This document shows, in pieces, positions 1-64,000 of a DNA stretch of 64,000 nucleotides. Each line of letters opens with the position of its first letter. Positions within the stretch are counted from its first letter, which is position 1. The DNA lies in assembly GCA_944372115.1 (NCBI GenBank), contig CALVYH010000002.1:34898-98897 (forward strand), in the 5' to 3' direction. The translations under genes were made by a program, and so were the position numbers. The notes beneath the pieces were generated by a model that ran no database searches, was not told where the DNA came from, and saw only the letters and a program-made list of their open reading frames with translations. Source of the DNA: an uncultured Bacilli bacterium. GTDB taxonomy: Bacteria; Bacillota_I; Bacilli_A; RFN20; CAG-826.

Positions 1-1
1 A

Positions 2-1294
2 AAAAAAGATAACTTTTCGATTTTAAATACAGTCAGAGCTATAGGAAAAAAAGAAGACGTTAATACTACTTTATCAATAGCTTTTGCTCATGATTTCTCA
101 ACTATCGCTCAAAATAATGAAATGGCTTCAACCGCTTTAAGTATTGCAATGTCTAGAGGTGGTGACCAAGCTGTTATTGCACAAATGAACCATGAATTAA
201 TATTTTTTGGTGGAAAAAGCGGTGCTGAAGAAAGCAGAAACAAAGTTAAAGTAAAAAGTGATGCAAATGCATTACTTAACCATATTGAAACTTATAAAGA
301 TAATAAAATTTTTATTATGGGTCATAAAGATATGGATATGGATGCTTTAGGTTCTTGCCTAGGTATTTATGAAATTTGTAAATATAAACAATGCAAGGAT
401 TTTCATATTGTTTTTGATCATACATTGACTGAAAAGAAAACTAGATACGCTTTTATGACAAGTTTCCCAAAAAATCAATTCGATGATATGACGATTTCTT
501 TAAAAAAAGCAATTGATGAATGTGATCCAACATCGCTTTTGATTATTGTTGATGTTAATAGATCTGATAAAGTAATGTGTCCCGACCTTTTAGATAAGAC
601 AGAAAAATATATTGTTATTGACCATCATCGTCAATCTGATACCAATGTTATCGAAAATCCTTTATTAAAAATTATTGATACTTCAGCTTCTTCTGCATCA
701 GAACTTATTACTGAGTTAATTAAATACGGTTCAAAATTTCCACCTATTCCAATTGAACCAAAAATCGCAACAATTATGCTTTCAGGTATATTCCTTGATA
801 CTCAATTCTTTAAAACAAAAACTGTCGGAATTAGAACTTTTGAGTCCTCAATGGTTTTAAAAGAATATGGGGCAGATAATTATGAAGCAGATGATTTCTT
901 AAAAGATGAAATTCAAGAATTCGCCGCAGTTATGGGAATTGTTGAAAATATGATTACTCCATTTTCTGGAGTCGTATATTGTAAATGTAAAGATGATGAA
1001 ATTATTGATTCTGTTACTTTAGCAAAATCTGCAAATCAATGTTTAGCAATTAAAGGAAATAGTGCTTCATTTGTTATTGGAAGAGTAAGCGAAAATGAAG
1101 TGGGTATTTCCGCTAGAAGTGATGGAAAAATTAACGTTCAATTAATTTGTGAAAAACTTGGTGGTGGCGGACATTTAAATGCTGCTGCAACGACTATGAA
1201 AGGCTTAAGTGTTGATGAAGTTGAAAAGAGATTGTTAGATGTTTTAGCTTCCTCATTAGATGAAGCACGTAAAAATATTGAAGGAGAAGATTAA
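2..1294 (+). CDS. gdpP: DHH/DHHA1 phosphoesterase, C-terminal portion of a GdpP-like c-di-AMP phosphodiesterase. The 5' end is truncated by the window: the frame is open from base 2 upstream of the listed Met at 122.
   Basis: DHH motif (IVIDHHRQSD) and DHHA1 GGGH motif (LGGGGH). No stop codon in frame back to the window start. The gdpP-rplI-dnaB order is conserved in Firmicutes. Confidence 0.75.
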   Translation, partial: KKDNFSILNTVRAIGKKEDVNTTLSIAFAHDFSTIAQNNEMASTALSIAMSRGGDQAVIAQMNHELIFFGGKSGAEESRNKVKVKSDANALLNHIETYKDNKIFIMGHKDMDMDALGSCLGIYEICKYKQCKDFHIVFDHTLTEKKTRYAFMTSFPKNQFDDMTISLKKAIDECDPTSLLIIVDVNRSDKVMCPDLLDKTEKYIVIDHHRQSDTNVIENPLLKIIDTSASSASELITELIKYGSKFPPIPIEPKIATIMLSGIFLDTQFFKTKTVGIRTFESSMVLKEYGADNYEADDFLKDEIQEFAAVMGIVENMITPFSGVVYCKCKDDEIIDSVTLAKSANQCLAIKGNSASFVIGRVSENEVGISARSDGKINVQLICEKLGGGGHLNAAATTMKGLSVDEVEKRLLDVLASSLDEARKNIEGED

Positions 1295-1296
1295 TT

Positions 1297-1746
1297 ATGG
1301 AAGTAATTTTACTTAAAGATGTTAAAGGAGTTGGCAAAAAGGGCGAAACCAAAACTGTAAGTGATGGTTATGGCAACAACTTCTTAATTAAAAATAAATT
1401 TGCCGTTAGAAAAACAGAAGCTTCTATTGCTCATTTAGAAAAAGAAAAAGCTTTACAAGCACAAAAAGAGGAAGAACTTAGACAAGAAGCTTTAAAAAAT
1501 AAAGAAAAATTAAGTCAAATTACTTTAGAGTTTAAAGCAAAAGCTCAAGGCAGTGGAAATATGGCTGGAACTATTTCAACAAAAGAAGTTGAAGATAGAT
1601 TAAAAAAAGAACACGGAATTGTTATTGATAAAAGAAAATTTGTTGAAAAATATCCAATTAACGCTTTTGGATATACAAATTTAAAAATTGAACTTTATAA
1701 AGGCGTTGTTGCTGAAATTAGAGTTCACGTAAGCGAAGACAAATAG
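1297..1746 (+). CDS. rplI: 50S ribosomal protein L9
   Basis: N-terminus MEVILLKDVKGVGKKGE is typical of L9. Length 149 aa. Lies between gdpP and dnaB. Confidence 0.9.
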   Translation: MEVILLKDVKGVGKKGETKTVSDGYGNNFLIKNKFAVRKTEASIAHLEKEKALQAQKEEELRQEALKNKEKLSQITLEFKAKAQGSGNMAGTISTKEVEDRLKKEHGIVIDKRKFVEKYPINAFGYTNLKIELYKGVVAEIRVHVSEDK

Positions 1747-1749
1747 TTT

Positions 1750-3216
1750 ATGGATTTAACTTTTTTACATGATGACGAATTAGAACAAATTGTTTTAGGT
1801 TCGATGTTAACTGATAAAAAATGTGCCCTTGACGGCGTTTCTTTATTAGAAATCGATGATTTTTTTGCTGCAAATCGTGGCCATCGTGAAGTTTTTAAAG
1901 CCATGAAACAGTTAGATTTAGCAGATAGTGCGATTGATGCAGCAAACGTAACTTCTCAACTTAAACAAAACAAAGTTTATGATGAAATCGGCGGTTTTGA
2001 TTTTTTAGCTGAACTTATTGATAGCGTTACAATTTATCAAAATTTCGATCAGTATGTAAAAAAATTACAAGAATTTAAACTCTTAAGAAATTTGGTTGAA
2101 GCTTGTCAAAAAACTATTGATACTGCAACTGAAAAGAGTGTTGAATCGATTAGCGATTTTTTGGCAGTTACCGAGAAAAAAATTGATGATATTACTTCTA
2201 AAAGAAGTGTTTCTGATTTTAAAAGTGCAAGAGAAGTTGCAAAGTTAGTTGGCAATTTAATCCAAAGATCAAAATCAGGAATTGATGGACTCGAAACAGG
2301 ATTTTCAGATTTAGACCGTCAAATGGGTGGACTTGGGAATGGGCAATTAATTGTTGTTGCAGCTCGTCCAGGTATGGGAAAATCAATGCTTGCTTTAAAT
2401 ATTTGCTATAACATTGCAAAAAGAACTAACCGAACTATCGCATATTTTTCATTAGAAATGAGTAATGAAGAACTTATGAGAAGACTTTTTGCTGTTGCTA
2501 GTGGAATAACTCAAAGAAAAATTAATTTTGGGTTCTTATCACCTCAAGATAAAGTTTTATTAAAAGATGCTGAAAACGAAATTTCTAGAACTAATTTATT
2601 TTTTGAAGAGTCAACCGCGATAACTATTGATGATATTGTTGTTAAATGTAGAAAATTAAAAGAACAAAGAGAAGATTTAGCTTTAATAGTTGTTGACCAT
2701 ATCGGTATTATTCAAGAAGGTGCTCATAAATTTAATTCAGATCAAGAAAAAATTGCTTATTTTAGTAGAACTTTAAAGTCTTTAGCTCTAGAACTTAACA
2801 TTCCTATTATTATTGTTGCTCATATTAATAGAGGCGCTGAGAAAAAAGAAAATAGAATCCCTGAATTAAGCGAACTTAGAGGTAGTGGGCAAATTGAAAA
2901 CGATTGCGATAAAGCATTACTTTTATATCGTCAGGGTTATTATCGTCGTCAAGGAATTGATGTTAAAGAAAAGCGTGGGTTTGGAGATGCTTCTTTAAAT
3001 AATTCCCAAGGAAATGGAATTAATCCTAATAATGAAGAAAATAAAGAAGAAAACTTCCAAGAAGATGTTAATCGTGGTGAAAAAATGGATATTATCGTCG
3101 CTAAAAATAGACAAGGTGCAACTGGTAAAGTATGGCTATTATTTTTCCCTGCAATAGGTAGATTTTCTACTGCCACTGATAAACAATTTGATGATAGCGA
3201 TTATACGACTAATTAA
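1750..3216 (+). CDS. dnaB: replicative DNA helicase DnaB, with a low-complexity N/E/K-rich insertion near the C-terminus
   Basis: Walker A ARPGMGKS, IVVDH motif, RecA-like C-terminal domain. Position right after rplI. Confidence 0.9.
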   Translation: MDLTFLHDDELEQIVLGSMLTDKKCALDGVSLLEIDDFFAANRGHREVFKAMKQLDLADSAIDAANVTSQLKQNKVYDEIGGFDFLAELIDSVTIYQNFDQYVKKLQEFKLLRNLVEACQKTIDTATEKSVESISDFLAVTEKKIDDITSKRSVSDFKSAREVAKLVGNLIQRSKSGIDGLETGFSDLDRQMGGLGNGQLIVVAARPGMGKSMLALNICYNIAKRTNRTIAYFSLEMSNEELMRRLFAVASGITQRKINFGFLSPQDKVLLKDAENEISRTNLFFEESTAITIDDIVVKCRKLKEQREDLALIVVDHIGIIQEGAHKFNSDQEKIAYFSRTLKSLALELNIPIIIVAHINRGAEKKENRIPELSELRGSGQIENDCDKALLLYRQGYYRRQGIDVKEKRGFGDASLNNSQGNGINPNNEENKEENFQEDVNRGEKMDIIVAKNRQGATGKVWLLFFPAIGRFSTATDKQFDDSDYTTN

Positions 3217-3228
3217 AATCAAATCTTT

Positions 3229-3972
3229 ATGGAATTTATAAATTTAGCAAGTGGTTCAAAAGGTAATGGTTCTCTTATTATAGATAAAGGAACCATTATT
3301 TTAGTTGATGCTGGAATGAATATAACGCCATTAAAAAAATTATTAAAAGAAAGAAATTTAACTTTAAATGATATAGATTTTATTCTTTTAACCCATAATC
3401 ATCATGATCATATCAAAAACGTTGAAAAATTTGATATTTCAAAAATTTATTGTTTAAAAGGAATAAAAAAATTAGAAGATAAAACACATTATTTAACTTT
3501 TAACAAAAAATATGATTTTAAAAATATAAAAGTTGAACTTCTTAAAACTAGTCATGATGCCTTTCCTTCATGTGGATTTATTTTTAAATTTGAAAATGAT
3601 GAAAAATTAGGCTTTATTACGGATAGTGGATATTTATCTTTTGATGTTTTAGAAAAATTAAAGAATTTAGAATATTATTATTTTGAAAGCAATTATGATA
3701 TTTCTTTACTTGTTTCTTCTTTTAGAAGTGATGAATTAAAAACAAGAATTTTATCTAGAAAAGGGCATTTATCAAATGAACAAGCTGCTATTTATCTTTC
3801 TTATTTAATAGGAGAAAAAACAAAAAAGATTATGCTTGCGCATTTAAGTGAAGAATGTAATACAAAATTTTCTTGTTTAGAAACTTTATTTAATATATTT
3901 AATGATAATAATATTAACTATGATAAATACGATATTAAATGTGCGTCTCAAAAAGAGGTGACGATTTTATGA
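3229..3972 (+). CDS. MBL-fold metallo-hydrolase (WalJ/YycJ-like)
   Basis: HxHxDH motif (THNHHDH). Conserved position upstream of rlmH, as in Firmicutes. Confidence 0.7.
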   Translation: MEFINLASGSKGNGSLIIDKGTIILVDAGMNITPLKKLLKERNLTLNDIDFILLTHNHHDHIKNVEKFDISKIYCLKGIKKLEDKTHYLTFNKKYDFKNIKVELLKTSHDAFPSCGFIFKFENDEKLGFITDSGYLSFDVLEKLKNLEYYYFESNYDISLLVSSFRSDELKTRILSRKGHLSNEQAAIYLSYLIGEKTKKIMLAHLSEECNTKFSCLETLFNIFNDNNINYDKYDIKCASQKEVTIL

Positions 3973-4439
3973 TAAAAATTAATGTTTATGCTGTTGGTTC
4001 AATAAAAGAAAAATTTTTTAAAGAAGCGATTAATGAATATTTAAAAAGAATCTCAAAATTTGCAAAAATTAATGTTATTGAAGTTAATGAAATTAAACTT
4101 CAAAATGGCGAAGAAAATAAAATAAAAGAAAAAGAAGGAGAAGAACTTTTAAAAATAATTAAAGATAATGAATATTTAATCGCTTTAGATTTAAATAAAA
4201 AAGAATATGATTCTATTTCACTTGCTTCTCATTTATCTACTTTAATTGACAAAGGAAAAGGAGAGATTGCTTTTGTTATAGGAGGAAGTTTAGGATTAGG
4301 AGAAAATATTAAGAAAAGAGCTAATGAATCGCTTAGTTTTTCTAAACTTACATTCCCTCATCAACTTATAAGAATATTTTTATTAGAACAGATTTATCGC
4401 TCTTTTAAAATTATAAATAAAGAATCATACCATCATTAA
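3969..4439 (+). CDS. rlmH: 23S rRNA (pseudouridine1915-N3)-methyltransferase RlmH (SPOUT). Start probably at the internal ATG at 3969, not 3939.
   Basis: MIKINVYAVGSIKEKFFKEAINEYLKRI is the typical RlmH N-terminus. AAAGAGGTG RBS 7 nt upstream of the ATG at 3969. Confidence 0.8.
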   Translation: MIKINVYAVGSIKEKFFKEAINEYLKRISKFAKINVIEVNEIKLQNGEENKIKEKEGEELLKIIKDNEYLIALDLNKKEYDSISLASHLSTLIDKGKGEIAFVIGGSLGLGENIKKRANESLSFSKLTFPHQLIRIFLLEQIYRSFKIINKESYHH

Positions 4440-4506
4440 ATTATGATAAAATATTTTAGTTTTATTTATTTTTTAAAATTTATTAACTATTAAGAGGAAT
4501 AAAAAT

Positions 4507-4854
4507 ATGGAATTTATAGAATTTAAACAATATAAAAAGAATCAAGATGAAAGATATGATAAATATGCTCCTTCATATATATTAGATGATGGTTCAATAT
4601 TTTATATTGAACCAAATTTTTATACTCAACTTATTAATTTAAAATTACATTTTGATAAAGAATTTGAAAAGTTAATCTCTTCAATAATTGAAATAACTAA
4701 AAAGAATAAAAAAGTAATTTTCACTGGTAATTATGATTCACCATTAATTAATGATAAGAAAGGATTTATTTATCGCGATATCAATGATTTATTAGCTTAT
4801 AATCATTTAACACTTGATATAAAGATTAATCCTGAAAGTGATTGGAAAGATTAA
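4507..4854 (+). CDS. hypothetical protein
   Basis: 115-aa ORF with an RBS (AAGAGGAA). No recognisable motifs. Confidence 0.4.
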   Translation: MEFIEFKQYKKNQDERYDKYAPSYILDDGSIFYIEPNFYTQLINLKLHFDKEFEKLISSIIEITKKNKKVIFTGNYDSPLINDKKGFIYRDINDLLAYNHLTLDIKINPESDWKD

Positions 4855-4874
4855 AATAATAAATATTTTAAAAA

Positions 4875-4888
4875 TGTAAGTGCTTACA
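4875..4888. promoter_or_regulatory. 14-bp palindrome TGTAAGTGCTTACA, resembling a CcpA cre / TnrA-type operator
   Basis: Perfect dyad TGTAAG-TG-CTTACA, immediately after the stop codon of the upstream gene and ahead of the nucleoside transporter operon. Confidence 0.3.
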
Positions 4889-4913
4889 TAATTATTAATA
4901 TAATCTTAATATT

Positions 4914-4946
4914 TAAAAAATATCCGATAATTATCGGATTTTTTTT
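4914..4946 (+). terminator. rho-independent terminator
   Basis: Stem TCCGATAA/TTATCGGA followed by a T8 run. Confidence 0.7.
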
Positions 4947-4989
4947 AAATGTAAATATTTTAAATATTTAATAATAATCTTTTTTTTGC

Positions 4990-5193
4990 TATTATACGGG
5001 CAATGTTAAAGAAGTTAATTCTTTAACGCGGGTATATCGATGCAAAAAGGTGCATCACTTTCCAGCCTGAAGCCAAAGTTTAGGGGCTACCCACTAATAT
5101 ATAATAAATATAAGATTAGTAAATAACTTATATAAAGTTTTGTTAAGTGTGGTAAGTATCAGGAAAGTAAAAGATTAACCACACTTTTCTTTA
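4990..5193 (+). promoter_or_regulatory. structured 5' leader (riboswitch-like, class unassigned) with a terminator/attenuator hairpin, ahead of the nucleoside ABC transporter operon
   Basis: Locally GC-rich island in AT-rich DNA. Hairpins at 5005-5027 and 5039-5056, flanked by a possible P1 pairing ATTATA/TATAAT. A 9-bp stem (5145-5153 with 5178-5186) followed by TTTTCTTT lies just before the AAGGAGG RBS and the ATG at 5217. Confidence 0.45.
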
Positions 5194-5216
5194 TATAAGG
5201 AGGAAAATATTAACAT

Positions 5217-6536
5217 ATGAAGAAAAATAAAATTTTTGCTACAATCGGTGCTTTAGCTGCTGTCGCAACAATTGCAACATCTTGTGGAGGAACAAATGTT
5301 GATTACGGTGATTGGGAAGGTGTCGAATTCACAGAATTAAAAGAAACAAACATCGGAACAAACGCAACTCCAGATGCAGATAAATTAGCAAATTATACTG
5401 AAGAAAATCCTTTAAAAATTGCTTTAGTTACTGACTCAGGAACATTAAACGATCACTCATTCAACGAATCTGCATGGTTAGGTGTTAACACATTTGCTAC
5501 TACAAATGGTGGTGGAACAATTGATGCATCTTCAAATACAGTTAAAACTGGTACAATTCATACTATGTATTATCAACCAGCAAACGATGCTTATGATACA
5601 CAAGGTAGATTAGCTGCTATGAGAGAAGCTGTCACAAACTTCGGTGCTAATGTTATTGTTTTACCTGGCTATTTATTCCAAGGTGCTATTAAAGAAGCTA
5701 TTAACGATTCAGCTTTTGATGATGTTTATCTCCTTGCTCTTGACTGCGTTAAAGAAGATGATAACTATCAACCATATGAATATAATGAAAGAGTTACTTC
5801 TGTCATTTATAGAGAAGAACAATGCGGCTTCTTAGCAGGATATGCTGCTGTTATGGATGGCTATGAAAAATTAGGATTTGTCGGTGGTATGGCTGTTCCA
5901 GCAGTTATTAGATATGGATCGGGGTATGTCCAAGGTGCTGCTGCTGCTGCAAAAGAAAAAGGATTAGAAAATCCAGTTTCAGTCCAATATTACTATGCAG
6001 GACAATTTGCTGCTACTCCAGAAGCAACTGAATATGCAAATACTTGGTATGCTAATGATATGGCAGAAATTATCTTCGCTTGTGGTGGTGCTGTTTATCA
6101 ATCAGTTGTTGAAGCTTCAATTCAAAACAACAATGCTCCATGGATTGGTGTTGACGTTAACCAACATGCTGATACTTCATTAAGCGAAGGTACAAGAGGC
6201 GCTTTAAAAACTTCAGCTATGAAAAACTTAACATTCGCTACACAAGTTTTATTAGCTGGATGGGTTAATGAAGGTGAAAAATGGAATGATACATTAGCTG
6301 GTGAAGTCGTTACTGTCGGTGCTGAATCAGAAATGGTCAAATTACCAACTCCTGAAGCTGATAACGATGAAGGTTGCTGGGGCTTTACAAATTATACTGT
6401 TGAAGAATATAACGAACTTTATAAATTAGTCCAAAACGGTTCAATCAAAGTTAATTCAAACTCAGATAATGAAACATTAAGTGCTAACAACTTTGGTGTT
6501 GATCCAACTTATTGTACAGTTAACTATATCGGTTAA
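5217..6536 (+). CDS. BMP-family (PnrA/Med-like) nucleoside-binding ABC transporter substrate-binding lipoprotein
   Basis: Signal peptide with lipobox IATSC. BMP-family fold-like sequence. First gene of an ABC ATPase plus two-permease operon. Confidence 0.8.
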   Translation: MKKNKIFATIGALAAVATIATSCGGTNVDYGDWEGVEFTELKETNIGTNATPDADKLANYTEENPLKIALVTDSGTLNDHSFNESAWLGVNTFATTNGGGTIDASSNTVKTGTIHTMYYQPANDAYDTQGRLAAMREAVTNFGANVIVLPGYLFQGAIKEAINDSAFDDVYLLALDCVKEDDNYQPYEYNERVTSVIYREEQCGFLAGYAAVMDGYEKLGFVGGMAVPAVIRYGSGYVQGAAAAAKEKGLENPVSVQYYYAGQFAATPEATEYANTWYANDMAEIIFACGGAVYQSVVEASIQNNNAPWIGVDVNQHADTSLSEGTRGALKTSAMKNLTFATQVLLAGWVNEGEKWNDTLAGEVVTVGAESEMVKLPTPEADNDEGCWGFTNYTVEEYNELYKLVQNGSIKVNSNSDNETLSANNFGVDPTYCTVNYIG

Positions 6537-6620
6537 TTAGTCAAATTTGATATTATGTTAGTAGGCAAAGTGAAATAAGTTTGCCTACTAACTTATTTTT
6601 TTAAATAGAGGAAAGAAATT

Positions 6621-8441
6621 ATGAAATATGAAAATGTAATTGAATTAAAACACATTAGCAAATCTTTCCCTGGCATTAAAGCTAATGATGACATTTCACT
6701 AACTCTTAGAAAAGGCGAAATTCATGCTCTTTTAGGAGAAAATGGTGCTGGTAAATCAACCTTAATGTCAATCCTCTTCGGGTTATATGAACCTGATGAA
6801 GGAGAAATCTATGTTAATGGTAAAAAAAGCGAAATTAGAAATCCTAATGATGCAACTCGTTTAGGTATTGGAATGGTTCATCAACACTTTAAACTTGTTG
6901 AGTGTTATACCGCATTACAAAATATTATTTTAGGTGCTGAGCCATGTAATAAACTTGGTTTTTTACAACCAAAAAAAGTTAGACAAACTTTAGAAGATTT
7001 ATGTAAAAAATTCAATTTCCGCGTAAATTTAGACGAAAAAATTGAAGATATGCCTGTTGGCGAACAACAAAAAGTTGAAATTTTAAAAATGCTCTATAGA
7101 GAAAACGATATTCTTATTTTTGATGAGCCAACAGCAGTTTTAACTCCACAAGAAATCGATGAACTTATGGAGTCAATGAGAGTTTTAACAAAAGAAGGAA
7201 AATCAATTTTGTTTATTTCCCATAAATTAAACGAAATTATGGCTGTTTCTGATAGAGTTACTATTTTACAACGTGGTAAATGTTTAGGTACCTTAGAAAC
7301 AAAAAAGACAAATCCTCAAGAACTTTCTAGATTAATGGTTGGTAGAGATGTTGAACTTGTTTTACAAAAAGAAGAATGCAAACCTGGAAAACCAATCTTA
7401 ACAATTAAGAATTTGAATGTATATAACAGCGAAAAGAAAAAAGAAGTTGTTCATAACGTTTCTTTTAACGTTAGAACAGGTGAAATAGTTTGTATCGCTG
7501 GTATTGAAGGCAACGGTCAAACCGATTTAGTTTATGCTCTTACTGGTTTAGAAAAAGTTAAGAGCGGCGAAATCGTTTTACACAATGTTAATGCTGAAAA
7601 ATATATTAAAAATAACAGACTTGATAAAAAGAATAATGCTTTCCAAAAAGTTTGGGAAAAAATAACCTTTGGATTAGGAATAGCATGGTATGATTTTTTA
7701 TTTGGCTGTTCATTCATTTGGTATTATTTTAAAAAATTCTTTAAAGTTTTATTTAATAAAATAGGAAATCTTTTCCGCAAAGGTAAAAAAGAATTACAAA
7801 TGGAAGAATTCCAAAAATATGTTCCTTATAAAGAGGTTAAAAATCAACCTTTAGTTGGTGATGTTCATTTAGAAAGATTATCAATTAGAGAAAGAAATGT
7901 TAGAGGTGTTTCTCATATTCCAGAAGATAGACATAAACATGGTCTTGTTCTTGATTTTAATTTAAGAGACAACCTTGTTTTAGATACTTATTTTGATCCA
8001 AGATTCCAAAAATTTGGTTTTTTGAAAAATAAAGATAAAGAAAAATACGCTAACGAATTAATTTCTAAATATGATATTAGAAGCGGTAAAGGTGCTCAAA
8101 GTATTGTTAGAAGTATGAGTGGTGGTAACCAACAAAAAGCTATTGTTGCTCGTGAACTTGATAGAGAAACCCCGCTTTTAATTGCTGTTCAACCTACACG
8201 TGGGCTTGATGTCGGTGCTATCGAAGCAATTCATAGACATATTTTAAGATCACGTGATAGTGGAAATGCTGTCTTGCTCGTTTCTTTAGAACTTGAAGAA
8301 GTTTTAAATTTAGCTGATAGAATTTTAGTTATGTATAACGGCGAAATTGTTGGACAATTCAACCCAAAAGAAACATCACCAAACGAATTAGGCCTTTATA
8401 TGAGCGGTGCTAAACGTGATGATGTTAATGCAATTTTATAG
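6621..8441 (+). CDS. nucleoside/sugar ABC transporter ATP-binding protein with two fused nucleotide-binding domains (NBDs) and an insertion of about 85 aa in NBD2
   Basis: Walker A GENGAGKST, LSGG-type signature (MSGGNQQK), two NBDs. Hydrophobic insert ITFGLGIAWYDFLFGCSFIWYYF between the NBD2 motifs. Confidence 0.8.
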   Translation: MKYENVIELKHISKSFPGIKANDDISLTLRKGEIHALLGENGAGKSTLMSILFGLYEPDEGEIYVNGKKSEIRNPNDATRLGIGMVHQHFKLVECYTALQNIILGAEPCNKLGFLQPKKVRQTLEDLCKKFNFRVNLDEKIEDMPVGEQQKVEILKMLYRENDILIFDEPTAVLTPQEIDELMESMRVLTKEGKSILFISHKLNEIMAVSDRVTILQRGKCLGTLETKKTNPQELSRLMVGRDVELVLQKEECKPGKPILTIKNLNVYNSEKKKEVVHNVSFNVRTGEIVCIAGIEGNGQTDLVYALTGLEKVKSGEIVLHNVNAEKYIKNNRLDKKNNAFQKVWEKITFGLGIAWYDFLFGCSFIWYYFKKFFKVLFNKIGNLFRKGKKELQMEEFQKYVPYKEVKNQPLVGDVHLERLSIRERNVRGVSHIPEDRHKHGLVLDFNLRDNLVLDTYFDPRFQKFGFLKNKDKEKYANELISKYDIRSGKGAQSIVRSMSGGNQQKAIVARELDRETPLLIAVQPTRGLDVGAIEAIHRHILRSRDSGNAVLLVSLELEEVLNLADRILVMYNGEIVGQFNPKETSPNELGLYMSGAKRDDVNAIL

Positions 8442-8455
8442 GAGGCGGCAAAATT

Positions 8456-9637
8456 ATGAATAAGTTTACTTCGGCTGTAAAAAAGGGATTTAGACCATTT
8501 GCTGTCTTTACTCATTTTTGCAATAAAAAACCTGGATTTAGATCTTTAATCGCAGGTATTATCTCAGTTATTATCGGTCTTTTGTGTGGAACAGTTGTAA
8601 TGTTAATTCTTTCGCCTTCACATGCAGGCGTTGGTTTATGGACTCTCATTTCAACTGGTTTTAGTACTCCAGAATTATTTGGTAGAGCTGTTTATCAAGC
8701 AATCCCAATGATTCTTTCTGGTCTTGCAATCGCATTTGCTTTTAAACTCAATTTATTTAATATCGGCGTCACCGGACAAGTTACAATTGGTGCTTTTGCT
8801 TCAATTTGTTGTGGACTTTCTGGAGCCAACTGGTTTGTTTGTATGATAGTTGGCGGTTTATGTGGCGCTGTTGCAGGTTTCATTCCTGGCTTTTTGAAAG
8901 CGAAATTTAATGTTAACGAAGTTCTTTCTGGAATTATGGTTAACTGGGTTCTTTATTATATAATTGGAATTATTGGAAGAATTGGTATTCCTTCGAGTTT
9001 CAAAGATAGAGCCACACCTTCAGAACTTATGATGATTCCTGAAGCCGCAAGAATGCCTTCACTTGGAATTCCAGGAATGACTGGTGTTAGTGTTGGTTTA
9101 ATCATAGCTTTAATTATCGTTGTTATTATTTCAATTGTTTTGAACAGAACAACATTTGGTTTTGAATTAAAAATGACTGGTAGAAATAAATTTGCTTCTA
9201 CTTATAGCGGTGTTAATCAAACAAAATCAATTATTCTTGCTTTAACAATATCTGGTGCATTGGCAGGAATTTGTGGTTATATGCTTTATGCTGAACCTGG
9301 AACACCAACCAAATTTGTTTGGGACTCATCTTCGAATACTTTACTAGCTGATGGATTTAATGGTATTTCGGTTAGCCTTATCGCACAAAATAGCCCAATT
9401 GGTTGTATTTTCTCATCATTACTTTTAACTTTAATAAGTGCTGCTCAAAACTCACTTAAAACTGTCTCAAATGGTGCATACAATATTCACTATACTGAAT
9501 TAATTAAAAATATAGTTATTTATGTTGCTGCATTATCTTCATTCTTTGTTATGTTATTAACAAGATTAAATGAAAAACACGATGGAATTCCTTATTTTAA
9601 TCGAGGAAAAGAAGTCGCTTTGAAGAAGGAGGAATAA
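8456..9637 (+). CDS. ABC transporter permease (NupB/RnsC-like)
   Basis: Polytopic hydrophobic protein in the operon with the BMP lipoprotein and the ATPase. Confidence 0.75.
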   Translation: MNKFTSAVKKGFRPFAVFTHFCNKKPGFRSLIAGIISVIIGLLCGTVVMLILSPSHAGVGLWTLISTGFSTPELFGRAVYQAIPMILSGLAIAFAFKLNLFNIGVTGQVTIGAFASICCGLSGANWFVCMIVGGLCGAVAGFIPGFLKAKFNVNEVLSGIMVNWVLYYIIGIIGRIGIPSSFKDRATPSELMMIPEAARMPSLGIPGMTGVSVGLIIALIIVVIISIVLNRTTFGFELKMTGRNKFASTYSGVNQTKSIILALTISGALAGICGYMLYAEPGTPTKFVWDSSSNTLLADGFNGISVSLIAQNSPIGCIFSSLLLTLISAAQNSLKTVSNGAYNIHYTELIKNIVIYVAALSSFFVMLLTRLNEKHDGIPYFNRGKEVALKKEE

Positions 9638-9640
9638 AGT

Positions 9641-10651
9641 ATGTCTGCATCAAGTTTTGGTTCTTTTGTTAAGTACTTAATAATGTATATTATCGGATTC
9701 ACTTTAGGTTCCTATGGTGGTCTTTTCTCAGAAAGTGCTGGCATTATTAATATTGCACTTGAAGGATCGATGGTTTTTGGCGCTTTTGCTGGGATTATTT
9801 TCCTTCAAGGTATGAATACTTGGGTAGCAGGTAGTTGGCTTGTTACTACAATTGGTGGACTTTTGATTGTTTATTTACTTGCATCAATCATTGCAATTAT
9901 TGCTGGTCTTTTATTCTCTTATTTATTATCGTTTGTTTCTATTAAACTTAAAGCTGACCAAACTGTCGTTGGCACCGCTTTAAATTCTCTTGCAGTTGCT
10001 ATTTGTACAATTTTTAATACTGCAATTACAGGAATTGACTCAACTGAAGTTGCAAACAACATTTTCTCTCAAGTTTTAAGAATTGATACTGGAATTACAT
10101 TTATTGATTATGCATTTTCAGGATTAAATATCTCTGTATTAATTGGAGTTATTGCCCTTGTTTGTTTATGGCTCGTTATGAATAAAACAAGATATGGCTT
10201 AAGATTAAGAGCTTGTGGAGAAAATCCTGCAGCTGCTGATAGTGTTGGTATTAATGTTTATAGAATGAGATATTCAGGCACTGCAATTGGTAGTGCTGCT
10301 GCAGCTTTAGCTGGTTTCGTAATTTTCTCTTGTATGCCTATTGGAACTTGGCAAATTTCTGCTCTTGGTTATGGATTCCTTGTTCTTGCTATTGAAATTT
10401 TCGGTAACTGGAAAGCAACAAATATCATTTTCTGTTCATTATTCTTTGCTTTCTTCTTTGCATTTGCTCCAACATTCACAGCTCAAATTTCAATTCATCC
10501 AGAATGGGGGTTAAACAATTCTTTATTTGGTCAAAGAGCATTCTATTATTTATTACCATATTTCCTTGCTTTATTATCTCTTGTTATTTTCTCAAAGAAA
10601 TCAAGAGCACCAAAAGCAGAAGGTATTCCTTACGATAAATCGACTCGATAA
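9641..10651 (+). CDS. ABC transporter permease (NupC/RnsD-like)
   Basis: Polytopic hydrophobic protein. Last gene of the operon. Confidence 0.75.
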   Translation: MSASSFGSFVKYLIMYIIGFTLGSYGGLFSESAGIINIALEGSMVFGAFAGIIFLQGMNTWVAGSWLVTTIGGLLIVYLLASIIAIIAGLLFSYLLSFVSIKLKADQTVVGTALNSLAVAICTIFNTAITGIDSTEVANNIFSQVLRIDTGITFIDYAFSGLNISVLIGVIALVCLWLVMNKTRYGLRLRACGENPAAADSVGINVYRMRYSGTAIGSAAAALAGFVIFSCMPIGTWQISALGYGFLVLAIEIFGNWKATNIIFCSLFFAFFFAFAPTFTAQISIHPEWGLNNSLFGQRAFYYLLPYFLALLSLVIFSKKSRAPKAEGIPYDKSTR

Positions 10652-10671
10652 TAGAAGATATTTATTAAAAC

Positions 10672-10705
10672 AAAACTGTCAAGACTTAAATCCTGACAGT
10701 TTTTA
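10672..10705 (+). terminator. rho-independent terminator
   Basis: Stem AAACTGTCA/TGACAGTTT followed by a T-run. Confidence 0.65.
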
Positions 10706-10849
10706 GTTATAGAGGTTTGAATTTAGATTAGTTTAATATTTTTTTAAATAAAGCGAACATTAATTCTATTTTTAGCGTTCTTATATGTACAAGGGTTAGA
10801 CAACCTTTTATTCCCTTTATTTTAAATATAGGTTATTTTATAAAAAGAA

Positions 10850-12049
10850 TTATTTATTAACTTTAGTTAAACCAAGAGAATCTAAGTAATCTTCTAATTC
10901 TTTTGGATTGCTTCCATAAACGATAATATGATGATTTCCTAAAGGTTTCTTTAAAAAATATGTTATATCATCGTGAATTTTAACTTTAATTTGAGTTCTA
11001 CAAAGATTATATCTATTTAAATTTTCTTCGATTGTTCCTCTTAATACTGCATATTTTGTGAAATCTGAAGAAATTCTAAATAAGAGTATGTCTTCTTCTT
11101 TTAACTCACCCTTAATTCCAATTCCAATATTTGATTCAAAATGTGTATCAAATTTATAAGAAGTAGTCATTTTTAAAGGAATTGTGCAGTGAGCGATAAT
11201 AAGTTCACGATTATTTACATCAAGTAAAGATGGATTTGCCATAAATGATGGTTGATGTAAAACCTTTAAAGCAGTATACATTGAAATCATTGCAGGAATA
11301 TCTCCTTCACAGCCAGCAATAATTCCTTCATCGTTTAAAAGAGCTAATGCTAAACAAGAAGTTGATTTAACAGTATTTAAAAGGTCAAAACATCTAATTG
11401 TAAAACCTTTTAAATCATATTTATTAACAATATTTCTTAATGATAAATAGATATGATATGCTTTTTTAAGTTCTTCATAATCAAATTTAGCTTTAAACAT
11501 TGAAGGATCTAAATCTTCGTTATGTTTTGCAATCTCATCTAATAATTCTTTAGAATCGATATTAACTAATTCGATATTGAATTTATCTTTTAATGCTTTT
11601 TCATCAACTTTTCCAGATGAAATTAACCAATCAGATGGTTTACCAATTATACCTAATTTAGTTGGTTTAATTTCATTATTAACAATTTCTCTAATTCTTG
11701 AAGCGATATAGTCATCACTACCATGTAAAATTTCTCCTCTTAAATTGTTGTTTCTTAAATAGGTTAAGATTTCTAAGCTTGCTGCAAGAGAGTTGTTATG
11801 AGGATAAGTTAAGAATATATAAGGTTGTTTAAAATACTTAATATTCTTTAAGAATTCATTTTCGCTTCCTCCGCTTTCTACTAAAATTAAACCGAGGTCG
11901 CTACCTTCATATAATTTTGAAGGGTCATTAACCAATTCGAAATCATAATTAGTTAAGTCATGAAGTGCAGAGAATAATCTTTCTCTTTGTCCTTTAATAT
12001 ATTCATCATCATGAAGTGATGAAACTATAGTGTAAACATTAATTTTCAT
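10850..12049 (-). CDS. hypothetical protein, possibly a FucI/AraA-like sugar isomerase fold
   Basis: Two Rossmann-like N-terminal segments and a GCEGDIPAM segment reminiscent of metal-binding sugar isomerases. Isolated gene flanked by AT-rich DNA. Confidence 0.3.
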   Translation of the reverse strand: MKINVYTIVSSLHDDEYIKGQRERLFSALHDLTNYDFELVNDPSKLYEGSDLGLILVESGGSENEFLKNIKYFKQPYIFLTYPHNNSLAASLEILTYLRNNNLRGEILHGSDDYIASRIREIVNNEIKPTKLGIIGKPSDWLISSGKVDEKALKDKFNIELVNIDSKELLDEIAKHNEDLDPSMFKAKFDYEELKKAYHIYLSLRNIVNKYDLKGFTIRCFDLLNTVKSTSCLALALLNDEGIIAGCEGDIPAMISMYTALKVLHQPSFMANPSLLDVNNRELIIAHCTIPLKMTTSYKFDTHFESNIGIGIKGELKEEDILLFRISSDFTKYAVLRGTIEENLNRYNLCRTQIKVKIHDDITYFLKKPLGNHHIIVYGSNPKELEDYLDSLGLTKVNK

Positions 12050-12302
12050 GGCTATATTTTAAATAAATTGAAATATAAAATTAAGTATAAAATGATTTTA
12101 TTTTGTTTTAATTAATAAAATTAATTATTTCTTAATGTTGTTTTAAAAATGTAAAATTATTTAAAGTTTAAGTTTAATATTAATTATATTTTTTTAATAA
12201 AAGAATAATAATAAATAAGTTAATTTTCATTTATTCGTTGATGTTTTCAAAATATTTATTAATATCTCTTAAATTCAATTTATAATAACATTAATAAATT
12301 TT

Positions 12303-13230
12303 ATGTATGAAGAAGTAAAGAAAAATAACAAAAAAGGAACATTTTTATCTCTTATAGCTGCATTATGCTATTCAGTTTCTTCACCTTTATCTAAATTAAT
12401 ATTAGATTTTATCTCACCTACTCTTTTAGCAGGATTTTTATATTTAGGCGCTGGAATTTGTATGATTTTATCTTTTTAATTAGAAAAACATTTAAAAAAA
12501 ATTAAAAAGGAAGAAAGATTAACAAAAAAAGATATTCCTTATGTAATAATGATGGTTTTTTTAGATGTTATTGCTCCTATTTTAATGATGTTCGGTTTAA
12601 AAGGAAGTAGTGCAGCAAATGGCTTCCTTATTAAATAATTTTGAAATAGTTATGACTTCTTTAATTGCTCTACTTATTTTTAAAGAGAAAATTTCTCTTA
12701 GATTATGGGGTGGAATAATAATTATAACGATTTCATGTGTTGTATTATCGTTTGATAAAAATGAATCATTATCTTTTTCTTATTATTCTTTATTAATTTT
12801 ATTAGCTGCCTTATGTTGGGGCTTAGAAAATAATTGCACTAGAAAAATATCTTCTTCTGATCCTTTAGAAATAGTATTAATTAAAGGATTATGTTCTGGG
12901 ACTTACTCTTTAATTATTGGTTTTATAATTGGTGAAAGAATATCATTAGAAAATATTTGGACTATATTTATTGCTTTATTGATTGGATTAATAGCTTATG
13001 GATTATCGATATTTTTCTATATATATGCTCAAAGGTTTATTGGTGCTGCTAAAACTAGTGCTTATTATGCGATAAATCCATTTATCGCATCTATTTTTTC
13101 ATTAATATTATTTTTAGAAATACCTAGTATACAATATTTAATCGCTTTAGTTATTATGATTATTGGTGCTTTTTTAGCTTCAAGTGATAAACCATTAATA
13201 AAAAAAGAATCTAATCATAAAAACGAATAA
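12303..13230 (+). pseudogene. EamA/DMT-family transporter gene disrupted by an in-frame TAA at 12477 and a +1 frameshift near 12621
   Basis: Frame-0 reading MYEEVKK...GAGICMILSF*LEKHLKK...GLKGSSAAN continues in frame +1 as ASLLNNFEIVMTSLIALLIFKEKIS (EamA motif). The tracked ORF 12610..13230 is only the C-terminal fragment and starts at a GTG. Confidence 0.6.
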
Positions 13231-13274
13231 ATTTATAGATTTTATCTTCTTTTTTTATTAATATATCTTTTCGT

Positions 13275-15179
13275 ATGGCCCTTTTATCTTTTATTAATGT
13301 TTCAAAAATGTTTAATACGGATTTAATTTTAGATCACGTATCTTTTCAAATTAATAAAAATGAAAAAGTTGCATTGATTGGTGATAATGGAACTGGGAAA
13401 ACTACCATAATGAAGTTAATTTTAAAAGAGATCGAACCTACTTTAATGCCTAAAGAAGATAGAGTTGGAGAAATTTCTATTTTAAAAGATACTAAAATTG
13501 GTTATTTAGATCAAAACGCTATTAAAAATATAAATAATACTGTTAAAGAAGAATTAGAAGAAGTTTTCATTCCTTTTAAAAAGTTAGAAGAAGAATTAAA
13601 TAAGATTACTGAAAAATTATCAAAAGAACCTGAAAACGAAATATATTTAAAAAAATATAATGAAATTATTGAAAATGATGTTTATACATCAAATTTTGAT
13701 TATGAAAATCAAATAAAAACTTTAGTTTCTAAATTTTCTTTTCCACTTTCAATTTTAGATAAACAAATTAATTCTTTAAGCGGTGGAGAAAGAATGAAAA
13801 TTGCTTTTATTAAAATCTTACTTTCTAAATATGACTTTTTACTTTTAGATGAACCTACTAACCATCTTGATATTTCAACTATCGAATGGTTAGAAAATTA
13901 TTTAAAAGATTATAATGGAACAATCCTTTTTATTTCTCATGATAGATATTTTATTGAAAAAGTTTCTAATAAAATTTTAGAGTTAGAACATGAAAAAATA
14001 ACGACATATAACACAACTTATGAAGGTTATTTAAAAGAAAAAGAAGACCGATATAAATTACTTATGGAGCAATATAAAAAAGAAGAAGAAAAAATGGCTC
14101 ATTATAAGAAATTTATCGAATTTTATCGTTACAAACCAAGATTTGTTGGAAGAGTAAAAGACAGAATTAAAAAATTAGAAAAGATTGAAGAAAATCATGT
14201 TGAACCACCTAAAAAAGAAAACAAAAATATCAAAATTAATCTAGAAGGCGGCAATTTAAAAAACAAAGAATTATTAGAAGTTAAAGATTTAATAGTTGGT
14301 TATTCTTCTCCTTTACTTCCTCCAATTTCTTTTTCTTTATATGGCAAAGATAAATTAGCAATTATTGGAGATAATGGAATAGGAAAAACCACTTTAATTA
14401 AAACAATTTTAGGCGAAATTCCTCCTCTTTCAGGTAAAATACTCGAAAAAAGAAAATTAGACATAGGTTATATAAAACAAAATGATTACTCCTTTAAAAA
14501 GGGAGAAGATATTCTTTCTCATTTAAAAAATATATACCCTTTAAAAAGCGAAAAAGAATTAAGAAGTGCTTTAGGAAGATTCTTATTTAAAAAAGAAGAT
14601 GTTTTTAAAGAAACATCAACTCTTTCTAATGGCGAAAAAATGAGAGTAAATCTATGTGCTTTAATGCTTTCAAGCTATGATTTATTAATTTTAGATGAGC
14701 CTACAAACCATTTAGACATGATTACAAAAGAATGTTTAATTTCTGGATTAAAAGATTATCAAGGTGCAATTATTTTTATTTCTCACGATAGATATTTTAT
14801 TAACGAATGTAGTGATTTTATACTTTCTTTAAGCAAAGAAAAAGTGATTTATTTTGAAGGAAGTTATGATGAATTAAAATTATCTTTAGATAAAGAAAAT
14901 AGCGATAATAATCGTAATTATTCATTAAAAGATAATCAAAAGGATAATACAAAAAAAGATAATGAATTAGTTTATGATTTAATAAATAGAAAAGAAAAAT
15001 TATCGAAAAATATGATTAATGAACTAAATAAAAGAATGGAAGAAATTGAACGAGATTTAGAAACAATCGACACTCTTTTAAGCGACGAATTTAGCGATTA
15101 TAAGAAAATTGAAGAATTGAGTGATAAAAAAGATGAATTAGAAAAAGAATATTTAGAGATATTAAGAAAACTAAATTAA
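13275..15179 (+). CDS. ABC-F family ATP-binding cassette protein (ribosome-associated type), two NBDs plus a C-terminal coiled-coil
   Basis: Two Walker A motifs (GDNGTGKTT, GDNGIGKTT), two signature motifs (LSGGERMK, LSNGEKMR). No transmembrane domain. K/E-rich linker and tail. Confidence 0.8.
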   Translation: MALLSFINVSKMFNTDLILDHVSFQINKNEKVALIGDNGTGKTTIMKLILKEIEPTLMPKEDRVGEISILKDTKIGYLDQNAIKNINNTVKEELEEVFIPFKKLEEELNKITEKLSKEPENEIYLKKYNEIIENDVYTSNFDYENQIKTLVSKFSFPLSILDKQINSLSGGERMKIAFIKILLSKYDFLLLDEPTNHLDISTIEWLENYLKDYNGTILFISHDRYFIEKVSNKILELEHEKITTYNTTYEGYLKEKEDRYKLLMEQYKKEEEKMAHYKKFIEFYRYKPRFVGRVKDRIKKLEKIEENHVEPPKKENKNIKINLEGGNLKNKELLEVKDLIVGYSSPLLPPISFSLYGKDKLAIIGDNGIGKTTLIKTILGEIPPLSGKILEKRKLDIGYIKQNDYSFKKGEDILSHLKNIYPLKSEKELRSALGRFLFKKEDVFKETSTLSNGEKMRVNLCALMLSSYDLLILDEPTNHLDMITKECLISGLKDYQGAIIFISHDRYFINECSDFILSLSKEKVIYFEGSYDELKLSLDKENSDNNRNYSLKDNQKDNTKKDNELVYDLINRKEKLSKNMINELNKRMEEIERDLETIDTLLSDEFSDYKKIEELSDKKDELEKEYLEILRKLN

Positions 15180-15198
15180 TATTATAATTAATATAGTT

Positions 15199-15612
15199 AT
15201 GTTAAATATCACTAAAATTCGTAAATATATTAAAGGAATTGAAGAGAGTAAACGCAAAGTTGTTACGGTTTTTATGCTCTCTAAAAACATTGGAATAAAA
15301 GAAGAAATAATTAAGGAAGATTTAGTTAATCTCATTCCTTTAATTAATTTTGACGACTCTTTAAATTTAAAAGATTATTTAACTCTTTTAAAAGATGAAG
15401 AAGAAAAAATAAATGAAGGAAGAGTTGTTAAAAAAAGAATACTTAAAAATAATGAAGCAAAAGAATATGAAAATGTAATTGATTATGTTTATAAAAATTT
15501 TTGTGTCGAAGGTGGCGTTTTAGATTTAGGTTATCAAATCACAAAAAAAGATATAAAAATACTAAATAAATTGTTAAAAGAAGAGAAAGAAAACTTAGAA
15601 AAAATGAAATAA
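15199..15612 (+). CDS. hypothetical protein
   Basis: 137-aa K/E-rich ORF with no recognisable motif. Confidence 0.35.
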   Translation: MLNITKIRKYIKGIEESKRKVVTVFMLSKNIGIKEEIIKEDLVNLIPLINFDDSLNLKDYLTLLKDEEEKINEGRVVKKRILKNNEAKEYENVIDYVYKNFCVEGGVLDLGYQITKKDIKILNKLLKEEKENLEKMK

Positions 15613-15791
15613 AGTGGCTAAAAAAATAGACGTTTTTTAATTAAGATGAATGTTAGTTTTAACTAACAAAATAAAGAAAATATTTCTTGAAAATAATCAC
15701 GTTTTTTCTTTAAAAATTTATTAATAACTTATAGAAATTAAAGATTTAAAAATATATAATATTTTCGTTTAGAAAATAAGGAGAAATTAAC

Positions 15792-18700
15792 ATGGCAGAA
15801 ATTAAAAAGACAATGCTTAGTGTTGATGGTAATACAGCCGCTGCTTTAATGAGTTATAATTTCACAGAAGTTGCAGCTATTTTCCCAATTACTCCATCTT
15901 CACCAATGGCAAATTATGTCGACATTTATGCTTCACAAGGAAAGAAAAACTTTTTCGGAAGTACAGTAAAGGTTTGTGAAATGCAATCCGAAGGTGGCGC
16001 TTCAGGCGCAGTCCACGGTGCTTTACAAGGTGGTGCTTTTGCAACAACTTATACTGCATCACAAGGTTTACTCTTAATGATTCCTAATGTTTATAAATGG
16101 TGTGGTGAATTACTTCCTGCAGTTATGCACGTCTCAGCAAGAAGCTTAGCAACAAGATCATTATCAATTTTTGGTGATCATCAAGACGTTTATTCAATTA
16201 GACAAAGTGGTATCGCACTTTTATGTTCAGATTCAGTCCAAGAAGTCGCTGATTTAGCTTCAGTTGCTCACTTAATTGCAATTGATGCAGAATATCCAGT
16301 TTGCCATTTCTTTGATGGTTTCAGAACTTCACACGAAATCCAAAATGTTGAATTCTTAGCTGATGAAGAATGGAAGAAATTAGTTCCATGGGATAAAGTT
16401 GCTAAATTTAAAGCAAGAGCATTAAATCCACACGGACACGCAGTTACTAGAGGTGGTGCTGAAAACGACGATATCTACTTCCAAGGTAGAGAAGCTCAAA
16501 ATGAACATTTCGCAAATGTTTTACCAATCGCAAAGAAATATTTTGCAAAAGTTAGTGAATTAACTGGAAGAACATATGCTCCTTTCGTTTATGAAGGCGC
16601 ACCAGACGCTACTAAAGTTATTATTGCTATGGGCAGTGTCAACGAAACAGCTCACGAAGTAGTTGAAGATTTAAATAAAAAAGGTGAAAAAGTTGGTTTA
16701 ATTAGATGCCATCTTTATAGACCATTCTCAGCAGAAGATTTAGTTGCTGTTATTCCTTCAACATGTAAAGAACTCGCTGTTTTAGATAGAACAAAAGAAT
16801 TAGGCAGTGTTGGCGAAGGACTTTATGAAGATGTCTGCTCAGCACTCGTCTTACAAGGTAGAAATGACCTTAAAGTTATCGGCGGAAGATATGGTCTTTC
16901 ATCAAAAGATACTCAACCAAAACACATCAAATCAGTTTATGATTGGATGTTAAGTGGTAAAGAACATCACAATTTCACAGTCGGAATTATTGATGATGTT
17001 ACACATCTTTCAATCCCAGTAGATGATAATTATGAAATTAACCATTCATACACATCATGCTTATTCTATGGATTAGGAAGTGATGGAACAGTTGGCGCTA
17101 ATAAATCTTCAGTTAAGATTATTGGTGATGCAACTCATCAATATGCTCAAGCATATTTTGCTTATGACTCAAGAAAATCAGGTGGTGTTACACGTTCACA
17201 CTTAAGATTTGGTAAAGAACCAATCCATTCAACTTACTATGTTGAACACGCTGACTTCATTTCATGTTCAGTTGATACATACGTTTTAAAATTCGACATG
17301 TTAAAGAATTTAAAAAACGGCGGAACATTCTTGCTCAACACAGATATGAGTGATGAAGATTTAATTAAAGCTTTACCAAACAGAGTTAAATATCAACTCG
17401 CTACAAAGAACGCAAAATTTTATGTTATCGATGCTAATAAAATCGCTCTTGAAGTTGGTATGGGAAGACATACAAACACAATTCTTCAAAGTGCATTCTT
17501 CTATTTAAACCCACAAATCATGCCATATGATGAAGCTAATAAATGGATGAAGAAATTAGCAGAAAAAACATATGCAAGAAAAGGACAAGAAGTTGTTGAA
17601 CTTAACTATAAAGCAATCGATAAAGGTACTGAAGGCTTAAGAGAAGTTAAAGTTGATCCATCATGGAAAGATTTAGACTTCAAACGTGTTAGAAATACAA
17701 CAGGTGATGAATATTTCGATTCATATGTTGATTATGTTGGTACTCTTGATGGTTACGATATTCCAGTTTCTAAATTCACTGAATATGAATTATTAGATGG
17801 AACAATGAGAGAAGATGTTACTTTCAAAGAAGAAAGAAGTATCGCTGATAGAGTTCCAGTTTGGAATAAAGATTACTGTGTCCAATGTAATACTTGTGCA
17901 TTTGTCTGTCCTCACGCAACTATTCGTCCATTCTTATTAACAGATGAAGAAGTTGCTAAAGGTCCAGAAGGATTAGCTAATAGAGTTAAAGATGCAGTTG
18001 GTCCAACTGTTAAAGGTTATAAATATGTTATTCAAGTTTCACCAAAAAACTGTGTTGGATGTGGACTTTGTGCTAAAGAATGTTTAGCTAACAAAAATGC
18101 TGCTAAACTTGGCAATGATCACTTCGCACTTAAGATGGTTGAAGCTAAATCACAATTCGATGATGAAAAATATGCTCAATATTTATTCAAACACGTCGAA
18201 TATAAAGCTGATAAATTCCCATTAACTACTGTTAAAGGTGTCGCATTCTTAATGCCATACATGGAAGTCAGTGGTGCTTGTGCAGGCTGTGGAGAAACTC
18301 CATATTATGAATTATTATCAAGATTATTTGGTAAAGATTTAATGATTGGTAACGCTACAGGTTGTTCATCAATTTATTCAGGCTCAACTCCATTAACACC
18401 ATTCGTTAATGATAATGATCATAATGGTCCAGCATGGTCTAACTCCTTATTTGAAGATAATGCTGAATTCGGTTATGGTATGAGACTTGCTACTGACTAT
18501 AAACTTGCTCTTATTTCTTCAATCTTAACAAGTGCTAAAGAAAGAGGTGTCGAACCAAAATTAGCTGATTTAATTGATAAATATCTCGCTAATATTAAAA
18601 ATAAAGATGAAGCAAGAAAGATTGCTCCAGAATTAATTAAAGCTGTTGAAGCTAGTAAAGATGAAGAAGTCAAAGCCGTCCTCGAATTAAAGAATGATTT

Positions 18701-19355
18701 AGTTGATAAATCAATTTGGATCGTCGGTGGTGACGGATGGGCATACGATATTGGTTATGGTGGACTTGATCATGTTTTAGCTAGTGAAGACGATATCAAT
18801 GTCATGGTTCTTGATACCGAAGTTTATTCTAATACTGGTGGTCAATCATCAAAATCATCTCAAGCAGGCTCAATTGCTCAATTCACTGCTTCAGGTAAGA
18901 GACAAAATAAAAAGAACTTAGCATTAATGGCTATGACTTATGGTAATATCTATGTTGCTCAAGTTGCTTTAGGTGCAAACCCAATGGCTGCTATTAAAGC
19001 ATTTAAAGAAGCTGAAAGTTACCATGGACCATCCTTAATTATCTGCTATGCTCCATGTATTAACCAAGGTATTAAAGGTGGCTTAGTTAACTCTATTGAA
19101 ACTGAAAGAGCTGCTGTTGAATGTGGTTACTTTACAACATTCAGATATGATCCACGTTTAGCAGAAGAAGGTAAAGCTCCATTACAACTTGATTGTAAAG
19201 AACCTGATTTCACTAAAGTACGTGAATTCATTATGAAAGAAACAAGATATAACCAACTACCAAAAGTTAACCCAGAACATTACGAAGAATTATTCGCTAA
19301 AAACGAAAAAGCTTGTAAAGATAGATGGGAAAGAATTAAAAAATTCGGTTTATAA
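15792..19355 (+). CDS. nifJ: pyruvate:ferredoxin (flavodoxin) oxidoreductase, single-polypeptide PFOR
   Basis: 1187 aa. Typical N-terminus MAEIKKTMLSVDGNTAAALMSYNFTEVAAIFPITPSSPMA. Two ferredoxin CxxCxxCxxxCP motifs. TPP domain GDGW, and a GCGETPY segment. Confidence 0.92.
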   Translation: MAEIKKTMLSVDGNTAAALMSYNFTEVAAIFPITPSSPMANYVDIYASQGKKNFFGSTVKVCEMQSEGGASGAVHGALQGGAFATTYTASQGLLLMIPNVYKWCGELLPAVMHVSARSLATRSLSIFGDHQDVYSIRQSGIALLCSDSVQEVADLASVAHLIAIDAEYPVCHFFDGFRTSHEIQNVEFLADEEWKKLVPWDKVAKFKARALNPHGHAVTRGGAENDDIYFQGREAQNEHFANVLPIAKKYFAKVSELTGRTYAPFVYEGAPDATKVIIAMGSVNETAHEVVEDLNKKGEKVGLIRCHLYRPFSAEDLVAVIPSTCKELAVLDRTKELGSVGEGLYEDVCSALVLQGRNDLKVIGGRYGLSSKDTQPKHIKSVYDWMLSGKEHHNFTVGIIDDVTHLSIPVDDNYEINHSYTSCLFYGLGSDGTVGANKSSVKIIGDATHQYAQAYFAYDSRKSGGVTRSHLRFGKEPIHSTYYVEHADFISCSVDTYVLKFDMLKNLKNGGTFLLNTDMSDEDLIKALPNRVKYQLATKNAKFYVIDANKIALEVGMGRHTNTILQSAFFYLNPQIMPYDEANKWMKKLAEKTYARKGQEVVELNYKAIDKGTEGLREVKVDPSWKDLDFKRVRNTTGDEYFDSYVDYVGTLDGYDIPVSKFTEYELLDGTMREDVTFKEERSIADRVPVWNKDYCVQCNTCAFVCPHATIRPFLLTDEEVAKGPEGLANRVKDAVGPTVKGYKYVIQVSPKNCVGCGLCAKECLANKNAAKLGNDHFALKMVEAKSQFDDEKYAQYLFKHVEYKADKFPLTTVKGVAFLMPYMEVSGACAGCGETPYYELLSRLFGKDLMIGNATGCSSIYSGSTPLTPFVNDNDHNGPAWSNSLFEDNAEFGYGMRLATDYKLALISSILTSAKERGVEPKLADLIDKYLANIKNKDEARKIAPELIKAVEASKDEEVKAVLELKNDLVDKSIWIVGGDGWAYDIGYGGLDHVLASEDDINVMVLDTEVYSNTGGQSSKSSQAGSIAQFTASGKRQNKKNLALMAMTYGNIYVAQVALGANPMAAIKAFKEAESYHGPSLIICYAPCINQGIKGGLVNSIETERAAVECGYFTTFRYDPRLAEEGKAPLQLDCKEPDFTKVREFIMKETRYNQLPKVNPEHYEELFAKNEKACKDRWERIKKFGL

Positions 19356-19377
19356 TCTATAAATACTAAACTATAAA

Positions 19378-19406
19378 GAGAAGGCTTCGTCCTTCTCTTT
19401 TTTACA
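19378..19406 (+). terminator. rho-independent terminator
   Basis: Stem AAGAGAAGG/CCTTCTCTT, loop CTTCGT, then a T-run. Confidence 0.75.
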
Positions 19407-19535
19407 TTATTTTTTAGATTTATTGTAAAATAAAGGAAAAGAATTAAATTAAAACTATATTATTCATTATTATTGCACCAAAAAATAAAATTAACGATTC
19501 TTATTATATATATAAATTAAAAAGGAAATAAGGAA

Positions 19536-20084
19536 ATGAAAAGAGTAAAAAAATTAGTCATAGTATCAATATTATCAATGTTTTTATTTTCTTCGTGTAA
19601 AGATAAAAATTCTTTTATCTATAATAATTTAGAAAAAGAAGCATCACATTTTATATTTAGAAGTTTTTCAATAGATGAATTTTCAATGATGGAACATTTA
19701 GAGTCTTACTTTTATGAAATTCCTTTAACAGAAGAGCGTTATAAAATAATTGATTATGAAACTTATAATGAAAGGTTAAATAGTTTTAATATAAAAGCTC
19801 ATAAAAATGATATATCTTTAGGAAAATTAAATAAGGAAGATTTAATTAATAAAACAATTATCGAAGTGCCTTTACTTTCAGGAAGTGGATCTTATAAAGT
19901 GTATTTTTTAGATATTTCTAATAATAAAGAAAATATTAAGTTAAATTTTCTTTTAGATAATTATGTATGTGATACGTGTGGCGTTACAGCAGATGCAGTA
20001 ACTCATCTTTATTATGTTTATTTAGATAACTCAATTTATGATTTAAATAAACCGATTAAAATAAATTATGATAGTTTAATGTAG
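19536..20084 (+). CDS. hypothetical lipoprotein
   Basis: Signal peptide with lipobox LFSSC. Confidence 0.5.
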   Translation: MKRVKKLVIVSILSMFLFSSCKDKNSFIYNNLEKEASHFIFRSFSIDEFSMMEHLESYFYEIPLTEERYKIIDYETYNERLNSFNIKAHKNDISLGKLNKEDLINKTIIEVPLLSGSGSYKVYFLDISNNKENIKLNFLLDNYVCDTCGVTADAVTHLYYVYLDNSIYDLNKPIKINYDSLM

Positions 20085-20176
20085 TTAATTCTTTATTATG
20101 TTTACTTTTTTAATAACTAAATAATTTAATATAATTAATAAAAAATAACTTTTATTTTTAAGGAGATTAATAATTT

Positions 20177-20692
20177 ATGGATACTTATGAAACAATATTA
20201 AAAAGAAGAAGTATAAGAAGTTATTTAAGTGATAAAGAGGTTGAAAAAGAAAAGGAAGAAAAATTAATTAATGCTGCTTTTCATGCGCCTATAGCAAGTG
20301 CTAGATATGATAATTTATTAATTAAAATATATAAAAATGAAAAATTAAAAGAATTACAAAACGAGCTTATTTCTTTAACATCTAAAGATAATACTTATAA
20401 TGCTCCATTACTATTTTTAATTTATCATAAGGGAGAAAATGTTGATTTAGCTAATTTAGATACTGGAGCAATTATTGAAAATATTTTACTTGAAGCAACA
20501 AACCTTTCTTTAGGTAGTTTATTTATTTATTCTTTTGTTAGGTTAGCAAAAGAATATCCTTCTTTATATAAATATTATGAAATTAAAAGAGATGATGGTA
20601 ATTATATTTTAAGAAGTATAGTTTCTATTGGATATATCGATAAAGAAAATGTTAGTAATATTGATCATAAAATGAAAGTTGAAATCGAATAA
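20177..20692 (+). CDS. nitroreductase-family protein
   Basis: N-terminal ILKRRSIRSY motif typical of the nitroreductase fold. Confidence 0.6.
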   Translation: MDTYETILKRRSIRSYLSDKEVEKEKEEKLINAAFHAPIASARYDNLLIKIYKNEKLKELQNELISLTSKDNTYNAPLLFLIYHKGENVDLANLDTGAIIENILLEATNLSLGSLFIYSFVRLAKEYPSLYKYYEIKRDDGNYILRSIVSIGYIDKENVSNIDHKMKVEIE

Positions 20693-20787
20693 ATAATCTT
20701 TATTTAAAGTAATATAATAATATTCTCTTTTACTTGTTGTAAATATCTTATATAATAGTATTCATTACTAGATGAGGTCGTTTTATT

Positions 20788-21510
20788 ATGAGTGTGAGAG
20801 ATATTGAATTACCAAATTATAAATTAAGACATGAACTTTTTAATTCAATTAGTCATGGAGCAGGAAGTGTTTTTGGAATAATTATTTTTATTTTATGTAT
20901 GTTAAAAATAAATGGTGTTTTTATTCCTAACACCCTTCATTTAACATCTTTAGGAGATAAAATATACGCTAACATTTCCGTTTCTATATATTTTTTAGGA
21001 ATAATAACATGCATGACAATGTCATGCATTTATCATGCTCTAAAAAAGAATAATGGGAAAAGAGTATTTAGAGTTTTAGATCATTCATTTATATTTTTAC
21101 TTGTTGCAGGAACATATACTCCTTATTGTTTAATTACTTTAAGAGAAGCTAGTTTTTATTCTATTCCTCATTCTAATTTTGCTGGATGGATATTATTAGC
21201 TATTGTATGGATTTTATGTATTTTAGGGATAGTTTTTAATTCAATAAATATTAAAAAATTTGCAGCATTTTCAATGGTTATGTATATAGTTAGTGGATGG
21301 AGTATTCTTCTTTTTGTTTACGAAATTTATTCCTTATTAGAATTTAATGGATTTATGTTACTTCTTTTTGGAGGAATTTCTTTTTCAATAGGTGCAATTT
21401 TATATGGGTTAGGCGCTAAAAAAAGTGTTTGGTGGCATACAGTATTTCATTTTTTTGTTCTTTTTGGAGTTATCTTACAAGGCTTATCAATTTATTTATA
21501 TGTTTTATAA
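20788..21510 (+). CDS. hemolysin III family (PAQR/YqfA) membrane protein
   Basis: Seven predicted TM segments, HGAGS and DHSFIFLLVAGTYTPY motifs. Confidence 0.75.
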   Translation: MSVRDIELPNYKLRHELFNSISHGAGSVFGIIIFILCMLKINGVFIPNTLHLTSLGDKIYANISVSIYFLGIITCMTMSCIYHALKKNNGKRVFRVLDHSFIFLLVAGTYTPYCLITLREASFYSIPHSNFAGWILLAIVWILCILGIVFNSINIKKFAAFSMVMYIVSGWSILLFVYEIYSLLEFNGFMLLLFGGISFSIGAILYGLGAKKSVWWHTVFHFFVLFGVILQGLSIYLYVL

Positions 21511-21534
21511 AATTTTATCCTAAATTTGTATAAA

Positions 21535-21577
21535 AAAGTTAAGGACTTTCTATAATGTGTTCTTAACTTTTTTTATA
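21535..21577 (+). terminator. rho-independent terminator
   Basis: Stem AGTTAAGGA/GTTCTTAACT, then T7. Confidence 0.6.
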
Positions 21578-21617
21578 TATTTTTATATAATTTAAGAGTC
21601 ATTTTAGGAGAAAAATT

Positions 21618-22463
21618 ATGTACAAAATTGTAAGAAAACATGTTTTTAATCCAACAGAAACCTTATTTGAAATCGAAGCTCCTGAGATTGCTAAAAAAGC
21701 TCAACCTGGTCAATTCGTTATTTTAAGAGGTGATGAAAATGCAGAAAGAATTCCTCTTACTGTTGGGGGTTATGACAGAGAAAAAGGTACTGTCACTGTT
21801 ATTTTCCAAATTGTTGGTGCTTCAACATTTAAATTAAATCAACTTAATGAAGGAGACTCTTTACACGATTTCGTCGGTCCATTAGGAAGACCAACTGAAA
21901 TTACAGGTGAAAAAGTTTGTGTCGTTGGTGGTGGTTTAGGATGTGCTATTGCTTATCCTATTGCTAAAGCTTTCCATGATGCTGGAAAAGATGTTACATC
22001 AATTGCTGGATTTAGAACAAAAGACCTAGTTATTTTAGCCGATGAATTTGAAGCTAATTCAACAAAATTTATTCCATGTTCTGATGATGGAACTTATGGT
22101 AGAAAAGGCGTTGTTACCGGACCTTTAGAAGAATTATTAAAAAATGGTGAAAAATTTGATAAAGTCATCACCATTGGTCCTGTTATCATGATGAAATTTG
22201 TTACTGAAGTTTGCAAAAAATATAATGTTCCAGAATGTGTTTGTTCAATGAACCCAATTATGATTGATGGAACAGGTATGTGTGGCTGCTGCCGTTTAAC
22301 AGTTGGTGGTCAAACTAAGTTTGCTTGTGTCGACGGTCCAGATTTTGATGCTTATGAAGTTGACTTCAATGAAGCAATGAATAGAGGTAGATTCTATAAA
22401 GCATTCGAAAAGAAGGCTTATGAAGAAGCAAAATGTAATTTACTTAAAAAGGAAGGTAAGTAA
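21618..22463 (+). CDS. nfnA: FAD/NAD-binding small subunit (NfnA/PyrK-like) of ferredoxin:NADP oxidoreductase
   Basis: PyrK-like N-terminus. C-terminal 2Fe-2S motif CSMNPIMIDGTGMCGCC. Adjacent to a GltD-like subunit. Confidence 0.7.
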   Translation: MYKIVRKHVFNPTETLFEIEAPEIAKKAQPGQFVILRGDENAERIPLTVGGYDREKGTVTVIFQIVGASTFKLNQLNEGDSLHDFVGPLGRPTEITGEKVCVVGGGLGCAIAYPIAKAFHDAGKDVTSIAGFRTKDLVILADEFEANSTKFIPCSDDGTYGRKGVVTGPLEELLKNGEKFDKVITIGPVIMMKFVTEVCKKYNVPECVCSMNPIMIDGTGMCGCCRLTVGGQTKFACVDGPDFDAYEVDFNEAMNRGRFYKAFEKKAYEEAKCNLLKKEGK

Positions 22464-22465
22464 TT

Positions 22466-23878
22466 ATGTATAAAGAATACAAAATGAATCCAAGAAAAGA
22501 TAAAAACCCAATGCCTTCTCAAGATCCAAAACTAAGAGCTCATAATTTTGAAGAAGTTGCACAAGGTTATACAGCTGAAATGGCAATTGATGAAGCTAAA
22601 AGATGTATTGGATGTCCAAATAAACCATGTGTTGCTCATTGTCCAGTTAACATTAATATTCCTGATTTTATTCATGAAGTTGCTTTAGGAAATTTTGAAA
22701 AAGCATATGAAATTATTTCAGAATCAAGTTCTTTGCCAGCAGTTTGTGGTAGAGTTTGTCCTCAAGAAACACAATGTGAAATGAAATGTACAAGAGGTAT
22801 TGCTCCAGGAAGTGAACCTGTTGCAATTGGTAGACTTGAAAGATTTGTTGCTGATTATCATAATGCTCATGCAGAAGATAAACCATCGAATATTGTTAAA
22901 AATGGCCATAAAGTTGCTGTTATTGGTTCAGGTCCTTCAGGATTAACATGTGCTGGAGATTTAGCTAAAAAAGGTTATGATGTAACTGTTTTTGAAGCTT
23001 TACATTCAGCAGGTGGCGTTCTTGTTTATGGAATTCCAGAATTCAGATTACCAAAAGCTATCGTTCAAAAAGAAGTTGACGGCTTAAAGAAACTTGGCGT
23101 TAAAGTTGAAACAAATATGGTTATTGGCAGAGTTATCACAATTGATGAACTCCAAAAAGAATATGGTTTCGAAGCTATTTTCATTGGTAGCGGCGCTGGT
23201 TTACCTAACTTCTTAAAAATTCCAGGTGAAAATCTAAACGGTGTTTATAGTGCTAATGAATTTTTAACTAGAACTAACTTAATGAAAGCTTATTTACCAG
23301 ATGCAAATACTCCTATTGAACATGCAAAAAGAGTTGCAGTTGTTGGTGGAGGTAACGTTGCAATGGATGCAGCAAGATGTGCTTTAAGACTTGGCGCTGA
23401 ACATGTCTATGTTGTTTATAGAAGAAGTATGGAAGAGCTTCCAGCTAGAAAAGAAGAAGTTCACCATGCTATGGAAGAAGGAATTGATTTCTCAACACTT
23501 TTAATGAATCCTGTTGAAATCTATGGTGATGAAAATGGATTAGTTAAAGGAATGAAAGTTGAAGTCATGAAACTTGGAGAACCAGATGCAAGTGGTAGAA
23601 GAAGACCAGTTGGAACTGGTGAATATAAAGATTTAGATGTTGATTGTGTTATTATTTCAATTGGAACATCTCCAAACCCACTAATTAAACATACTACCGA
23701 AGGACTTGAAACAAATCCTCATGGATGTATTGTTACTAAAAATGAAAACGGCTTAACTTCACGTCCACATGTTTATGCAGGTGGTGATGCTGTTACTGGT
23801 GCAGCAACAGTTATTCTTGCTATGGGAGCAGGTAAAGCTGCTGCTAAAGCAATTGATGAAGAATTAAGTGCTAAATAG
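22466..23878 (+). CDS. nfnB: GltD-like NADPH-dependent oxidoreductase subunit (NfnB)
   Basis: Cys-rich N-terminus CIGCPNKPCVAHCP, FAD/NAD Rossmann motifs VAVIGSGPSG and VAVVGGGNVA. Confidence 0.75.
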   Translation: MYKEYKMNPRKDKNPMPSQDPKLRAHNFEEVAQGYTAEMAIDEAKRCIGCPNKPCVAHCPVNINIPDFIHEVALGNFEKAYEIISESSSLPAVCGRVCPQETQCEMKCTRGIAPGSEPVAIGRLERFVADYHNAHAEDKPSNIVKNGHKVAVIGSGPSGLTCAGDLAKKGYDVTVFEALHSAGGVLVYGIPEFRLPKAIVQKEVDGLKKLGVKVETNMVIGRVITIDELQKEYGFEAIFIGSGAGLPNFLKIPGENLNGVYSANEFLTRTNLMKAYLPDANTPIEHAKRVAVVGGGNVAMDAARCALRLGAEHVYVVYRRSMEELPARKEEVHHAMEEGIDFSTLLMNPVEIYGDENGLVKGMKVEVMKLGEPDASGRRRPVGTGEYKDLDVDCVIISIGTSPNPLIKHTTEGLETNPHGCIVTKNENGLTSRPHVYAGGDAVTGAATVILAMGAGKAAAKAIDEELSAK

Positions 23879-23902
23879 GTTATTATTTATTTAAAAATAT
23901 TA

Positions 23903-23930
23903 AAAAAGAGGCAATTTTGCCTCTTTTTTA
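23903..23930. terminator. bidirectional rho-independent terminator between convergent nfnB and asnA
   Basis: Stem GAGGCA/TGCCTC flanked by an A-run and a T-run. Abuts the asnA stop codon. Confidence 0.7.
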
Positions 23931-24929
23931 TAATAGATGAATATTATGTTTTTTACAAAATTCTATTGTTTTATCATCCCAAATCGATGCTTCAACCTCT
24001 CCAATATGTACTTTATTTAACATAACTAAACACATTCTAGATTGACCAATACCTCCTCCAATTGATAAAGGGAGTTTATCTTCCATTAAAAGTTTATGCC
24101 AAAAAAGATTTAATCTATCTAAAGTATTAGTGATTTTAAGTTGTTTAACCAAAGATTCTTTATCAACTCTTATACCCATACTTGAAAGTTCGACAACATC
24201 ATTTAAAGGTGGATAATAAAGAATAATATCGCCATTAAGTGACCAATCATCATAATCAGGTGCTCTTAAATCGTGAGGATTTTTATTGCTTAATTTTTTA
24301 CCAATTCCAATAACAAAAATCGCATGATTATGAGTTTTTGCATATTCTAATTCTCTTTCTTTACTCGATAAATTTGGATAGAGTTTTAATAATTTTTTAG
24401 ATGTTATAAATTCGATATTTTTTGGGAAATAATTAACTAATGAAGGATACTTTTTAATAGTTTTTTCGTTAATTTTTTTCATTACATTATAGATTTCTCG
24501 AACTGTCTTTTTTAAATATGTTAAATTTCTATCTTCTTTAGAAATAACTTTCTCCCAATCCCACTGGTCGACATAAATTGAATGGATGTTATCCATATTT
24601 TCATCTCTTCTAATAGCGTTCATATCAGTATAAATACCATTATGAAGAGGAATTTTATATCTAGCTAAAGCAAGCCTTTTCCACTTTGCAAGAGAATGAA
24701 CAACAACAGCTTCTTTATTTGGGATTGATTTAATATCAAAACTAACTGGTCTTTCGATTCCGTTTAAATCATCATTAATACCACTATCACTATAAGTAAA
24801 AAGAGGTGCGCTAACTCTAATTAAATCTAATTTTTTAGCTAATTCATTTTCAAAATTATCTTTAATATATTTAATCGCGACTTCAGTATCTAATTCACTT
24901 AATATTGATTTATAATTTCTTACTTCCAT
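23928..24929 (-). CDS. asnA: aspartate--ammonia ligase (asparagine synthetase A). Start probably at the internal Met (MEVRNYKS).
   Basis: AsnA-like length and motifs (LIRVSAPLF, SIGGGIGQSR). RBS-like AGAAAGGAT ahead of the ATG at 24929. Confidence 0.75.
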   Translation of the reverse strand: MEVRNYKSILSELDTEVAIKYIKDNFENELAKKLDLIRVSAPLFTYSDSGINDDLNGIERPVSFDIKSIPNKEAVVVHSLAKWKRLALARYKIPLHNGIYTDMNAIRRDENMDNIHSIYVDQWDWEKVISKEDRNLTYLKKTVREIYNVMKKINEKTIKKYPSLVNYFPKNIEFITSKKLLKLYPNLSSKERELEYAKTHNHAIFVIGIGKKLSNKNPHDLRAPDYDDWSLNGDIILYYPPLNDVVELSSMGIRVDKESLVKQLKITNTLDRLNLFWHKLLMEDKLPLSIGGGIGQSRMCLVMLNKVHIGEVEASIWDDKTIEFCKKHNIHLL

Positions 24930-25057
24930 AATGTTTTTATCCTTTCTAATAAAAGCAAAGCAAATAAACAACAATAAAAATATTTTACATTAACTTTTAT
25001 TTTTGAAAATATATAAATTCTTTATTCTTAAATTAATTAATTTATAATTATTAATGT

Positions 25058-26569
25058 ATGGAATATATTTTATCAAGCAAAGAGATGAAGGAGGCTGATC
25101 AATATACAATTGCTTCTTATGCTTCATCTTTAGAATTAATGGAAAGAGCGGGTCGCTCAATTTTTGAATTTTTAAAAACTAATTTTTCAAAAGGTTTTTA
25201 TTATTTAATAGTTACTGGAAGTGGAAATAATGGTGGAGATGGATTTGTAGTTGCAAGATTTCTTTTAGAAAACGGCTATAAAGTCGATGTTTATGAAGCT
25301 AGTGAAGCTAAAAGTAAAGAAGCTATTGAAAATAAAAAAGCCTTTTTAAAAGAACCGATTAAAGAATTAAATATTAATAAAAATACGATTGTTATCGATG
25401 CTATTTTTGATTATGGATTAAATAAAAATATCGAAGAGCCATATTTATCTATAATTAGAAAAATTAATGAAAGTGAAAAATATAAGGTAATAAGTGTTGA
25501 TATTTCTAGTGGCATCTCTTCTTCTAATGGAAAAAAATTAAATGAAGCAATTAAAAGTGATATAACACTTGCTTTAGGTGAATATAAACTTGGTCATTTT
25601 TTAAATGATGGTAAAGATTATAATAAATTAACAATCAAACTTGATATTGGAATTGTTTTACCAAAAAAAGATTATATTAAAAGATTAGATAAAGAGGATT
25701 TTAAGGATTTATTTATAAATAGAAAAGAAAATTCTAACAAAGGAACTTATGGAAAAGTTACTTTGTTAGGAGGAATGGAAAAAACTCCTGGCGCATTGAT
25801 TTTAGCTTATAAATCATATATTTCATTAAAACTCGGTGTCGGATATAGCGAACTTGCTTTTCCTAGATCATTAAAGTTTTTATATTCTTCTTTAACTCCA
25901 GAAATAATTTATCACCCTTTAAAAGATACAAAAGATGGAAGAATTAAATTTAATAAAAAAGATTTAGAATCGATGCTAAATAGTAAAGTAATAACTATTG
26001 GGATGGGAATTGGAATTAGTAAAAACGTTTATAAAATAATTAAATATTTACTTAAAAATTATAAAAACAATTTAATTATTGATGCTGATGGGCTTAATTC
26101 TTTAGCAAAATACGGAGTTGATATTTTAAAAGAAAAAAGAGAATGTAATGTAATTTTAACTCCTCATATAAAAGAATTTTCTCGTTTATTTAAAAAAAGC
26201 GTTGATGAAATTAAAGCGACAAGAGTAAAATTCGCTAAAGAATTTTCTTATCTTTATAATGTTTATTTAGTTTTAAAAGATAATTCAACTTTAATTGTTT
26301 ATAAAAACGATGCTTATTTAAATACAAACGGAAATAGTGGACTTGCTAAAGGAGGAAGCGGGGATCTTTTAAGCGGACTTATTGCTGGAAGTGTTTCTTT
26401 AAATAATAATAAAGAAGATTTATTAAGGAAAATAGTTTTAGGAAGTTATATTTTAGGAAGAAGTGCTGATATTTTAAAACTTCATGAAAGAGTTAATGAA
26501 TTTTCGCTTATTCCTTCAGAAATTGTAACGGTTGTGAATAAAGTAATAAATGAAATAATTGGTTATTAA
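25058..26569 (+). CDS. nnr: bifunctional NAD(P)H-hydrate repair enzyme Nnr (epimerase plus ADP-dependent dehydratase)
   Basis: YjeF-N motif TGSGNNGGDGFVVAR and C-terminal GGSGDLLSGLIAG. Confidence 0.8.
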   Translation: MEYILSSKEMKEADQYTIASYASSLELMERAGRSIFEFLKTNFSKGFYYLIVTGSGNNGGDGFVVARFLLENGYKVDVYEASEAKSKEAIENKKAFLKEPIKELNINKNTIVIDAIFDYGLNKNIEEPYLSIIRKINESEKYKVISVDISSGISSSNGKKLNEAIKSDITLALGEYKLGHFLNDGKDYNKLTIKLDIGIVLPKKDYIKRLDKEDFKDLFINRKENSNKGTYGKVTLLGGMEKTPGALILAYKSYISLKLGVGYSELAFPRSLKFLYSSLTPEIIYHPLKDTKDGRIKFNKKDLESMLNSKVITIGMGIGISKNVYKIIKYLLKNYKNNLIIDADGLNSLAKYGVDILKEKRECNVILTPHIKEFSRLFKKSVDEIKATRVKFAKEFSYLYNVYLVLKDNSTLIVYKNDAYLNTNGNSGLAKGGSGDLLSGLIAGSVSLNNNKEDLLRKIVLGSYILGRSADILKLHERVNEFSLIPSEIVTVVNKVINEIIGY

Positions 26570-26605
26570 CTTTTAAAATAAAAAAATGAAGAAAGGTAAA
26601 AAATT

Positions 26606-29600
26606 ATGGGAAAAGTAGAAGAAAATAATAAAAAGAATGGGAAAGTAAGTTTTAGGCAATGGATTTTATTTATATTAATTGGATTTGCCGGTCAACTTGC
26701 TTGGAATGTTGAAAATATGTATTTAAACAAATTTATTTTCTCATTCGGAGATCAAAATTACTCTTTAATGATTACTTTAACTGTGGCAATAAGTGCGATA
26801 GTTGCTTGCTTAACAACTATTTTTATGGGTGCTTTATCTGATAAAATTGGAAAAAGAAAAATATTTATTGCTTTAGGTTATCTACTTTGGGGAATTTCTA
26901 CTGCTTCATTTGGGTTTATTAGTGTAGAAAATGTTTCTATTTTATTTCCTAGTTTAAGTGCTGCAAGTGTTGCTGCCATATTAGTCATTATTATGGATGC
27001 AATTATGACTTTTATTGGAAGCAGCGCTAACGATGCGGCTTTTAATGCTTATGTAACGGAAAATGTTGATGATAAAAATAGAGGAAAGGTTGAAGGAGTT
27101 TTATCAATTCTTCCTCTTATTGCCATGCTTGTTATATTTATTGGCTTAGATACTTTAACAACTTCAGGACATTGGGATTTATTCTTTTTTATTATCGGCG
27201 GGTTTGCTTTTATAGTTGGTATTATTTCTTTTTTCCTTATTCCAAAAGAGGAAAAAAGAAATAATATTGGTAAAAGGACTTATATAAAAACTATTGCTGA
27301 AGGATTTAGAATTAAAACTATTAAAAATAATAAAAGTTTATATATAATTTTAATTGCTTATTTAATATTTGGAATTGCTACACAAATATTTTTCCCATAT
27401 TTAATGATTTATTTCCAATACACTTTAAATTTCCAAGGATTAGATTTTATGATTTGTTTAGGTGTAGTTTTAATTCTTGGTTCGCTTTTAACTGTTTTAG
27501 CCGGAATAATGATGGATAAATTTGGAAAAAATAAACTTATTATTCCAATTATGATATTAGCTATTTTAGGTTTATTTTTAGTTTATTTTGTTAAACCTGG
27601 AGAATTAATTTTTGCAATTATTGCTGGAACTATCATGCTTTTTGGTTATATTTGTGGTGGATCAGTGTTAAATGCGATTGTAAGAGAAAAAATACCTGAA
27701 GGAGATGAAGGTATATTTATGGGAGTAAGAATGATATTTGTTGTTATGCTTCCTATGGTAAGTGGACCTTATATTGCTCAAGTTTTAGTTGATAATTTTG
27801 CGAATGGAACTTATATAGGTGATTATGGAACTCCTCAAAATTTACCTCCTGCTTTAATTTGGCTAGTTTCAGCAATTGTTTTAATATTTATTTTCGTTCC
27901 AATTTATTTTTATTTAAAAAAAGAAAAAAATGATAAAAAAAAGAAAGAAAAAGAAAACTTTGGTAAAGTTAATAATGGAATTTCTTATAAAATTGAAAAA
28001 GAAAATCATGATGAAAATTTTATTCCTTTAAAAGAACATCCAAATCCATATTTTAAGAGAAATAATTATCTTTCAATTAATGGATATTGGGATTTATATA
28101 TAGGAAAAGAAGAAAGTTTCCCTTCTTTTTATAATAAAAAAATACTCGTTCCTTATGCGATTGAATCACCTTTAAGTGAAGTTGAAGTAAATGTTTTACC
28201 TGATGATGTTATTTTTTATCATAAAGAAATAATTTTACCTTTAGAGATGTATGGCGAACATCTAATTATTAATTTTTTAGGCGTTGATCAAACTTGCGAA
28301 CTTTATGTTAATAAGATGCTTGTAATGAAAAATGAATCTGGATACAATTCTTTTTCTTATGATATTCGCCCTTTAATTAAAGAAGATAGGAAATTGGAAA
28401 TTATTTTAAAAGTAAAAGATGTTAGTGACACTTCTTACTTTTCACGTGGAAAACAATCATTAAATAGAGGTAATATTTGGTATACAACTACAAGTGGAAT
28501 TTATAAACCTGTTTATTTAGAAAGCGTATCTTCTAAGGAATATATTAAATCTTTTAATATAATTCCTGATGCAAATGAAGAAACGATTAAAGGTATTATC
28601 GAAACTAATAGTGGATATACTTGTTTATTAAAGGTTGGAGAAGAAGAATTTTTAGTCGAGCCAAATAAACCATTTTCATTAAAAATAAAAAATATTCATT
28701 ATTGGAATTTAGATGACCCATATTTATATGGTGTAAAAATTAAATATTATGACGATGAAATTTCTTCCGTTTTAGGTTTTAGAAAAATTGAAATTAAAAA
28801 GAAAAATAATAAAAACAGGTTATTTTTAAATAATAAAGAAATAATTTTAAAAGGTTTATTAGATCAAGGCTATTATTTTAAAGGAAATTTAACTCCTGAA
28901 AAGTATGAAGACTATTACGAAGAAATTAAAAAAATTAAATCCTTAGGCTTTAATACTTTAAGAAAACATATAAAACTTGAAATCCCACTCTTTTATTATT
29001 ATTGCGATAAATTAGGCGTTTTTACTATTCAAGATATCGTTAATGGCGGAAGAAGTTATGATAAATGGACTATTCAATCACCATTAATTTTAAATACTCA
29101 TAAAAAAGATATCGATAAAGATTATAAAAAATTTAAAAGAGAAGATGAAAAAGGAAGAGAAGAATATTTAACTGATTTAAACTTTACTCTTTCTTTATTA
29201 TCATCCTCCCCTTCAAATATCATAATTTGTTTATTTAATGAAGGATGGGGTCAATTTGATTCAACATTTTATTATAAATACACGAAATATATCGTTAAAA
29301 ATAATAAACTTATCGATACTGCTAGTGGATGGTATGATAATGAAAATAGTGATTTTTATAGTAAGCACGTATATTTTTTACCTATTAAAAATATAAAAAT
29401 GAAAGGTAAAAGAGCCTATTTATTAAGTGAATTTGGTGGTTATTCTCTTTATTTAAAAGATCATTTTTATGGCAAATCACCTTATGGATATAAAAAATTT
29501 AAAGGTAGTAAGTCTTTAACTAAAGCTTATGAAAGATTAATGATTTCAGTAATTAAATCATTAAAAAAAGATATGGTTGGTTTTATTTATACTCAATTAA

Positions 29601-29713
29601 GCGATGTTGAAGATGAAGTGAATGGTTTATTTACTTTTGACAGAAAAATATTAAAAATAGATGAAAACACAATTAAAAATATAAATAAAAAAGTAGATGA
29701 ATTAACAAAATAA
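26606..29713 (+). CDS. fusion protein: N-terminal 12-TM GPH/MFS-type sugar symporter (about aa 1-440) joined by a K-rich linker to a complete GH2 (beta-glucuronidase-like) glycosidase domain (about aa 470-1035)
   Basis: MFS motif A GALSDKIGKRK. GH2 sugar-binding domain HLIINFLGVDQTCELYVNKMLVMKNESGYNSF. TIM-barrel acid/base CLFNEGWGQ (NE motif) and nucleophile LLSEFGG. C-terminal NGLFTFDRK segment as in UidA. Confidence 0.75.
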   Translation: MGKVEENNKKNGKVSFRQWILFILIGFAGQLAWNVENMYLNKFIFSFGDQNYSLMITLTVAISAIVACLTTIFMGALSDKIGKRKIFIALGYLLWGISTASFGFISVENVSILFPSLSAASVAAILVIIMDAIMTFIGSSANDAAFNAYVTENVDDKNRGKVEGVLSILPLIAMLVIFIGLDTLTTSGHWDLFFFIIGGFAFIVGIISFFLIPKEEKRNNIGKRTYIKTIAEGFRIKTIKNNKSLYIILIAYLIFGIATQIFFPYLMIYFQYTLNFQGLDFMICLGVVLILGSLLTVLAGIMMDKFGKNKLIIPIMILAILGLFLVYFVKPGELIFAIIAGTIMLFGYICGGSVLNAIVREKIPEGDEGIFMGVRMIFVVMLPMVSGPYIAQVLVDNFANGTYIGDYGTPQNLPPALIWLVSAIVLIFIFVPIYFYLKKEKNDKKKKEKENFGKVNNGISYKIEKENHDENFIPLKEHPNPYFKRNNYLSINGYWDLYIGKEESFPSFYNKKILVPYAIESPLSEVEVNVLPDDVIFYHKEIILPLEMYGEHLIINFLGVDQTCELYVNKMLVMKNESGYNSFSYDIRPLIKEDRKLEIILKVKDVSDTSYFSRGKQSLNRGNIWYTTTSGIYKPVYLESVSSKEYIKSFNIIPDANEETIKGIIETNSGYTCLLKVGEEEFLVEPNKPFSLKIKNIHYWNLDDPYLYGVKIKYYDDEISSVLGFRKIEIKKKNNKNRLFLNNKEIILKGLLDQGYYFKGNLTPEKYEDYYEEIKKIKSLGFNTLRKHIKLEIPLFYYYCDKLGVFTIQDIVNGGRSYDKWTIQSPLILNTHKKDIDKDYKKFKREDEKGREEYLTDLNFTLSLLSSSPSNIIICLFNEGWGQFDSTFYYKYTKYIVKNNKLIDTASGWYDNENSDFYSKHVYFLPIKNIKMKGKRAYLLSEFGGYSLYLKDHFYGKSPYGYKKFKGSKSLTKAYERLMISVIKSLKKDMVGFIYTQLSDVEDEVNGLFTFDRKILKIDENTIKNINKKVDELTK

Positions 29714-29720
29714 ACCTATT

Positions 29721-29750
29721 GACTCTTAATACTATTAAGAGTCTTTTTTT
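29721..29750 (+). terminator. rho-independent terminator
   Basis: Stem GACTCTTAATA/TATTAAGAGTC, then T7. Confidence 0.8.
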
Positions 29751-29918
29751 CTAAAATAAACTTTATAAATGGTTAATTTTTGATATAATAATCTTCGTAT
29801 TTAGGGAGTAGCTTTTAAGTTACTATTCGACAATCACGATTTTATTGTTTATAAATCCGGATGTAACAAGATATTTCTTAGCAAGACTAAATATCAAATA
29901 ATTTTTTAGGAGAAAAAA

Positions 29919-32675
29919 ATGGAAACAAATGAAAATCGAACTGTGGCCTTTGAAACACTTTCTTCAAAAGATACAGTCACTTATCTTTCTAGTGATGTCG
30001 AAAAAGGCTTAAGTAGCGATGAAGCTAAGGCTAGATTAGAGAAGTATGGTCCTAATAAACTAGCTGAAAAGAAAAAGAAAAATATTTTCATGATTTTTCT
30101 TTCTCAACTTGCAGATCCAATGATTTATGTTCTTTTTGCAGCAGTTGTCGTTACTTTAATTATTTCAATTATCAATATTATGCAAGGAGAAGAAGGTGAT
30201 TGGGCTGATATTATTATCATCTTAATTGTTGTTTTACTTAACGCAATTATTGGAACAGTCCAAGAAAAGAAAGCTGAAACTTCATTAGAAGCATTAAAGA
30301 AGATGTCTTCCCCTGAATCAACTGTTATTAGAGATGGAAAAAGATTTAAAATTAAAAGCGAAGAACTTGTTCCAGGTGATATTGTCATTTTAGAAGAAGG
30401 CGATACTATCGGGGCAGATCTTAGACTTATTGAAGCAATAAATTTAAAAGCAAATGAATCATCATTAACTGGTGAATCTGTTCCTGTTGATAAAAAAGAT
30501 GATGTTGTATTCTCTCAATCAGTTGCTTTAGGTGATCAAGTCAATATGGCATTTATGTCAACTCCAGTTACTTATGGAAGAGGCAAAGGCATTGTTACAA
30601 GCACTGGAATGAATACTCAAATTGGTAAAATTGCAGGGGCTTTAGATAATGAAGAAGAAACTGAAACACCTTTGCAAAAGAAACTTGCTCAATTATCAAA
30701 AATCTTAGGTATTTTAACAATCGTTATTATCGTTGTTGTTTTAATTGCTGATATTATTTGGCTCGCTGTTCATGGAGATATTGGAAGCGTTGAAGGATGG
30801 ATGGATTCAATTCTTTCTTCCATTGCTTTAGCAGTTGCAGCAATTCCTGAAGGGCTTCCTGCTGTTGTTACAATTGTTTTAGCAATCGGCGTTAGAAGAA
30901 TGGTTAAAGCTAACACAATTGTTAGAAAATTACCTTCTGTTGAGACATTAGGTGCTGTCAAAGTTGTTTGCAGTGATAAAACTGGTACTTTAACCCAAAA
31001 TAAAATGACAGTTGTCGAAGCATATTTGCCAAATAAATATTTTAAAGAAGAAGACTTTACAGATGCTCATAAAGAAGAATTAAAAGTTTTAGCAACTGGC
31101 ATGTCTTTATGTTCAAATGCAACAGTTGATGAAGGATTATATGGTGATCCAACCGAAATTGCTTTAGTTGCATTTGCTAATGTTTTTGATTTCCATAAAA
31201 AAGCATTAGAGGTTGTCGAACCAAGAATTAATGAACTTCCCTTTGATAGCGTTAGAAAAATGATGTCAACACTTCATAGAAGAAGTGATGAAAGTGAAAT
31301 TCAATATACTAAAGGTGCACTAGACTCAATTCTTGCTTATACAAAATATATTCAAGATGGCGATAATGTAAGAGAAATTACAAGTGAAGATATTGAAAAA
31401 ATTAACGAAGCAAATAGTTATTTCGCTTCAAAAGCTTTAAGATCACTTGCTCTTGCTTATAAAAACACAAACTTAATCGAAGAAAACGACCTTATCTTTG
31501 TTGGTCTTGTTGCAATGATTGACCCACCTCGTCCTGAAGCAAAGGGTGCAGTTAAAAACTTTAAAGGTGCTGGCATTACAACAGTTATGATTACTGGTGA
31601 TCACAAAGATACTGCTTATGCAATTGCTAAAGATTTAGGAATTGTTAATAGTATTGATGAATGTATGACTGGAAAAGAAGTTGATGCTTTAAGTGAAAAC
31701 GAACTTCAAGAAGTTTGTAAACGTGTTAGAGTATTTGCTCGTGTTTCTCCAGAAAATAAAGTTAATATTGTCAAAGCCTTTAAAGCAAATGGAAATATTT
31801 GCGCTATGACTGGTGATGGTGTTAACGATGCTCCATCTCTTAAAGCTGCTGATATTGGTATTGCAATGGGTATTACTGGTACGGATGTTGCTAAAGGTGC
31901 AGCAGATATGGTTTTAACAGACGATAACTTTGCTTCTATTGAAAAAGCTGTCGAAGAAGGTAGAGGAATTTATGCAAATATTAAAAAGACTGTTTTATTC
32001 CTTCTTTCTTGTAATATGGGTGAAGTTTTCTCGATGTTCTTCATGATTTGTTTAGGCTTCCCAGCTCCATTAATTGCAATACATCTTTTATGGGTTAATT
32101 TAATTACTGACTCATTGCCAGCTATTGCATTAGGTATGGACCCTAAAGACCCATTAAATATGAAAGACAAACCACGTAATCCAAATGAATCAATCTTTGC
32201 TCATGGCGGTTATTTTGCAACCTTTGGATATGGTCTTGTTGTTTCATTAATTACTATCGCTGGATTTATTTTAACTGCAGCTCATTTAAATAATTGGCAA
32301 ATTTCTTATGAATATTTAGTGAATTTAGATGGAACAACCTTACATCATTGTCAAACAGTTGCATTTACAGTTTTAGCTGTTTCTCAACTTTTCCATATGT
32401 TAGGCATGTCAAATACAAGAAGATCATTTGTTCATGTTTTCAAAGACAAAAACTGGATGATGCTTGTTGCCTTCCTTGTTGGATTAGCATTACAACTTTT
32501 AGTTGTCGAAGTTCCTGTCTTTAATAGTTTCTTCTCAACTCATAATTTTGATGGTTTTGAATGGATTATTACAGCATGTCTTGCTATTGTTCCTCTTGTT
32601 ATTCATGAAATAAGTGTATTTATTATGTGGATAATTAGAAAAACAAAAGAGAAAAAAGAAACTGTCAATGAATAA
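29919..32675 (+). CDS. P-type cation-transporting ATPase, type IIA (Ca2+-ATPase-like)
   Basis: DKTGTLT phosphorylation motif, TGDGVNDAPSLK hinge, 10 predicted TM segments. Confidence 0.88.
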   Translation: METNENRTVAFETLSSKDTVTYLSSDVEKGLSSDEAKARLEKYGPNKLAEKKKKNIFMIFLSQLADPMIYVLFAAVVVTLIISIINIMQGEEGDWADIIIILIVVLLNAIIGTVQEKKAETSLEALKKMSSPESTVIRDGKRFKIKSEELVPGDIVILEEGDTIGADLRLIEAINLKANESSLTGESVPVDKKDDVVFSQSVALGDQVNMAFMSTPVTYGRGKGIVTSTGMNTQIGKIAGALDNEEETETPLQKKLAQLSKILGILTIVIIVVVLIADIIWLAVHGDIGSVEGWMDSILSSIALAVAAIPEGLPAVVTIVLAIGVRRMVKANTIVRKLPSVETLGAVKVVCSDKTGTLTQNKMTVVEAYLPNKYFKEEDFTDAHKEELKVLATGMSLCSNATVDEGLYGDPTEIALVAFANVFDFHKKALEVVEPRINELPFDSVRKMMSTLHRRSDESEIQYTKGALDSILAYTKYIQDGDNVREITSEDIEKINEANSYFASKALRSLALAYKNTNLIEENDLIFVGLVAMIDPPRPEAKGAVKNFKGAGITTVMITGDHKDTAYAIAKDLGIVNSIDECMTGKEVDALSENELQEVCKRVRVFARVSPENKVNIVKAFKANGNICAMTGDGVNDAPSLKAADIGIAMGITGTDVAKGAADMVLTDDNFASIEKAVEEGRGIYANIKKTVLFLLSCNMGEVFSMFFMICLGFPAPLIAIHLLWVNLITDSLPAIALGMDPKDPLNMKDKPRNPNESIFAHGGYFATFGYGLVVSLITIAGFILTAAHLNNWQISYEYLVNLDGTTLHHCQTVAFTVLAVSQLFHMLGMSNTRRSFVHVFKDKNWMMLVAFLVGLALQLLVVEVPVFNSFFSTHNFDGFEWIITACLAIVPLVIHEISVFIMWIIRKTKEKKETVNE

Positions 32676-32690
32676 TTAAAAATAAAGATT

Positions 32691-32726
32691 AACCACTAAG
32701 TTTAACTACTTAGTGGTTTATTTTTT
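32691..32726 (+). terminator. rho-independent terminator
   Basis: Stem AACCACTAAGT/ACTTAGTGGTT, then a T-run. Confidence 0.8.
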
Positions 32727-32862
32727 ACTCCTATATATGGGGAATAAATTTAATTATTCCCTCCCACAACCTACGTCGACGTCTTACTAGACAATAAGGT
32801 TTTTCAAAAGAACAAATATTCACTTTTTAAACAATTTTAATATAATTTTAATATCAGCTTAT

Positions 32863-33417
32863 ATGAATTTTATCGGGACAAATATTATATCTTTAGAGAA
32901 CATAGTTTTAACTAAGTTTAATGAAAACGATTATTTGGACTTATTTGAATACGCTTCTAATAAGGAAGTTGTTAAATTTTTGACGTGGAATCAATATAAA
33001 AGTATTGATGAAGCAAAAGATTATTTAAAAAATATAGCTTGTAAATACGATAATAAAACTTTTAGATGGGCGATTCGCTATAAAGAAAATAATAAACTTA
33101 TCGGTTGTATTGATGTTGTTTCTTTAGATTTAAATAAAGAAGAAGTTGAACTTGGTTATGTATTAAATCCTAAATATCAAAATAAAGGCTTAATGAGTGA
33201 AGCTTTAAAAGGAGTAACCAAATATTTATTTAATGAAGTATTAATAAACAAAATAAAAATAAGATGCAATGTCGATAACATTGCATCTTATAAAGTTATG
33301 AAAAATGCTTCTTTTAAGGATATGAATATAATAAGAGTAGAAAATATAAAAGGAAAAGATGTTTTTGTTAGATATACTTATTTAACTAAATACGATTATT
33401 TTTATAAATTTAGATAA
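32863..33417 (+). CDS. GNAT-family N-acetyltransferase (RimL/RimJ-like)
   Basis: GNAT core VELGYVLNPKYQNKGLMSEAL. Confidence 0.7.
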   Translation: MNFIGTNIISLENIVLTKFNENDYLDLFEYASNKEVVKFLTWNQYKSIDEAKDYLKNIACKYDNKTFRWAIRYKENNKLIGCIDVVSLDLNKEEVELGYVLNPKYQNKGLMSEALKGVTKYLFNEVLINKIKIRCNVDNIASYKVMKNASFKDMNIIRVENIKGKDVFVRYTYLTKYDYFYKFR

Positions 33418-33432
33418 CAATATATCATTAAA

Positions 33433-34752
33433 CTAGATTTTATTAATTACACCTGAAAAAATAATGTTTTCATTACTATCTTTAATATAAAATCCGAATG
33501 TTTTATCAATTATAAAATCTTTATAGATATCTTTATATTCTATTGGACGATCACCAGTTGCTCCATCCGCTCCTATAGCTGTAACTGCAGCTCCTTCAAT
33601 TCCTTTTTTATTTACCTTTAATTTAGTTATATGAATAATAGTAGATATAAATACATTACTTTCTTTTAAGAAATCATCTTTTATAATTGATGAGAAATCT
33701 GCTAAAACTTCGTTAGTTGAATTAACAAGATTAAATCTATTTTTCATAAAATCAAGTAAATCTTCATTAAATTCACCTTCAAATTCAGGGAAAATTGTTC
33801 TAGTATGATATTTAATTTTATTTATTTCATCATAAGGATTATAACTTTCAATATTTTCAATCTCTTTAATTGTTGATTCATTAAATACTTCATCAATTGA
33901 ATATCCATCTTTTGGTTTAATAAATTGGAGGGTGTAATTTCTTCTTGTTTTAGTATAGAAAGTTTCATATTTTTCATTTTCATAAACTTGGCCTACATTA
34001 TAATAACCTTCTAAAAATTTCTTTTTACTTATTTCACCATTTTTATTTTTAAATTCAATTTCTTTGTTAAAATAAGGCAAATCATCACCGAGTTCATTCC
34101 AAATATCTTTATAATAAAGAATGTTTAATAAAACAAGCATTGTGTTTTCGCCAAAATTAAACTCGTTATTAATTAGTCCTTTAGTTTTATCTTTAACATA
34201 GTTTTGAATAGATTTATTCATTTCTTTATTTTGGTTAAAAAAATCTCCATAGTAAGAAGTTGTAAAGAAATTATCACTTAATTCTTTCAATCCTTCATCT
34301 TTAAATTCACATTTTGTATCAAGCCATAAAGAGTTAGTAAAATTAGTTACACCAAAATGATTTTCATTATTTAATAGAGAATAAAATGTAGGAATATTAT
34401 CAATTAATTCATCATATGAAGAAATATTTAAAACTTTTAATATTTCTTCTCTTGATGAATTATTTGTTGAAGCAGCTGCCATAGCTAAACCCATATACAT
34501 TGAAGCAGGGGATACAACTAAATTATCATAAGTATTTTTATAATCTTGATAAATATAAGAAGAAAATTTTGAAGCAAATGACAAAGTTGATTCTTCAAAA
34601 GTTTGATATGATTCACTATAAATATAATCGCCATCTAATTTAACTTTATCTTTGCTTTCATAAATTAAAGTTGCGACATTACTATTCATACAAGAAGTTA
34701 AAGAAAAAGGAATAATCGCAAAAGAAAATAAAAATTTAACTATATTTTTCAT
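33433..34752 (-). CDS. serpin-family protease inhibitor lipoprotein
   Basis: Signal peptide with lipobox LTSC. Serpin N-terminal helix motif NLVVSPASMYMGLAMAAASTNNSSREEIL. Hinge and reactive-centre-loop region EGAAVTAIGADGATGDRP. C-terminal F..D.PF...I-type motif FIIDKTFGFYIKDSNENIIFSGVI. Confidence 0.75.
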   Translation of the reverse strand: MKNIVKFLFSFAIIPFSLTSCMNSNVATLIYESKDKVKLDGDYIYSESYQTFEESTLSFASKFSSYIYQDYKNTYDNLVVSPASMYMGLAMAAASTNNSSREEILKVLNISSYDELIDNIPTFYSLLNNENHFGVTNFTNSLWLDTKCEFKDEGLKELSDNFFTTSYYGDFFNQNKEMNKSIQNYVKDKTKGLINNEFNFGENTMLVLLNILYYKDIWNELGDDLPYFNKEIEFKNKNGEISKKKFLEGYYNVGQVYENEKYETFYTKTRRNYTLQFIKPKDGYSIDEVFNESTIKEIENIESYNPYDEINKIKYHTRTIFPEFEGEFNEDLLDFMKNRFNLVNSTNEVLADFSSIIKDDFLKESNVFISTIIHITKLKVNKKGIEGAAVTAIGADGATGDRPIEYKDIYKDFIIDKTFGFYIKDSNENIIFSGVINKI

Positions 34753-34847
34753 ACTTTCACCTCGTTTATTTTATTAATAAGAGATATACATATTATTTTT
34801 GGTGCAATTAAATTATAAAAAAAGAGATTTATTTTTAAAATAAATCT

Positions 34848-36791
34848 CTAGATATTAACATTTTTGTTTATGATTTGATCTTGGAATTGATCAATTTGTT
34901 CACCAATATTGAGTTCTTTAAATTGGTTTGTATAAAGCTTATGATAATATCCTTTTTTCTCCATCAGACTCTTATGATTTCCGTCTTCAACTACAACACC
35001 ATCTTTCATAACTAATATTCTTGAAGCATCAACAATAGTAGATAAACGGTGAGCAATAATTAACGATGTTCTTCCAACAAGCATCTTATTAATAGCACCT
35101 TGAATATCGTGCTCAGTTTCAGTATCAATAGAAGAAGTTGCTTCATCTAAGATTAAAATTTTTGGATTTCTAACGATTGCTCTAGCAAAAGAAATAAGTT
35201 GTTTTTGTCCTTGAGATAATTCATTTCCGCCATCTTTAAGATAAGTATTATATCCATCTTTAAGTGACATAATGAAATCATGAATATCGAGTTCTTTACA
35301 TACTTTTATAATTTCTTCATCAGTTGCATCAAGTTTTCCATAACGAATATTATCGTTGATTGTTCCTTTAAAGATAAAAGGAGTTTGTTGAACGAATCCA
35401 ATGTTACTTCTTAACCAACCAACACTTCTTTCTTTATAATCAACGCCGTCAATCAAGATTTTTCCTTTTGTAGGTTCATAGAATCTACAAAGTAGATTAA
35501 CGGTTGTAGATTTTCCGCTTCCTGTTTCGCCAACAATTGCTAACGAAGTACCTTTTTCGATATGTAAATTTAAATCGTGTAAAACTTCAATTTCTGGGTT
35601 ATAAGAAAAAGAAACATGGTCAAATTGGATATCACCTTCTAAAGGTTCAAAATTTTCGGTTTTGTTATTAAAAATATCACCATATTTTTTAATAACTGCA
35701 GGAGTATCAACCAATGTTGGTTTTGTATCAATTAACATGAATAATTTTTCAACACTTGCTTGAGTTCCCATTAAATCAGCAAATATTTCAGCAAATTGTC
35801 TAATTGGGTTATAAATGTGAGATACAAAGTTGATAAATAAAACGAGCATAGCTGCATTAATAATAATGATGTGGTTATCATTAAAAATTGGAACAACTAA
35901 AATTATGATTGCAGTTGTAATATAAGAAAGAAAATCGACACAAGGCCAGAAGAATCCACTAGTTCTTTGAGTTTTTAATCTCTTTTTTCTAACATCATCC
36001 GTAATTTCTTCGCATTCTTCTTTAATTGTCTCTTCAATCGCCATTGTTTTGATTGTTTTATTTCCATTAATTGATTCGGCAAGCCAACCAACAAAATAAG
36101 AATAAGCGCTACGAGCAATACGAGAGAATTTTAAGATTAATTTTTCAAATACCATAACAACAACAAAAATTAATGGAGTTGTTGCAAGAATAATTAATGA
36201 TAATTGCCATGATTGGCTAAACATAGTAATTAAAGTAAAAATAAGTGAAAAAGAAATTTGGAAAATTCTTAAAACAGAATAAGATAAAACTTCACCAATA
36301 CTAGCGGCATCGTTATTTAAACGGGCAATAAGCCAACCTGAAGGAGTTTTATCAAAATATGAGAATGATAATTCTTGAATTCTTTTAAAAGCATCTCTTC
36401 TAAGTTGAGTCATAATTTCCATTTCAATGTAATTCATTGAAAAGAAAAGTCCAAACATAGCAAATGATCTTACTACAACAAGAACAATTGCTAAAATTAA
36501 GTAATTTTTAAAAGATAAAATAAATGGAATTCCTAAAATATTAAAATTTAATAAAACATTCCAAATATTAACGTCTCCCCCAAAAAGAGGTCCGTTATCT
36601 TCAAAAGCAGCAATTAAAGCTGCGTTAGCAACAGGAACAAAGGAAGAATCATAGAATGCTTGAAAAAGCATACATAAAAGTAAAACTATAACTATTGGCC
36701 ATAGTTTTTTAATATACTTAACTGTTTTAATCCAAACAGAGAAATTCAACTTATCAGTTACAACACTTTCTTCAACGTATGCGCTTGCCAT
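34848..36791 (-). CDS. ABC exporter fused permease/ATPase (type I exporter, half of a heterodimer)
   Basis: Six-TM N-terminal domain. Walker A GETGSGKST. Signature LSQGQKQLISFARA. Confidence 0.8.
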   Translation of the reverse strand: MASAYVEESVVTDKLNFSVWIKTVKYIKKLWPIVIVLLLCMLFQAFYDSSFVPVANAALIAAFEDNGPLFGGDVNIWNVLLNFNILGIPFILSFKNYLILAIVLVVVRSFAMFGLFFSMNYIEMEIMTQLRRDAFKRIQELSFSYFDKTPSGWLIARLNNDAASIGEVLSYSVLRIFQISFSLIFTLITMFSQSWQLSLIILATTPLIFVVVMVFEKLILKFSRIARSAYSYFVGWLAESINGNKTIKTMAIEETIKEECEEITDDVRKKRLKTQRTSGFFWPCVDFLSYITTAIIILVVPIFNDNHIIIINAAMLVLFINFVSHIYNPIRQFAEIFADLMGTQASVEKLFMLIDTKPTLVDTPAVIKKYGDIFNNKTENFEPLEGDIQFDHVSFSYNPEIEVLHDLNLHIEKGTSLAIVGETGSGKSTTVNLLCRFYEPTKGKILIDGVDYKERSVGWLRSNIGFVQQTPFIFKGTINDNIRYGKLDATDEEIIKVCKELDIHDFIMSLKDGYNTYLKDGGNELSQGQKQLISFARAIVRNPKILILDEATSSIDTETEHDIQGAINKMLVGRTSLIIAHRLSTIVDASRILVMKDGVVVEDGNHKSLMEKKGYYHKLYTNQFKELNIGEQIDQFQDQIINKNVNI

Positions 36792-36794
36792 AAA

Positions 36795-38603
36795 TTACTC
36801 CATTTTTGTTTGAATTTTGTAAATTCTTGAATATAATCCCTCTTTATTTACTAAATCATCATGTTTACCCATTGCTTCAATTTTTCCATTATTTAATACA
36901 ATAATTAAATCAGCATCTTTTGCGGTAGCAATTCTATGAGTAATGATAATAGTTGTTGATTTAGTATCACGATTTTTTAAAGCTTGTCTAATGTTATAGT
37001 CGGTTTCGGTATCAACCGCCGATAATGAATCATCGAAAATTAAAACTGGTGAATTTAAAATTAAGCTTCTTGCAATTGCAACTCTTTGTTTTTGTCCACC
37101 AGAAAGGGTTGTTCCTCTTTCTCCAACAGGTGTATCATAACCAAATTGGAATTTATTGATTGAGTCGTGAATTTGGGATATTTTTGTGGCCTTTTTAATA
37201 TCGTCTTCAGTTACATCTTTTTTTCCGATTGTTAAATTATCTTTAATAGTTTTAGAAAAAAGGAATGGTTCTTGTAAAATTAATGCAATATTTTTTCTAA
37301 GCCATGCTTTTTCGATTTTTTGAATATTCATTCCATCAATATCAATTTCACCACTTTGATAATCGTAAAGTCTATTGAGTAAATAAGCTAAAGTAGATTT
37401 TCCGCTACCTGTTTTGCCCATAATTGCAACAGTTTGACCAGCTTTTACACTAAAAGAAACATCTTTTATAGCATTTCTATCTGGCTCATCAGGGAAAGCA
37501 AATGAAACATGTTTGAATTCAATATCGCCTTTAATTACAGGTTTTTCTCCAGTATAAATATCTTCATTTGGAGAATCTAAAAGAATGTTTATTCTTTCTA
37601 CTGCGGCATATGCTCTAGCAACATTAGAAAGAATAGTGGCTAAGTCTCTAATAGGCCAAACGATTGTATCAGCATAAGTAAAGGCAATAACCATGGTTCC
37701 AACGCTAATTCCAGCCAAATGAAGTGGATCAGCATATCTTTGATAGCATAGATAAAAACCAAAAACAGTTGTTAATAAAATTTGACCGAAAATAAAAATA
37801 TCTGAAGAAGAGAAGAAAAATGCACTCATTTTTCTCCAATGAATAAATTTTTTCTTATAATCATCTATATATGTTTCAAAATTATTGATTTCATAAGCTT
37901 CATTATTAAAAGCTTTAACAACTCTAACTGCAGAAAGATTTTCTTCAACCTTAGCCGTCATTTCACCTTCACTATCATCTGTTGCTCTATATCTTCTTCT
38001 AACTTCTTTAATTAAGAAGAAAGAATAAACAAACATAATAGGCATTAAAGCCATTGTAATTAAGGTTATTTCTACATTTGTAATAAATAAAATAATAACA
38101 GCGATAATTACGATAAAAACTGAATAAAAAATTGAATACATGTGATCAGTTAAAAATCTTCTAAAAACATCTTCATCACGTGTACAAGTTTGTAAAATAT
38201 CGCCGTTTTTCATTCCTTTTACTTGAGAATAAGGAAGTCTTTCTACTTTATAAAATAAAGCGTCTTGAAGTTGTTTGCCCATTTGAGTAGAAGTTTTTGC
38301 TCTATAGACAAATCTAAAAGCAGCAGTTCCACCACTTAAAAGTGCAAAAATTACTAAAATAATAGCAAAAACCCAGAGATTATTTGTTAATAAGTCATAT
38401 CCACCAAATGCATTAAAAAAAGCTTTTTCTAAAAAATCCATTGTTTCAAAACTTTCTTTATTAATCGCATCAATTAATGCTTTTGTTGTATATGTTCCAA
38501 GCATATAAAATAAAAGCGATATAAAAAGTAAGACATAATAGAAGTAATATCTAAATCGTACGCCTTTGAGCATGATATTTTTGGCTTTAGTAATTTTACT
38601 CAT
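36795..38603 (-). CDS. ABC exporter fused permease/ATPase (heterodimer partner)
   Basis: Walker A GKTGSGKST. Signature LSGGQKQRVAIARS. Adjacent and co-oriented with a 4-nt gap. Confidence 0.8.
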   Translation of the reverse strand: MSKITKAKNIMLKGVRFRYYFYYVLLFISLLFYMLGTYTTKALIDAINKESFETMDFLEKAFFNAFGGYDLLTNNLWVFAIILVIFALLSGGTAAFRFVYRAKTSTQMGKQLQDALFYKVERLPYSQVKGMKNGDILQTCTRDEDVFRRFLTDHMYSIFYSVFIVIIAVIILFITNVEITLITMALMPIMFVYSFFLIKEVRRRYRATDDSEGEMTAKVEENLSAVRVVKAFNNEAYEINNFETYIDDYKKKFIHWRKMSAFFFSSSDIFIFGQILLTTVFGFYLCYQRYADPLHLAGISVGTMVIAFTYADTIVWPIRDLATILSNVARAYAAVERINILLDSPNEDIYTGEKPVIKGDIEFKHVSFAFPDEPDRNAIKDVSFSVKAGQTVAIMGKTGSGKSTLAYLLNRLYDYQSGEIDIDGMNIQKIEKAWLRKNIALILQEPFLFSKTIKDNLTIGKKDVTEDDIKKATKISQIHDSINKFQFGYDTPVGERGTTLSGGQKQRVAIARSLILNSPVLIFDDSLSAVDTETDYNIRQALKNRDTKSTTIIITHRIATAKDADLIIVLNNGKIEAMGKHDDLVNKEGLYSRIYKIQTKME

Positions 38604-38666
38604 AGGGTTTATTTTAAACTTATTTTCAATAATTGCAAACGCATTTTTATGGTATACTTTAATGGT

Positions 38667-40085
38667 ATGAACGATGATAAAAATTTAGTTAATGAAAAGG
38701 AAATAGAAGAAGTTAAAAAAGAAGAAAAAGAGCAAGTTGAAGAGATAAATATTGAAAAAGAAAATAGCAAAGACGACAAACAAAAAAAGAAAAAGAATGC
38801 CTGGAAATACTTCATATATTTACTTATTGTTTTAGTTATTACTGTAATTGTTCTTTGGATAAATCTTGTTCAACCTGTTGAAGGAGAAGAGGGAACATTA
38901 GTTTATGAAATGATTCCTTATTTTATTCAAAATATGAATTATGGTTTTTTAGCTTTATTTTTAGGAATTGTTTTATTTTCTTTCTTATTAAATGCTTTTA
39001 TGATGTTTTTATATGCTCGACTTTATCAAAGACATTATAAATATCATCAAGGTTTAGCTTCGCAAGCTTATGATATATTTTATTCTTCGATTACTCCTGG
39101 AGCATATGGAGGAGAAATTGCTAAGGTTTATTTATTTAATAAGCAGGGCGTTGGTTTATCTAATGCGGCTTCTTTAATGGTAATGAATTTTATTGTTTAT
39201 CAAACTTGCTTAATATTTGTTGGATTAGTTTCATTATGTGTTAATTTTAATCAAATTTTAGCTATTCCAGCATTCCCAATTTCTATTACAATTAACGGAA
39301 ATCCAATTCCAGATATTCCTTTTTTCATCTTTATTATATTAGGATTTCTTTTAAATCTTTTAACTATGGGATTGATTCTTTTGATGTCTTCATCAAGAGC
39401 AATTCATAATTTCGTTATTAATCATTTAATTAATTTTTTAGGAAAAATAAAATTAGTCAAAAATGTTGAAGAGAAAAAAGAAAGCGTTAGATTACAAATT
39501 GAAAATTATCGAATTGAGTTAAGAAGATTACGTTCAAATATTCCTTTTTCTATTTTAGTTTTTTCTCTTACTTTAATTTCAATTATTGTAGGGAATTTAT
39601 ATCCTTTATTAAGTGGATTAACTTTAAATGGATTTAATGGAATGGAAAACGTTAATTATTTTCAAAAAATAGTCGATTGTATTTCTTTTTCTAATTTCCA
39701 TCAAATGGTTACAGGTTTAATTCCAATTCCTGGAACAGCCGGAATAAGTGAGTATGTTTTTGATAGACTTTTTGGCGCTAATTCTTCATATTTTTCTCAA
39801 CAATTTTATAATTTAGGTGGAGCAAACTTAGTCTTGCTTTTATGGAGATTTATTACTTTCTATTTACAGTTTGCTATATGTGGAATTGTAAGTGCCACTT
39901 ATAAAACAAGAGGTGTTCCTATTGAAGATCGTCTTATACCAGTTTCAAATAGAAAGACTATTTTAACTTTGTCAATCGATACGATTGAAGATAGAAAAGA
40001 AGATCTTGAAGAGATGACAAAAGAAAAAGAAATTAAGAAAAGTAAAGAAAAAAGAGAGAAAAAAGAGGAGAAAATTAATAAATAA
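38667..40085 (+). CDS. YbhN/UPF0104 'flippase-like' integral membrane protein (MprF transmembrane-domain family) with charged K/E-rich tails. The tracked ORF starts at 38649; the internal ATG at 38667 is more likely.
   Basis: Polytopic protein with a YbhN-like segment YARLYQRHYKYHQGLASQAYDIFYSSITPGAYGGEIAKVY. Putative extended -10 TGGTATACT overlaps the upstream ATG. Confidence 0.55.
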   Translation: MNDDKNLVNEKEIEEVKKEEKEQVEEINIEKENSKDDKQKKKKNAWKYFIYLLIVLVITVIVLWINLVQPVEGEEGTLVYEMIPYFIQNMNYGFLALFLGIVLFSFLLNAFMMFLYARLYQRHYKYHQGLASQAYDIFYSSITPGAYGGEIAKVYLFNKQGVGLSNAASLMVMNFIVYQTCLIFVGLVSLCVNFNQILAIPAFPISITINGNPIPDIPFFIFIILGFLLNLLTMGLILLMSSSRAIHNFVINHLINFLGKIKLVKNVEEKKESVRLQIENYRIELRRLRSNIPFSILVFSLTLISIIVGNLYPLLSGLTLNGFNGMENVNYFQKIVDCISFSNFHQMVTGLIPIPGTAGISEYVFDRLFGANSSYFSQQFYNLGGANLVLLLWRFITFYLQFAICGIVSATYKTRGVPIEDRLIPVSNRKTILTLSIDTIEDRKEDLEEMTKEKEIKKSKEKREKKEEKINK

Positions 40086-40087
40086 AT

Positions 40088-41260
40088 ATGAATATTGCTT
40101 TATTTAGTGACACATTCTATCCAGAAGTTAATGGGGTTGCTACTTCAGTAAACTCTCTTTTTACTTTGCTTAATGAAAGAGGTCATAATTGTTATGTTAT
40201 TACAACAACTTCATCAAAATATGTAACTTATAAAGATAAAGTTATTGGAATTCCAGGAATTGAGCTTAAACAACTTTATGGTTATAGAGCTGCATTTGTT
40301 TTTAATAATGATGCCTTTAAACTTATAAAATCTTTAAATTTAGATGTTGTTCATGTAAATACCGAATTTGGGATTGGACAATTTGGTTTTATTGTTGCTA
40401 AAAAGTTAAATATTGCATCTGTTTATACATATCATACAATGTATGAAGATTATACTTATTATGCTACAAAAGGCTATTTTGATCGCTTTTCTAAATGGGC
40501 AATTAGAGAATTTGCTAGAGCATGTATGATTAGAGCAACAGAAATTATTTCTCCTTCAGCTAAAACCGAAGTTTATTTAAGAAGTATTGGATTAGAAAAA
40601 ATGATAAATATAGTTCCTACAGGTTTTGATTTTTCACGTTTTGAAGTCGATGATAAAGAAATGATTTCAAAATTGAAAAAAGAATATGGACTTGATAAAT
40701 ATGATAAAATTCTTCTTTGTTTAGGAAGAATTGCTAAAGAAAAAAGCTTTGATATTATTATCGAAGGTTATAAAGATTATTTAGATAAATATAAAGATAG
40801 TAAAATTAAAACTATTTTAATATTTGTTGGAGCAGGACCTGATGAAAATAATTTGATTAAATTAACTAAAGATTTAGGAATCGATAATAATGTTATGTTT
40901 TTAGGGAAAGTAAATTTAGAAAAAGTCCCGTATTATTATGCGATGAGTGATATCTTTTTAAATGCTTCAATTAGCGAAACTCAAGGCTTAACTTTTATGG
41001 AAGCTATGGCAGCCCATATCCCAATTTTATGTCGATACGATAATAATTTAGTAAATGTTATTAATAATAAAGTTACCGGTTTCTTTTTTGAAGATATGAT
41101 AGATTTTAAAGATAAATTAAATGAAGTTATTAATATGAAAAAAGAGGAAATAGATGAAATAGTTAAAAACGCTTATAATTCGATTTCTCAATTTTCAGAT
41201 AATACTTTTTATAACAATATAATGGAGGTATATAAACGTGCAATTAGAAAAAACTGGTAA
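40088..41260 (+). CDS. GT4-family glycosyltransferase, likely a diacylglycerol glycosyltransferase (glycolipid synthase)
   Basis: N-terminus MNIALFSDTFYPEVNGVATSV and GT-B fold motifs. Pairing with a YbhN-like protein is typical of Firmicutes glycolipid loci. Confidence 0.7.
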   Translation: MNIALFSDTFYPEVNGVATSVNSLFTLLNERGHNCYVITTTSSKYVTYKDKVIGIPGIELKQLYGYRAAFVFNNDAFKLIKSLNLDVVHVNTEFGIGQFGFIVAKKLNIASVYTYHTMYEDYTYYATKGYFDRFSKWAIREFARACMIRATEIISPSAKTEVYLRSIGLEKMINIVPTGFDFSRFEVDDKEMISKLKKEYGLDKYDKILLCLGRIAKEKSFDIIIEGYKDYLDKYKDSKIKTILIFVGAGPDENNLIKLTKDLGIDNNVMFLGKVNLEKVPYYYAMSDIFLNASISETQGLTFMEAMAAHIPILCRYDNNLVNVINNKVTGFFFEDMIDFKDKLNEVINMKKEEIDEIVKNAYNSISQFSDNTFYNNIMEVYKRAIRKNW

Positions 41261-42038
41261 TTATATTGAAATAGTAAAAATTAAAATTAAAGATGATAAA
41301 GTTTTAATTGATTATAAATTAGATGAAGAAAAAAAGGTTGAAAGAATAAAAATTTCTTATCAAACATATGAAGATCACTTTTTAAAAGAAGGGAAACTTT
41401 TAAAAAGTGAATTAGAAGAAGTTATTAAAGAAGATAAGAAAAACGAAATAAAAAAATATATATCTACTTTATTAATGAAAAAACCTTATTCTAAAAACGA
41501 CCTCCTTTTAAAGTGTTTAGATAAATATAAAAACGATAAAATTTTAGTATATCAAGTTATAAAAGAAGCTGAAAAAGCAAAAATTATCGATGATCGAGAA
41601 TACGTTTTAACTTATCTAGAATATTTTAATAATTCTTTATATGGTAAATACTATATAACTAACTATTTTAATGAGAAAGAAATAAGCAATGATATAGTTG
41701 ATGAGATAAAATTTGATGAAAATTATGAAAAAGAGAAAGCAAAAAGATATTTTGAATTGATAAAAAATAAGTATGTTTCATCAAATTTTGCTAAACAAAA
41801 AAGAAAAATAAGTGAAACAATGCTTAAAAGAGGTTTCGATATCGAAATAATTAATGATGTTTTAAAATCTTTAAATATTAATCACGAAGAAGAAAAAAGA
41901 AAATTAATGAAAGAATATTTAAAACTAAAAGAAAAAAATTTTAAAGAAGAAGATATTATTTCTACCCTAGTTAATAAAGGCTATGAATTAGATGAAGTTG
42001 AAAATTTAATAAGAAAAGATAATAAAAATGAAGAATAA
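41238..42038 (+). CDS. recX: RecX-family regulatory protein (putative)
   Basis: Three-repeat helical architecture with a C-terminal KRKISETMLKRGFDIEIINDVLKSL motif like RecX. Confidence 0.45.
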   Translation: MQLEKTGNYIEIVKIKIKDDKVLIDYKLDEEKKVERIKISYQTYEDHFLKEGKLLKSELEEVIKEDKKNEIKKYISTLLMKKPYSKNDLLLKCLDKYKNDKILVYQVIKEAEKAKIIDDREYVLTYLEYFNNSLYGKYYITNYFNEKEISNDIVDEIKFDENYEKEKAKRYFELIKNKYVSSNFAKQKRKISETMLKRGFDIEIINDVLKSLNINHEEEKRKLMKEYLKLKEKNFKEEDIISTLVNKGYELDEVENLIRKDNKNEE

Positions 42039-42092
42039 AATATAAGAATAAACTAAAATTAAGAGGAATTTTATTAAAAAAGAGAAAAGATT

Positions 42093-43034
42093 ATGATTAA
42101 AGATTTAATGGATGGGATGAACGCTTCAGGATTTTATATCATTAAAAATTCTTTAAAAGGCGTAACAACAAATGGTTTAACTTATTTAACGATAACTTTA
42201 CAAGACAAAACTGGAGTTATTGAGGCTAAAAAGTGGCAAGTAAATAATGAAGATTTACTAACCTTTAAAATTGGGAATGTCGTTTATATTGATGGAGAAG
42301 TGATCGATTATAAAGATAAATTACAAGTTAAGATTTTTGAAGGAAATATAGTTGATCCTAAAAATGCTGATATGGAATCTTTAATTCCTTCTTCCCCTTT
42401 TGAAAAAGAAGAGTTAGTTAAAAAATTAAAATCTTTTTTAACTTCCATAAATAATGAAAAACTAAAAAAGATTGTCTATGATATTTTTAGTGTTTATAAA
42501 GAAAAATTTATAAATTATCCAGCTGCGATGAGCAATCATCATGATTATTTAAATGGATTAATGGATCATACTGTTTCAATGTGTGAAATTGCTAAAATGA
42601 TTGCTTCACATTATTCTTCTTTAAATTATGATTTATTAATTAGTGGTTGTTTACTTCACGATATTGGTAAATGTGAAGAATTAAGCGGAGTTATTGGAAC
42701 AACCTATACTAAAGAAGGATCTTTATTAGGTCATTTAGTAATTGGAGCGATGATGGTTGATGAAAGTGCTACTCGTTTAAAAATAGAAGGAGAAGAAATT
42801 ACTTTACTTAAACATTTAATTCTTTCTCACCATGGAAAATTAGAATTTGGCTCGCCAGTTATGCCTTTAACTAGAGAAGCATTAGTATTATCTTTAATTG
42901 ATGAAATGGATGCAAAGATGAAAACTTTAGATAAAGCTTTTAAAGATATTGATGGAGGAGAATTTAGCGCCAAACTTTTTCCGCTTGATGGAAGGATGTT
43001 TTATAAACTTAAAAGTGAAAAAAATGAAAAATGA
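42093..43034 (+). CDS. yhaM: 3'-5' exoribonuclease YhaM (OB-fold plus HD domain)
   Basis: N-terminal OB-fold region, HD motif LLHDIGK, length 313 aa. Confidence 0.75.
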   Translation: MIKDLMDGMNASGFYIIKNSLKGVTTNGLTYLTITLQDKTGVIEAKKWQVNNEDLLTFKIGNVVYIDGEVIDYKDKLQVKIFEGNIVDPKNADMESLIPSSPFEKEELVKKLKSFLTSINNEKLKKIVYDIFSVYKEKFINYPAAMSNHHDYLNGLMDHTVSMCEIAKMIASHYSSLNYDLLISGCLLHDIGKCEELSGVIGTTYTKEGSLLGHLVIGAMMVDESATRLKIEGEEITLLKHLILSHHGKLEFGSPVMPLTREALVLSLIDEMDAKMKTLDKAFKDIDGGEFSAKLFPLDGRMFYKLKSEKNEK

Positions 43035-43101
43035 TAATCGTCTAATCGATTATCATTTTTCAATATATCTTCTTAATATATAAATTATAGATAATATTTT
43101 A

Positions 43102-43521
43102 TTATAATTTACCTTTAAATTTCTCAACAATACTAGGAAGATTAACATCTTTCATTGGTTTATTTTCAATTTTTAATCCATCACTAGCATCATATCTAGG
43201 AATTACATGGACATGGAAATGAGGAACAGCTTGTCCAGCAGCAGGATAACAATTACAAATAATATTTACTCCTTTTGCTCCTAAAATTTCCATATCGATT
43301 TGACCGATTCTTTGAGCGACATTCATTACTTGGTTCATGATATTTTTAGGTGTTGATAAAAAAGATTCAAAGTGTCTTTTAGGAACGACTAAAGCATGCC
43401 CATAAGTTAAAGGAGCATTATCTAAAAAAGCAACAACTTCATCATCTTCATATATTTTTGAAGAAGGTATAATTCCATCAACAATTTTACAAAATACACA
43501 ATTTGGATCAAATTCTTTCAT
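43102..43521 (-). CDS. HIT-family (histidine triad) nucleotide hydrolase
   Basis: HFHVHVIPR histidine triad motif. Confidence 0.85.
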   Translation of the reverse strand: MKEFDPNCVFCKIVDGIIPSSKIYEDDEVVAFLDNAPLTYGHALVVPKRHFESFLSTPKNIMNQVMNVAQRIGQIDMEILGAKGVNIICNCYPAAGQAVPHFHVHVIPRYDASDGLKIENKPMKDVNLPSIVEKFKGKL

Positions 43522-43597
43522 ATATTTATTTCCTTTCTTTATCTTTATTTTATTAAAGCAAAATTTATATAAATATTTTAATACTAAATTATATTTA

Positions 43598-43640
43598 TAT
43601 AAAAATAAAAATGCCTTTAATATAACTTAAAGGCATTTAA
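43598..43640 (-). terminator. rho-independent terminator for the minus-strand lipoprotein gene
   Basis: Stem AATGCCTTTA/TAAAGGCATT, preceded on the plus strand by an A-run (a T-run on the minus strand). Confidence 0.6.
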
Positions 43641-43648
43641 TAGATTAA

Positions 43649-45448
43649 TTAATCAAATAAATCAGGGAATTCACTTTCAAAATAATCTTTTACATCTTCA
43701 TCATAGTAATTAATGTTAGATTGTTCAAGATAATAAAGAAGTGCATTGTTAGTATAAGTTCCACCACTTGCAACAGTATAACCAATATCTCTAGCATAGC
43801 TTTCAACATTAGTTTTTTCTTCACTTGTAGAATCGCTATTTAAAGCGAGTGTATCTAACGAGACTTGATCAACGATTTCAACGATATAATAATCATCTTC
43901 GTTTTGCCATAAAATTGAGTCAACATCACTAGCGTATGTATTATTTTTTAAGAATACAGGGCCACCTTGAGTGAATTGTTTAACATAATATCCATCAACA
44001 ACATAAGATGTATCTGGATCAGTTGCTCTTTCAAATTCTGTAGCAAGACCATAAGAGAAGAGGTTAGTAATCATATTGCTTCCGCCAAGATCAAATGATG
44101 AAGATGTACCCCATTCATTTGTAACATAGGAAGAAGTTTCTAAATTTTCGATTTGAAGTGCTAAACCTTCTTCTGGAGTATATGGAATTCCATCGATAGA
44201 TGTAAATGAAGTATAAATTGTTGAATCATTAGTAGCTGGATTATTTGTTAATTCGCTATAGTTTTTAATAATATCACCATAAAGTGAGCCATTAAAATAT
44301 GGATAATCTTCGCCAGTTTTTCCATCAATATAAGAATTAAATCCGGAATTGATTTTTGTTGATTCTTCTCCATAAACGCTTGTTGCTAAAGTTTTAGCAG
44401 CTTCATTTTCACTTAATGATAATTTTTCGTGATTACCTTCCCAAGCATCAATAAGTGTTGAGAAATCAACATTTCTTTCGGTTTCATTTCTTAAGATTGT
44501 ATTGATATAACTTCTCATTAATGGTTGAGCCATTTTCGAAGAAGTATCGCTAATTTTAATGAAATTAACTTTTCTAGCTTGAGTTCTTCCAATTGATTGA
44601 TATTGTTTTTCAAAAATATAAGATTCTGTTAATAAATTTGAAAGGATATCAGGAATCATTGAAAGATTAATATAATCTACATAATGATATAAATGTAATA
44701 ATTGAGTATCTCCTTCAATAACCATTTTATAGTTATCTTCTGGATTATATTCACGTGTTACAAGTTTACCAGTTGTAAATCCTGCATCAACAAATTGTTT
44801 GTTTTCAGGTGCGTTTTCTGGATCTTTATATGTTGGTTCAGTATATAAAAGTTCTGGATCAACGCTTTTTCCGCTATTATCATAAACTGTGTAAAGTTTT
44901 TCATAGATTGATTTAGCGTATAATGATTCATAGAAACGATTATTGTTCATATAAGTAACAACAACAGCTTCATCATATAAAGTGGTAACAATTTCTTTTT
45001 GGACAAGGTCAATATAAGCTTCAATTCTAGCTTTATATTCACTAACATTTGAAGAAGATGGTTCTTCTTCAAATTCAACTGAAGTAGATGTTGAAACCCA
45101 GTTCCAATAGAATTTATGTTCTTTAACAAAGTTCATAACCGAAGTATCATCACCTAAATTTAATCCTTCAATATAAACTAAGCCATTATTATCAACTTTA
45201 TAATCTCCAATATAAGCTTTAGCGATAGCTTCAGTTAACATCTCTTTAACGCTTGTTTTATAGCTATCACCATTTTTAATGGAGTTAAAAATTTGATTAA
45301 TTTCGTTATTTTCAACGTTTACTGCATTTCCAGCTTGATCAACAACGATTGGATCTTCTGGATTTTTTAAATTAGCACTAACTTTTGAACAACCAGTAAC
45401 TAATAAAGCTGCAGATAAAAGTAATAATGTAGTCTTTGCTTTTTTCAT
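43649..45448 (-). CDS. large acidic lipoprotein with a SurA/PrsA-like N-terminal chaperone domain
   Basis: Signal peptide with lipobox LVTGC. D/E/Y/N-rich. N-terminal segment SVKEMLTEAIAKAYIGDY like the neighbouring lipoprotein. Confidence 0.5.
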   Translation of the reverse strand: MKKAKTTLLLLSAALLVTGCSKVSANLKNPEDPIVVDQAGNAVNVENNEINQIFNSIKNGDSYKTSVKEMLTEAIAKAYIGDYKVDNNGLVYIEGLNLGDDTSVMNFVKEHKFYWNWVSTSTSVEFEEEPSSSNVSEYKARIEAYIDLVQKEIVTTLYDEAVVVTYMNNNRFYESLYAKSIYEKLYTVYDNSGKSVDPELLYTEPTYKDPENAPENKQFVDAGFTTGKLVTREYNPEDNYKMVIEGDTQLLHLYHYVDYINLSMIPDILSNLLTESYIFEKQYQSIGRTQARKVNFIKISDTSSKMAQPLMRSYINTILRNETERNVDFSTLIDAWEGNHEKLSLSENEAAKTLATSVYGEESTKINSGFNSYIDGKTGEDYPYFNGSLYGDIIKNYSELTNNPATNDSTIYTSFTSIDGIPYTPEEGLALQIENLETSSYVTNEWGTSSSFDLGGSNMITNLFSYGLATEFERATDPDTSYVVDGYYVKQFTQGGPVFLKNNTYASDVDSILWQNEDDYYIVEIVDQVSLDTLALNSDSTSEEKTNVESYARDIGYTVASGGTYTNNALLYYLEQSNINYYDEDVKDYFESEFPDLFD

Positions 45449-45463
45449 AAAACTTTATTCCTC

Positions 45464-47437
45464 CTAGTTGCTTCCTTCACTACCGCTTCCTGGATTTGTA
45501 TTTAAAGAAGTTGAGTAGTAGCAGAGTTTTCCTTCACCATAATAATCCATATCACCGAAGTGAATAGCACATGTTTCAGGAATTAATCCGATTTGTCTAT
45601 TTCTTTCTTGATCCATTAATGTAGTGCTATATGAATTCCAAGAATCAATTAAATTTTGATCGCTTGTTTGTTGGACACTTAACATTTTTTGTGTAATGTA
45701 TTGGTCAACTTTTGCTTGAATTGCATCATCTTTAGCTTTGAAATTACCTTCAGTAACCCATTCGAATAATTGATATTCTTTTTGAGTTCCGGTATATGTT
45801 TCATATTTTTCACCAATACCAGTAACTCCGCTATCTGAATTACCATAGATTCTTTCGTTATATCCTTCAACAGTTGTTTGAATAGAATTTACATATGTTG
45901 GTAATGGTTTTCCATTTTCATCTGTAGGGAATAAGTCGTTATAGTAATAATTACCATTAGCATCTTGACCATTTTGTTCAAGAGGATTAACTGGAGCATA
46001 ATATTCATTTAATTTAACTTCAGCAGTTGCTTGATTTTCTAATGGTGATTTTTCAATGACTACAAAGTGAATGCCTGCGTTTCCTGTTTCACTTCTTGAA
46101 ACAACGATTGGGTTTCCTTTTTCATCACATAAAACGGGATAATCTAAACCATTAATTTTTTGGAAGTGAGCAGCTTCGCTTGTTCCTTCTTCAAAGTATA
46201 AATCACTGCCAATAGCATAATCGCCATTTTCGTCTAAGTCTGATTTGACCATTACACCAGTATCTGTTAATGCGTATTCATGAGTTGGATCGCTTGAATC
46301 AACTTTTTGGTTAACGATAAAGCAGATGTTGTGTGAATTGAAATATTTATTGAAAATAATATTTCTTGGATAGTAAGAAGCTTTACCTTCGTTGACAGTT
46401 AATTCTTGACCAGTAACTGGGTCTTTATATGAATCTACATCTTTATATTCGTTGAGTTTAACAACAGCTTCATAAGGAATATATGTTGGACCGACAGTTT
46501 TTAATTCTTCTTCAACATCACTTGGCATTAAGAATTTTTCTGTTAATGAATCAAAGTCAGTATTTCCTTCTCTTATATCTTCATTATATAAAGCATCAAA
46601 TGTATATAAACCAAGTTTGAATTCGTTAATAAATGAAGTATCTAAGTCCATCAAGTGTTCACCATAGTTAGTAGCTGAAGAACTATCATCAGTTAATCTT
46701 TTTGCAATGTCAGCATAAGTATTTGTTGAAGTATCTGATTTAACTAATGCTTCAAAAAGATTGTAAAGTTGTTCAGCATCATCACTTGAAATTTCTCCAG
46801 TTGAGTAATTGGCTGCATCAGCATCAACTTGGATAAGAATATCTCTGACATGATATGGTAATTTAGTTTTAATATAACCATTTTCGCCATAAACCATGTT
46901 AAATTCATTAATTTCGTCTTGGTCAGCTGTATCTTCGTCTGGATTCCATTGGTTAAAAGTATCGTAGAATTCATCGCTGACAATATCTTTCATCGCGGTG
47001 ACTTCACATTGTAAATAATATTGGTGTTCTCTTTCACTTTCACTCATATCACCAACTATATTTAAAGTATCGGTTAAATAGTCTTCCCAAGAAGTTCCGG
47101 CAGTATCTGCAGCGTCTTTAGCTTCATCAACAGCACGATTAGCGTCAGCTTGAGCATCACTTAATCTATCTTGGAATCTACCATTTGTGAATACTTCTCT
47201 AAGGGCAACCTCATAAATAGCATTGTAATAAGCTTCAGCAGCAGAAGAACCATTGTTTGTTAAATAACGATTTAAAATATCTTGAGCTGTGATTTCTTCT
47301 GTAACGGAATTACCGCTTGCAGTTTCATAGGTAAAGTCGATGACGAAATCTTCTTTTGCGGAGATTCCACATCCACTTAATGCTATTGTGGAAAAGGCTG
47401 ATAAGGCTAAAATCATTGATTTAGTACTTTTTTTCAT
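45464..47437 (-). CDS. PrsA/SurA-like foldase lipoprotein with a parvulin (PpiC)-like domain
   Basis: Lipobox LSGC. Parvulin-like block HVRDILIQVD...YADIAKRLTDDSSSATNYGEHLMDLDTSFINEFKLGLYTF. Confidence 0.5.
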   Translation of the reverse strand: MKKSTKSMILALSAFSTIALSGCGISAKEDFVIDFTYETASGNSVTEEITAQDILNRYLTNNGSSAAEAYYNAIYEVALREVFTNGRFQDRLSDAQADANRAVDEAKDAADTAGTSWEDYLTDTLNIVGDMSESEREHQYYLQCEVTAMKDIVSDEFYDTFNQWNPDEDTADQDEINEFNMVYGENGYIKTKLPYHVRDILIQVDADAANYSTGEISSDDAEQLYNLFEALVKSDTSTNTYADIAKRLTDDSSSATNYGEHLMDLDTSFINEFKLGLYTFDALYNEDIREGNTDFDSLTEKFLMPSDVEEELKTVGPTYIPYEAVVKLNEYKDVDSYKDPVTGQELTVNEGKASYYPRNIIFNKYFNSHNICFIVNQKVDSSDPTHEYALTDTGVMVKSDLDENGDYAIGSDLYFEEGTSEAAHFQKINGLDYPVLCDEKGNPIVVSRSETGNAGIHFVVIEKSPLENQATAEVKLNEYYAPVNPLEQNGQDANGNYYYNDLFPTDENGKPLPTYVNSIQTTVEGYNERIYGNSDSGVTGIGEKYETYTGTQKEYQLFEWVTEGNFKAKDDAIQAKVDQYITQKMLSVQQTSDQNLIDSWNSYSTTLMDQERNRQIGLIPETCAIHFGDMDYYGEGKLCYYSTSLNTNPGSGSEGSN

Positions 47438-47604
47438 ATCTTTTTCCTTCCATAAATAAAATGGCTATCGTTTAAATAGCCCTATAATTTTATACTATAA
47501 GTATAAAAGTTTCAACAAAAGAAAATTTCACATTTGAGATAATATAATTTGAGGGTTTTATACAATTGTTATAAAATATTTACGCAAAAAATAGGGTATT
47601 AAAA

Positions 47605-48438
47605 ATGAAAAGTTTAAAAATTGAAAATTTACATGTTGAAGTTGAAGGAAAAGAAATACTCAAAGGTGTTAATCTAGAGATAAATGAAGGAGAAATATTA
47701 GCTCTTTTAGGACCTAATGGTCATGGAAAATCTACATTGCTTGCCGCTATCATGGGGAATCCTCGTTATAAAGTAACTAAAGGTTCCGTTATCTTTGATG
47801 GTAAAGATGTTTTATCAATGAGCGTTGATGAAAGAAGCAAAGCGGGTTTATTTTTAGCTTTCCAAAATCCAAGTGAAATTCCTGGCGTTGTTTCTGCAGA
47901 TTTCTTTAAAGGTGCGATGAATGCACATAGAGATAGTAAAATTAAATTATTCGAATTTTATCGTTCTTTAGAAGAAGCTTGTAAAGAAGTAAACTTACCA
48001 TTTGATATGGTCAATAGAAATTTAAACGATGGATTTAGCGGTGGAGAAAAAAAGAGAAATGAAATTCTTCAAATGATTTTATTAAATCCAAATATTGCGA
48101 TGCTTGATGAAATCGATTCAGGACTCGATGTTGATGCTGTTAACACAGTTTCTCAATGTATTGTAAAACAAAATAGGGAAAAAAATACCGGCTTCCTTGT
48201 TATTTCGCATTATGCAAGATTGTTTGATTTAATTCACCCATCTAAAGCTGCAATTATGGTTAATGGAAAAATTGTAACAGTTGGAGATTCTTCTCTTATC
48301 ACACGTATCGATAAAGAAGGATATGAATGGATTGAAAAAGAATTTAATGTCTCAATTAAAAAAGAAGAAGATCAACCAATGAATAAAGTTTCAATTGGTG
48401 TTTGCGCAACGAAAGAAGTATTAAAAAATGGCAAATAG
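47605..48438 (+). CDS. sufC: Fe-S cluster assembly ATPase SufC
   Basis: Walker A GPNGHGKST, signature FSGGEKKR. First gene of sufCDSUB. Confidence 0.9.
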   Translation: MKSLKIENLHVEVEGKEILKGVNLEINEGEILALLGPNGHGKSTLLAAIMGNPRYKVTKGSVIFDGKDVLSMSVDERSKAGLFLAFQNPSEIPGVVSADFFKGAMNAHRDSKIKLFEFYRSLEEACKEVNLPFDMVNRNLNDGFSGGEKKRNEILQMILLNPNIAMLDEIDSGLDVDAVNTVSQCIVKQNREKNTGFLVISHYARLFDLIHPSKAAIMVNGKIVTVGDSSLITRIDKEGYEWIEKEFNVSIKKEEDQPMNKVSIGVCATKEVLKNGK

Positions 48439-49210
48439 TATTACAAGTTATTTTTATGAAGGTGAAATGAAAAACTCAGTTTCTTTAAAAAATGAAGATG
48501 CTGTTTCTTTTTTAGTACACGATGACAGTAATATTATTTTAGATATTGATTCATTTGACAAAAATAATAAAGTTTCTGTTGTTGTTGGAAATAATTCTAT
48601 TGTAAAAATTAGACTTTTAATTTTAGAGAGTTTAGATTCTTTTGAAATAAATGCAAATGTTCCACGTGGAAGCAGTTTTGAATTTATAATTGCTGATTTT
48701 TCAAATGAAATTGGTTTATTTAAATCTTTAATAAATTTAGAAGGAGAAAACAGTGAATCCTCTATACATTTAGCTACGCTTTCAAATAAAAACAATAAGA
48801 AAAAATTTAATTTATCTTTTAACCATAAGGTAGGAAAAACTAAATCATTAATTGATTGTCACGGTGTAAGTAAAGACTCATCTTTAATTAAAATAGATGG
48901 AATTTCTCATATTTATGAAAACGCTAATAAAGCGGATGCAAATCAAAAAGTTAGAGTTATTCTTTTTGATAAAGAAAGTGAAGCAATCGCCAATCCAATA
49001 TTAAAAATTGATTGCAATGATATTAAAGCTCAACACGCTTGTGCAATTGGTTCTTTAAGAGAAGAACATTTATATTATTTACTTTCAAGAGGAATTGAAA
49101 TTAATGAAGCAAGAAGTTTAATAACATTAGGTTATCTTTTACCGATTGCTAAATATTTCGATGACAAAGAAAGTGAAAAGATAAAAGAAATTATTGGAGG
49201 TGTTTTTTAA
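48428..49210 (+). CDS. sufD: Fe-S cluster assembly protein SufD (short form)
   Basis: C-terminal beta-helix motifs KIDCNDIKAQHACAIGSLREEHLYYLLSRGI. Confidence 0.8.
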   Translation: MANSITSYFYEGEMKNSVSLKNEDAVSFLVHDDSNIILDIDSFDKNNKVSVVVGNNSIVKIRLLILESLDSFEINANVPRGSSFEFIIADFSNEIGLFKSLINLEGENSESSIHLATLSNKNNKKKFNLSFNHKVGKTKSLIDCHGVSKDSSLIKIDGISHIYENANKADANQKVRVILFDKESEAIANPILKIDCNDIKAQHACAIGSLREEHLYYLLSRGIEINEARSLITLGYLLPIAKYFDDKESEKIKEIIGGVF

Positions 49211-49212
49211 AT

Positions 49213-50442
49213 ATGTTAGATGTTAAAAATATAAAAAAAGATTTTCCAATTTTTAAAAATCATGAAAACGATAAAAAACCTTTAATTTATCTTGATAATG
49301 CCGCAACAACTTTTAAACCAAAATCTGTTATTGATGCAACTTCAAGATATTATTTAGAAGATGGAGCTAACGCTCATAGGGGAGATTATGATTTAGCTTA
49401 TCATGTTGATAAAGAGGTTGAAAAATGTAGAGCTCATCTTGCTTCTTTTTTAAATTGTTTTAGTAGAGAAATAGTTTTTACAAGCGGAACTTCAATGTCA
49501 ATGAATTTAGTTGCATATGGTTATGGAATTAAATTTTTAAAAGAAGGAGATGAAATTTTACTTACTGAAGCAGAACATGCTTCTAATGTTTTACCTTGGT
49601 TTAAGGTTAGTGAAACTACAAAAGCAAAAATTAACTATATTCCATTAGATGAAGAAGGAAGATGCACTCCTGAAGCATTAAGAAAAGTTATCACTAAAAA
49701 TACAAAAGTTGTTTCAATTGCTCAAGTTACAAACGTTTTAGGGTTTAAAATAGATATAAAAGAAATGGCTAAAATTGCCCATGAATATGGAGCAATTTTA
49801 GTTTGCGATGCCGCTCAAAGTGCACCACATATGAAAATTGATGTAAAAGATTTAGATTGTGATTTTTTATGTTTAAGTGCTCATAAGATGCTAGGACCTA
49901 CAGGTATTGGGGCATTATATGGTAAATTTGATTTACTTAAAAAAATGGATCCATTTATGATGGGCGGAGGAGATAATGCTCGTTTTGATATGTGTGGAAA
50001 CGTTGCTTATTTAGAACCACCTGCCAAATTTGAAGCTGGAACAATGAATATTGCAGCAATTTATGGTTTTGATGAAGCACTTACTTATTTAGAAAATATT
50101 GGTCTAGAAAATATTGAAAATCATGAAAAAGAATTAAGAAATTATGCAATTAATAAATTAAAAGAGTTAGATAATGTTATTATTTATAATGAAAAAGCTG
50201 ATGCTGGAATAATAACTTTAAATGTAAAAGGTGTTTTTCCTCAAGACGAGGCTAGTTATTTAAATAGTAAAGGAATTTGCGTAAGAAGTGGTGAACATTG
50301 TGCTAAACTTCTTAAAGATAGATTAAAAACTGTCGGTACTATTCGTGTTTCTTTATATTTATATAATGATAAGAGCGATGTTGACGCTTTATATGAAGCT
50401 TTAAAAAATGGAGGTAATTTTTTAGATGCTTTCTTTAACTAA
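49213..50442 (+). CDS. sufS: cysteine desulfurase SufS
   Basis: PLP lysine motif SAHKMLGPTGIG. Class V aminotransferase fold. Confidence 0.9.
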   Translation: MLDVKNIKKDFPIFKNHENDKKPLIYLDNAATTFKPKSVIDATSRYYLEDGANAHRGDYDLAYHVDKEVEKCRAHLASFLNCFSREIVFTSGTSMSMNLVAYGYGIKFLKEGDEILLTEAEHASNVLPWFKVSETTKAKINYIPLDEEGRCTPEALRKVITKNTKVVSIAQVTNVLGFKIDIKEMAKIAHEYGAILVCDAAQSAPHMKIDVKDLDCDFLCLSAHKMLGPTGIGALYGKFDLLKKMDPFMMGGGDNARFDMCGNVAYLEPPAKFEAGTMNIAAIYGFDEALTYLENIGLENIENHEKELRNYAINKLKELDNVIIYNEKADAGIITLNVKGVFPQDEASYLNSKGICVRSGEHCAKLLKDRLKTVGTIRVSLYLYNDKSDVDALYEALKNGGNFLDAFFN

Positions 50443-50878
50443 TGAAATGAAAAGAGAAATTATTATGGAGCATTATAATTCTCCAAATAATAAGGTCGAA
50501 GATATTACAAAAATATCTAATTTTGAAAATTTTAGAAAAATAAGAATGGATAGCGATTCATGTATTGATGATATTACTATTTATTTAGATATTGAAAATG
50601 ATGTTATTAAAAACGCATATTTTAGTGGTGTAGCTTGTGCAATTTCTACTGCTTCAACTGATATTTTATGTGATATGGTTAAAAATAAAAGTGAAAAAGA
50701 CGCCCTTTATATCATTTCACAATATGAAAATATGCTTTATGAAAAAGAATATGATAGTGAAGTTTTAGAAGAACTCAATGCTTTTAGCGAAACTCATAAA
50801 CAAGCTGCAAGAATTAAATGCGCTACATTAGGGGCATTTGGAATTAGTAAAATTTTAAATGGAGAAAATGATGAGTAA
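50426..50878 (+). CDS. sufU: Fe-S cluster scaffold / sulfur acceptor SufU
   Basis: NifU-like N-terminus HYNSPNNK and conserved Cys residues. Confidence 0.8.
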
Positions 50879-52274
50879 TAAATTTGAAGATATCAATTTA
50901 GATAATAAAAAGTATGATTTTAAGGATGATATTTCCTCCATTTTTTCAACTGGAAAAGGAATAAATGAAGATGTAGTTAAAGTTATTTCTAAAGCAAAAA
51001 ATGAACCTGAATGGATGTTAGAATTTAGACTCGATGCTTATCATAAATTTATAAAAATGCCTTTCCCTTTATTTGGTCCAGATGTTTCCTTTTTAGATTT
51101 TGATTCTTTTACTTATTTTAATAGATATTCTAAAAAAGAAGGAAAAAACTGGGATGAAGTTCCTGAGCAAATTAAAGAAACGTTTAATAAATTAGGTATT
51201 CCAGAAGCTGAACAAAAATATTTAGCTGGTGCATCAACTCAATATGAAAGCGAAATGGTTTACCATAATATGCTTAAAGAAGTAGAAGAAAAGGGCGTAA
51301 TTTTCCTTTCTACCGATATGGCTTTACAACTTTATCCAGAGTTAGTAAAAAAATATTTTGGAAAGATAGTAAATGTTGCTGATAATAAATTTTCAGCTTT
51401 AAATGGTGCTGTTTGGAGCGGGGGAAGTTTTATTTATGTTCCAAAAGGTGTAAAGTTAGAAAAACCTTTACAATCTTATTTTAGAATTAATAATGAAAAA
51501 ACTGGTCAATTTGAACGTACATTAATTATCGTTGACGAAGGTGCTGATGTACATTATGTTGAAGGATGTACTGCTCCAATATATTCAAAAGAGTCTTTAC
51601 ATGCTGCGGTTGTTGAAATTTTTGTTCATAAAAATGGAAGATGCCGTTATTCTACAGTTCAAAATTGGTCAAATAATATAGTTAATTTAGTCACTAAACG
51701 AGCCGTTTGTTATGAAAACGCAACAATGGAATGGATTGATGGAAATATCGGAAGTCAAATTAATATGAAATATCCTGCTTGTATTTTAAGAGGTGAAGGA
51801 AGTAAAGGGCTTTGTATTTCTATTGCCGTTGCTGGTAAAGGGCAATATCAAGATGCAGGTGCTAGAATGATTCATGAAGCTAAAAATACCTCTTCATCAA
51901 TTATTTCTAAATCGATTGTTAAGGATGGCGGCGTTTCTAATTATCGCGGCACAGCTCGAATTAAAAAAGAAGCTATAAATAGTAAAACTCATATTGAATG
52001 CGACACTTTAATTTTAGATGATAAATCTAAATCTGATACTATTCCTAAGAACGAGTGTCATAATAACTCATCTTTTTTAGAGCATGAAGCTACTGTTTCT
52101 AAAATTGATGAAGATCAATTATTTTATTTAATGAGTAGAGGTATTTCTAAAAAAGATGCTACCCAAATGATTGTTTTAGGATTTATCGAACCATTCTCAA
52201 AAGAATTACCAATGGAATATGCAGTTGAATTAAATCAACTTATTAAGTTAGATATGGATGGAAGTGTTGGTTAA
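50859..52274 (+). CDS. sufB: Fe-S cluster assembly protein SufB
   Basis: Length 471 aa, SufB/SufD beta-helix motifs. Last gene of the suf operon. Confidence 0.9.
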
Positions 52275-52276
52275 TA

Positions 52277-54169
52277 ATGTTAATTGAAAATATTACACAT
52301 AGTTATGACGTTATTGTGGTCGGTGCTGGTCATGCTGGAAATGAGGCTGCTTTAGCTGCTGCTAGAATGAAAAAAAGTGTTTTACTTATAACACTTAATT
52401 TTAAGATGGCTTCGAATATGCCATGTAATCCTTCAATTGGTGGAAGTGCTAAAGGTATTGTTGTTCGTGAAATAGATGCTTTAGGCGGTTTCATGGGTAA
52501 ATGCGCTGACCAAGAATACCTCCAAATGAAAATGTTAAATACAAAAAAAGGTCCAGGTGTTCAATGTTTAAGAGCTCAAACTGATAAAAAAAGATATCCT
52601 GCAAATATGCAAAAACATCTTTTAAGTATTGAAAACTTAGACATTTTAGAGGATGAAGTTATTGGTTTATTAAATGACGATAGTTCTGTTTTTGGCGTTA
52701 CAACTAAAAAGGGTTATAAAATTAATTCAAAAGCTGTTGTTTTAGCCACTGGAACCTATATGGATTCTGAAATTTTAAGAGGACACCATAAAGAAAGTGG
52801 AGGCCCGGATGGTGAAAAACCTTCTATTGGACTTTCTTCTTACTTAAAAAGTATGGGTTTAAGAATTCAAAGACTTAAAACTGGAACTCCTCAAAGAATC
52901 GCTAAAGAATCAATTGATTTTTCTAAAGGTGAAATTCAATATGGAAATGTTGAGGATGAAGGTTTTTCTTACGAAACAAATAAATTTATCCCTTTAGATA
53001 AACAAATACCTTGTTATTTAATTTATACAACACCAAAAACTCATCAAATTATAAACGAACATCTTTTAGATTCTGCAATGTATGGAGGAATGGTTCATGG
53101 AGTTGGACCACGTTATTGTCCATCAATCGAAGATAAAATTGTTCGTTTTAAAGATAAACCACGCCATCAACTCTTTTTAGAACCAGAAAGTTACGATACG
53201 AATTCAATTTATGTTCAAGGTTTTTCTACTTCAATGCCTGAAGATGTCCAAGTAGAGATGGTTCATTCTTTACCAGGAATGGAAAATGCAAAAATATTAA
53301 AATACGCATATGCTATTGAATATGATGCTTTAGATCCACTTGAATTTGACAATTCTTTAATGGTTAAAAAATATAAAGGATTATTTATTAGTGGACAAAT
53401 TTGTGGAACTAGTGGATATGAAGAAGCTGCCGGATTAGGGTTAATGGCAGGAGTAAATGCTTGTTTATATATTGATGATAAGCCTCCTTTTGTTTTAGGA
53501 AGAGATGAAGCATATATTGGCGTAATGATTGATGATTTAATTACAAAAGGAACGAATGAACCTTATAGATTACTTTCTTCTAGAGCTGAATATCGTTTAT
53601 TGCTTAGACACGATAATGCAGATTTTAGATTAAGTGAAAAAGCTCATAAATTAGGTTTAATTAATGATGAACGATATAACAAATTTATTGAAAAAAAGAA
53701 AAAAATAAATGAAGTTTTGAAGTTATTAGAAAATATTTATTTCGGAGCAAAATCAGAAATCAATGAATACTTATCATCTTTAGGTTATGAAAAATTAACT
53801 TATGGAGTTAACGCAAAAGAAATATTAAAAAGAAATAATGTAACTTTTGATGGAATCGAGAAATATTTACATCTTGATGAAAATTTAACCCTTGATAATC
53901 AAGCGAAAAAACAATTAGAAATTTATGTTAAATATGAAGGATATATTCAAAATCAAAGAAAAGAAGCTGAAAAATTACATAAATTAGATAACATTATTTT
54001 AAAAGATGATATTGATTATTTAAATCTAGATGGATTAGCTTTAGAAGCAAGACAAAAATTCGATGCAATTAGACCTAAAACAATTGGCCAAGCATCTAGA
54101 ATAAGTGGTGTAAATCCTTCAGATATTAATGTTTTAATCATGTATCTTAGAAAAAATAGATTAATTTAA
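52277..54169 (+). CDS. mnmG: tRNA uridine-5-carboxymethylaminomethyl synthesis enzyme MnmG (GidA)
   Basis: FAD motif YDVIVVGAGHAGNEAALAAAR. Length 630 aa. Confidence 0.92.
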   Translation: MLIENITHSYDVIVVGAGHAGNEAALAAARMKKSVLLITLNFKMASNMPCNPSIGGSAKGIVVREIDALGGFMGKCADQEYLQMKMLNTKKGPGVQCLRAQTDKKRYPANMQKHLLSIENLDILEDEVIGLLNDDSSVFGVTTKKGYKINSKAVVLATGTYMDSEILRGHHKESGGPDGEKPSIGLSSYLKSMGLRIQRLKTGTPQRIAKESIDFSKGEIQYGNVEDEGFSYETNKFIPLDKQIPCYLIYTTPKTHQIINEHLLDSAMYGGMVHGVGPRYCPSIEDKIVRFKDKPRHQLFLEPESYDTNSIYVQGFSTSMPEDVQVEMVHSLPGMENAKILKYAYAIEYDALDPLEFDNSLMVKKYKGLFISGQICGTSGYEEAAGLGLMAGVNACLYIDDKPPFVLGRDEAYIGVMIDDLITKGTNEPYRLLSSRAEYRLLLRHDNADFRLSEKAHKLGLINDERYNKFIEKKKKINEVLKLLENIYFGAKSEINEYLSSLGYEKLTYGVNAKEILKRNNVTFDGIEKYLHLDENLTLDNQAKKQLEIYVKYEGYIQNQRKEAEKLHKLDNIILKDDIDYLNLDGLALEARQKFDAIRPKTIGQASRISGVNPSDINVLIMYLRKNRLI

Positions 54170-54171
54170 TT

Positions 54172-54813
54172 ATGGAAAAAGAAGAATTAATAAGTAAATT
54201 CATAAATTTAGTTTTGTTAGAAAACAAAAAATTCAATTTAACCGCTGTTACCAATATTGAAGAGTTTAAAAATCGTCATATTGAAGATTCTTTAGCGCCT
54301 TCAAAAGTTTTTGATTTTTCAAATAAAGAAATTTTAGATTTAGGAAGTGGAGCAGGTTTCCCAGGTATTCCTTTAGCAATTTATAATCCTTCTTCAAAAT
54401 TCTATTTAGTAGAACCTATTGAAAAAAGAGCTTCTTTTTTAAAAATGGTAAAAGATACTCTTTTATTAGAGAATGTTGAGATTATAAATAAAAGAATGGA
54501 AGAATTACCTAAAAGTAAAAAATATGATTTAATTGTTTCTCGTGCAGTGAGTGAATTATCTATTTTATTAGAACTTTCTATCCCTTATTTAAAGGTTGGT
54601 GGAGTTTTGATTGCCTATAAAGGTAAAAAAGGAGAGGAAGAATTAATAAAAGCAAAAAATGCGTTAAAAATTCTAAATGCAAAAGTAATAAATATTCAAA
54701 AAGAAAAAATTAATAATAATGATGAAAGAAATAATATTTTTATTACAAAAGAAAAAGAATGTGATTCTATTTATCCACGTTTATATCAAAAGATTAAGAA
54801 AAAACCTTTATAA
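54172..54813 (+). CDS. rsmG: 16S rRNA (guanine527-N7)-methyltransferase RsmG (GidB)
   Basis: SAM motif LGSGAGFPGIPLAI. Follows mnmG. Confidence 0.9.
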   Translation: MEKEELISKFINLVLLENKKFNLTAVTNIEEFKNRHIEDSLAPSKVFDFSNKEILDLGSGAGFPGIPLAIYNPSSKFYLVEPIEKRASFLKMVKDTLLLENVEIINKRMEELPKSKKYDLIVSRAVSELSILLELSIPYLKVGGVLIAYKGKKGEEELIKAKNALKILNAKVINIQKEKINNNDERNNIFITKEKECDSIYPRLYQKIKKKPL

Positions 54814-54827
54814 ATAGTAAAAAAATA

Positions 54828-54858
54828 AAGCAAAAAGATTAAAACTTTTTGCTTTTTT
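54828..54858 (+). terminator. rho-independent terminator
   Basis: Stem AAGCAAAAAG/CTTTTTGCTT, then T6. Confidence 0.6.
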
Positions 54859-54914
54859 AAATTTTTATAAGTATCATAATTATGTAGTAGAAAGTTTTCA
54901 CGTATAAACTTAAA

Positions 54915-55677
<763 letters not shown>

Positions 55678-55688
<11 letters not shown>

Positions 55689-56535
55689 TTCTAAAATTTT
55701 GAAAAATTCTTTAAAGAATTTAGTTAATCGTTTTGGACGAGAAGATTTTGTATCTGCTATTTTAAAAAATTCTCCAAAAGAAGATATCGTAAATATTACT
55801 TTAAAAGATATAAGCGATAACCATTATCTTAAAAAAGCAAAACTTGATGATGTAAAAATAACTCAAGCTAAGAAAATAATGAAAGAAGGTGGGTTTTTTG
55901 ATCCGATTATTGTCCGCGCTTATCAAGGGAAATATGAAGTTGTTATTGGAAGAGTTAAATATATTGCCGCTAAAGAATTAAAATTCGAAACTATTCCAGT
56001 TGTAGTTATTCAACTTAACGAAGAAGAATCTCTTTTATGTATGCTAAAAGAAATTAGTGAACGTAAAACGATGAATATTTATGAACTAGCACTTATTTGT
56101 TCCCATTTAAAGAGGGATTATGATTATAAAAATAAAGAACTTGCTGATTTTTTAAATCAATCTTCCTCTCAAATTTCGAATTTATTACAAATTTTGTCTC
56201 TTCCTGAAGAGGTTTTAGTTGATATTTCGATGAATAGACTTTCATATGGACATGCTAAAGCTATCTGTAGATTAACTCCAGAAGAAGTCACTATAATGGT
56301 TAAAAAAATTCAAGATGAACATCTTTCAGTACGTCAAACTGAGGCCTTGGTTAGAGAAGAAAAAGGTATTGTTGATAAAAATAAAGTAGAAAATGCTGAA
56401 GAAATTAAAAATAAAGATGAAGTAAAAAACAATACTTTAACTATTAAATTAAGATTCAGCGATGAAAAGGCAAAAAAAGATGCACTAAAAAAATTAAATA
56501 GATTAATTAAAAAAGCAAAATGTATGATAGAATAA
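55678..56535 (+). CDS. parB: ParB/Spo0J-family protein with degenerate ParB-box and CTP-binding motifs
   Basis: ParB-like N-terminal domain and HTH, but the GERRxRA motif reads GRVKYIAA and the QPR box is absent. Confidence 0.65.
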
Positions 56536-56538
56536 TAA

Positions 56539-56707
56539 TTGCTTCAGGGTGTTGTGAAATTCAAAACTGGTGGTATACCCCACGAGCTAATTTATTAGCA
56601 TGAACTAGTGAAATTCTAGTGGCAACAGTAAAGTCTGGATGAAAGAAAGCATTTATATTATTTTTAAATCAACTTTTTAAAATAGCCCTTGAAGTGAAAG
56701 GGTTATT
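56539..56707 (+). ncRNA. FMN riboswitch (RFN element) with a terminator expression platform
   Basis: Matches conserved RFN blocks: AGGGTG..GTGAAATTC..ACTGGTGGTA..CCCACGAGC...AGTGAAATTC..GGCAACAGTAAAGTCTGGATGAAAGAAAGCA. P1 pairing TGCTTC/GAAAGCA. Downstream hairpin TAGCCCTT/AAGGGTTA plus T7 sequesters the AAAGGG RBS. Confidence 0.85.
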
Positions 56708-56712
56708 TTTTT

Positions 56713-57360
56713 ATGAAAATTAAAAAATCTTTACTTCTAATTGCTCGTGTTGCTATTTTTGGAGCTTTAGCCATAATTCTTTATATGGTGCCCGGTTTAC
56801 AATTTCCTATTTTTCCAGGTTTAACGTTTTTAAAAATACATTTTGATGAAATCCCGGTTTTATTTGCTTCCCTTGCTTATGGGCCTTTAACTGGGAGTTT
56901 AATTATTTTTTTAAAGGGAATATTTAAACTTATTCAAGATATTGGTGAAACAGGAGGAATCGGAGTAATAGCAGATATAATTTATGGTCTTGCTTTTATA
57001 CTCCCTGCTGCTTTTATTTATAAATATCATAAAGGTTTTAAAATGGGTTTAGTTGCAATATTTGTTGGAATGCTAGTTAATTTAATATTTAGTGCATTTA
57101 TTGGATATTATCTTATTTATCCTTTATATGGTTTTTATTTTAATCCAAGTGCTAGTAATTATAATGAAGCGATGGAAACAGTCTTTACACTTTTTAAAGC
57201 AGCCGATTCTTCTTTAACTTCTTGGAAAGATCCAAAAATATTATTTGAATTTCTTCTTCCATTTAACTTAATTAAAAACGCCGTAATTGTGGTATTTACT
57301 ATTTTGGTTTATAAGCCATTATCTTTACTTGTTAAAAAAGAAGAAAATAAAGAAAAATAA
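56713..57360 (+). CDS. ribU: ECF transporter S component, probably the riboflavin transporter RibU
   Basis: 215-aa, 6-TM ECF S-component-like protein directly downstream of the FMN riboswitch. Confidence 0.7.
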   Translation: MKIKKSLLLIARVAIFGALAIILYMVPGLQFPIFPGLTFLKIHFDEIPVLFASLAYGPLTGSLIIFLKGIFKLIQDIGETGGIGVIADIIYGLAFILPAAFIYKYHKGFKMGLVAIFVGMLVNLIFSAFIGYYLIYPLYGFYFNPSASNYNEAMETVFTLFKAADSSLTSWKDPKILFEFLLPFNLIKNAVIVVFTILVYKPLSLLVKKEENKEK

Positions 57361-57388
57361 CCTCTAAATTAGAGGTTATTTATTTTTA
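57354..57388. terminator. bidirectional terminator between ribU and the ferredoxin gene
   Basis: Hairpin ATAACCTCTAA/TTAGAGGTTAT flanked by A-rich and T-rich runs. Confidence 0.65.
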
Positions 57389-57404
57389 AAATATTTTATA
57401 ATTA

Positions 57405-57587
57405 CTATTCTTTTTCAATAGCACCTGCTGGGCATGAAGCAATAGCTTCTTCAGCAACACTTTCATCACATTCAGCAACGACTTCTGCTTTATTATCAGC
57501 ATCAAATGTGAATACATCTGAATATGAACCAACGCAAAGGCCACAGCCTACGCATGCATCTTTATTAACTTTTAATTTAACTGCCAT
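57405..57587 (-). CDS. fdx: 4Fe-4S single-cluster ferredoxin
   Basis: 60 aa. CVGCGLC plus a distal CP (ASCPAG). Acidic protein. Confidence 0.8.
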   Translation of the reverse strand: MAVKLKVNKDACVGCGLCVGSYSDVFTFDADNKAEVVAECDESVAEEAIASCPAGAIEKE

Positions 57588-57751
57588 AGTAGTTTCCTCC
57601 TAAAATCTATTTAATAGTATAGTGGAAATTTTTATTATTGAAAACATAAATTTTTGTTAGTTTTATCTAACAAAACGGATATTTATCATATAAATTTTCT
57701 ATTTTTAATGAATGTTTTATATCCTCAAAAATGGTAAAATAAAATTCGGTT

Positions 57752-58027
57752 ATGGACACAAGAAAAGAAAAGTATCAAGATTATAGAAATGAAATTATGA
57801 ATTCTTCTTCTTTAAAAGATATGCGCTTACGCGTTATTAAAGAATTAGAAGAAAATAAGAAGCTAAAAAAGAAATATATTCGTAAAGAAGAAGATAAAAA
57901 AACGATATATTCTTTATATCTTAAAAAAAGAAATATAAAAATTTTTTTATTTTCTTTTCTTATTATTCTTATTATTGTTATAATCATTGTCGGAATTTAT
58001 TTTGGAGTTAAAAGTATAAATGGATAA
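57752..58027 (+). CDS. small hypothetical membrane protein (K-rich N-terminus, single C-terminal TM)
   Basis: C-terminal hydrophobic helix IFLFSFLIILIIVIIIVGIYF. Confidence 0.35.
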   Translation: MDTRKEKYQDYRNEIMNSSSLKDMRLRVIKELEENKKLKKKYIRKEEDKKTIYSLYLKKRNIKIFLFSFLIILIIVIIIVGIYFGVKSING

Positions 58028-58697
58028 GAAGAATTTTATTGCGATTGCTATTGATGGACCTAGCGCTAGTGGAAAATCTACTGTCGCTAAACTTTTAGCT
58101 TCTAAACTTAATTTTTTATATGTCGATACTGGTGCGATGTATCGTGCTTATACATTAGCAGTTTTAAATGCTTCTTTAGATCCAAAAAACGAAGAAGAAT
58201 CTAATAGTTTAATTAATAAAATTGAAATTAGTTTTAATGATGAAAACCACATTACTTTAAATGGGAAAGATGTTTCTAAAGAAATAAGAGAAAATAATGT
58301 CGCAAATAATGTTTCTTATATTGCTTCTTATAAAAATATCCGTTTATTTTTAGTTTCTTTACAACAAAAAATTGCTAACAATAAAAATATTGTTATGGAT
58401 GGTAGAGATGTCGGAACTTATGTTTTAAAAGATGCTGAAGTTAAAATATTTTTAAATGCTGATGTTGAAGAAAGAGCAAAAAGAAGATTTAACGAAAACA
58501 AAGAAAAAAATATTAAATCTTCATATGAAGATTGTTTAGAAAATATTAAAAAAAGAGATTATATCGATTCTCACCGTGATTTTTGTCCGCTAAGAAAAGC
58601 TGATGATGCTATTTTAATCGATTCAACCAATTTAACGATTGAAGAAGTTGTTTTTAAAATGGAAGAGATTATTAAATCGAAAGGATATAGTCTATGA
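58020..58697 (+). CDS. cmk: cytidylate kinase
   Basis: P-loop IAIDGPSASGKST. Confidence 0.9.
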   Translation: MDKKNFIAIAIDGPSASGKSTVAKLLASKLNFLYVDTGAMYRAYTLAVLNASLDPKNEEESNSLINKIEISFNDENHITLNGKDVSKEIRENNVANNVSYIASYKNIRLFLVSLQQKIANNKNIVMDGRDVGTYVLKDAEVKIFLNADVEERAKRRFNENKEKNIKSSYEDCLENIKKRDYIDSHRDFCPLRKADDAILIDSTNLTIEEVVFKMEEIIKSKGYSL

Positions 58698-60004
58698 GTC
58701 TACCTTTAGTTGCTATTGTTGGTTCCCCATCTGTAGGAAAATCTACAATTTATAATCGTATAGTTGGTGAAAAAAAGTCAATTGTTGAAGAAACTAGAGG
58801 CGTTACTAGAGATAGAATTTATTCAAAGACTAGTTGGTTAACTATACCTTTTAATGTTGTTGATACCGGTGGAATTGAAGTAGAAAATAAACCTTTCCAA
58901 GAACAAATTAGAATTCAAGCTGAAATTGCTATTGATGAAGCGGATGTAATTATTTTTGTTGTTGATGGGAAAATAGGTTTAAATGAAGACGATTATTTAA
59001 TTGCAAAAATGTTAAGAAAAGCTAAAAAACCTATAATTTTAGCTGTTAATAAAATAGATAACATTGAACAAATTAATAATATTTATGAATTTTATGCTCT
59101 TTCATTAGGCGATCCTATTGCGATTAGTGGAGAACATGGAATTGGAATTGGCGATTTACTTGATAAAGTTATTTCGGTTTTACCTAAAAAAGAAGATGAA
59201 ATAAAAAATGAAAGTGCTATTTCTTTTTCTTTAATTGGAAGACCAAATGTAGGTAAATCATCATTATTTAATAAACTCGCTGATGAAAATAGAATGATTG
59301 TTTCAAATATTGAAGGAACGACTAGAGATTCTATAGACTTAACTTTTTCTTATAACGATAAGTTATATCAAGTTATTGATACTGCTGGGTTAAAAAAACG
59401 TGGAAAAATATATGAAGCAATCGATAAATATGCTGCTTTAAGAGCATTAAGAAGTATAGATAAATGTGATATTGCTTTACTTTTAATTGATGCAAAAGAT
59501 GGTATAAGAGAACAAGATAAACATGTTGTAGGATATGCGATTGAAGCAAAGAAAGCAATCATTGTTATTATAAATAAATGCGATTTAATCGAAGATTTAA
59601 ATACATATAAAAAAGAATTTAAAGAAAAATTTATCACTGAATTTAAATTTTTAGATTATGTTCCTTTAATTTTTACTTCGACTGTAAAATTTAATAACAA
59701 AAAAGAAATATTTAAAGTAATTGATGAAGTTTATGAATCATATACTTATGAAACTAAAACTTCAGTTTTAAATGACATTATTCAAGAAGCTCAAATGATG
59801 AATGAATCACCTGATTTTAATGGCGGAAGAGTTCGTATTTATTATGCTCAGCAAATATCTTCAAAGCCATTAACTATTGCGCTTTTTGTTAACGATCCAA
59901 AATTTATGCACTTTTCTTATTTAAGATATATTGAAAATAGAATTAGAGATTCTTTTTCTCTTATCGGTTCGCCAATAAATCTTGTATTACGAAAAAGAAA
60001 GTAG
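58694..60004 (+). CDS. der: ribosome-biogenesis GTPase Der (EngA)
   Basis: Two G domains (GSPSVGKST, GRPNVGKSS) plus a KH-like C-terminus. Confidence 0.9.
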   Translation: MSLPLVAIVGSPSVGKSTIYNRIVGEKKSIVEETRGVTRDRIYSKTSWLTIPFNVVDTGGIEVENKPFQEQIRIQAEIAIDEADVIIFVVDGKIGLNEDDYLIAKMLRKAKKPIILAVNKIDNIEQINNIYEFYALSLGDPIAISGEHGIGIGDLLDKVISVLPKKEDEIKNESAISFSLIGRPNVGKSSLFNKLADENRMIVSNIEGTTRDSIDLTFSYNDKLYQVIDTAGLKKRGKIYEAIDKYAALRALRSIDKCDIALLLIDAKDGIREQDKHVVGYAIEAKKAIIVIINKCDLIEDLNTYKKEFKEKFITEFKFLDYVPLIFTSTVKFNNKKEIFKVIDEVYESYTYETKTSVLNDIIQEAQMMNESPDFNGGRVRIYYAQQISSKPLTIALFVNDPKFMHFSYLRYIENRIRDSFSLIGSPINLVLRKRK

Positions 60005-60119
60005 TAAAATTTCAACGTTTTTAATGAATTTAATAATATTTACATTGTTTATATTATGTGATTTAATAAACTTATCGAATTATATTTGATAAAAAAGGAA
60101 GGATTAAAGGAGTAGAATC

Positions 60120-60392
60120 ATGAACAAAGCTGAATTGATTGTAGCAGTTAGCGAATCAACAAAATTATCAAAAAAAGATACAGAGAAAGTTATCGATTCT
60201 TTTTTTGAAGAAGTTGCTCACGCATTAGAACATGGCGAAGTTGTTAAAGTCTCTGGATTTGGCGCTTTCCAAGTTAAATCAAGAAAAGAAAGAATTGGTA
60301 CTTCCCCAGTAGATGGACAAAAAATTAAAATCCCAGCAACCAAAACCGTTGGATTTAAACCATCAAAAAGCCTTAAAGATTTAGTTAAATAA
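60120..60392 (+). CDS. hup: DNA-binding protein HU
   Basis: 90 aa. HU fold with the beta-arm proline retained (TSPVDG in place of RNPQTG). Confidence 0.85.
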   Translation: MNKAELIVAVSESTKLSKKDTEKVIDSFFEEVAHALEHGEVVKVSGFGAFQVKSRKERIGTSPVDGQKIKIPATKTVGFKPSKSLKDLVK

Positions 60393-60417
60393 TTTTAAAA
60401 AGGTTTTAGATAAATTT

Positions 60418-60443
60418 AGCTAGCTAAAAACTAGCTTTTTTTA
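60418..60443 (+). terminator. rho-independent terminator
   Basis: Stem AGCTAG/CTAGCT, then T6. Confidence 0.65.
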
Positions 60444-60461
60444 TAAATTAAATTATACAAA

Positions 60462-61097
60462 ATGAATAAAGTTTTTGATGAATTAGCAAATATTTTTTCT
60501 AAAAATGGTTTCTCTTTATTTATGATCGGCTCAACTTCAAGGGATTATTTATTAAATAAAGAGATTTTTGATTATGATTTTGTAAGTGATGCCACACCTT
60601 TTGATATTAAAAAATTTTTAAATAATAATGAATTAGATACAACTTTTGAAAGATTTGGAACTTTAAAATATAAATATTTAGATAAAAAAATTGATATTGT
60701 TACTTTAAGAAAAGAAGAGGATTATCTTGACTCTCGTCATCCAAATAAAATTATTTTTATCAAAGATATAAATGAAGATTACTTAAGAAGAGATTTTACA
60801 ATAAATGCTATATATATCGATAAAAATTATAATATTATTGATCCAGCAAACGGTTATAAAGATTTAAAAGATAGAAAATTACGATTTATAAAAGATCCAT
60901 TAATTTCAATAAAAGAAGATCCTTTAAGAATTTTAAGGGCATATCGATTTATAAAAGAATATAATTTATCTATCAATGATAATGTATTAAAAATTTTAAA
61001 AGAAAATGAAATATTACTTAAAAATATTAGAAAAGAAAAAATTAGTGAAGAAAAAAGAAAATATGAGGAGGTTTTAAAAAGATGTACAACAAATTAA
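60462..61097 (+). CDS. minimal Pol-beta-superfamily nucleotidyltransferase (CCA-adding / poly(A)-polymerase head domain only)
   Basis: GSTSRDYLL...DYDFVS (variant of GGxVRD..DxD) and [11 protein letters not shown] motif. Only 211 aa; no HD/body domain. Confidence 0.55.
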
Positions 61098-61648
61098 ACG
61101 CTATAAATTTTACTTACCTTTTATTAGATTACTATAAAGAATTAAATATTTCTAATGAAGAACTCCTCGTTTTATTGATGTGCGATCATTTATTAATGGA
61201 TGATAATCAACTTGTAACAATAGAACAATTAGAAATGAAATTAAGCCTTCCTTTTGGAGAAATTGATAAAATTTTTAATTCTCTTTTAACAAAAAAATAT
61301 ATTGTCTATGAAACTCAAAATAATGATTTTGTTACATCTTTAACCAATTTAAAAAAAGATTTACTTCTTTTATATCAAAAAGATTTGAATAGTGAGAGTG
61401 AGATAAATAAAGATGAAACACTTTTAAACGAGGAAACCAAACTTAAAGTTTTCTCTTCTTTTGAACATTATTTTAATAGAAACTTAAATAATACCGAAAA
61501 AGATATGATTTTAAAATGGCTTAAAAATGGAATTGATACGGAATTAATTATTGATTCTTTAAAAGACGCTTATAATTTAGGTGTTTTAAATGTTAAAAAA
61601 ATAGATGGAATTATTGCAAAAAAATTGAAAGAAGACGAGGACTTATGA
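61082..61648 (+). CDS. dnaD: DnaD-family replication initiation / membrane attachment protein
   Basis: N-terminal winged-helix [27 protein letters not shown] and C-terminal DDBH2-like region. Conserved dnaD-nth synteny. Confidence 0.6.
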
Positions 61649-62301
61649 TTAAAGAAGAAAAAGTTAAAAGAATTAGACAATATTTTAACGAAATTCTTCC
61701 ATCAGCAAATTGCGAATTAAATTATTCAGCAGAGTATGAATTATTAATTGCGGTCGTTTTATCTGCGCAAACAACCGATAAAAAAGTAAATGAGGTTACA
61801 AAAACATTATTTAAAAAATATCCAACTATCGATGATTATAATAAGGCTTCTGTAAGTGAAATTGAAAACGATATTAAAGTTATTGGCTTATATAAAGCAA
61901 AAGCTTTGGCTATAAAAGATATAGCTTCTAAACTTAAAAATAATTTTAACTATAAAGTACCAGATAATAAAAAAGATTTAATGACCATGCGAGGAGTCGG
62001 AAATAAAGTTGCTAATGTTGTATTGGTTGAAATATTTAATAAAGAAGAATTTCCAGTTGATACGCATGTTTTCCGAGTAGCAAAAAGACTCGGCTTAGCA
62101 AATAAAAACGATTCGATTTTAGAGGTAGAAAAAAAGTTAAGAAAAGTTTTTAAAAAAGAAGAATATAAACTTTTACATCATCAATTTATTCATTTTGGTA
62201 GATATTATTGTAAAGCGATAAATCCAAGTTGTGAAACTTGCAAAATGAAAGACTTTTGTTTGGATGTTCATCTTAAAGCTTCGTCAACAAAAACTAAATA
62301 G
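61645..62301 (+). CDS. nth: endonuclease III
   Basis: HhH motif LIAVVLSAQTTDKKVN and 4Fe-4S Cys cluster CKAINPSCETCKMKDFC. Confidence 0.9.
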   Translation: MIKEEKVKRIRQYFNEILPSANCELNYSAEYELLIAVVLSAQTTDKKVNEVTKTLFKKYPTIDDYNKASVSEIENDIKVIGLYKAKALAIKDIASKLKNNFNYKVPDNKKDLMTMRGVGNKVANVVLVEIFNKEEFPVDTHVFRVAKRLGLANKNDSILEVEKKLRKVFKKEEYKLLHHQFIHFGRYYCKAINPSCETCKMKDFCLDVHLKASSTKTK

Positions 62302-62825
62302 TTTAAAATTGGAGAAATAGTTAAAGGGATTTCTTTACCATTATTAATAAATTCTTCTAGTGGAATTGAATTTCTTTTATTTTCTTTAGAAAAGTTTTTT
62401 AAATCCTTTGCAAAATAAATAAAGATTTTATTTAAAGATGTAAAATAAACAATTAAAAAAGAAATTCCTCCCATTTCATGGACTCTTAAAATGTGCTCAA
62501 TTTGATTTTTTTGAATATTTTTTAAGGAAAAAGATGTTTTTGATTTTGTTTCTTTTGCTTCAAAATCAATGTATTTTCCTTTATAAATACCATTATAATC
62601 GGTAGTTGATGGTCTTTCAAAAAAAGCCTCAGTTATCGTATTTTCTTTATTTGTTTTTACAACATGTATAGGTGTAGGTTTTTTATATATCAAAGCTTTA
62701 TCAATAAAACGATAAAATTTATTAGAATCATTTATCATTTTTTCTAATGATAAACCTCTATTTTTATATGAAATTATTGATTTATTTTTTTCGTCATTAG
62801 TTATATTAAAAGGGTAATTGATCAT
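62268..62825 (-). CDS. recU: Holliday junction resolvase RecU
   Basis: YKNRGLSLEKMINDSNKFY, KPTPIHVV and DYNGIYKGKYIDFEAKET blocks match RecU. Confidence 0.8.
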   Translation of the reverse strand: MINYPFNITNDEKNKSIISYKNRGLSLEKMINDSNKFYRFIDKALIYKKPTPIHVVKTNKENTITEAFFERPSTTDYNGIYKGKYIDFEAKETKSKTSFSLKNIQKNQIEHILRVHEMGGISFLIVYFTSLNKIFIYFAKDLKNFSKENKRNSIPLEEFINNGKEIPLTISPILNYLVFVDEALR

Positions 62826-63577
62826 TTTAAATCTTCCTCGACATAAGTAATAAAATCTTTATAAGTTACTTTTTGTTCGCTTTCTAATTTTTTTAATATT
62901 TTTCGAAAAGGATTAGGTAATGCAGGCGATCTTCTTAAGACATTTATGTATTGTTCTTTTAAAATAGATTGTTTTGTCAAAAAGGAATCGTATAAATGCA
63001 TTAAATTTAATGAATCGGTTAATGGATCATGAATATTTGTTTCAATATTTGTATGAAAAATTTTTAAAGCATCAATTAAAGATAGTGAAGTATTTCGTTC
63101 ACTTTTTACATACCTTGAAAAAGTTTTAGAAAAATCAACGCTATTTTCGTAAAAATATCTAATAAATGGGTCATCGTTTATACCGCTATTTAAAGCGCTA
63201 TTATGCATTAAGTGTGTATCAAAATTTCCATAATGGAAAAATTTAGCCGGGGTTTTTCCAACGAAGTTTTTAAATCTTTCAATCGCTTCAATAAATGTTA
63301 AACCTTCATTTTCTAATAATTCGTTAGTAATTCCTGTTAAATTTGTTATAAAATCTCCGACAATTTCGTCAATTTTTATATAGCATTTAAAAGTAGAAAT
63401 AACTTTCTTAATAAAATTTTTATTATCTAGAATTGCTTTAACAGCACCAATTGCGATAATTTCTTGACTATATTGAGAGCCTTCAAAATCTATAAAAATA
63501 ATAGTCTTGTAGTTATTTAATATTCTATTAATTTCTTTCATAAAAAACCTATTAATAGTATACCGATAAATATTCAT
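62822..63577 (-). CDS. DEDDh 3'-5' exonuclease (DnaQ/RNase T superfamily)
   Basis: Exo I FIDFEGSQ, Exo II FHYGNFDTHLM, Exo III HDPLTDSLNL. Confidence 0.6.
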   Translation of the reverse strand: MNIYRYTINRFFMKEINRILNNYKTIIFIDFEGSQYSQEIIAIGAVKAILDNKNFIKKVISTFKCYIKIDEIVGDFITNLTGITNELLENEGLTFIEAIERFKNFVGKTPAKFFHYGNFDTHLMHNSALNSGINDDPFIRYFYENSVDFSKTFSRYVKSERNTSLSLIDALKIFHTNIETNIHDPLTDSLNLMHLYDSFLTKQSILKEQYINVLRRSPALPNPFRKILKKLESEQKVTYKDFITYVEEDLK

Positions 63578-63685
63578 ATTTCTATCTTTTTTAATATTTT
63601 TTATTTTAAAATGACGTTTAAATTTCGTTTCTTACTTTTACAAACTTTTTTAAAGAATTATAATAAGTGGCGGAGGAAATATTTA

Positions 63686-64000
63686 TGAAATTTATTGTTG
63701 AAACTAGTGCTAGACATATTCATTTAACACAAGAATCTTTAGAAAAATTATGTGGCGAAGGTTACCAATTAACAGTTAAAAAGGAATTATCACAACCTGG
63801 TCAATTCGCTTCGAATACTAAATTAGACTTAGTTGGTCCAAAAAATACAATTCACGGAGTATCAATTCTTGGTCCAGTAAGAAAAGAAAATCAAGTTGAA
63901 ATTAGTGCAACTGATGCAAGAACTTTAGGCGTTAAAGCTCCTGTTAGAGAATCAGGAGATGTTGCTGGAAGTGCTCCAATTAAAATCGTTAATCCAGAAA
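63686..64000 (+). CDS. pduL: PduL-type phosphate acyltransferase (phosphotransacetylase). The 3' end is truncated by the window.
   Basis: N-terminus MKFIVETSARHIHLTQESLEKLCGEGYQLTVKKELSQPGQFAS...VGPK..IHGVSILGPVR matches the PduL repeat. GGAGG RBS. The ORF runs to the window end. Confidence 0.7.

Follow-up and report, generated by a model that had tools for sequence, protein, structure and literature searches.

A divergent purine-fold leader, probably a riboswitch, ahead of a BMP-type nucleoside ABC importer operon in an uncultured Bacilli bacterium

The window, a 64,000-nucleotide stretch of DNA from an uncultured Bacilli bacterium, carries an operon for a nucleoside ABC importer on its forward strand (5217–10651). 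Pfam matches identify a BMP/PnrA-like substrate-binding lipoprotein (5217–6536; Bmp, 1.5e-27), a double ABC ATPase (6621–8441; ABC_tran, twice), and two permeases (8456–9637 and 9641–10651; BPD_transp_2, twice), all on the + strand. The lipoprotein begins with MKKNKIFATIGALAAVATIATSCGG, which contains a lipobox, as judged from this sequence and from homologs whose N-termini are nearly identical. Its start codon (5217–5219) follows an AAGGAGG ribosome-binding site (5197–5203), also on the + strand. Transporters of the BMP/PnrA type are generally considered to accept a broad range of purine nucleosides. As a further hint about the ligand of any regulator, we looked for purine-metabolism genes adjoining the operon, and found none among the open reading frames that were scanned.

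On the same strand, a leader lies between the terminator of the preceding gene (a stem at 4922–4939 plus a T-run, found by a simple terminator scan) and the lipoprotein start at 5217. An earlier note on this DNA had described a GC-rich leader of about 200 nt here, running from the upstream terminator (4914–4946) to the BMP start, and the composition agrees: positions 5000–5099 are 41% GC, versus 12–24% in the intergenic DNA on either side and 27.9% over the whole window. The leader's folding energy is −56.7 kcal/mol, as compared to −40.05 ± 4.05 for shuffled sequences (z = −4.11; none of 200 shuffles was as stable). The structured, GC-enriched leader is real. Both of the tight hairpins that the note had pointed out (5005–5027 and 5039–5056) were found again, as was its 9-bp stem (5145–5153/5178–5186) with a T-rich run before the ribosome-binding site.

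A promoter-like site lies at 4968–4995 (+ strand), with a −35 box TTAATA (4968–4973), a 16-nt spacer, and an extended −10 box TGcTATTAT (4987–4995); it scores 9 of 12 in a consensus scan and has TG ahead of the −10. Transcription would start near 5002. Equivalent promoter-like sites, TTTACA-17-TATATT in L012 and TTGAAT-18-TATTAT in L009, are just upstream of the first hairpin and end 4–10 nt before it. In L002, TGnTATTAT is retained, yet the bases from the −10 box to the first hairpin have changed (ACGGGC → ACTTGC). The first hairpin, which we call P0 (5005–5027, + strand), has 9 base pairs (GUUAAAGAA/UUCUUUAAC; −7.1 kcal/mol) and is 2 nt upstream of the aptamer's P1. A hairpin of differing sequence occupies this position in every lineage (GUAAGAA/UUCUUAC in L012, AUGCAA/UUGCAU in L009, and AAAUC/GAUUU in the canonical lineages). 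P0 likely stabilizes the 5' end of the transcript or insulates the aptamer.

The note had also proposed that ATTATA (4991–4996) and TATAAT (about 5101–5106) form a P1 that closes the two hairpins, as in an unclassified riboswitch. The two hexamers are mutually complementary, but they contain only A and T, so their complementarity is trivial in DNA with 28% GC, and L012 and L009 have no counterpart helix. Furthermore, the 5' arm overlaps the −10 box of the promoter-like site, whose position is conserved in three lineages, so this arm is probably not transcribed. Homology points to a different P1, at 5030–5034/5088–5092. We consider the ATTATA/TATAAT helix to be extremely improbable and rejected it as promoter sequence rather than RNA structure.

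Besides suggesting that the element might be divergent or unclassified, the earlier note had called for a covariance search against Rfam and for a comparison of orthologous leaders. Rfam 15 had zero matches to the leader at any threshold tried: neither at the gathering score, nor when E values up to 10 were allowed for a 411-nt stretch or for just the 94-nt aptamer. The leaders of L002, L009, L012, L014, and L017 had zero matches as well. We dropped T-box, PyrR, ykkC/PRPP, ZTP, and other leader families, as no such family appeared at the leader in the Rfam searches at three sensitivities.

The orthologous loci tell us more. In 10 sister lineages, a canonical guanine-type aptamer is found at the same position ahead of the orthologous BMP/PnrA ABC operon. 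Four of these (L003–L006) match RF00167 at 41–53 bits, ahead of the orthologous BMP gene; the gathering score is 37 bits, which the window's aptamer does not reach. The other six (L007, L010, L011, L019, L034, and L035) are canonical at 64–96 bits as scored with R1, a covariance model that we built from those first four, rather than with Rfam. The window's aptamer aligns over all 70 positions of R1, with 21 bits and E = 0.08 in 113 kb, and the variant aptamer scores just 19–21 bits on this model of its own canonical relatives. By these alignments, the leader is a divergent member of the purine three-stem-junction fold (Rfam clan CL00123). The element does belong to the purine fold, to which the note could not match it; the core substitutions hide the aptamer from consensus patterns and from Rfam.

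The same variant is present in L012/13, L014/15, and L017/L033, whose BMP proteins are 67–68% identical to the window's. A scan of a genome collection with the BMP protein as the query gave 6 loci. When metagenome contigs were searched with a specific pattern that left the inner P3 pairs free, we found a single locus, L033, which is identical to L017. A flexible core pattern had 13 matches in viral contigs, all of them GC-rich chance matches. The closest syntenic relative, L009, has a form that looks more eroded, with L3 lacking CC; a search of L009 with R1 did not detect the element, and we treat it as a separate form. Thus the exact variant is found in two independent lineages only, plus the more diverged form in L009. 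The variant form is rare and lies outside the Rfam models and the published classes that we compared.

Comparison of the orthologous leaders, as the note had advised, showed that the hairpins are conserved and that P1 and P2 have compensatory changes. Between the window and L012, the aptamer is 88.9% identical, as compared to 63% for P0, 54.7% for the expression platform, and 70.6% for the 300 nt at the start of the coding sequence. One pair of P1 (G-C → A-U) and two pairs of P2 (A-U → G-C and G-C → U-A) have compensatory changes, while the block from P3 through L3 to J3/1 is invariant and hence uninformative about pairing. RNAalifold predicts the same P1, P2, and P3. The covariance-model alignment, which is itself fitted to the model, has 97% of its cells paired, versus 30–43% with the partners slid, and 10 pairs have two-sided changes. 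Within the variant class, covariation amounts to a handful of events, because there are just the two lineages and L009. (A plain MAFFT alignment of variant and canonical aptamers mis-registers J1/2, P2, and J3/1, so the covariance-model alignment was used instead; it misplaces a 1-nt deletion in J2/3 of L012, and we read the inversion at 46–53, described below, straight from the sequences.)

We place the variant aptamer at 5030–5092 (+ strand), from positional homology to the RF00167 matches in L003–L006 and from the R1 alignment; it is single-copy in the window. P1 pairs GGGUA (5030–5034) with UACCC (5088–5092), with P0 outside. J1/2 (5035–5037) is UAU, corresponding to U22, A23, and U24. P2 pairs 5039–5044 with 5051–5056, with C5038 and A5057 left unpaired at its base, and closes L2 (AAAAGG, 5045–5050). 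J2/3 (5058–5065) is CUUUCCAG, with C46 at its start, C51 at 5063, then A52, and G53 at 5065. P3 pairs 5066–5071 with 5079–5084 around L3 (GCCAAAG, 5072–5078). J3/1 (5085–5087) is GGC, and C5087 is equivalent to C74.

The aptamer thus retains P1, P2, P3, and the potential contact between the GG of L2 and the CC of L3, which are also kept in L012, L014, and L017 (the tertiary pairing itself is a prediction). By positional alignment to the RF00167 matches, the Y22-R52 pair of the purine fold is present as U5035 and A5064, and its pyrimidines at 51 and 74 as C5063 and C5087. What has changed is the core: U51 → C, inversion of the G46-C53 pair to C-G, A73 → G, and one added G in J3/1. Guanine-I aptamers have U22/U51/C74 and a 2-nt J3/1 (A73 C74), while the window has C51 and the J3/1 sequence GGC. 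The G46-C53 Watson-Crick pair that closes J2/3 has been described as universally conserved (PMC6847200), and it is G...C in 10 of the 10 canonical lineages; it is C5058...G5065 in the window, and each of the three variant lineages has it in this inverted form, so that its pairing potential is preserved. The added G may either lengthen J3/1 to 3 nt or bulge out of P3. RNAfold alone favours another register of P3, which would use up the putative C74.

Downstream of the aptamer, an intrinsic terminator is predicted at 5145–5195 (+ strand). Its stem pairs AAGTGTGGT (5145–5153) with ACCACACTT (5178–5186), has 9 base pairs of which 5 are G-C, and is followed by UUUUCUUU; the U-tract begins at 5185 (TTTTCTTT at 5185–5192). 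The loop is unusually large (24 nt), and a simple terminator scan missed the terminator because the loop exceeds 8 nt. The stem can be extended by pairing CUUAUAUAAAG (5127–5137) with CUUUAUAUAAG (5189–5199), which takes the energy from −10.9 kcal/mol for the stem-loop to −21.1 kcal/mol. An equivalent terminator is present in L009, and the 3' half of one is left in the cut contig L016. In the L012 lineage (L012/L014/L017), no recognizable intrinsic terminator was found, and alternative pairings there could even mean the opposite sign. An AU-rich spacer hairpin (5093–5120, + strand) lies between the aptamer and the terminator in the full-length fold. Its sequence is not conserved in L012 or L009; it may leave the ligand time to bind while transcription proceeds.

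The aptamer and the terminator share two sets of potential pairings. The outer antiterminator strand, ACUUUCC (5057–5063, + strand; the last base of the P2 3' strand plus J2/3), is a perfect 7-nt complement of GGAAAGU (5162–5168) in the terminator loop, and 56 of 2,000 shuffles reach an equal complement. This pairing appears in the minimum-energy structure of a transcript that was cut before the terminator's 3' strand, and likewise in L001 and L002. The complement co-varies with J2/3: it is CACUUCC/GGAAGUG in L012 (31 of 2,000 shuffles) and CACCUCAU/AUGAGGUG in L009 (7 of 2,000), and the deletion of one U from J2/3 in L012 is mirrored by the deletion of one A from the downstream complement. 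The inner antiterminator strand, UACCCACUAAUA (5088–5099, + strand; the 3' strand of P1 plus 7 nt), pairs with UGUUAAGUGUGGUA (5141–5154), which holds the 5' strand of the terminator, with two 1-nt bulges. In L001, UA → AC at 5095–5096 gives a shifted register (CCACAC/GUGUGG). The full-length RNA folds as aptamer plus terminator without any ligand, while the truncated transcript folds as a nested antiterminator. When the RNA is lengthened by 12 nt of coding sequence, these states are 3.6 kcal/mol apart (−54.8 versus −51.2 kcal/mol).

These pairings suggest the following model. After transcription begins near 5002 and P0 has formed, the aptamer (5030–5092) would fold, with P1, P2, P3, and the GG/CC contact between L2 and L3. 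A bound ligand would lock P1 and J2/3; the stem 5145–5153/5178–5186 with its U-tract would then form, and transcription would end before the BMP/ABC operon (OFF). If the ligand is absent, J2/3 (5057–5063) would pair with the GGAAAGU of the terminator loop, and the 3' strand of P1 (5088–5099) with the terminator's 5' strand. These antiterminator pairings would block the terminator, and the operon would be transcribed. From the predicted structures, an OFF switch by transcription termination seems rather probable. The note's idea of a riboswitch or attenuator layout for a nucleoside importer gains support from RF00167 at the orthologous loci, the R1 match, the compensatory changes, and the terminator/antiterminator platform. 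On sequence grounds, the element is very probably a functional purine-family riboswitch; for this core claim and the OFF mechanism jointly, leaving aside the identity of the ligand, we estimate a probability of about 60%.

As to the ligand, we propose that a pocket of U22, C51, and the C74 equivalent replaces U22, U51, and C74. The solved aptamers of 2'-dG-I and 2'-dG-II owe their room for a sugar on N9 to a C at position 51. For this reason, and by analogy, a guanine nucleoside (2'-deoxyguanosine and/or guanosine) would be the most likely ligand, although we propose it only tentatively. The C at position 51/58 has been described as critical for selectivity for nucleosides versus nucleobases; xpt gains 2'-dG binding with U51C, and env1 loses 18-fold with C51U (PMC6847200; PMC8872408). 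The proposed ligand would also be a substrate of the importer that it controls. But the letters of the pocket do not settle the ligand, because 2'-dG-III binds nucleosides with U at 51 and guanine-II binds guanine despite insertions in the junction (PMC9295807). The broader proposal, that the guanine-riboswitch scaffold has here given rise to a new class whose ligand has changed to a guanine nucleoside or some other derivative of a purine, has in our view somewhat less than an even chance of being correct.

We also considered that the leader might still sense guanine itself, as a tolerated guanine-I variant that gives feedback repression of purine nucleoside import as in the sister genomes. 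The gene and the position are those of canonical guanine-type aptamers, U22, A52, and the C74 equivalent are retained, and guanine-II shows that junction insertions are compatible with tight guanine binding, while 2'-dG-III accepts both guanine and nucleosides (PMC9295807). However, every variant copy has C in place of U51, whose contacts are to N3/N9 of guanine, and in xpt, U51C together with an insertion in J3/1 leaves hardly any hypoxanthine binding and shifts the preference to 2'-dG (PMC6847200). Furthermore, identical core changes are fixed in two lineages whose BMP proteins are 67% identical, a pattern that points to selection for a new pocket and not to drift. We therefore think that a guanine sensor is unlikely. 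A ligand with a guanine- or hypoxanthine-like Watson-Crick face, such as inosine, deoxyinosine, xanthosine, or a modified base, would fit the breadth of this transporter family. The inverted C46-G53, G73, and the added G mean that the geometry of the pocket may differ from that of 2'-dG-II, and these features are unseen in the described classes that we compared (PMC6847200; PMC12282948; PMC9295807; PMC10556655). Also, the L012 lineage lacks one U of J2/3, and 8-oxoG aptamers arise by a change of this kind (PMC10556655). But we saw no gene association, apart from that with the nucleoside importer, that would hint at an unusual ligand, and C74 favours a G-type or hypoxanthine-type face. Such a derivative seems quite unlikely to be the ligand.

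A decayed aptamer that binds nothing would explain the absence of an Rfam match, the more eroded form in L009 (without the CC of L3 and missed by R1), and why the terminator is in the full-length minimum-energy structure without ligand; the leader would then be a constitutive or a protein- or NTP-dependent attenuator, or a stabilizing 5' UTR. This seems inconsistent with the aptamer being the best-conserved part of the locus, above the coding sequence, and with the compensatory changes in its stems. It would not explain why J2/3 and its downstream complement co-vary, including the matched 1-nt deletion, or why the GG/CC loop contact is retained. We consider decay to be very unlikely.

If the element is a new class, it would be the first inversion of the "universal" G46-C53 junction pair. 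Known re-tunings of the guanine scaffold (adenine, three classes of 2'-dG, xanthine-II, guanine-II, and 8-oxoG) show that a few changes in the junction re-specify an RNA pocket; this candidate adds the combination of C51, inverted 46–53, G73, and one added G. At this locus, where sister species carry canonical guanine aptamers, the variant would have taken their place, and having both kinds of aptamer before the same operon in close relatives provides a comparative system for the co-evolution of specificity and platform. If the ligand did change, this would be a natural and datable switch from a base to a transported nucleoside, with the target operon retained. A nucleoside-sensing leader would give direct feedback by the substrate on a BMP/PnrA-type importer, in hosts that probably depend on purine salvage. 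As the variant is invisible to Rfam, standard annotation of gut Mollicutes-like genomes would overlook it.

Weinberg et al. 2017 reportedly list seven guanine variant groups. The combination of C51, inverted 46–53, G73, and an added G is undescribed in the published classes that we compared, and a related group is possible among those variants. Like the window's aptamer, xanthine-II, guanine-II, 2'-dG-III (PMC9295807), and 8-oxoG aptamers (PMC10556655) are narrow variants on the guanine scaffold, with an altered junction, that are hidden from or within the parent family; none of the four has C51 with an inverted 46–53 or is associated with BMP ABC importers. Xanthine-II has U51G and guanine-II keeps U51, each with an insertion of 1–2 nt in J2-3 plus one in J3-1 (PMC9295807), while the window has C51 and an 8-nt J2/3, as in guanine-I (7 nt in L012). 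2'-dG-III has U at 51, is found exclusively with purine nucleoside hydrolase genes, and is an ON switch (PMC9295807), whereas the window has C51, a BMP ABC operon, and a predicted OFF-type platform. The 8-oxoG riboswitch is a guanine-I core with the loss of U47 as its sole change, and is found with 8-oxoG deaminase genes (PMC10556655). The window keeps all three U at 47–49; L012 lacks one U but has C51, the inverted 46–53, and the BMP gene context.

The 2'-dG-I riboswitch of Mesoplasma florum (I-A, 3SKI) resembles the window's aptamer in having C at the equivalents of 51 (C58) and 74 (C80), in its low-GC Mollicutes-type host, and in being an OFF switch that terminates transcription, as we propose for the window. 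In 2'-dG-I, however, C31-G59 stands where other aptamers have U22-A52, L3 is 4 nt long and its loop contact is remodelled, J3/1 has 2 nt, and the target is ribonucleotide reductase (PMC12282948). The window retains U5035-A5064 (22–52) and a 7-nt L3.

Guanine-I (RF00167, of the B. subtilis xpt type, including the sister copies) shares with the window the fold, the genomic position, the regulated operon, a 5' hairpin before P1, and a J2/3 with a downstream complement; feedback repression of purine uptake is likely in both. The window differs from guanine-I by C51, the inverted 46–53, G73, the added G, and C opposite A where P2 begins. Its aptamer is also below every Rfam reporting threshold, with 21 bits on R1 versus 64–96 for the sister aptamers.

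The closest resemblance in the pocket is to 2'-dG-II (the "UCC variant group"; env1 structure 6P2H; PMC6847200), which shares the three-stem junction, the U22/C51/C74-equivalent shell, a lengthened J3/1, U22-A52, the GG/CC loop contact, and the predicted type of ligand, a guanine nucleoside. The hallmarks of 2'-dG-II are a two-nt insertion in J3/1 whose invariant first U pairs with A24, and a G21-C79 pair in P1 next to the junction, with G46-C53 and A77 (= A73) kept (PMC6847200). The window has instead a single added G and no U, U24 in place of A24, A5034-U5088 rather than G-C as the proximal pair of P1, G for A73, and the inverted C46-G53. No Rfam 15 family matches the window's aptamer, and hence no 2'-dG-II model does, if one is included there. 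Because the defining insertion and the G-C pair are absent, the window's aptamer, as judged from its sequence, is a new variant and not a member of 2'-dG-II.

Judging from alignments and modelled folds, the leader of the nucleoside importer operon belongs to the purine riboswitch fold as a rare variant that escapes Rfam, and its expression platform is of the terminator/antiterminator kind. The window is low-GC DNA from a Mollicutes-like genome, and the operon (5217–10651) codes for a BMP/PnrA-like lipoprotein, a double ABC ATPase and two permeases. Upstream of the leader are genes for a metallo-beta-lactamase-fold protein and a SPOUT methyltransferase, and then a 115-aa ORF (4507–4854, + strand) that matched no family in a Pfam search. 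(L009, one of the L-numbered loci fetched around BMP orthologs in other genomes, has a 113-aa ORF at the equivalent position.) The interval between this ORF's terminator, which lies 3' of it, and the operon start is about 220 nt. An identical locus is present on CASEKC010000002.1 ("uncultured bacterium"), and "uncultured Mollicutes bacterium UMGS238" has a BMP gene 73% identical to the window's.

Apart from one helix, what an earlier note had observed in this leader is real. The GC content is 41% at 5000–5099 and 12–24% around it (27.9% across the window). The clean upstream terminator (stem 4922–4939 with a T-run), the hairpins at 5005–5027 and 5039–5056, and a 9-bp stem (5145–5153/5178–5186) followed by a U-tract and an AAGGAGG site are all present, and none of 200 shuffles folded as stably as the leader (z = -4.11). 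A search of Rfam 15 gave no match at the leader, whether at the gathering score or with an E-value cutoff of 10 on 411 nt and on a 94-nt core. The helix that was mis-assigned is the proposed ATTATA/TATAAT P1, whose ATTATA arm falls at the -10 box of a promoter-like site (TTAATA-16-TGcTATTAT, + strand, consensus scan). Because this site ends at 4995, similar sites in L012 and L009 end 4–10 nt ahead of the first hairpin, and L002 keeps the -10 box (the bases from there to the hairpin are changed), the arm is most likely not transcribed. The 5005–5027 hairpin (P0) is not part of the aptamer but stands before it, at the extreme 5' end of the RNA. Every lineage, the canonical ones included, has a hairpin in this position, with differing sequence; its role may be to insulate P1 or to shield the 5' end.

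The identity of the fold comes from relatives. DNA flanking BMP orthologs was taken from genomes and assemblies, and in L003, L004, L005 and L006 RF00167 matches the same interval with 41–53 bits (gathering score 37), and these aptamers have the guanine-type J3/1 "AC". L007, L010, L011, L019, L034 and L035 are also canonical, with 64–96 bits on R1, a covariance model built from the sister canonical aptamers. The window aptamer aligns with these position for position and scores 21 bits on R1 with all 70 model positions covered; L012, L014 and L017 score 19–20 bits. (R1 also has a weak partial match inside the 115-aa ORF, at 4712–4755 (+), with 14.4 bits and E = 2.5, which we judge to be due to chance.) RNAalifold on the joint alignment independently recovered P1, P2 and P3. 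Standard pairs fill 97% of this alignment's pair cells, versus 30–43% with partners slid by 1–3 columns, and 10 pairs have two-sided changes; as the fitting of the alignment used the model, these pairing figures lean toward the structure.

The window aptamer (5030–5092) consists of P1 (GGGUA/UACCC, 5030–5034/5088–5092), J1/2 (U22 A23 U24 in xpt numbering, 5035–5037), P2 (GAUGCA/UGCAUC, 5039–5044/5051–5056) with loop L2 (AAAAGG, 5045–5050), J2/3 (CUUUCCAG, 5058–5065), P3 (CCUGAA/UUUAGG, 5066–5071/5079–5084) with loop L3 (GCCAAAG, 5072–5078), and J3/1 (GGC, 5085–5087). L2 keeps its GG and L3 its CC. The canonical sisters have GUCUCUAC or GUUUCUAC as J2/3 and AC as J3/1. Compared to them, the junction-closing pair is inverted (G46 → C and C53 → G), U51 is C, A73 is G, a C-A opposition lies at the base of P2, and a G is added to the run at the P3/J3-1 border, where the sequence is equally consistent with a P3 bulge and with a J3/1 of three bases.

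A second lineage (L012/13, L014/15 and L017/L033) has the same variant aptamer; its BMP protein is only 67–68% identical to the window's, and its upstream gene, for PRPP synthetase, is not the one found in the window. L012 and the window share 88.9% identity in the aptamer, 63% in P0, 54.7% in the expression platform, and 70.6% in the first 300 nt of coding sequence. The block CCAGCCUGAAGCCAAAGUUUAGGGGCUACC is identical, and J2/3 of the L012 lineage is one U shorter. Within the aptamer, the differences are in stems and are compensatory: one pair in P1 (G-C → A-U) and two in P2 (A-U → G-C and G-C → U-A). All three variant lineages, and 0 of 10 canonical ones, have the 46-53 inversion. Because the aptamer outconserves the rest of the locus, the stem changes are compensatory, and the inversion is restricted to variant lineages, there is good evidence that the variant aptamer is a functional, selected RNA, though this evidence comes from no more than two independent lineages. 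Scans for sequence patterns in metagenome and viral collections gave no members beyond the known lineages.

The full-length leader folds into aptamer plus terminator. If the RNA is cut at 5177, before the terminator's 3' strand, then ACUUUCC in J2/3 (5057–5063) pairs with GGAAAGU in the terminator loop (5162–5168), and UACCCACUAAUA (5088–5099, the P1 3' strand plus the following 7 nt) with UGUUAAGUGUGGUA (5141–5154), a segment that includes the 5' strand of the terminator. This fold breaks P1 and the junction but retains P2 and P3. L001 and L002 have the same nested alternative fold, with the inner pairing of L001 in a shifted register that is improved by its two substitutions. With 12 coding nt added, the two states are at -54.8 and -51.2, a gap of 3.6 kcal/mol that ligand binding energy could tip. 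Each variant lineage keeps a downstream complement to J2/3, with differing sequence: ACUUUCC/GGAAAGU in the window (reached by 56/2000 shuffles), CACUUCC/GGAAGUG in L012 (31/2000), and CACCUCAU/AUGAGGUG in L009 (7/2000), where the 5' strand of the terminator itself serves as the complement.

As modelled, this is a classic OFF-switch layout: the bound aptamer would leave the terminator strands free to pair, and the free aptamer would donate J2/3 and the P1 3' strand to an antiterminator. There are reservations about the OFF reading: the window's terminator loop is large (24 nt), and the leaders of the L012 lineage (L012:1018–1200, L014:1027–1200, L017:1030–1200) have no recognisable intrinsic terminator. 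Their alternative pairings are compatible with either sign of control. In these leaders, AUAUGCC, immediately 5' of the U-tract, is complementary to the P1 5' strand plus J1/2 (GGUAUAU), and J2/3 has its complement in an SD-like box (GGAAGUG). With RF00167 aptamers at the same interval in sister loci, a conserved fold and this platform, the earlier suggestion of a riboswitch or attenuator, perhaps a divergent one, that controls the importer is supported, and the proposed comparison of orthologous leaders revealed conserved stems with compensatory changes.

Other pairings were seen as well. The window's U-tract before the RBS (UUUUCUUUAUAU, 5185–5196) can pair with the sequence around the start codon (AUAUGAAGAAAA, 5214–5225). 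The minimum-energy folds predicted for the leaders of the window, L012, L014 and L005 contain this hairpin, with the RBS in its loop; it could add a level of translational control or simply follow from the U-tract and the Lys codons. At L005:1322–1500 and canonical L003, L006, L007, L010 and L019, the guanine aptamer is enclosed by long-range pairing of the 5' leader (AUAAAUC..UGGGA) with downstream UUUCCUA..GGUUUAU, and J2/3 pairs, wobbles included, with GUGGAGA. In the modelled folds, this is an unusual expression platform.

L009 (BMP 71% identical, with the window's Lactamase_B-SPOUT-small ORF-BMP synteny) has a second, more diverged purine-like three-stem junction at 1020–1200, with P1 UUAGGUA/UGCCUAA, J2/3 CCUCAUAG, J3/1 AC(U), and an L3 that lacks CC. 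Over 8 nt, its P2'/J2-3 segment is perfectly complementary to the 5' strand of the terminator. Neither R1 nor Rfam matched this element, which may represent another variant class or an aptamer in decay.

Elsewhere in the window, an FMN riboswitch (RF00050, 91.2 bits; 56536–56655, +) is directly upstream of an ECF-transporter substrate component (56713–57360), which is an ordinary arrangement for riboflavin uptake. A 439-aa ORF (33433–34752, - strand) has a full-length serpin domain (Pfam Serpin, 9.8e-35). Serpin domains are uncommon in bacteria.

What might the variant aptamer bind? C at position 51/58 is described as the key determinant of binding nucleosides over nucleobases (PMC6847200, PMC8872408). 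The U51C change in xpt gains 2'-dG binding, adding the J3/1 insertion nearly abolishes hypoxanthine binding (PMC6847200), and the C51U change in env1 causes an 18-fold loss (PMC6847200, PMC8872408). The equivalent of C74 is retained, which predicts a guanine-type Watson-Crick face, and the sole genes associated with the variant aptamer are for a nucleoside importer. Because of C51, C74 and this gene association, we tentatively propose guanosine and/or 2'-deoxyguanosine as the leading candidate (probability about 0.45). Unchanged guanine sensing ranks next and seems unlikely. Another purine derivative is improbable, and an RNA that binds no ligand is the least probable of these.

Among known classes, guanine-I has U22, U51 and C74 (PMC6847200, PMC12282948), and the adenine class has U74 (PMC12282948). 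2'-dG-I has C31, C58 and C80, with C-G replacing U22-A52 and a 4-nt L3 (PMC12282948, PMC6847200). 2'-dG-III (U at position 51, nucleoside hydrolase genes, ON), xanthine-II (U51G and insertions) and guanine-II (U51 retained, with insertions) are also described (PMC9295807), as is 8-oxoG (U47 deleted, 8-oxoG deaminase genes; PMC10556655). 2'-dG-II, the "UCC" group, has U22, C51 and C74, two nucleotides inserted in J3/1, of which one is an invariant U paired with A24, and a G-C junction-proximal P1 pair; G46-C53 is termed universal (PMC6847200). In the literature from 2023 on that was available to the search, we found no additional class of this scaffold. Weinberg et al. 2017 reportedly tabulated seven variant groups. 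The window element has the same UCC first shell as 2'-dG-II. However, it fails both defining features (the J3/1 insertion with its invariant U and the G-C proximal P1 pair) and its 46-53 pair is inverted, so we do not file it as 2'-dG-II. By its sequence, it probably works like 2'-dG-II yet is a new variant relative to the classes compared here; a prior listing among the Weinberg et al. groups is possible. It is also a good candidate for a specificity class of its own.

Follow-up and report, generated by a model that had tools for sequence, protein, structure and literature searches.

What does a protein do that carries a membrane transporter and a glycoside hydrolase in one chain, and which sugar does it handle? 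The window (the whole stretch of 64,000 nucleotides that was analysed) contains such an open reading frame at 26606..29713. It runs from an ATG to its stop codon with no internal stop and encodes 1035 amino acids; this and all features below lie on the + strand. The product is a 12-helix MFS transporter, followed by a 38-residue lysine-rich linker and a complete GH2 glycosidase of three domains that retains the two catalytic glutamates. A Shine-Dalgarno-like GAAAGG (26591..26596), read from the sequence, lies 9 nt 5′ of the ATG. The nnr-like gene upstream stops at 26569, leaving a gap of 36 nt. A terminator scan placed a terminator-like hairpin with a 10-bp stem and a subsequent T-run 8 nt past the stop codon (29721..29753); four such sites were observed in the scanned region and 1.0 was expected. 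With its length in DNA of 28% GC and hundreds of homologous proteins at E = 0, the frame is not a product of chance. The initial annotation had described an in-frame MFS–GH2 fusion without an intervening stop, and this reading holds: the frame is continuous and its GH2 half is catalytically complete. The motifs quoted there (GALSDKIGKRK, KKEKNDKKKKEKEN, LFNEGWGQ, LSEFGG, and FTFDRK) all lie where it placed them.

The transporter domain spans residues 1–437 (26606..27916), with 12 transmembrane (TM) helices in a predicted N-in/C-in arrangement. Its earlier description as a 12-TM MFS transporter is borne out by Pfam, AlphaFold, and Foldseek alike. Pfam MFS_1 matches residues 54–388 (E 7.5e-37; 127.5 bits, cutoff 33.4). 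The AlphaFold model of this domain alone shows 12 helices (pLDDT 89.5, pTM 0.87), the first at residues 16–45 and the last at 417–451. With this model, Foldseek recovers the MFS fold at a TM-score of approximately 0.7, with 381 MFS-type matches at E ≤ 1e-3. Motif A, GALSDKIGKRK, occupies the TM2–TM3 loop (residues 75–85; 26828..26860); its G75 and D79 do not vary across 63 sequences. A motif-A-like GIMMDKFGKNK is found in the TM8–TM9 loop of the second half (27503..27535), where the conservation of G300 and D304 is 90% or higher.

Motif A had also been taken to mark the glycoside-pentoside-hexuronide (GPH) type. The motif is MFS-wide and not specific to GPH carriers, and membership of the GPH family is tentative at best. 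TIGR00792 scores the MFS half at 41.5 bits against a cutoff of 231. The Pfam MFS_2 match covers just residues 171–380 (E 3e-13; 49.5 bits, cutoff 27) and is far below that of MFS_1. A sequence search of the PDB with the MFS domain gave no match at E ≤ 0.01. Foldseek with the MFS-only model returned generic MFS matches in which no subfamily could be distinguished: MelB was at the top (E 9e-9), with NorA, VMAT2, SLC37A4, and LmrP within 3-fold. The MFS half represents a clade that has diverged from other MFS proteins.

Loops rich in lysine and arginine follow TM2, TM6, TM8, TM10, and TM12, and the alternate loops are free of these residues. This positive-inside pattern predicts that both termini and the linker are cytoplasmic. 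The linker, delimited from the sequence and the AlphaFold model, covers residues 438–475 (27917..28030). It includes the lysine-rich stretch KKEKNDKKKKEKEN (residues 438–451), through which the TM12 helix continues in the model. Linkers in all fused homologues are 25–40 residues long. On the basis of the loops and the model, the GH2 domain is predicted to sit at the cytoplasmic face of the membrane, in agreement with the initial annotation.

The GH2 half has the architecture of its family, with jelly-roll, Ig-like, and (beta/alpha)8 domains, an acid/base glutamate in an N-E pair, and a nucleophile glutamate. The N-terminal jelly-roll (sugar-binding) domain covers residues 476–641 (28031..28528), and Pfam Glyco_hydro_2_N matches residues 534–638 (E 3.6e-14). 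The Ig-like middle domain (residues 642–755; 28529..28870) has a weak Pfam Glyco_hydro_2 match at 679–726; it is all-beta in the AlphaFold model and was aligned to 7sf2 and 9j6m. The TIM-barrel catalytic domain makes up the remainder (residues 756–1035; 28871..29710). Pfam Glyco_hydro_2_C (PF02836) does not match the query at E ≤ 0.1, but homologues do score. The barrel is nevertheless real, because phmmer aligned residues 475–1030 end to end with the 588-residue GH2 structure 7sf2 (E 2.4e-79), the Foldseek superposition agrees, and the homologues score against PF02836. The model (pLDDT 84) superposes on 7sf2 with a TM-score of 0.88 (580 columns) and on 9j6m with 0.87; the pTM of the full-length model is only 0.67. 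The profile searches thus recovered MFS_1, MFS_2, and Glyco_hydro_2_N, and failed for Glyco_hydro_2_C, where alignment and structure show the barrel instead.

Both catalytic glutamates named in the initial annotation of a complete GH2 enzyme are matched in the Streptomyces enzyme ORF1110. N878-E879 (29237..29242), in LFNEGWGQ (residues 876–883), aligns with N463-E464, and E879 is the predicted acid/base. E942 (29429..29431), in LSEFGG (residues 940–945), aligns with E530 and is the predicted nucleophile. The pair and E942 are invariant in all 36 sequences. H788 is invariant in the 36 homologues, as are D561, D605, K616, Q617, and Y626, which align with D157, D201, K212, Q213, and Y228 of ORF1110.

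The closest structures place the enzyme among furanosidases. In the phmmer search of the PDB, 7sf2 (270 bits) was followed by 9j6n/9j6m (E 5e-60, 207 bits) and 7xyr (E 1.6e-40, 142 bits). Every other GH2 structure scored at most 50 bits, with all glucuronidases and galactosidases at E 1e-12 or worse. Foldseek ranks the structures in the same way, with 7xyr at a TM-score of 0.80 and the others at 0.72 or lower. 9J6M and 7XYR have been placed in GH2 group III (PMC12243196), and we infer from its similarity to them that 7SF2 belongs there too. All characterised GH2 furanosidases, six Galf-ases and two Araf-ases, lie in this group (PMC12243196). Judged by sequence, the GH2 half belongs to CAZy GH2 group III (subfamilies GH2_18/GH2_19). 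Around 80% of GH2_18 and 10% of GH2_19 members are secreted (PMC12243196); the predicted cytoplasmic location would suit GH2_19 better.

Group III carries a threonine in place of the tryptophan that stacks on the pyranose in the −1 subsite (PMC12243196). In the query this is T996, which is invariant and aligns with T586 of ORF1110 and, by motif anchoring, with W549 of UidA. It is part of the furanosidase signature Y995-T996...D1000-V-E1002-D-E1004-V-N1006-G1007 (29588..29626), located by alignment at the site of the glucuronidase N-x-K motif. The inhibitor in ORF1110 is contacted by K212, Y228, H401, N463, E464, E530, E594, and Y551, and D157, D201, and Q213 form a Mg site (PMC11627007). Apart from Y551, the counterparts of all these residues are identical in each of the 36 homologues. 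The ligands of the exocyclic O5/O6 diol of Galf (K212, Y228, Y551, and E594 in ORF1110) are kept as K616, Y626, Y962, and E1004. The position of Y962 is variable, with Tyr in 20 homologues, His in 15, and Gln in one. These residues suggest that the enzyme is most likely one for galactofuranosides rather than glucuronides.

The same two modules recur in other genomes. At least 120 clusters of homologues of around 1000 residues span both halves, the most distant at 37% identity. The initial annotation had suggested a survey of relatives for fused and split forms, and both occur: the 38 species-level module loci divide into 20 fused and 18 split into adjacent genes. This was decided by a stop-to-stop frame check on GTDB loci with adjoining MFS and GH2 matches. 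Split, usually overlapping genes are found in Bacillota, Actinomycetota, and Spirochaetota. All six stand-alone MFS relatives with enough flanking sequence have the gene for this GH2 enzyme directly downstream, with an overlap of 4–17 nt. The hosts are gut and soil bacteria, including many gut and rumen Bacillota, Eggerthella, and Micromonospora. Among cultured hosts, Acetatifactor muris DSM 23669 has the fused form and Eggerthella sp. YY7918 the split form with galK and galT. Unlinked GH2 relatives (approximately 40% identity) have no related MFS gene within 8 kb; in a rough neighbor-joining tree they form no clade apart from the MFS-linked ones. A functional link between the two halves is strongly backed, because the same MFS and GH2 modules are adjacent, translationally coupled genes elsewhere. 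We found no paper that describes or characterises an MFS–GH2 or other transporter–glycosidase fusion, consistent with the earlier view that the architecture is uncharacterised.

In Eggerthella sp. YY7918, the split pair forms an MFS-GH2-galK-galT operon. galK, the galactokinase gene, lies within 8 kb at 4 of the 38 species-level loci, which is commoner than expected. The Poisson tail of approximately 1.5e-4 was calculated at n = 40 (lambda 0.256); at the correct n = 38, lambda is approximately 0.243 and the tail should be similar. This association came to light by targeted search only and not by neighbour clustering. One split pair stands behind a LacI-family regulator gene. In this window and at most loci, the gene is surrounded by housekeeping genes, and sugar-catabolic neighbours are absent. 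Clustering of 991 ORFs from 83 loci revealed no conserved operon: generic ABC exporters excepted, no neighbour family was common to more than five of the 83. The neighbours that recur have housekeeping functions (DnaX, PPIase, TadA, sigma factor, MATE, LepA, Mfd, and Pth). At 9 kb downstream of the gene, both here and in the locus of a 70%-identical relative, there is an LPG_synthase_TM and GT4 pair.

We propose that the protein is probably a cation-coupled galactofuranoside importer tethered to a cytoplasmic exo-furanosidase that releases galactose. The MFS domain would bring in a small glycoside or an oligosaccharide whose non-reducing end is a furanose, most likely beta-D-galactofuranose, and import would probably be coupled to a cation. 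The linker of approximately 38 residues may prolong the last TM helix into the cytoplasm and keep the GH2 domain next to the membrane on its inner side. There, a group-III retaining exo-furanosidase with E879 as the acid/base and E942 as the nucleophile would take off the furanose. The freed galactose would re-equilibrate to the pyranose and enter the Leloir pathway. Fusion would set a 1:1 ratio and hold the enzyme at the transporter exit. The direction of transport, the coupling ion, the exact substrate, and a physical hand-over between the domains are the parts of this scheme that we infer. Several points speak against it. The MFS domain is without a characterised close relative, and the closest GH2 structure, 7sf2, is itself uncharacterised. 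The counterpart of Y551 is His in 15 of 36 homologues, and group III includes Araf-ases. The lack of sugar-catabolic neighbours in this window and at most loci also counts against the proposal, as does the full-length model's pTM of only 0.67.

A bolder version of this proposal is doubtful, and we put it forward tentatively. The MFS and GH2 modules, as a fusion or as coupled partners, might form a physical transport–hydrolysis machine in which the active site caps the cytoplasmic exit (‘vectorial hydrolysis’, akin in spirit to group translocation). The MFS clade could then also be a new family of galactofuranoside:cation symporters and provide the first dedicated uptake route for Galf glycans of microbial or fungal origin in gut Firmicutes and Actinobacteria.

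The same importer–hydrolase logic could instead serve alpha-L-arabinofuranosides, with arabino-oligosaccharides as the imported substrate and the GH2 half as an Araf-ase. Two of the eight characterised group-III enzymes are alpha-L-arabinofuranosidases, the C6 hydroxymethyl group is the sole difference between Galf and Araf, and many of the hosts degrade plant fibre in the gut or rumen. The determinants of Galf-versus-Araf specificity in group III are not settled (PMC12243196). We regard this substrate as unlikely: the equivalents of the Galf-specific O6 ligands K212, Y228, and E594 are all invariant, the recurrent catabolic neighbour is galK/galT, and no arabinose genes occur among the annotated subset of recurrent neighbours.

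The galK/galT association would suit any galactoside, including the beta-D-galactopyranosides of a LacY/LacZ-type unit with an ordinary beta-galactosidase. The PDB title of 7sf2 also reads ‘Beta-Galactosidase’, but this is no more than a deposition title, and in the FEBS paper the protein is termed putative. That reading is distinctly unlikely in view of the active site, where the pyranose-stacking tryptophan is replaced by threonine as throughout group III and all Galf ligands are kept. Characterised galactopyranosidases fall in other GH2 groups, and LacZ-type structures match at E 1e-8 or weaker.

It is very unlikely that the protein is no nutrient importer and instead retrieves and trims the cell's own Galf-containing envelope glycoconjugates or glycolipids, in the manner of AmpG/NagZ with muropeptides or of LplT-Aas with lysophospholipids. 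The housekeeping surroundings, here and at most loci without a regulator or catabolic operon, would suit such a role, as would the LPG_synthase_TM and GT4 pair shared with the 70%-identical relative. AmpG and LtaA are among the Foldseek matches of the MFS half, not distinguishably so, since these matches are generic. The galK/galT operons or LacI-family regulator gene at some loci point to catabolism instead, and there is no sign that the hosts make Galf (glf was considered within the window only).

The initial annotation's own model, in which a glucuronide permease like UidB is joined to a beta-glucuronidase like UidA, is highly improbable. UidA matches the GH2 half at E 7e-12, with 18% identity over 261 residues of the N-terminal sandwich only, and UidB matches the MFS half with 24% identity over 178 residues (E 8e-7). 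Partial NCBIfam matches are far under cutoff (beta-glucuronidase, 55 bits against 544). The furanosidase-clade structures match approximately 70 orders of magnitude better (E 2.4e-79 and 5e-60). In UidA, N566 and K568 form the N-x-K motif, which binds the glucuronate carboxylate. Anchored on G(I/L)FT(R/F)DRK, the N566-K-K568 site corresponds to E1004-V-N1006, so that a glutamate stands at the carboxylate position, and W549 corresponds to T996. No uronate-catabolism genes occur among the annotated neighbours. FTFDRK (residues 1009–1014), once read as UidA-like, is a general GH2 motif. We therefore rejected the glucuronidase identity on the absent N-x-K, the restriction of the UidA match to the N-terminal sandwich, and the far closer furanosidase structures. 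The assay substrates suggested with that identity, pNP-glucuronide and pNP-galactopyranoside, would probably miss the activity.

The fusion is genuine, and an indel joining two neighbouring genes in the A-rich linker is practically negligible as an explanation: the linker DNA does contain A7, A7, and A8 homopolymers and relatives with split versions differing by a frameshift exist, but the identical 1035-residue protein recurs on 13 contigs that stem from different assemblies and runs, the 86%-, 75%-, and 70%-identical relatives are also fused with differing linker sequences, at least 120 fused clusters exist, and cultured A. muris has a fused frame.

Galactofuranose is absent from mammals and common in bacterial O-antigens, exopolysaccharides, and fungal galactomannan. 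Those GH2 galactofuranosidases that are treated in the papers cited here are secreted for the most part. If the cassette, which is a fusion in roughly half of the sampled species, is conserved as read here, it would point to an intracellular route, so far unrecognised, that lets commensals use the glycans of other microbes as food. The fusion also acts as a ‘Rosetta stone’ that suggests a probable substrate class for an MFS clade that databases call just ‘MFS transporter’. With both modules in one compact polypeptide, it is a system in which mechanistic coupling between a transporter and the enzyme downstream of it can be examined.

To our knowledge, the sole Galf uptake system is of the ABC type and takes the free sugar. 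This is E. coli YtfQRT-YjfF, an importer of free galactofuranose. It resembles the present system in being dedicated to bacterial uptake of furanose galactose, but has no linked hydrolase, and the MFS domain here is predicted to take glycosides. LplT-Aas, found in many bacteria, joins an MFS lysophospholipid transporter to an acyltransferase/acyl-ACP synthetase, and in LacS a IIA domain is attached to the C-terminus of a GPH carrier. In both, the C-terminal cytoplasmic domain acts on the transported substrate or regulates its handling, and fused and split forms occur across taxa. They share with the query only the design of a carrier with a C-terminal cytoplasmic domain; neither has a glycoside hydrolase.

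For the enzyme, the nearest counterparts are two proteins without a membrane domain. ORF1110, a beta-D-galactofuranosidase (EC 3.2.1.146) from Streptomyces sp. JHA19 (GH2_18; 9J6M/9J6N), has the same three-domain GH2 unit, glutamate pair, Galf-contact and Mg residues, and Trp-to-Thr change, but it is a secreted protein with an additional CBM42-like AbfB domain at the C-terminus. The uncharacterised BACCELL_01794 from B. cellulosilyticus (7SF2) has the same three-domain fold (TM-score 0.88) as a single GH2 unit of around 590 residues. By Foldseek, the query is just 25–29% identical to these two, and its enzyme is predicted to lie in the cytoplasm, tied to a transporter. E. coli LacY/LacZ and UidB/UidA share the logic of a secondary-active MFS or GPH permease with a cytoplasmic GH2 enzyme, encoded by adjacent genes of one operon, and the split module genes overlap as uidA/uidB do. 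The lac and uid systems differ in having separate genes with the enzyme first and a group I galactosidase or glucuronidase, as opposed to a group III furanosidase here, and UidB is only remotely related to the MFS half. The locus is best read as the LacY/LacZ logic in a new, fused form.

The transporter-glycosidase fusion is encoded by one ORF (window 26606..29713, +) with an ATG start, 1035 codons and no internal stop. This confirms the in-frame fusion described in the initial annotation, and the motifs quoted there were all found in their places. Long ORFs are unexpected at the local GC content of ~21-32%, and it is therefore not a chance reading frame. The sequence carries a Shine-Dalgarno-like GAAAGG 9 nt 5' of the ATG and a 10-bp hairpin with a T-run 3' of the stop, both on the + strand. 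Pfam matched MFS_1 (aa 54-388, E 7.5e-37) and MFS_2 (aa 171-380, E 3e-13) in the transporter half, and in the GH2 half it matched Glyco_hydro_2_N (aa 534-638, E 3.6e-14). A full-length AlphaFold model built from a 36-sequence alignment (pLDDT 84.4) has 12 long helices from aa 16 to 451, an all-beta region (aa 488-753) and then alternating beta/alpha elements (aa 768-1034). The MFS half modeled alone reached a pLDDT of 89.5 and a pTM of 0.87. Lysine and arginine are clustered in the N-terminus, in the loops after TM2, TM6, TM8 and TM10, and in the linker (11 K/R), while the alternate loops have none. This pattern fits the standard N-in/C-in topology of MFS proteins. Together with a hydropathy scan that found no hydrophobic segment beyond aa 437, it predicts that the GH2 half is cytoplasmic, as had been suggested. 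Every fused homologue has a short linker of 25-40 aa, which the model starts as a prolongation of the TM12 helix.

The C-terminal 575 aa were compared with all PDB sequences. The closest structure, matched end to end, is the uncharacterised BACCELL_01794 of B. cellulosilyticus (7sf2, E 2.4e-79), followed by the beta-D-galactofuranosidase ORF1110 of Streptomyces sp. JHA19 (9j6n/9j6m, E 5e-60) and by 7xyr, a B. thetaiotaomicron protein that carries a beta-glucuronidase annotation (E 1.6e-40). The best true glucuronidase or galactosidase structure has an E of about 1e-12, and E. coli GUS 5.7e-6. Foldseek gave TM scores of 0.88, 0.87 and 0.80 for the first three, versus ≤0.72 for others. In the 2025 CAZy subdivision of GH2, 9J6M (GH2_18) and 7XYR (GH2_19) belong to "group III", the sole part of GH2 with furanosidase activities (beta-D-galactofuranosidase and alpha-L-arabinofuranosidase); its hallmark is a Thr in place of the Trp that stacks at the -1 subsite (PMC12243196).

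The structure of ORF1110 with an inhibitor identifies the catalytic residues (E464, E530), the galactofuranose (Galf) ligands (K212, Y228, H401, N463, Y551, E594) and a Mg site (D157, D201, Q213) (PMC11627007). We mapped these onto the fusion using an HMMER alignment and the 36-sequence alignment. The catalytic pair corresponds to E879 and E942, the Galf ligands to K616, Y626, H788, N878, Y962 and E1004, and the Mg site to D561, D605 and Q617. All but one are invariant in the 36 sequences; the exception, Y962, varies between Tyr (as in this protein) and His across homologues. T996, at the group III hallmark position, is an invariant Thr. When UidA is anchored on G(I/L)FT(R/F)DRK, its N566-K-K568 falls on E1004-V-N1006 and its W549 on T996; the GUS-defining N-x-K motif is therefore missing. 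A Glu at this site would repel a carboxylate, and E1004 would instead be a ligand of Galf O5/O6. BLASTP aligned UidA with the N-terminal sandwich alone (18% identity, E 7e-12). The initial annotation was thus right about the catalytic glutamates, but a UidA-like glucuronidase is made very unlikely by the E-values of the furanosidase clade, the lost N-x-K and the change of W549 to T996.

The best-supported reading is that the protein would be a secondary-active importer of small terminal-furanose glycosides with a tethered cytoplasmic exo-furanosidase. The MFS half would import a small glycoside bearing a terminal furanose, most likely beta-D-Galf, and the GH2 half would cleave the furanose off. 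The galactose set free would then pass to GalK and GalT. In this proposal we infer which way transport runs, which ion drives it, what the exact substrate is, and any physical channelling between the halves.

The proximity of galK and galT shows a link between the module (MFS plus GH2, fused or as adjacent genes) and galactose catabolism. In a targeted search, 4 of 38 species-level loci had galK no more than 8 kb from the module; the arrangement differed in each of the four, and one also had galT. Chance alone would give about 0.25 loci of this kind (Poisson tail P about 1.5e-4 at n=40; at n=38 lambda is about 0.243 and P should be similar). In Eggerthella sp. YY7918 (AP012211; locus L088, 6001-11753), genes for an MFS protein (449 aa; WP_013980477.1), a GH2 enzyme (622 aa), galK and galT abut or overlap in a tight operon. 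The 670-aa protein encoded upstream has Fn3_assoc and CHB_HEX_C_1 domains and may bind or degrade glycans at the cell surface. One actinobacterial split pair sits 3' of a LacI-family regulator gene.

No conserved operon surrounds the module among the compared loci. In the window it is flanked by asnA and genes for NAD(P)HX repair, a P-type Ca-ATPase, a GNAT and a serpin. The serpin, a bacterial one in a low-GC, Bacilli-like genome, is a 439-aa ORF (33433-34752, -) that matches Pfam Serpin over its full length (E 9.8e-35) and lies 0.7 kb downstream of the Ca-ATPase. Farther along are a 599-aa ORF (43649-45448, -) that no Pfam family matches at E≤1e-5 and a full-length FMN riboswitch (RF00050, 91 bits; 56536-56655, +). 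The ORF just downstream of the riboswitch (56713-57360) presumably serves riboflavin transport or biosynthesis.

Galf and arabinofuranose are not separable by sequence. The most plausible of five alternatives keeps the same importer-hydrolase with arabinofuranosides as substrate; against it, no arabinose genes were seen among the annotated neighbours of module loci. Specificity for galactopyranosides ranks second. Third is self-recycling of the cell's own envelope Galf-glycoconjugates. On this bears an LPG_synthase_TM-family membrane protein (478 aa) followed directly by a GT4 glycosyltransferase (390 aa; window 38649-41260, +), a pair that may make a glycolipid and is also kept at the locus of a 70%-identical relative (L001). 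The glucuronide model comes fourth, with N-x-K lacking and no uronate genes seen among the annotated neighbours.

An indel artefact needed considering because the linker DNA contains A7, A7 and A8 runs (window 27917-27960, +). It is the weakest alternative and is ruled out: the identical protein, frame unbroken, occurs on 13 contigs that stem from separate sequencing runs and separate assemblies, relatives of 86%, 75% and 70% identity are single ORFs with different linkers, and at least 120 homologue clusters are fused. In the 70%-identical relative the surrounding gene order is shared as well (PFOR ... asnA, nnr, fusion, Ca-ATPase). The best 120 clusters are ~980-1060 aa long, except two shorter (892 and 981, one of these partial), with 85-100% query coverage and identity down to 37%. 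The homopolymers are indel or slippage hot spots at which fused and split forms could toggle.

Fused and split forms are equivalent versions of one module. Searched exhaustively with HMMER, the MFS domain gave 900 representatives (179 at E≤1e-30), a mix of ~1000-aa fusions and ~440-aa stand-alone proteins, the latter labeled just "MFS transporter" at NCBI. All six stand-alone relatives with enough flank have a group-III-like GH2 (560-620 aa) directly 3'. In these pairs the two genes are in different frames and share 4-17 nt where they meet; examples come from Micromonospora aurantiaca, Eggerthella sp. YY7918 and a Bacilli-like metagenome contig of low GC, among others. Directly 5' of the M. 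aurantiaca pair (L086, 1-5646) is a cluster of GASH, DO-GTPase1/2, GAP1-N1 and EAD1 domains, resembling a conflict or defence system. MFS and GH2 are adjacent in 38 of 80 species-representative genome loci, and a frame check found 20 fused and 18 split. Fused hosts are Bacilli, Christensenellaceae, Lachnospiraceae, Oscillospiraceae, Erysipelotrichaceae and other Clostridia, including the cultured Acetatifactor muris DSM 23669 (Pfam-confirmed); split hosts are other Bacillota, Sphaerochaetaceae and Treponemataceae. In an Oscillospiraceae MAG (L006, 3181-3330) the two genes share a frame: one TGA ends the first, 27 nt that include AAAGGAGG follow, and the ATG of the second comes next, so that a point mutation would fuse them. 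Rough NJ trees, indicative only, place split forms basally for MFS and intermix fused, split and unlinked forms for GH2, a pattern that suggests that fusion, fission or loss happened repeatedly. P0182 (30% identity; L092, 1-1581), the MFS relative farthest from this protein among those examined, has no GH2 downstream. Overlapping its 5' end by 4 nt is instead an ORF (≥526 aa) without a Pfam family, which may be another enzyme partner of this clade.

The MFS half is bona fide but divergent, with no match in a PDB sequence search. It may belong to the GPH family, as the initial annotation proposed, although its matches do not single that family out: TIGR00792 scored 41 bits (threshold 231), UidB shares 24% identity across 178 aa, and MelB, nominally first in Foldseek, is statistically equivalent to NorA, VMAT2, SLC37A4, LmrP and others. 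Motif A, used as a GPH indicator, is MFS-wide. Among 63 fused and split relatives, E36/N37/N41 (TM1) and D131/N142/D143/N147 (TM4) are membrane-embedded and ≥90% conserved, and are plausible candidates for sugar or cation binding.

MFS-enzyme fusions such as LplT-Aas exist. In the literature searched, which was covered in part, we found no published transporter-glycoside hydrolase fusion or MFS-GH2 cassette. The GH2 subfamily paper removed TM-domain proteins before it analysed secretion signals, and its text is silent on MFS, transporters and membrane domains (PMC12243196). The sequences are already public under uninformative names. A probable substrate class can now be assigned to an anonymous MFS clade. 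The module suggests an intracellular route for Galf-glycans in gut bacteria and offers a natural system for probing transporter-enzyme coupling. Its functional logic is that of LacY/LacZ and UidB/UidA. However, the gene order is reversed, the GH2 group is different, the MFS clade is a different and uncharacterised one, and in about half of the module species both activities reside in one polypeptide.

Follow-up and report, generated by a model that had tools for sequence, protein, structure and literature searches.

The minus strand of the 64-kb window, as we call the whole stretch of DNA analysed, carries a gene which, with a probability of roughly 70%, encodes an inhibitory-type lipoprotein serpin, forms a gene unit of its own inserted beside an unrelated pair of ABC transporter genes, and provides a shield against exogenous proteases. 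Inhibition, target and lipidation are all what we infer from the analyses described below. Feature coordinates are collected in Table 1.

Table 1. Features of the serpin locus (window coordinates).
Feature	Position	Strand	Details	Basis
ABC operon promoter-like site	38611..38639	-	TTGCAA, 16 nt, TAAAAT; in a 45-nt divergent intergenic region	consensus scan
ABC half-transporter 1 (ABC1)	36795..38603	-	602 aa; degenerate Walker B IFDDS, canonical signature LSGGQ
ABC half-transporter 2 (ABC2)	34848..36791	-	647 aa; consensus-site NBD ILDEAT, deviant signature LSQGQ
Intrinsic-terminator-like hairpin + U6	34817..34849	-	directly 3' of ABC2 stop; 12-bp stem, UAA loop
Serpin promoter-like site	34812..34839	-	TTTAAA, 16 nt, TATAAT; 10/12 matches (weak)	consensus scan
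Shine-Dalgarno GAGGTG	34758..34763	-	5 nt upstream of serpin ATG	read from sequence
Serpin precursor CDS	33433..34752	-	439 aa	ORF, Pfam, model
Predicted lipoprotein signal peptide (residues 1-20) + lipobox L-T-S-C	34690..34752	-	putative acylated Cys21, codon 34690-34692
Hinge and reactive-centre loop, K382 (P17)-Y406	33535..33609	-		alignments, model
Predicted scissile bond A398 (P1)-T399 (P1')	33559-33561 (A398 codon)	-		ungapped alignment
Candidate serpin terminator	33249..33291	-	15-bp perfect hairpin + U-rich tail	terminator scan

Serpin fold and lipoprotein signal

The reading frame matches the Pfam Serpin profile (PF00079) with E=9.8e-35 and 120.9 bits (cut-off 27), over profile positions 4-368 of 370, as well as 128 solved serpins in a sequence search; the NCBIfam profiles yielded no match for it. 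An AlphaFold2 model (pLDDT 90.6, pTM 0.88) has the serpin fold, defined by three sheets, 8-9 helices and a loop exposed between s5A and s1C: the top 50 Foldseek matches in the PDB were all serpins (E 7e-25 to 5e-21), with TM-scores of up to 0.84 on the target. An earlier note on this DNA had described a full-length serpin and proposed a PF00079 search, an E-value above threshold counting against the assignment; the value obtained lies far under the threshold, and the fold and hinge concur. The strings quoted in that note, VVSPASM...LAMAAASTNNSSREEIL (residues 79-105) and the hinge and loop string EGAAVTAIGADGATGDRP (residues 386-403), were located at or close to the positions given there, as were its other elements; residues 413-419 read F-I-I-D-K-T-F. 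The shutter motif S81-P82-x-S84, H374 and W218 occupy conserved columns of a 75-sequence family alignment (A1). In comparisons with two closely related loci (L001 and L002, see below) the gene showed dN/dS values of 0.13-0.17, indicating purifying selection.

The N-terminus of the protein, MKNIVKFLFSFAIIPFSLTSC, combines a basic n-region, a hydrophobic h-region (FLFSFAIIPFS) and the lipobox L-T-S-C ending in Cys21, as required of a lipoprotein, whose first ~35 residues should contain [LVI][ASTVI][GAS]-C. By eye it fits PROSITE PS51257 (K2 and K6, residues 7-16 uncharged, then [AGS]-C), and its Ser at -1 fails the stricter Gram-positive pattern G+LPP; in four other lipobox proteins of the window this position is Ser in two (IATSC, FSSC) and Gly in two. 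The lipobox claimed in the earlier note is thus present, and its Cys column is invariant in alignment A1, the signal peptides being variable elsewhere. A lipobox Cys occurs at residues 16-28 in most of 120 homologues and in 105 of 129 full-length representatives. Past the anchor comes a segment with the family consensus LLxxP, which forms a strand (28-31) in the model. The precursor would be exported by Sec, diacylglycerol-modified at Cys21 and relieved of its signal peptide, steps that need Lgt and LspA (the window's 51 ORFs include neither lgt nor lspA). It would then hang on the outside of the cytoplasmic membrane by a linker of some 25-35 residues preceding helix A, so that the serpin is probably tethered to the bacterial surface.

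The subfamily to which the protein belongs comprises at least 258 clusters at 50% identity, with members almost exclusively metagenomic; its profile matches conserpin, miropin and tengpin with E-values of 1e-42 to 1e-37. Bacterial serpins had been called sporadic. This holds at the species level but not for the subfamily, which is large and mostly lipoprotein-type, so that tethering to the membrane is nothing unusual for a bacterial serpin. The group is large and unstudied, yet not fundamentally new.

Insertion beside an unrelated ABC operon

ABC1 and ABC2 each carry ABC_membrane and ABC_tran domains (Pfam). The catalytic Glu of Walker B is replaced by Asp in ABC1, and the asymmetry of Walker B and signature motifs between the two proteins identifies a heterodimer type with one degenerate ATP site. 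TM287/288, EfrCD, LmrCD and BmrCD are likewise encoded by two adjacent half-transporter genes and have one degenerate ATP site; the likeness to the TM287/288 class lies in the Asp-Asp of Walker B in one subunit and the deviant signature in the other. PDB matches were TM288, Sav1866 and 7ocy_B for ABC1 and the ABC exporter chain 7ocy_B, TM288 and Sav1866 for ABC2, the best bacterial solved relatives of the pair being TM288 (E=1e-95 and 1e-79) and 7ocy_B. Motifs and matches together uphold the previous description of the pair as LmrCD/BmrCD-like; an NCBIfam equivalog cut-off was reached by neither protein. The genes, reported as 4 nt apart, are separated by three bases between the first stop and the second ATG (36792-36794). 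Their dN/dS values relative to L001 and L002 are 0.009-0.020 (ABC1) and 0.014-0.025 (ABC2), and their rate of evolution is 7-10 times lower than that of the serpin gene. The pair is a conserved housekeeping heterodimeric exporter with no part in serpin biology.

A link between serpin and exporter, which the earlier note had flagged as uncertain, would make the serpin part of a co-regulated operon or have the exporter secrete the serpin or a partner molecule. It is suggested by the common strand, by the mere 95 nt between the genes and by the conservation of their order in all same-species contigs and in L001 and L002. These are the sole two loci returned by a contig scan and come from closely related uncultured genomes whose serpins are 95% and 91% identical to the present one. 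Sister genomes, however, carry the ABC operon with its flanks and no serpin. In L016, L017 and L018, where ABC2 is 87%, 84% and 80% identical, the order LPG synthase, ABC1-ABC2, GNAT, P-type ATPase is kept, ABC2 abuts the GNAT gene, and the serpin is absent from the locus, with no remnant detected by tblastn; L019 likewise lacks it. Conversely, no adjacent ABC pair was found beside five serpin homologues from other lineages (P0002, P0017, P0004, P0018 and P0119). Examining the neighbourhoods of orthologs, as had been proposed, thus tells against the link. The serpin also possesses its own Sec/lipoprotein signal, and the exporters, which have the drug/lipid type IV fold, contain neither a peptidase nor a secretion accessory domain. 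Any coupling of serpin and exporter is very improbable.

The signals lying between the genes point the same way. The stem of the ABC2-side hairpin (34823-34849) starts within the ABC2 stop codon and is followed by U6 at 34817-34822. Its folding energy is -10.2 kcal/mol (z=-5.3; 0 of 200 shuffles fold as well), and the stem is kept in L001 and L002, where changes are confined to the loop. With only two G-C pairs, it escaped a consensus terminator scan. A hairpin at this place had been noted before, correctly as to its presence between ABC2 and the serpin; the positions then given, 34812-34842, are shifted by ~7 nt and overlap the real stem. Downstream lie a promoter-like site, a weak one since such matches are no commoner here than in shuffled AT-rich sequence, and a Shine-Dalgarno sequence that is kept in L001 and L002. 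In silico, hairpin with U6, promoter-like site and Shine-Dalgarno sequence argue against a single ABC-serpin transcription unit. Beyond the serpin stop, by 142 nt and within the coding region of the convergent GNAT gene, a candidate terminator (-18.2 kcal/mol, z=-6.6) is present in the serpin-bearing L001 and L002 and absent from the serpin-less L017, where the encoded peptide is almost the same (IRCNIDNLASY vs IRCNVDNIASY). Judged from these signals, the serpin gene, which is flanked by hairpin terminators and preceded by its own promoter-like site and Shine-Dalgarno sequence, appears to stand as a separate unit.

The serpin gene is a recent single-gene insertion between the ABC operon and the convergent GNAT gene, confined to this species-level lineage. 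Its GC3 of 0.109 is modestly lower than the 0.15-0.17 of its neighbours. We weighed and set aside a recent transfer from a donor of foreign base composition: with this modest difference, and with the nearest homologue outside the species only 51% identical, no donor can be named. These findings remove a misleading lead, the adjoining ABC exporter being unrelated to the serpin. The presence of this one gene being the sole difference between sister species, they offer a clean natural experiment, and comparing them could reveal the contribution of a surface serpin to a gut symbiont with a reduced genome.

Reactive-centre loop and proposed function

The hinge has Gly at P15 (G384), an uncharged residue at P14 (I385) and small residues, G-A-A-V, at P12-P9, as expected of an inhibitory serpin, and it aligns to the EEGTEAAA-type hinges of solved serpins. 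The earlier note had named bulky or charged residues at P15-P9 as incompatible with loop insertion; the segment reads G384-I385-E386-G387-A388-A389-V390, with no inward-facing charged residue. Across 119 homologues, P15-P8 (G-I-E-G-A-A-V-T, G384-T391) is invariant or nearly so. Lys at P17 (usually Glu) and Ile at P14 (usually Thr/Ser) are atypical, yet uncharged or outward-compatible.

With canonical spacing, P1 lies 14 residues after the P15 Gly, and ungapped alignments place A398 at this position. The family profile aligns in this manner to the alpha1-antitrypsin loop carried by conserpin, so that Met358 of alpha1-antitrypsin falls opposite family index 14 (A398) and a conserved family Pro opposite the P3' Pro; in an alignment ungapped from the hinge, the Arg of a tick serpin, at equivalent spacing, is also opposite A398. 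Predicting P1 by alignment, as previously recommended, therefore gives Ala398, which suggests elastase-like targets. The sequence D-G-A-T is common to the serpin and its 51%-identical homologue P0002, G397, A398 and G400 do not vary among members of the species cluster, and residues around the cleavage site are small throughout the subfamily (G-A↓A/S-G-P; arrow, scissile bond). The loop is rich in Gly and Ala and its P' side is 2-9 residues longer than in reference serpins, so that the true scissile bond could lie elsewhere.

A different P1 emerges if a four-residue gap is opened: phmmer then pairs R402 with an Arg of Arabidopsis AtSerpin1, which we take to be the P1 of that serpin, and the protein would be a trypsin-type inhibitor. 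The scissile bond would, however, lie 18 residues after P15 rather than 14, and inhibitory serpins seldom tolerate such a lengthened hinge-to-scissile-bond spacing. Arg402 becomes P4' when either alpha1-antitrypsin or the tick serpin is aligned without gaps. Moreover, the residue is Gly or Pro in 11 of 16 compared alleles of 95% identity (the 91%-identical L002 keeps Arg), and the family has Pro, Gly or Asp in this region, not a basic residue. On allele variation, family residues and ungapped alignments, Arg402 was rejected as P1, and a trypsin-type inhibitor seems improbable.

In the model, pLDDT is low at 393-397, residues 392-406 have no secondary structure, 384-391 form a strand, and many cleaved or latent serpins figure among the best structural matches. 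The strand may reflect a modelling bias or hint at a partly inserted resting state, and in view of such bias the inserted hinge was given no weight in the argument. This resemblance to relaxed forms, the unusual P17 and P14 and the lack of an obvious strong P1 in the Gly/Ala-rich loop could also be those of a non-inhibitory serpin-fold protein, either a surface binding or carrier protein or one locked in a latent, loop-inserted state. Non-inhibitory serpins typically lose hinge conservation, whereas here the small-residue hinge is near-invariant in more than 100 divergent homologues, indicating selection for loop insertion. Furthermore, the loop is polymorphic within the species (5 of 8 sites vary at 395-402, against 71 of 439 overall), as expected of a bait. 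A non-inhibitory role is accordingly rather unlikely.

For the inhibitory serpin, a standard suicide-substrate mechanism can be proposed. Residues 392-406 would serve as bait; a serine protease cleaving at or near Ala398-Thr399 would form an acyl-enzyme, upon which hinge G384-T391 would enter sheet A, dragging the protease along and inactivating it. The small P1 and the context D-G-A↓T would favour elastase-like or proteinase-3-like enzymes, or microbial proteases preferring small residues, over trypsin-like ones. The likely role would be protection of a gut bacterium with a reduced genome, and possibly without a wall, against exogenous proteases. It is conceivable, though still unlikely, that the serpin controls instead an endogenous secreted or surface protease of its own cell or of close community members. 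Cellulosome serpins of C. thermocellum, thought to protect their producer's own extracellular machinery (bioRxiv 10.1101/2020.04.21.053413), exemplify such self-protection, and homologue P0017 forms a tandem pair with another serpin beside a C1-family peptidase gene. Against this, the 64-kb window holds no protease gene, nor does a candidate target protease lie nearby, and the Peptidase_C1_2 and M3 neighbours of homologues belong to typically cytoplasmic families; sister species live without the serpin, which is thus independent of any core endogenous protease.

The host is a gut bacterium akin to the mycoplasma-like Bacilli, and its closest named relative is Ca. Onthovivens, whose MnmG is 72% identical to that of the host. 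CGG-to-Trp recoding is reported for Onthovivens; here CGG accounts for one of 19,520 codons and is absent from the serpin gene, and TGA is a stop, so translation table 11 is adequate. Onthovivens is presumed to belong to CAG-826, a term with which it co-occurs in PMC8035907. For two RFN20 families, CAG-826 and CAG-288, absence of peptidoglycan has been predicted (PMC10868615). By this taxonomic inference a wall-less host is plausible, and none of the window's 51 ORFs is a wall-synthesis gene. A broader reading, possible but doubtful, is that the locus exemplifies an uncharacterised clade of membrane-anchored Bacillota serpins, acquired by single-gene insertion in reduced, probably wall-less gut Bacilli, which would shield against host elastase-/proteinase-3-type proteases or else target a protease class with no known serpin inhibition. 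The marks of such a clade would be the invariant G-I-E-G-A-A-V-T, Lys at P17, the G-A↓A/S-G-P bait, the P'-side extension and LLxxP.

Comparison with known serpins

The locus points to a large subfamily of putatively lipid-anchored serpins, and the protein itself is a further member of a known lipoprotein-serpin type. Miropin of Tannerella forsythia (PDB 5NCS, 5NCT, 5NCU, 5NCW) is a surface lipoprotein serpin (bioRxiv 10.1101/2025.09.05.674453), likewise of a host-associated anaerobe, and is thought to protect against proteases of host and neighbours. The family profile matches it with E=1.1e-39, a kinship at the superfamily level only. Miropin is anchored in the outer membrane of a diderm Bacteroidota, whereas the present host, one of the Bacilli, is monoderm or wall-less; the miropin loop offers several bonds (VKT motif) to a broad range of proteases, and the protein described here has a Gly/Ala-rich loop and a family-specific N-terminal segment. 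Tengpin of Thermoanaerobacter tengcongensis (PDB 2PEE, 2PEF), a Bacillota serpin with an N-terminal extension before helix A, as here, is among the best matches (Foldseek E~1e-24; family profile E=3.5e-37). It differs in its low identity (~20%), its thermophilic origin and an extension of its own that stabilises the native state.

Siropins 1 and 2 of Eubacterium siraeum and the Bifidobacterium longum serpin, likened here by description, are gut-commensal serpins with small-residue hinges. Neutrophil elastase and proteinase 3 are targets of the gut siropins, which are cleaved after Val, at P3-P2 and P6-P5 rather than at the nominal P1 (PMC5127057). Inhibition of these two enzymes has prompted work on gut serpins of this kind, the siropins and that of B. 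longum among them, as anti-inflammatory agents. The siropin paper mentions no lipoprotein or signal peptide, whereas the serpin described here has a lipobox. The same specificity class, human neutrophil elastase and proteinase 3 with cleavage after Val or Ala (PMC5127057), is predicted here from the Ala at P1.

The serpin and its predicted lipid anchor

The 439-residue product matches the Pfam Serpin profile PF00079 at E=9.8e-35 (120.9 bits) over profile positions 4-368 of 370, confirming the full-length serpin recognized in the earlier note, all of whose quoted strings are found in the sequence. With this protein as query, phmmer matched 128 solved serpins and aligned the hinge region NKKGIEGAAVTA with VNEEGTEAAAASA and similar sequences. 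In an AlphaFold2 model computed from a 75-sequence family alignment (mean pLDDT 90.6, pTM 0.88), the sole internal unstructured stretch is 392-406, the reactive-centre loop; the top 50 PDB matches of the model in Foldseek are all serpins (E 7e-25 to 5e-21). Columns conserved in the family include S84 of the shutter motif S-P-x-S, W218, H374, G384, G387, A388 and A389. The hinge reads K382(P17)-K-G(P15)-I(P14)-E-G-A-A-V(P9)-T(P8). Charged or bulky residues at P15-P9 had been named as the feature that would speak against loop insertion; the inward-facing positions carry no charged residue, and the hinge is therefore compatible with insertion. P17 Lys and P14 Ile are unusual among serpins, yet the norm within the protein's own family. 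Sequence and model together show a genuine serpin, predicted to be of inhibitory type.

The lipobox that had been proposed, L-T-S-C, is present in the N-terminus MKNIVKFLFSFAIIPFSLTSC, along with a basic n-region and a hydrophobic core. Cys21 occupies one of only 18 invariant columns in the 75-sequence alignment, in a signal peptide that is otherwise variable. A lipobox Cys lies at residues 16-28 in most of the 120 homologues listed and is present in 105 of 129 full-length cluster representatives; a minority of homologues have a longer N-terminal extension and lack the lipobox. Among the four further lipobox proteins of the window, two also have Ser at -1. The serpin is a predicted lipoprotein, a well-supported assignment. 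Between the anchor Cys and helix A lies a segment with the family consensus LLxxP...Y (ATLIYESKD in the window serpin), where a short strand is modelled at residues 28-31 and block-mean pLDDT is about 75-93 nearby. By analogy with the N-terminal extension of tengpin, this segment might stabilize the native state.

A word-indexed search returned 343 homologues, of which the 120 listed have scores of 261-920 bits and are nearly all nameless, a few being labelled 'Clostridia bacterium'. Exhaustive phmmer against 1.84 billion cluster representatives gave 258 homologues at E<=1e-30 (clusters at 50% identity, almost all of them metagenomic); the number rises to 2231 at E<=1e-10 and to 9216 at E<=1e-3. 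GC content of the host loci ranges from 24% to 49%. Prokaryotic membrane-anchored serpins are already a recognized category (PMC8233489), so the window serpin fits a known kind; one such lipoprotein, miropin, has experimentally established surface exposure (bioRxiv 10.1101/2025.09.05.674453). None of the top-ranked results of a literature search tied serpins to Mollicutes-like Bacilli. The window serpin belongs to an uncharacterized subfamily of this known kind, and its locus points to a sizeable group awaiting study.

Features of the window discussed in the text
Feature	Position	Strand	Description
MFS-Glyco_hydro_2 fusion	26606-29713	+	1035 aa; MFS residues 54-388, GH2 N-terminal sugar-binding domain 534-638
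Downstream hairpin	33249-33291	-	15-bp perfect palindrome and U-rich tail; -18.2 kcal/mol, z=-6.6
Serpin	33433-34752	-	439 aa ORF; Pfam Serpin PF00079
Family-conserved segment, serpin residues 22-46	about 34615-34689	-	between lipid-anchor Cys and helix A
ABC2-serpin hairpin	34823-34849, U6 at 34817-34822	-	12-bp stem; -10.2 kcal/mol, z=-5.3
ABC2	34848-36791	-	647 aa; ABC_membrane and ABC_tran (Pfam)
ABC1	36795-38603	-	602 aa; ABC_membrane and ABC_tran (Pfam)
Lipobox ORFs	5217-6536, 19536-20084, 33433-34752, 43649-45448, 45464-47437		N-terminal signal peptides
Tandem lipobox proteins	43649-45448, 45464-47437	-	599 and 657 aa; N-termini ...LLVTGC, ...ALSGC
FMN riboswitch	56536-56655	+	Rfam RF00050, 91.2 bits

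Neighbourhood of the serpin gene

ABC1, ABC2 and the serpin are three co-oriented minus-strand ORFs. ABC1 has the Walker B motif IFDDS and the signature LSGGQ, ABC2 ILDEAT and LSQGQ, an asymmetry typical of heterodimers and one that would leave a single degenerate ATP site. The best bacterial solved relatives of the pair are TM288, the ABC exporter chain 7ocy_B and Sav1866, with TmrAB-type chains additionally among those of ABC2. The description of the pair as heterodimeric half-ABC exporters holds; the gap between the two genes is 3 nt instead of the 4 nt given earlier.

Conservation of the ABC-serpin neighbourhood among orthologs, which the earlier note had left to be checked, did not materialize: the adjacency is retained within the species-level cluster only. 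In three sister genomes (L016, L017 and L018; ABC2 identity 87%, 84% and 80%) the locus keeps HIT, HD, RecX-like, GT4, LPG synthase, ABC1-ABC2, GNAT and P-type ATPase genes, as well as, on the sufficiently long contigs of L016 and L018, MFS/GH2 and YjeF. In all three, ABC2 adjoins the convergent GNAT gene and the serpin is absent; tblastn found no serpin remnant in these loci (best E 0.64). The serpin is likewise absent from a more distant ABC2 locus (68% identity). Conversely, five homologues from other lineages (P0002, 51% identical; P0017, 43%; P0004, P0018 and P0119) lie in five different contexts, none with an ABC pair. Since sister loci lack the serpin and its homologues reside elsewhere, the gene is, from these comparisons, a single-gene insertion at a convergent intergenic site, and it is only incidentally a neighbour of the ABC genes. 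The serpin is evolving much faster than the neighbouring genes (dN/dS 0.13-0.17 versus 0.009-0.025 for the ABC genes), and its GC3 is slightly lower (0.109 versus 0.15-0.17). The locus is of modest interest as a clean example of how a predicted surface protease inhibitor was gained specifically in the lineage of a reduced gut bacterium.

At the P0017 locus (L010, 4641-7281), two tandem serpin genes lie directly 3' of an aminopeptidase C-like Peptidase_C1_2 gene and gatCAB; among the homologue loci examined, no other has a protease gene beside it. The tandem arrangement shows that the family is capable of local duplication.

A hairpin does separate the ABC genes from the serpin, as claimed, at 34823-34849 rather than 34812-34842. 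The serpin is preceded by a Shine-Dalgarno sequence of its own (GAGGTG) and by a promoter-like site, TTTAAA-16-TATAAT. The second hairpin lies 142 nt 3' of the serpin, inside the GNAT coding sequence (32863-33417, plus strand), where it is made of synonymous codon choices at codons 133-143. It was found only in the serpin-bearing genomes (the window, L001 and L002) and is absent from serpin-less L017 despite a nearly identical encoded peptide. This hairpin resembles a terminator that arose inside the convergent gene once the serpin had been inserted.

Host organism and other window features

The window is origin-proximal chromosome (GidA, GidB, ParA, ParB, DnaB, ribosomal protein L9) of 28% GC, also encoding pyruvate:ferredoxin oxidoreductase and a SUF system; TGA serves as a stop codon, ending seven genes. 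Of the few MnmG homologues with a named taxon, the one named most specifically is from Ca. Onthovivens (72% identity), a genus within Bacilli reported from gut metagenomes of pigs and humans, which we take to fall within RFN20/CAG-826. The names of the genus and of this group co-occur in PMC8035907. Within order RFN20, a lack of peptidoglycan is predicted for families CAG-826 and CAG-288, and a wall for CAG-449 and CAG-631 (PMC10868615). The 51 ORFs of the window include no wall-synthesis gene. A wall-less host, called probable in the earlier note, is plausible. In many Bacilli, recU is paired with ponA; here recU (62268-62825, minus strand) has no adjacent class-A penicillin-binding protein gene, which is weakly consistent with reduced wall synthesis. 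CGG has been reported as reassigned to Trp in Ca. Onthovivens (PMC13092985). It occurs once in 19,520 codons of the 51 ORFs (codon 5 of 62822-63577, minus strand), against 17 AGG and 460 AGA, too rarely for reassignment to be assessed.

Lipoprotein signal peptides (IATSC, FSSC, LTSC, VTGC, LSGC) begin 5 of the 51 ORFs, a high density reminiscent of Mollicutes-like organisms. The tandem lipobox proteins, without Pfam matches at E<=0.01, may be surface proteins; in L016-L018 a Pfam-less ORF of similar size occupies the same position beside the HIT gene, at the edge of the locus, which suggests their conservation. The MFS-Glyco_hydro_2 protein, kept in L016 and L018, has an unusual transporter-glycosidase architecture. 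Directly 3' of the FMN riboswitch, 56713-57360 encodes an ECF-transporter S component, presumably a RibU-type riboflavin importer.

Reactive-centre loop and predicted target

Fourteen residues past the P15 Gly lies A398, the predicted P1, with T399 as P1'. The family profile aligns from the hinge without a gap with the alpha1-antitrypsin loop carried by conserpin; Met358 falls opposite A398, a conserved family Pro falls opposite the P3' Pro, and the family's 7-residue loop surplus lies on the P' side. In the phmmer alignment with a tick serpin, an Arg 14 residues past the P15 Gly also falls opposite A398. These hinge-anchored, ungapped alignments favour A398 in the P1 prediction that had been proposed as a check. 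D-G-A-T is common to the window serpin and P0002, and G397, A398 and G400 are unvaried among species-cluster alleles. Across 119 homologues, P2 is Gly in 78 and P3' is Pro in 78, while P1 is Ala, Thr, Ser or Glu, P1' Ala or Ser, and P2' Gly or Ala. Five of the eight sites at 395-402 are polymorphic in the species cluster, versus 71 of 439 over the whole serpin, the pattern typically expected of a bait loop.

R402 was also considered as P1. Only with a 4-residue gap does it align with an Arg of the Arabidopsis AtSerpin1 loop, and it would be an unlikely P1 because most 95%-identical alleles have Gly or Pro there.

With A398 as P1, small residues at this position suggest, by analogy, elastase-like or proteinase-3-like targets, a specificity proposed with low confidence. 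Gut siropins have elastase- and proteinase-3-type targets, although their own cleavage occurs away from the nominal P1 (PMC5127057).
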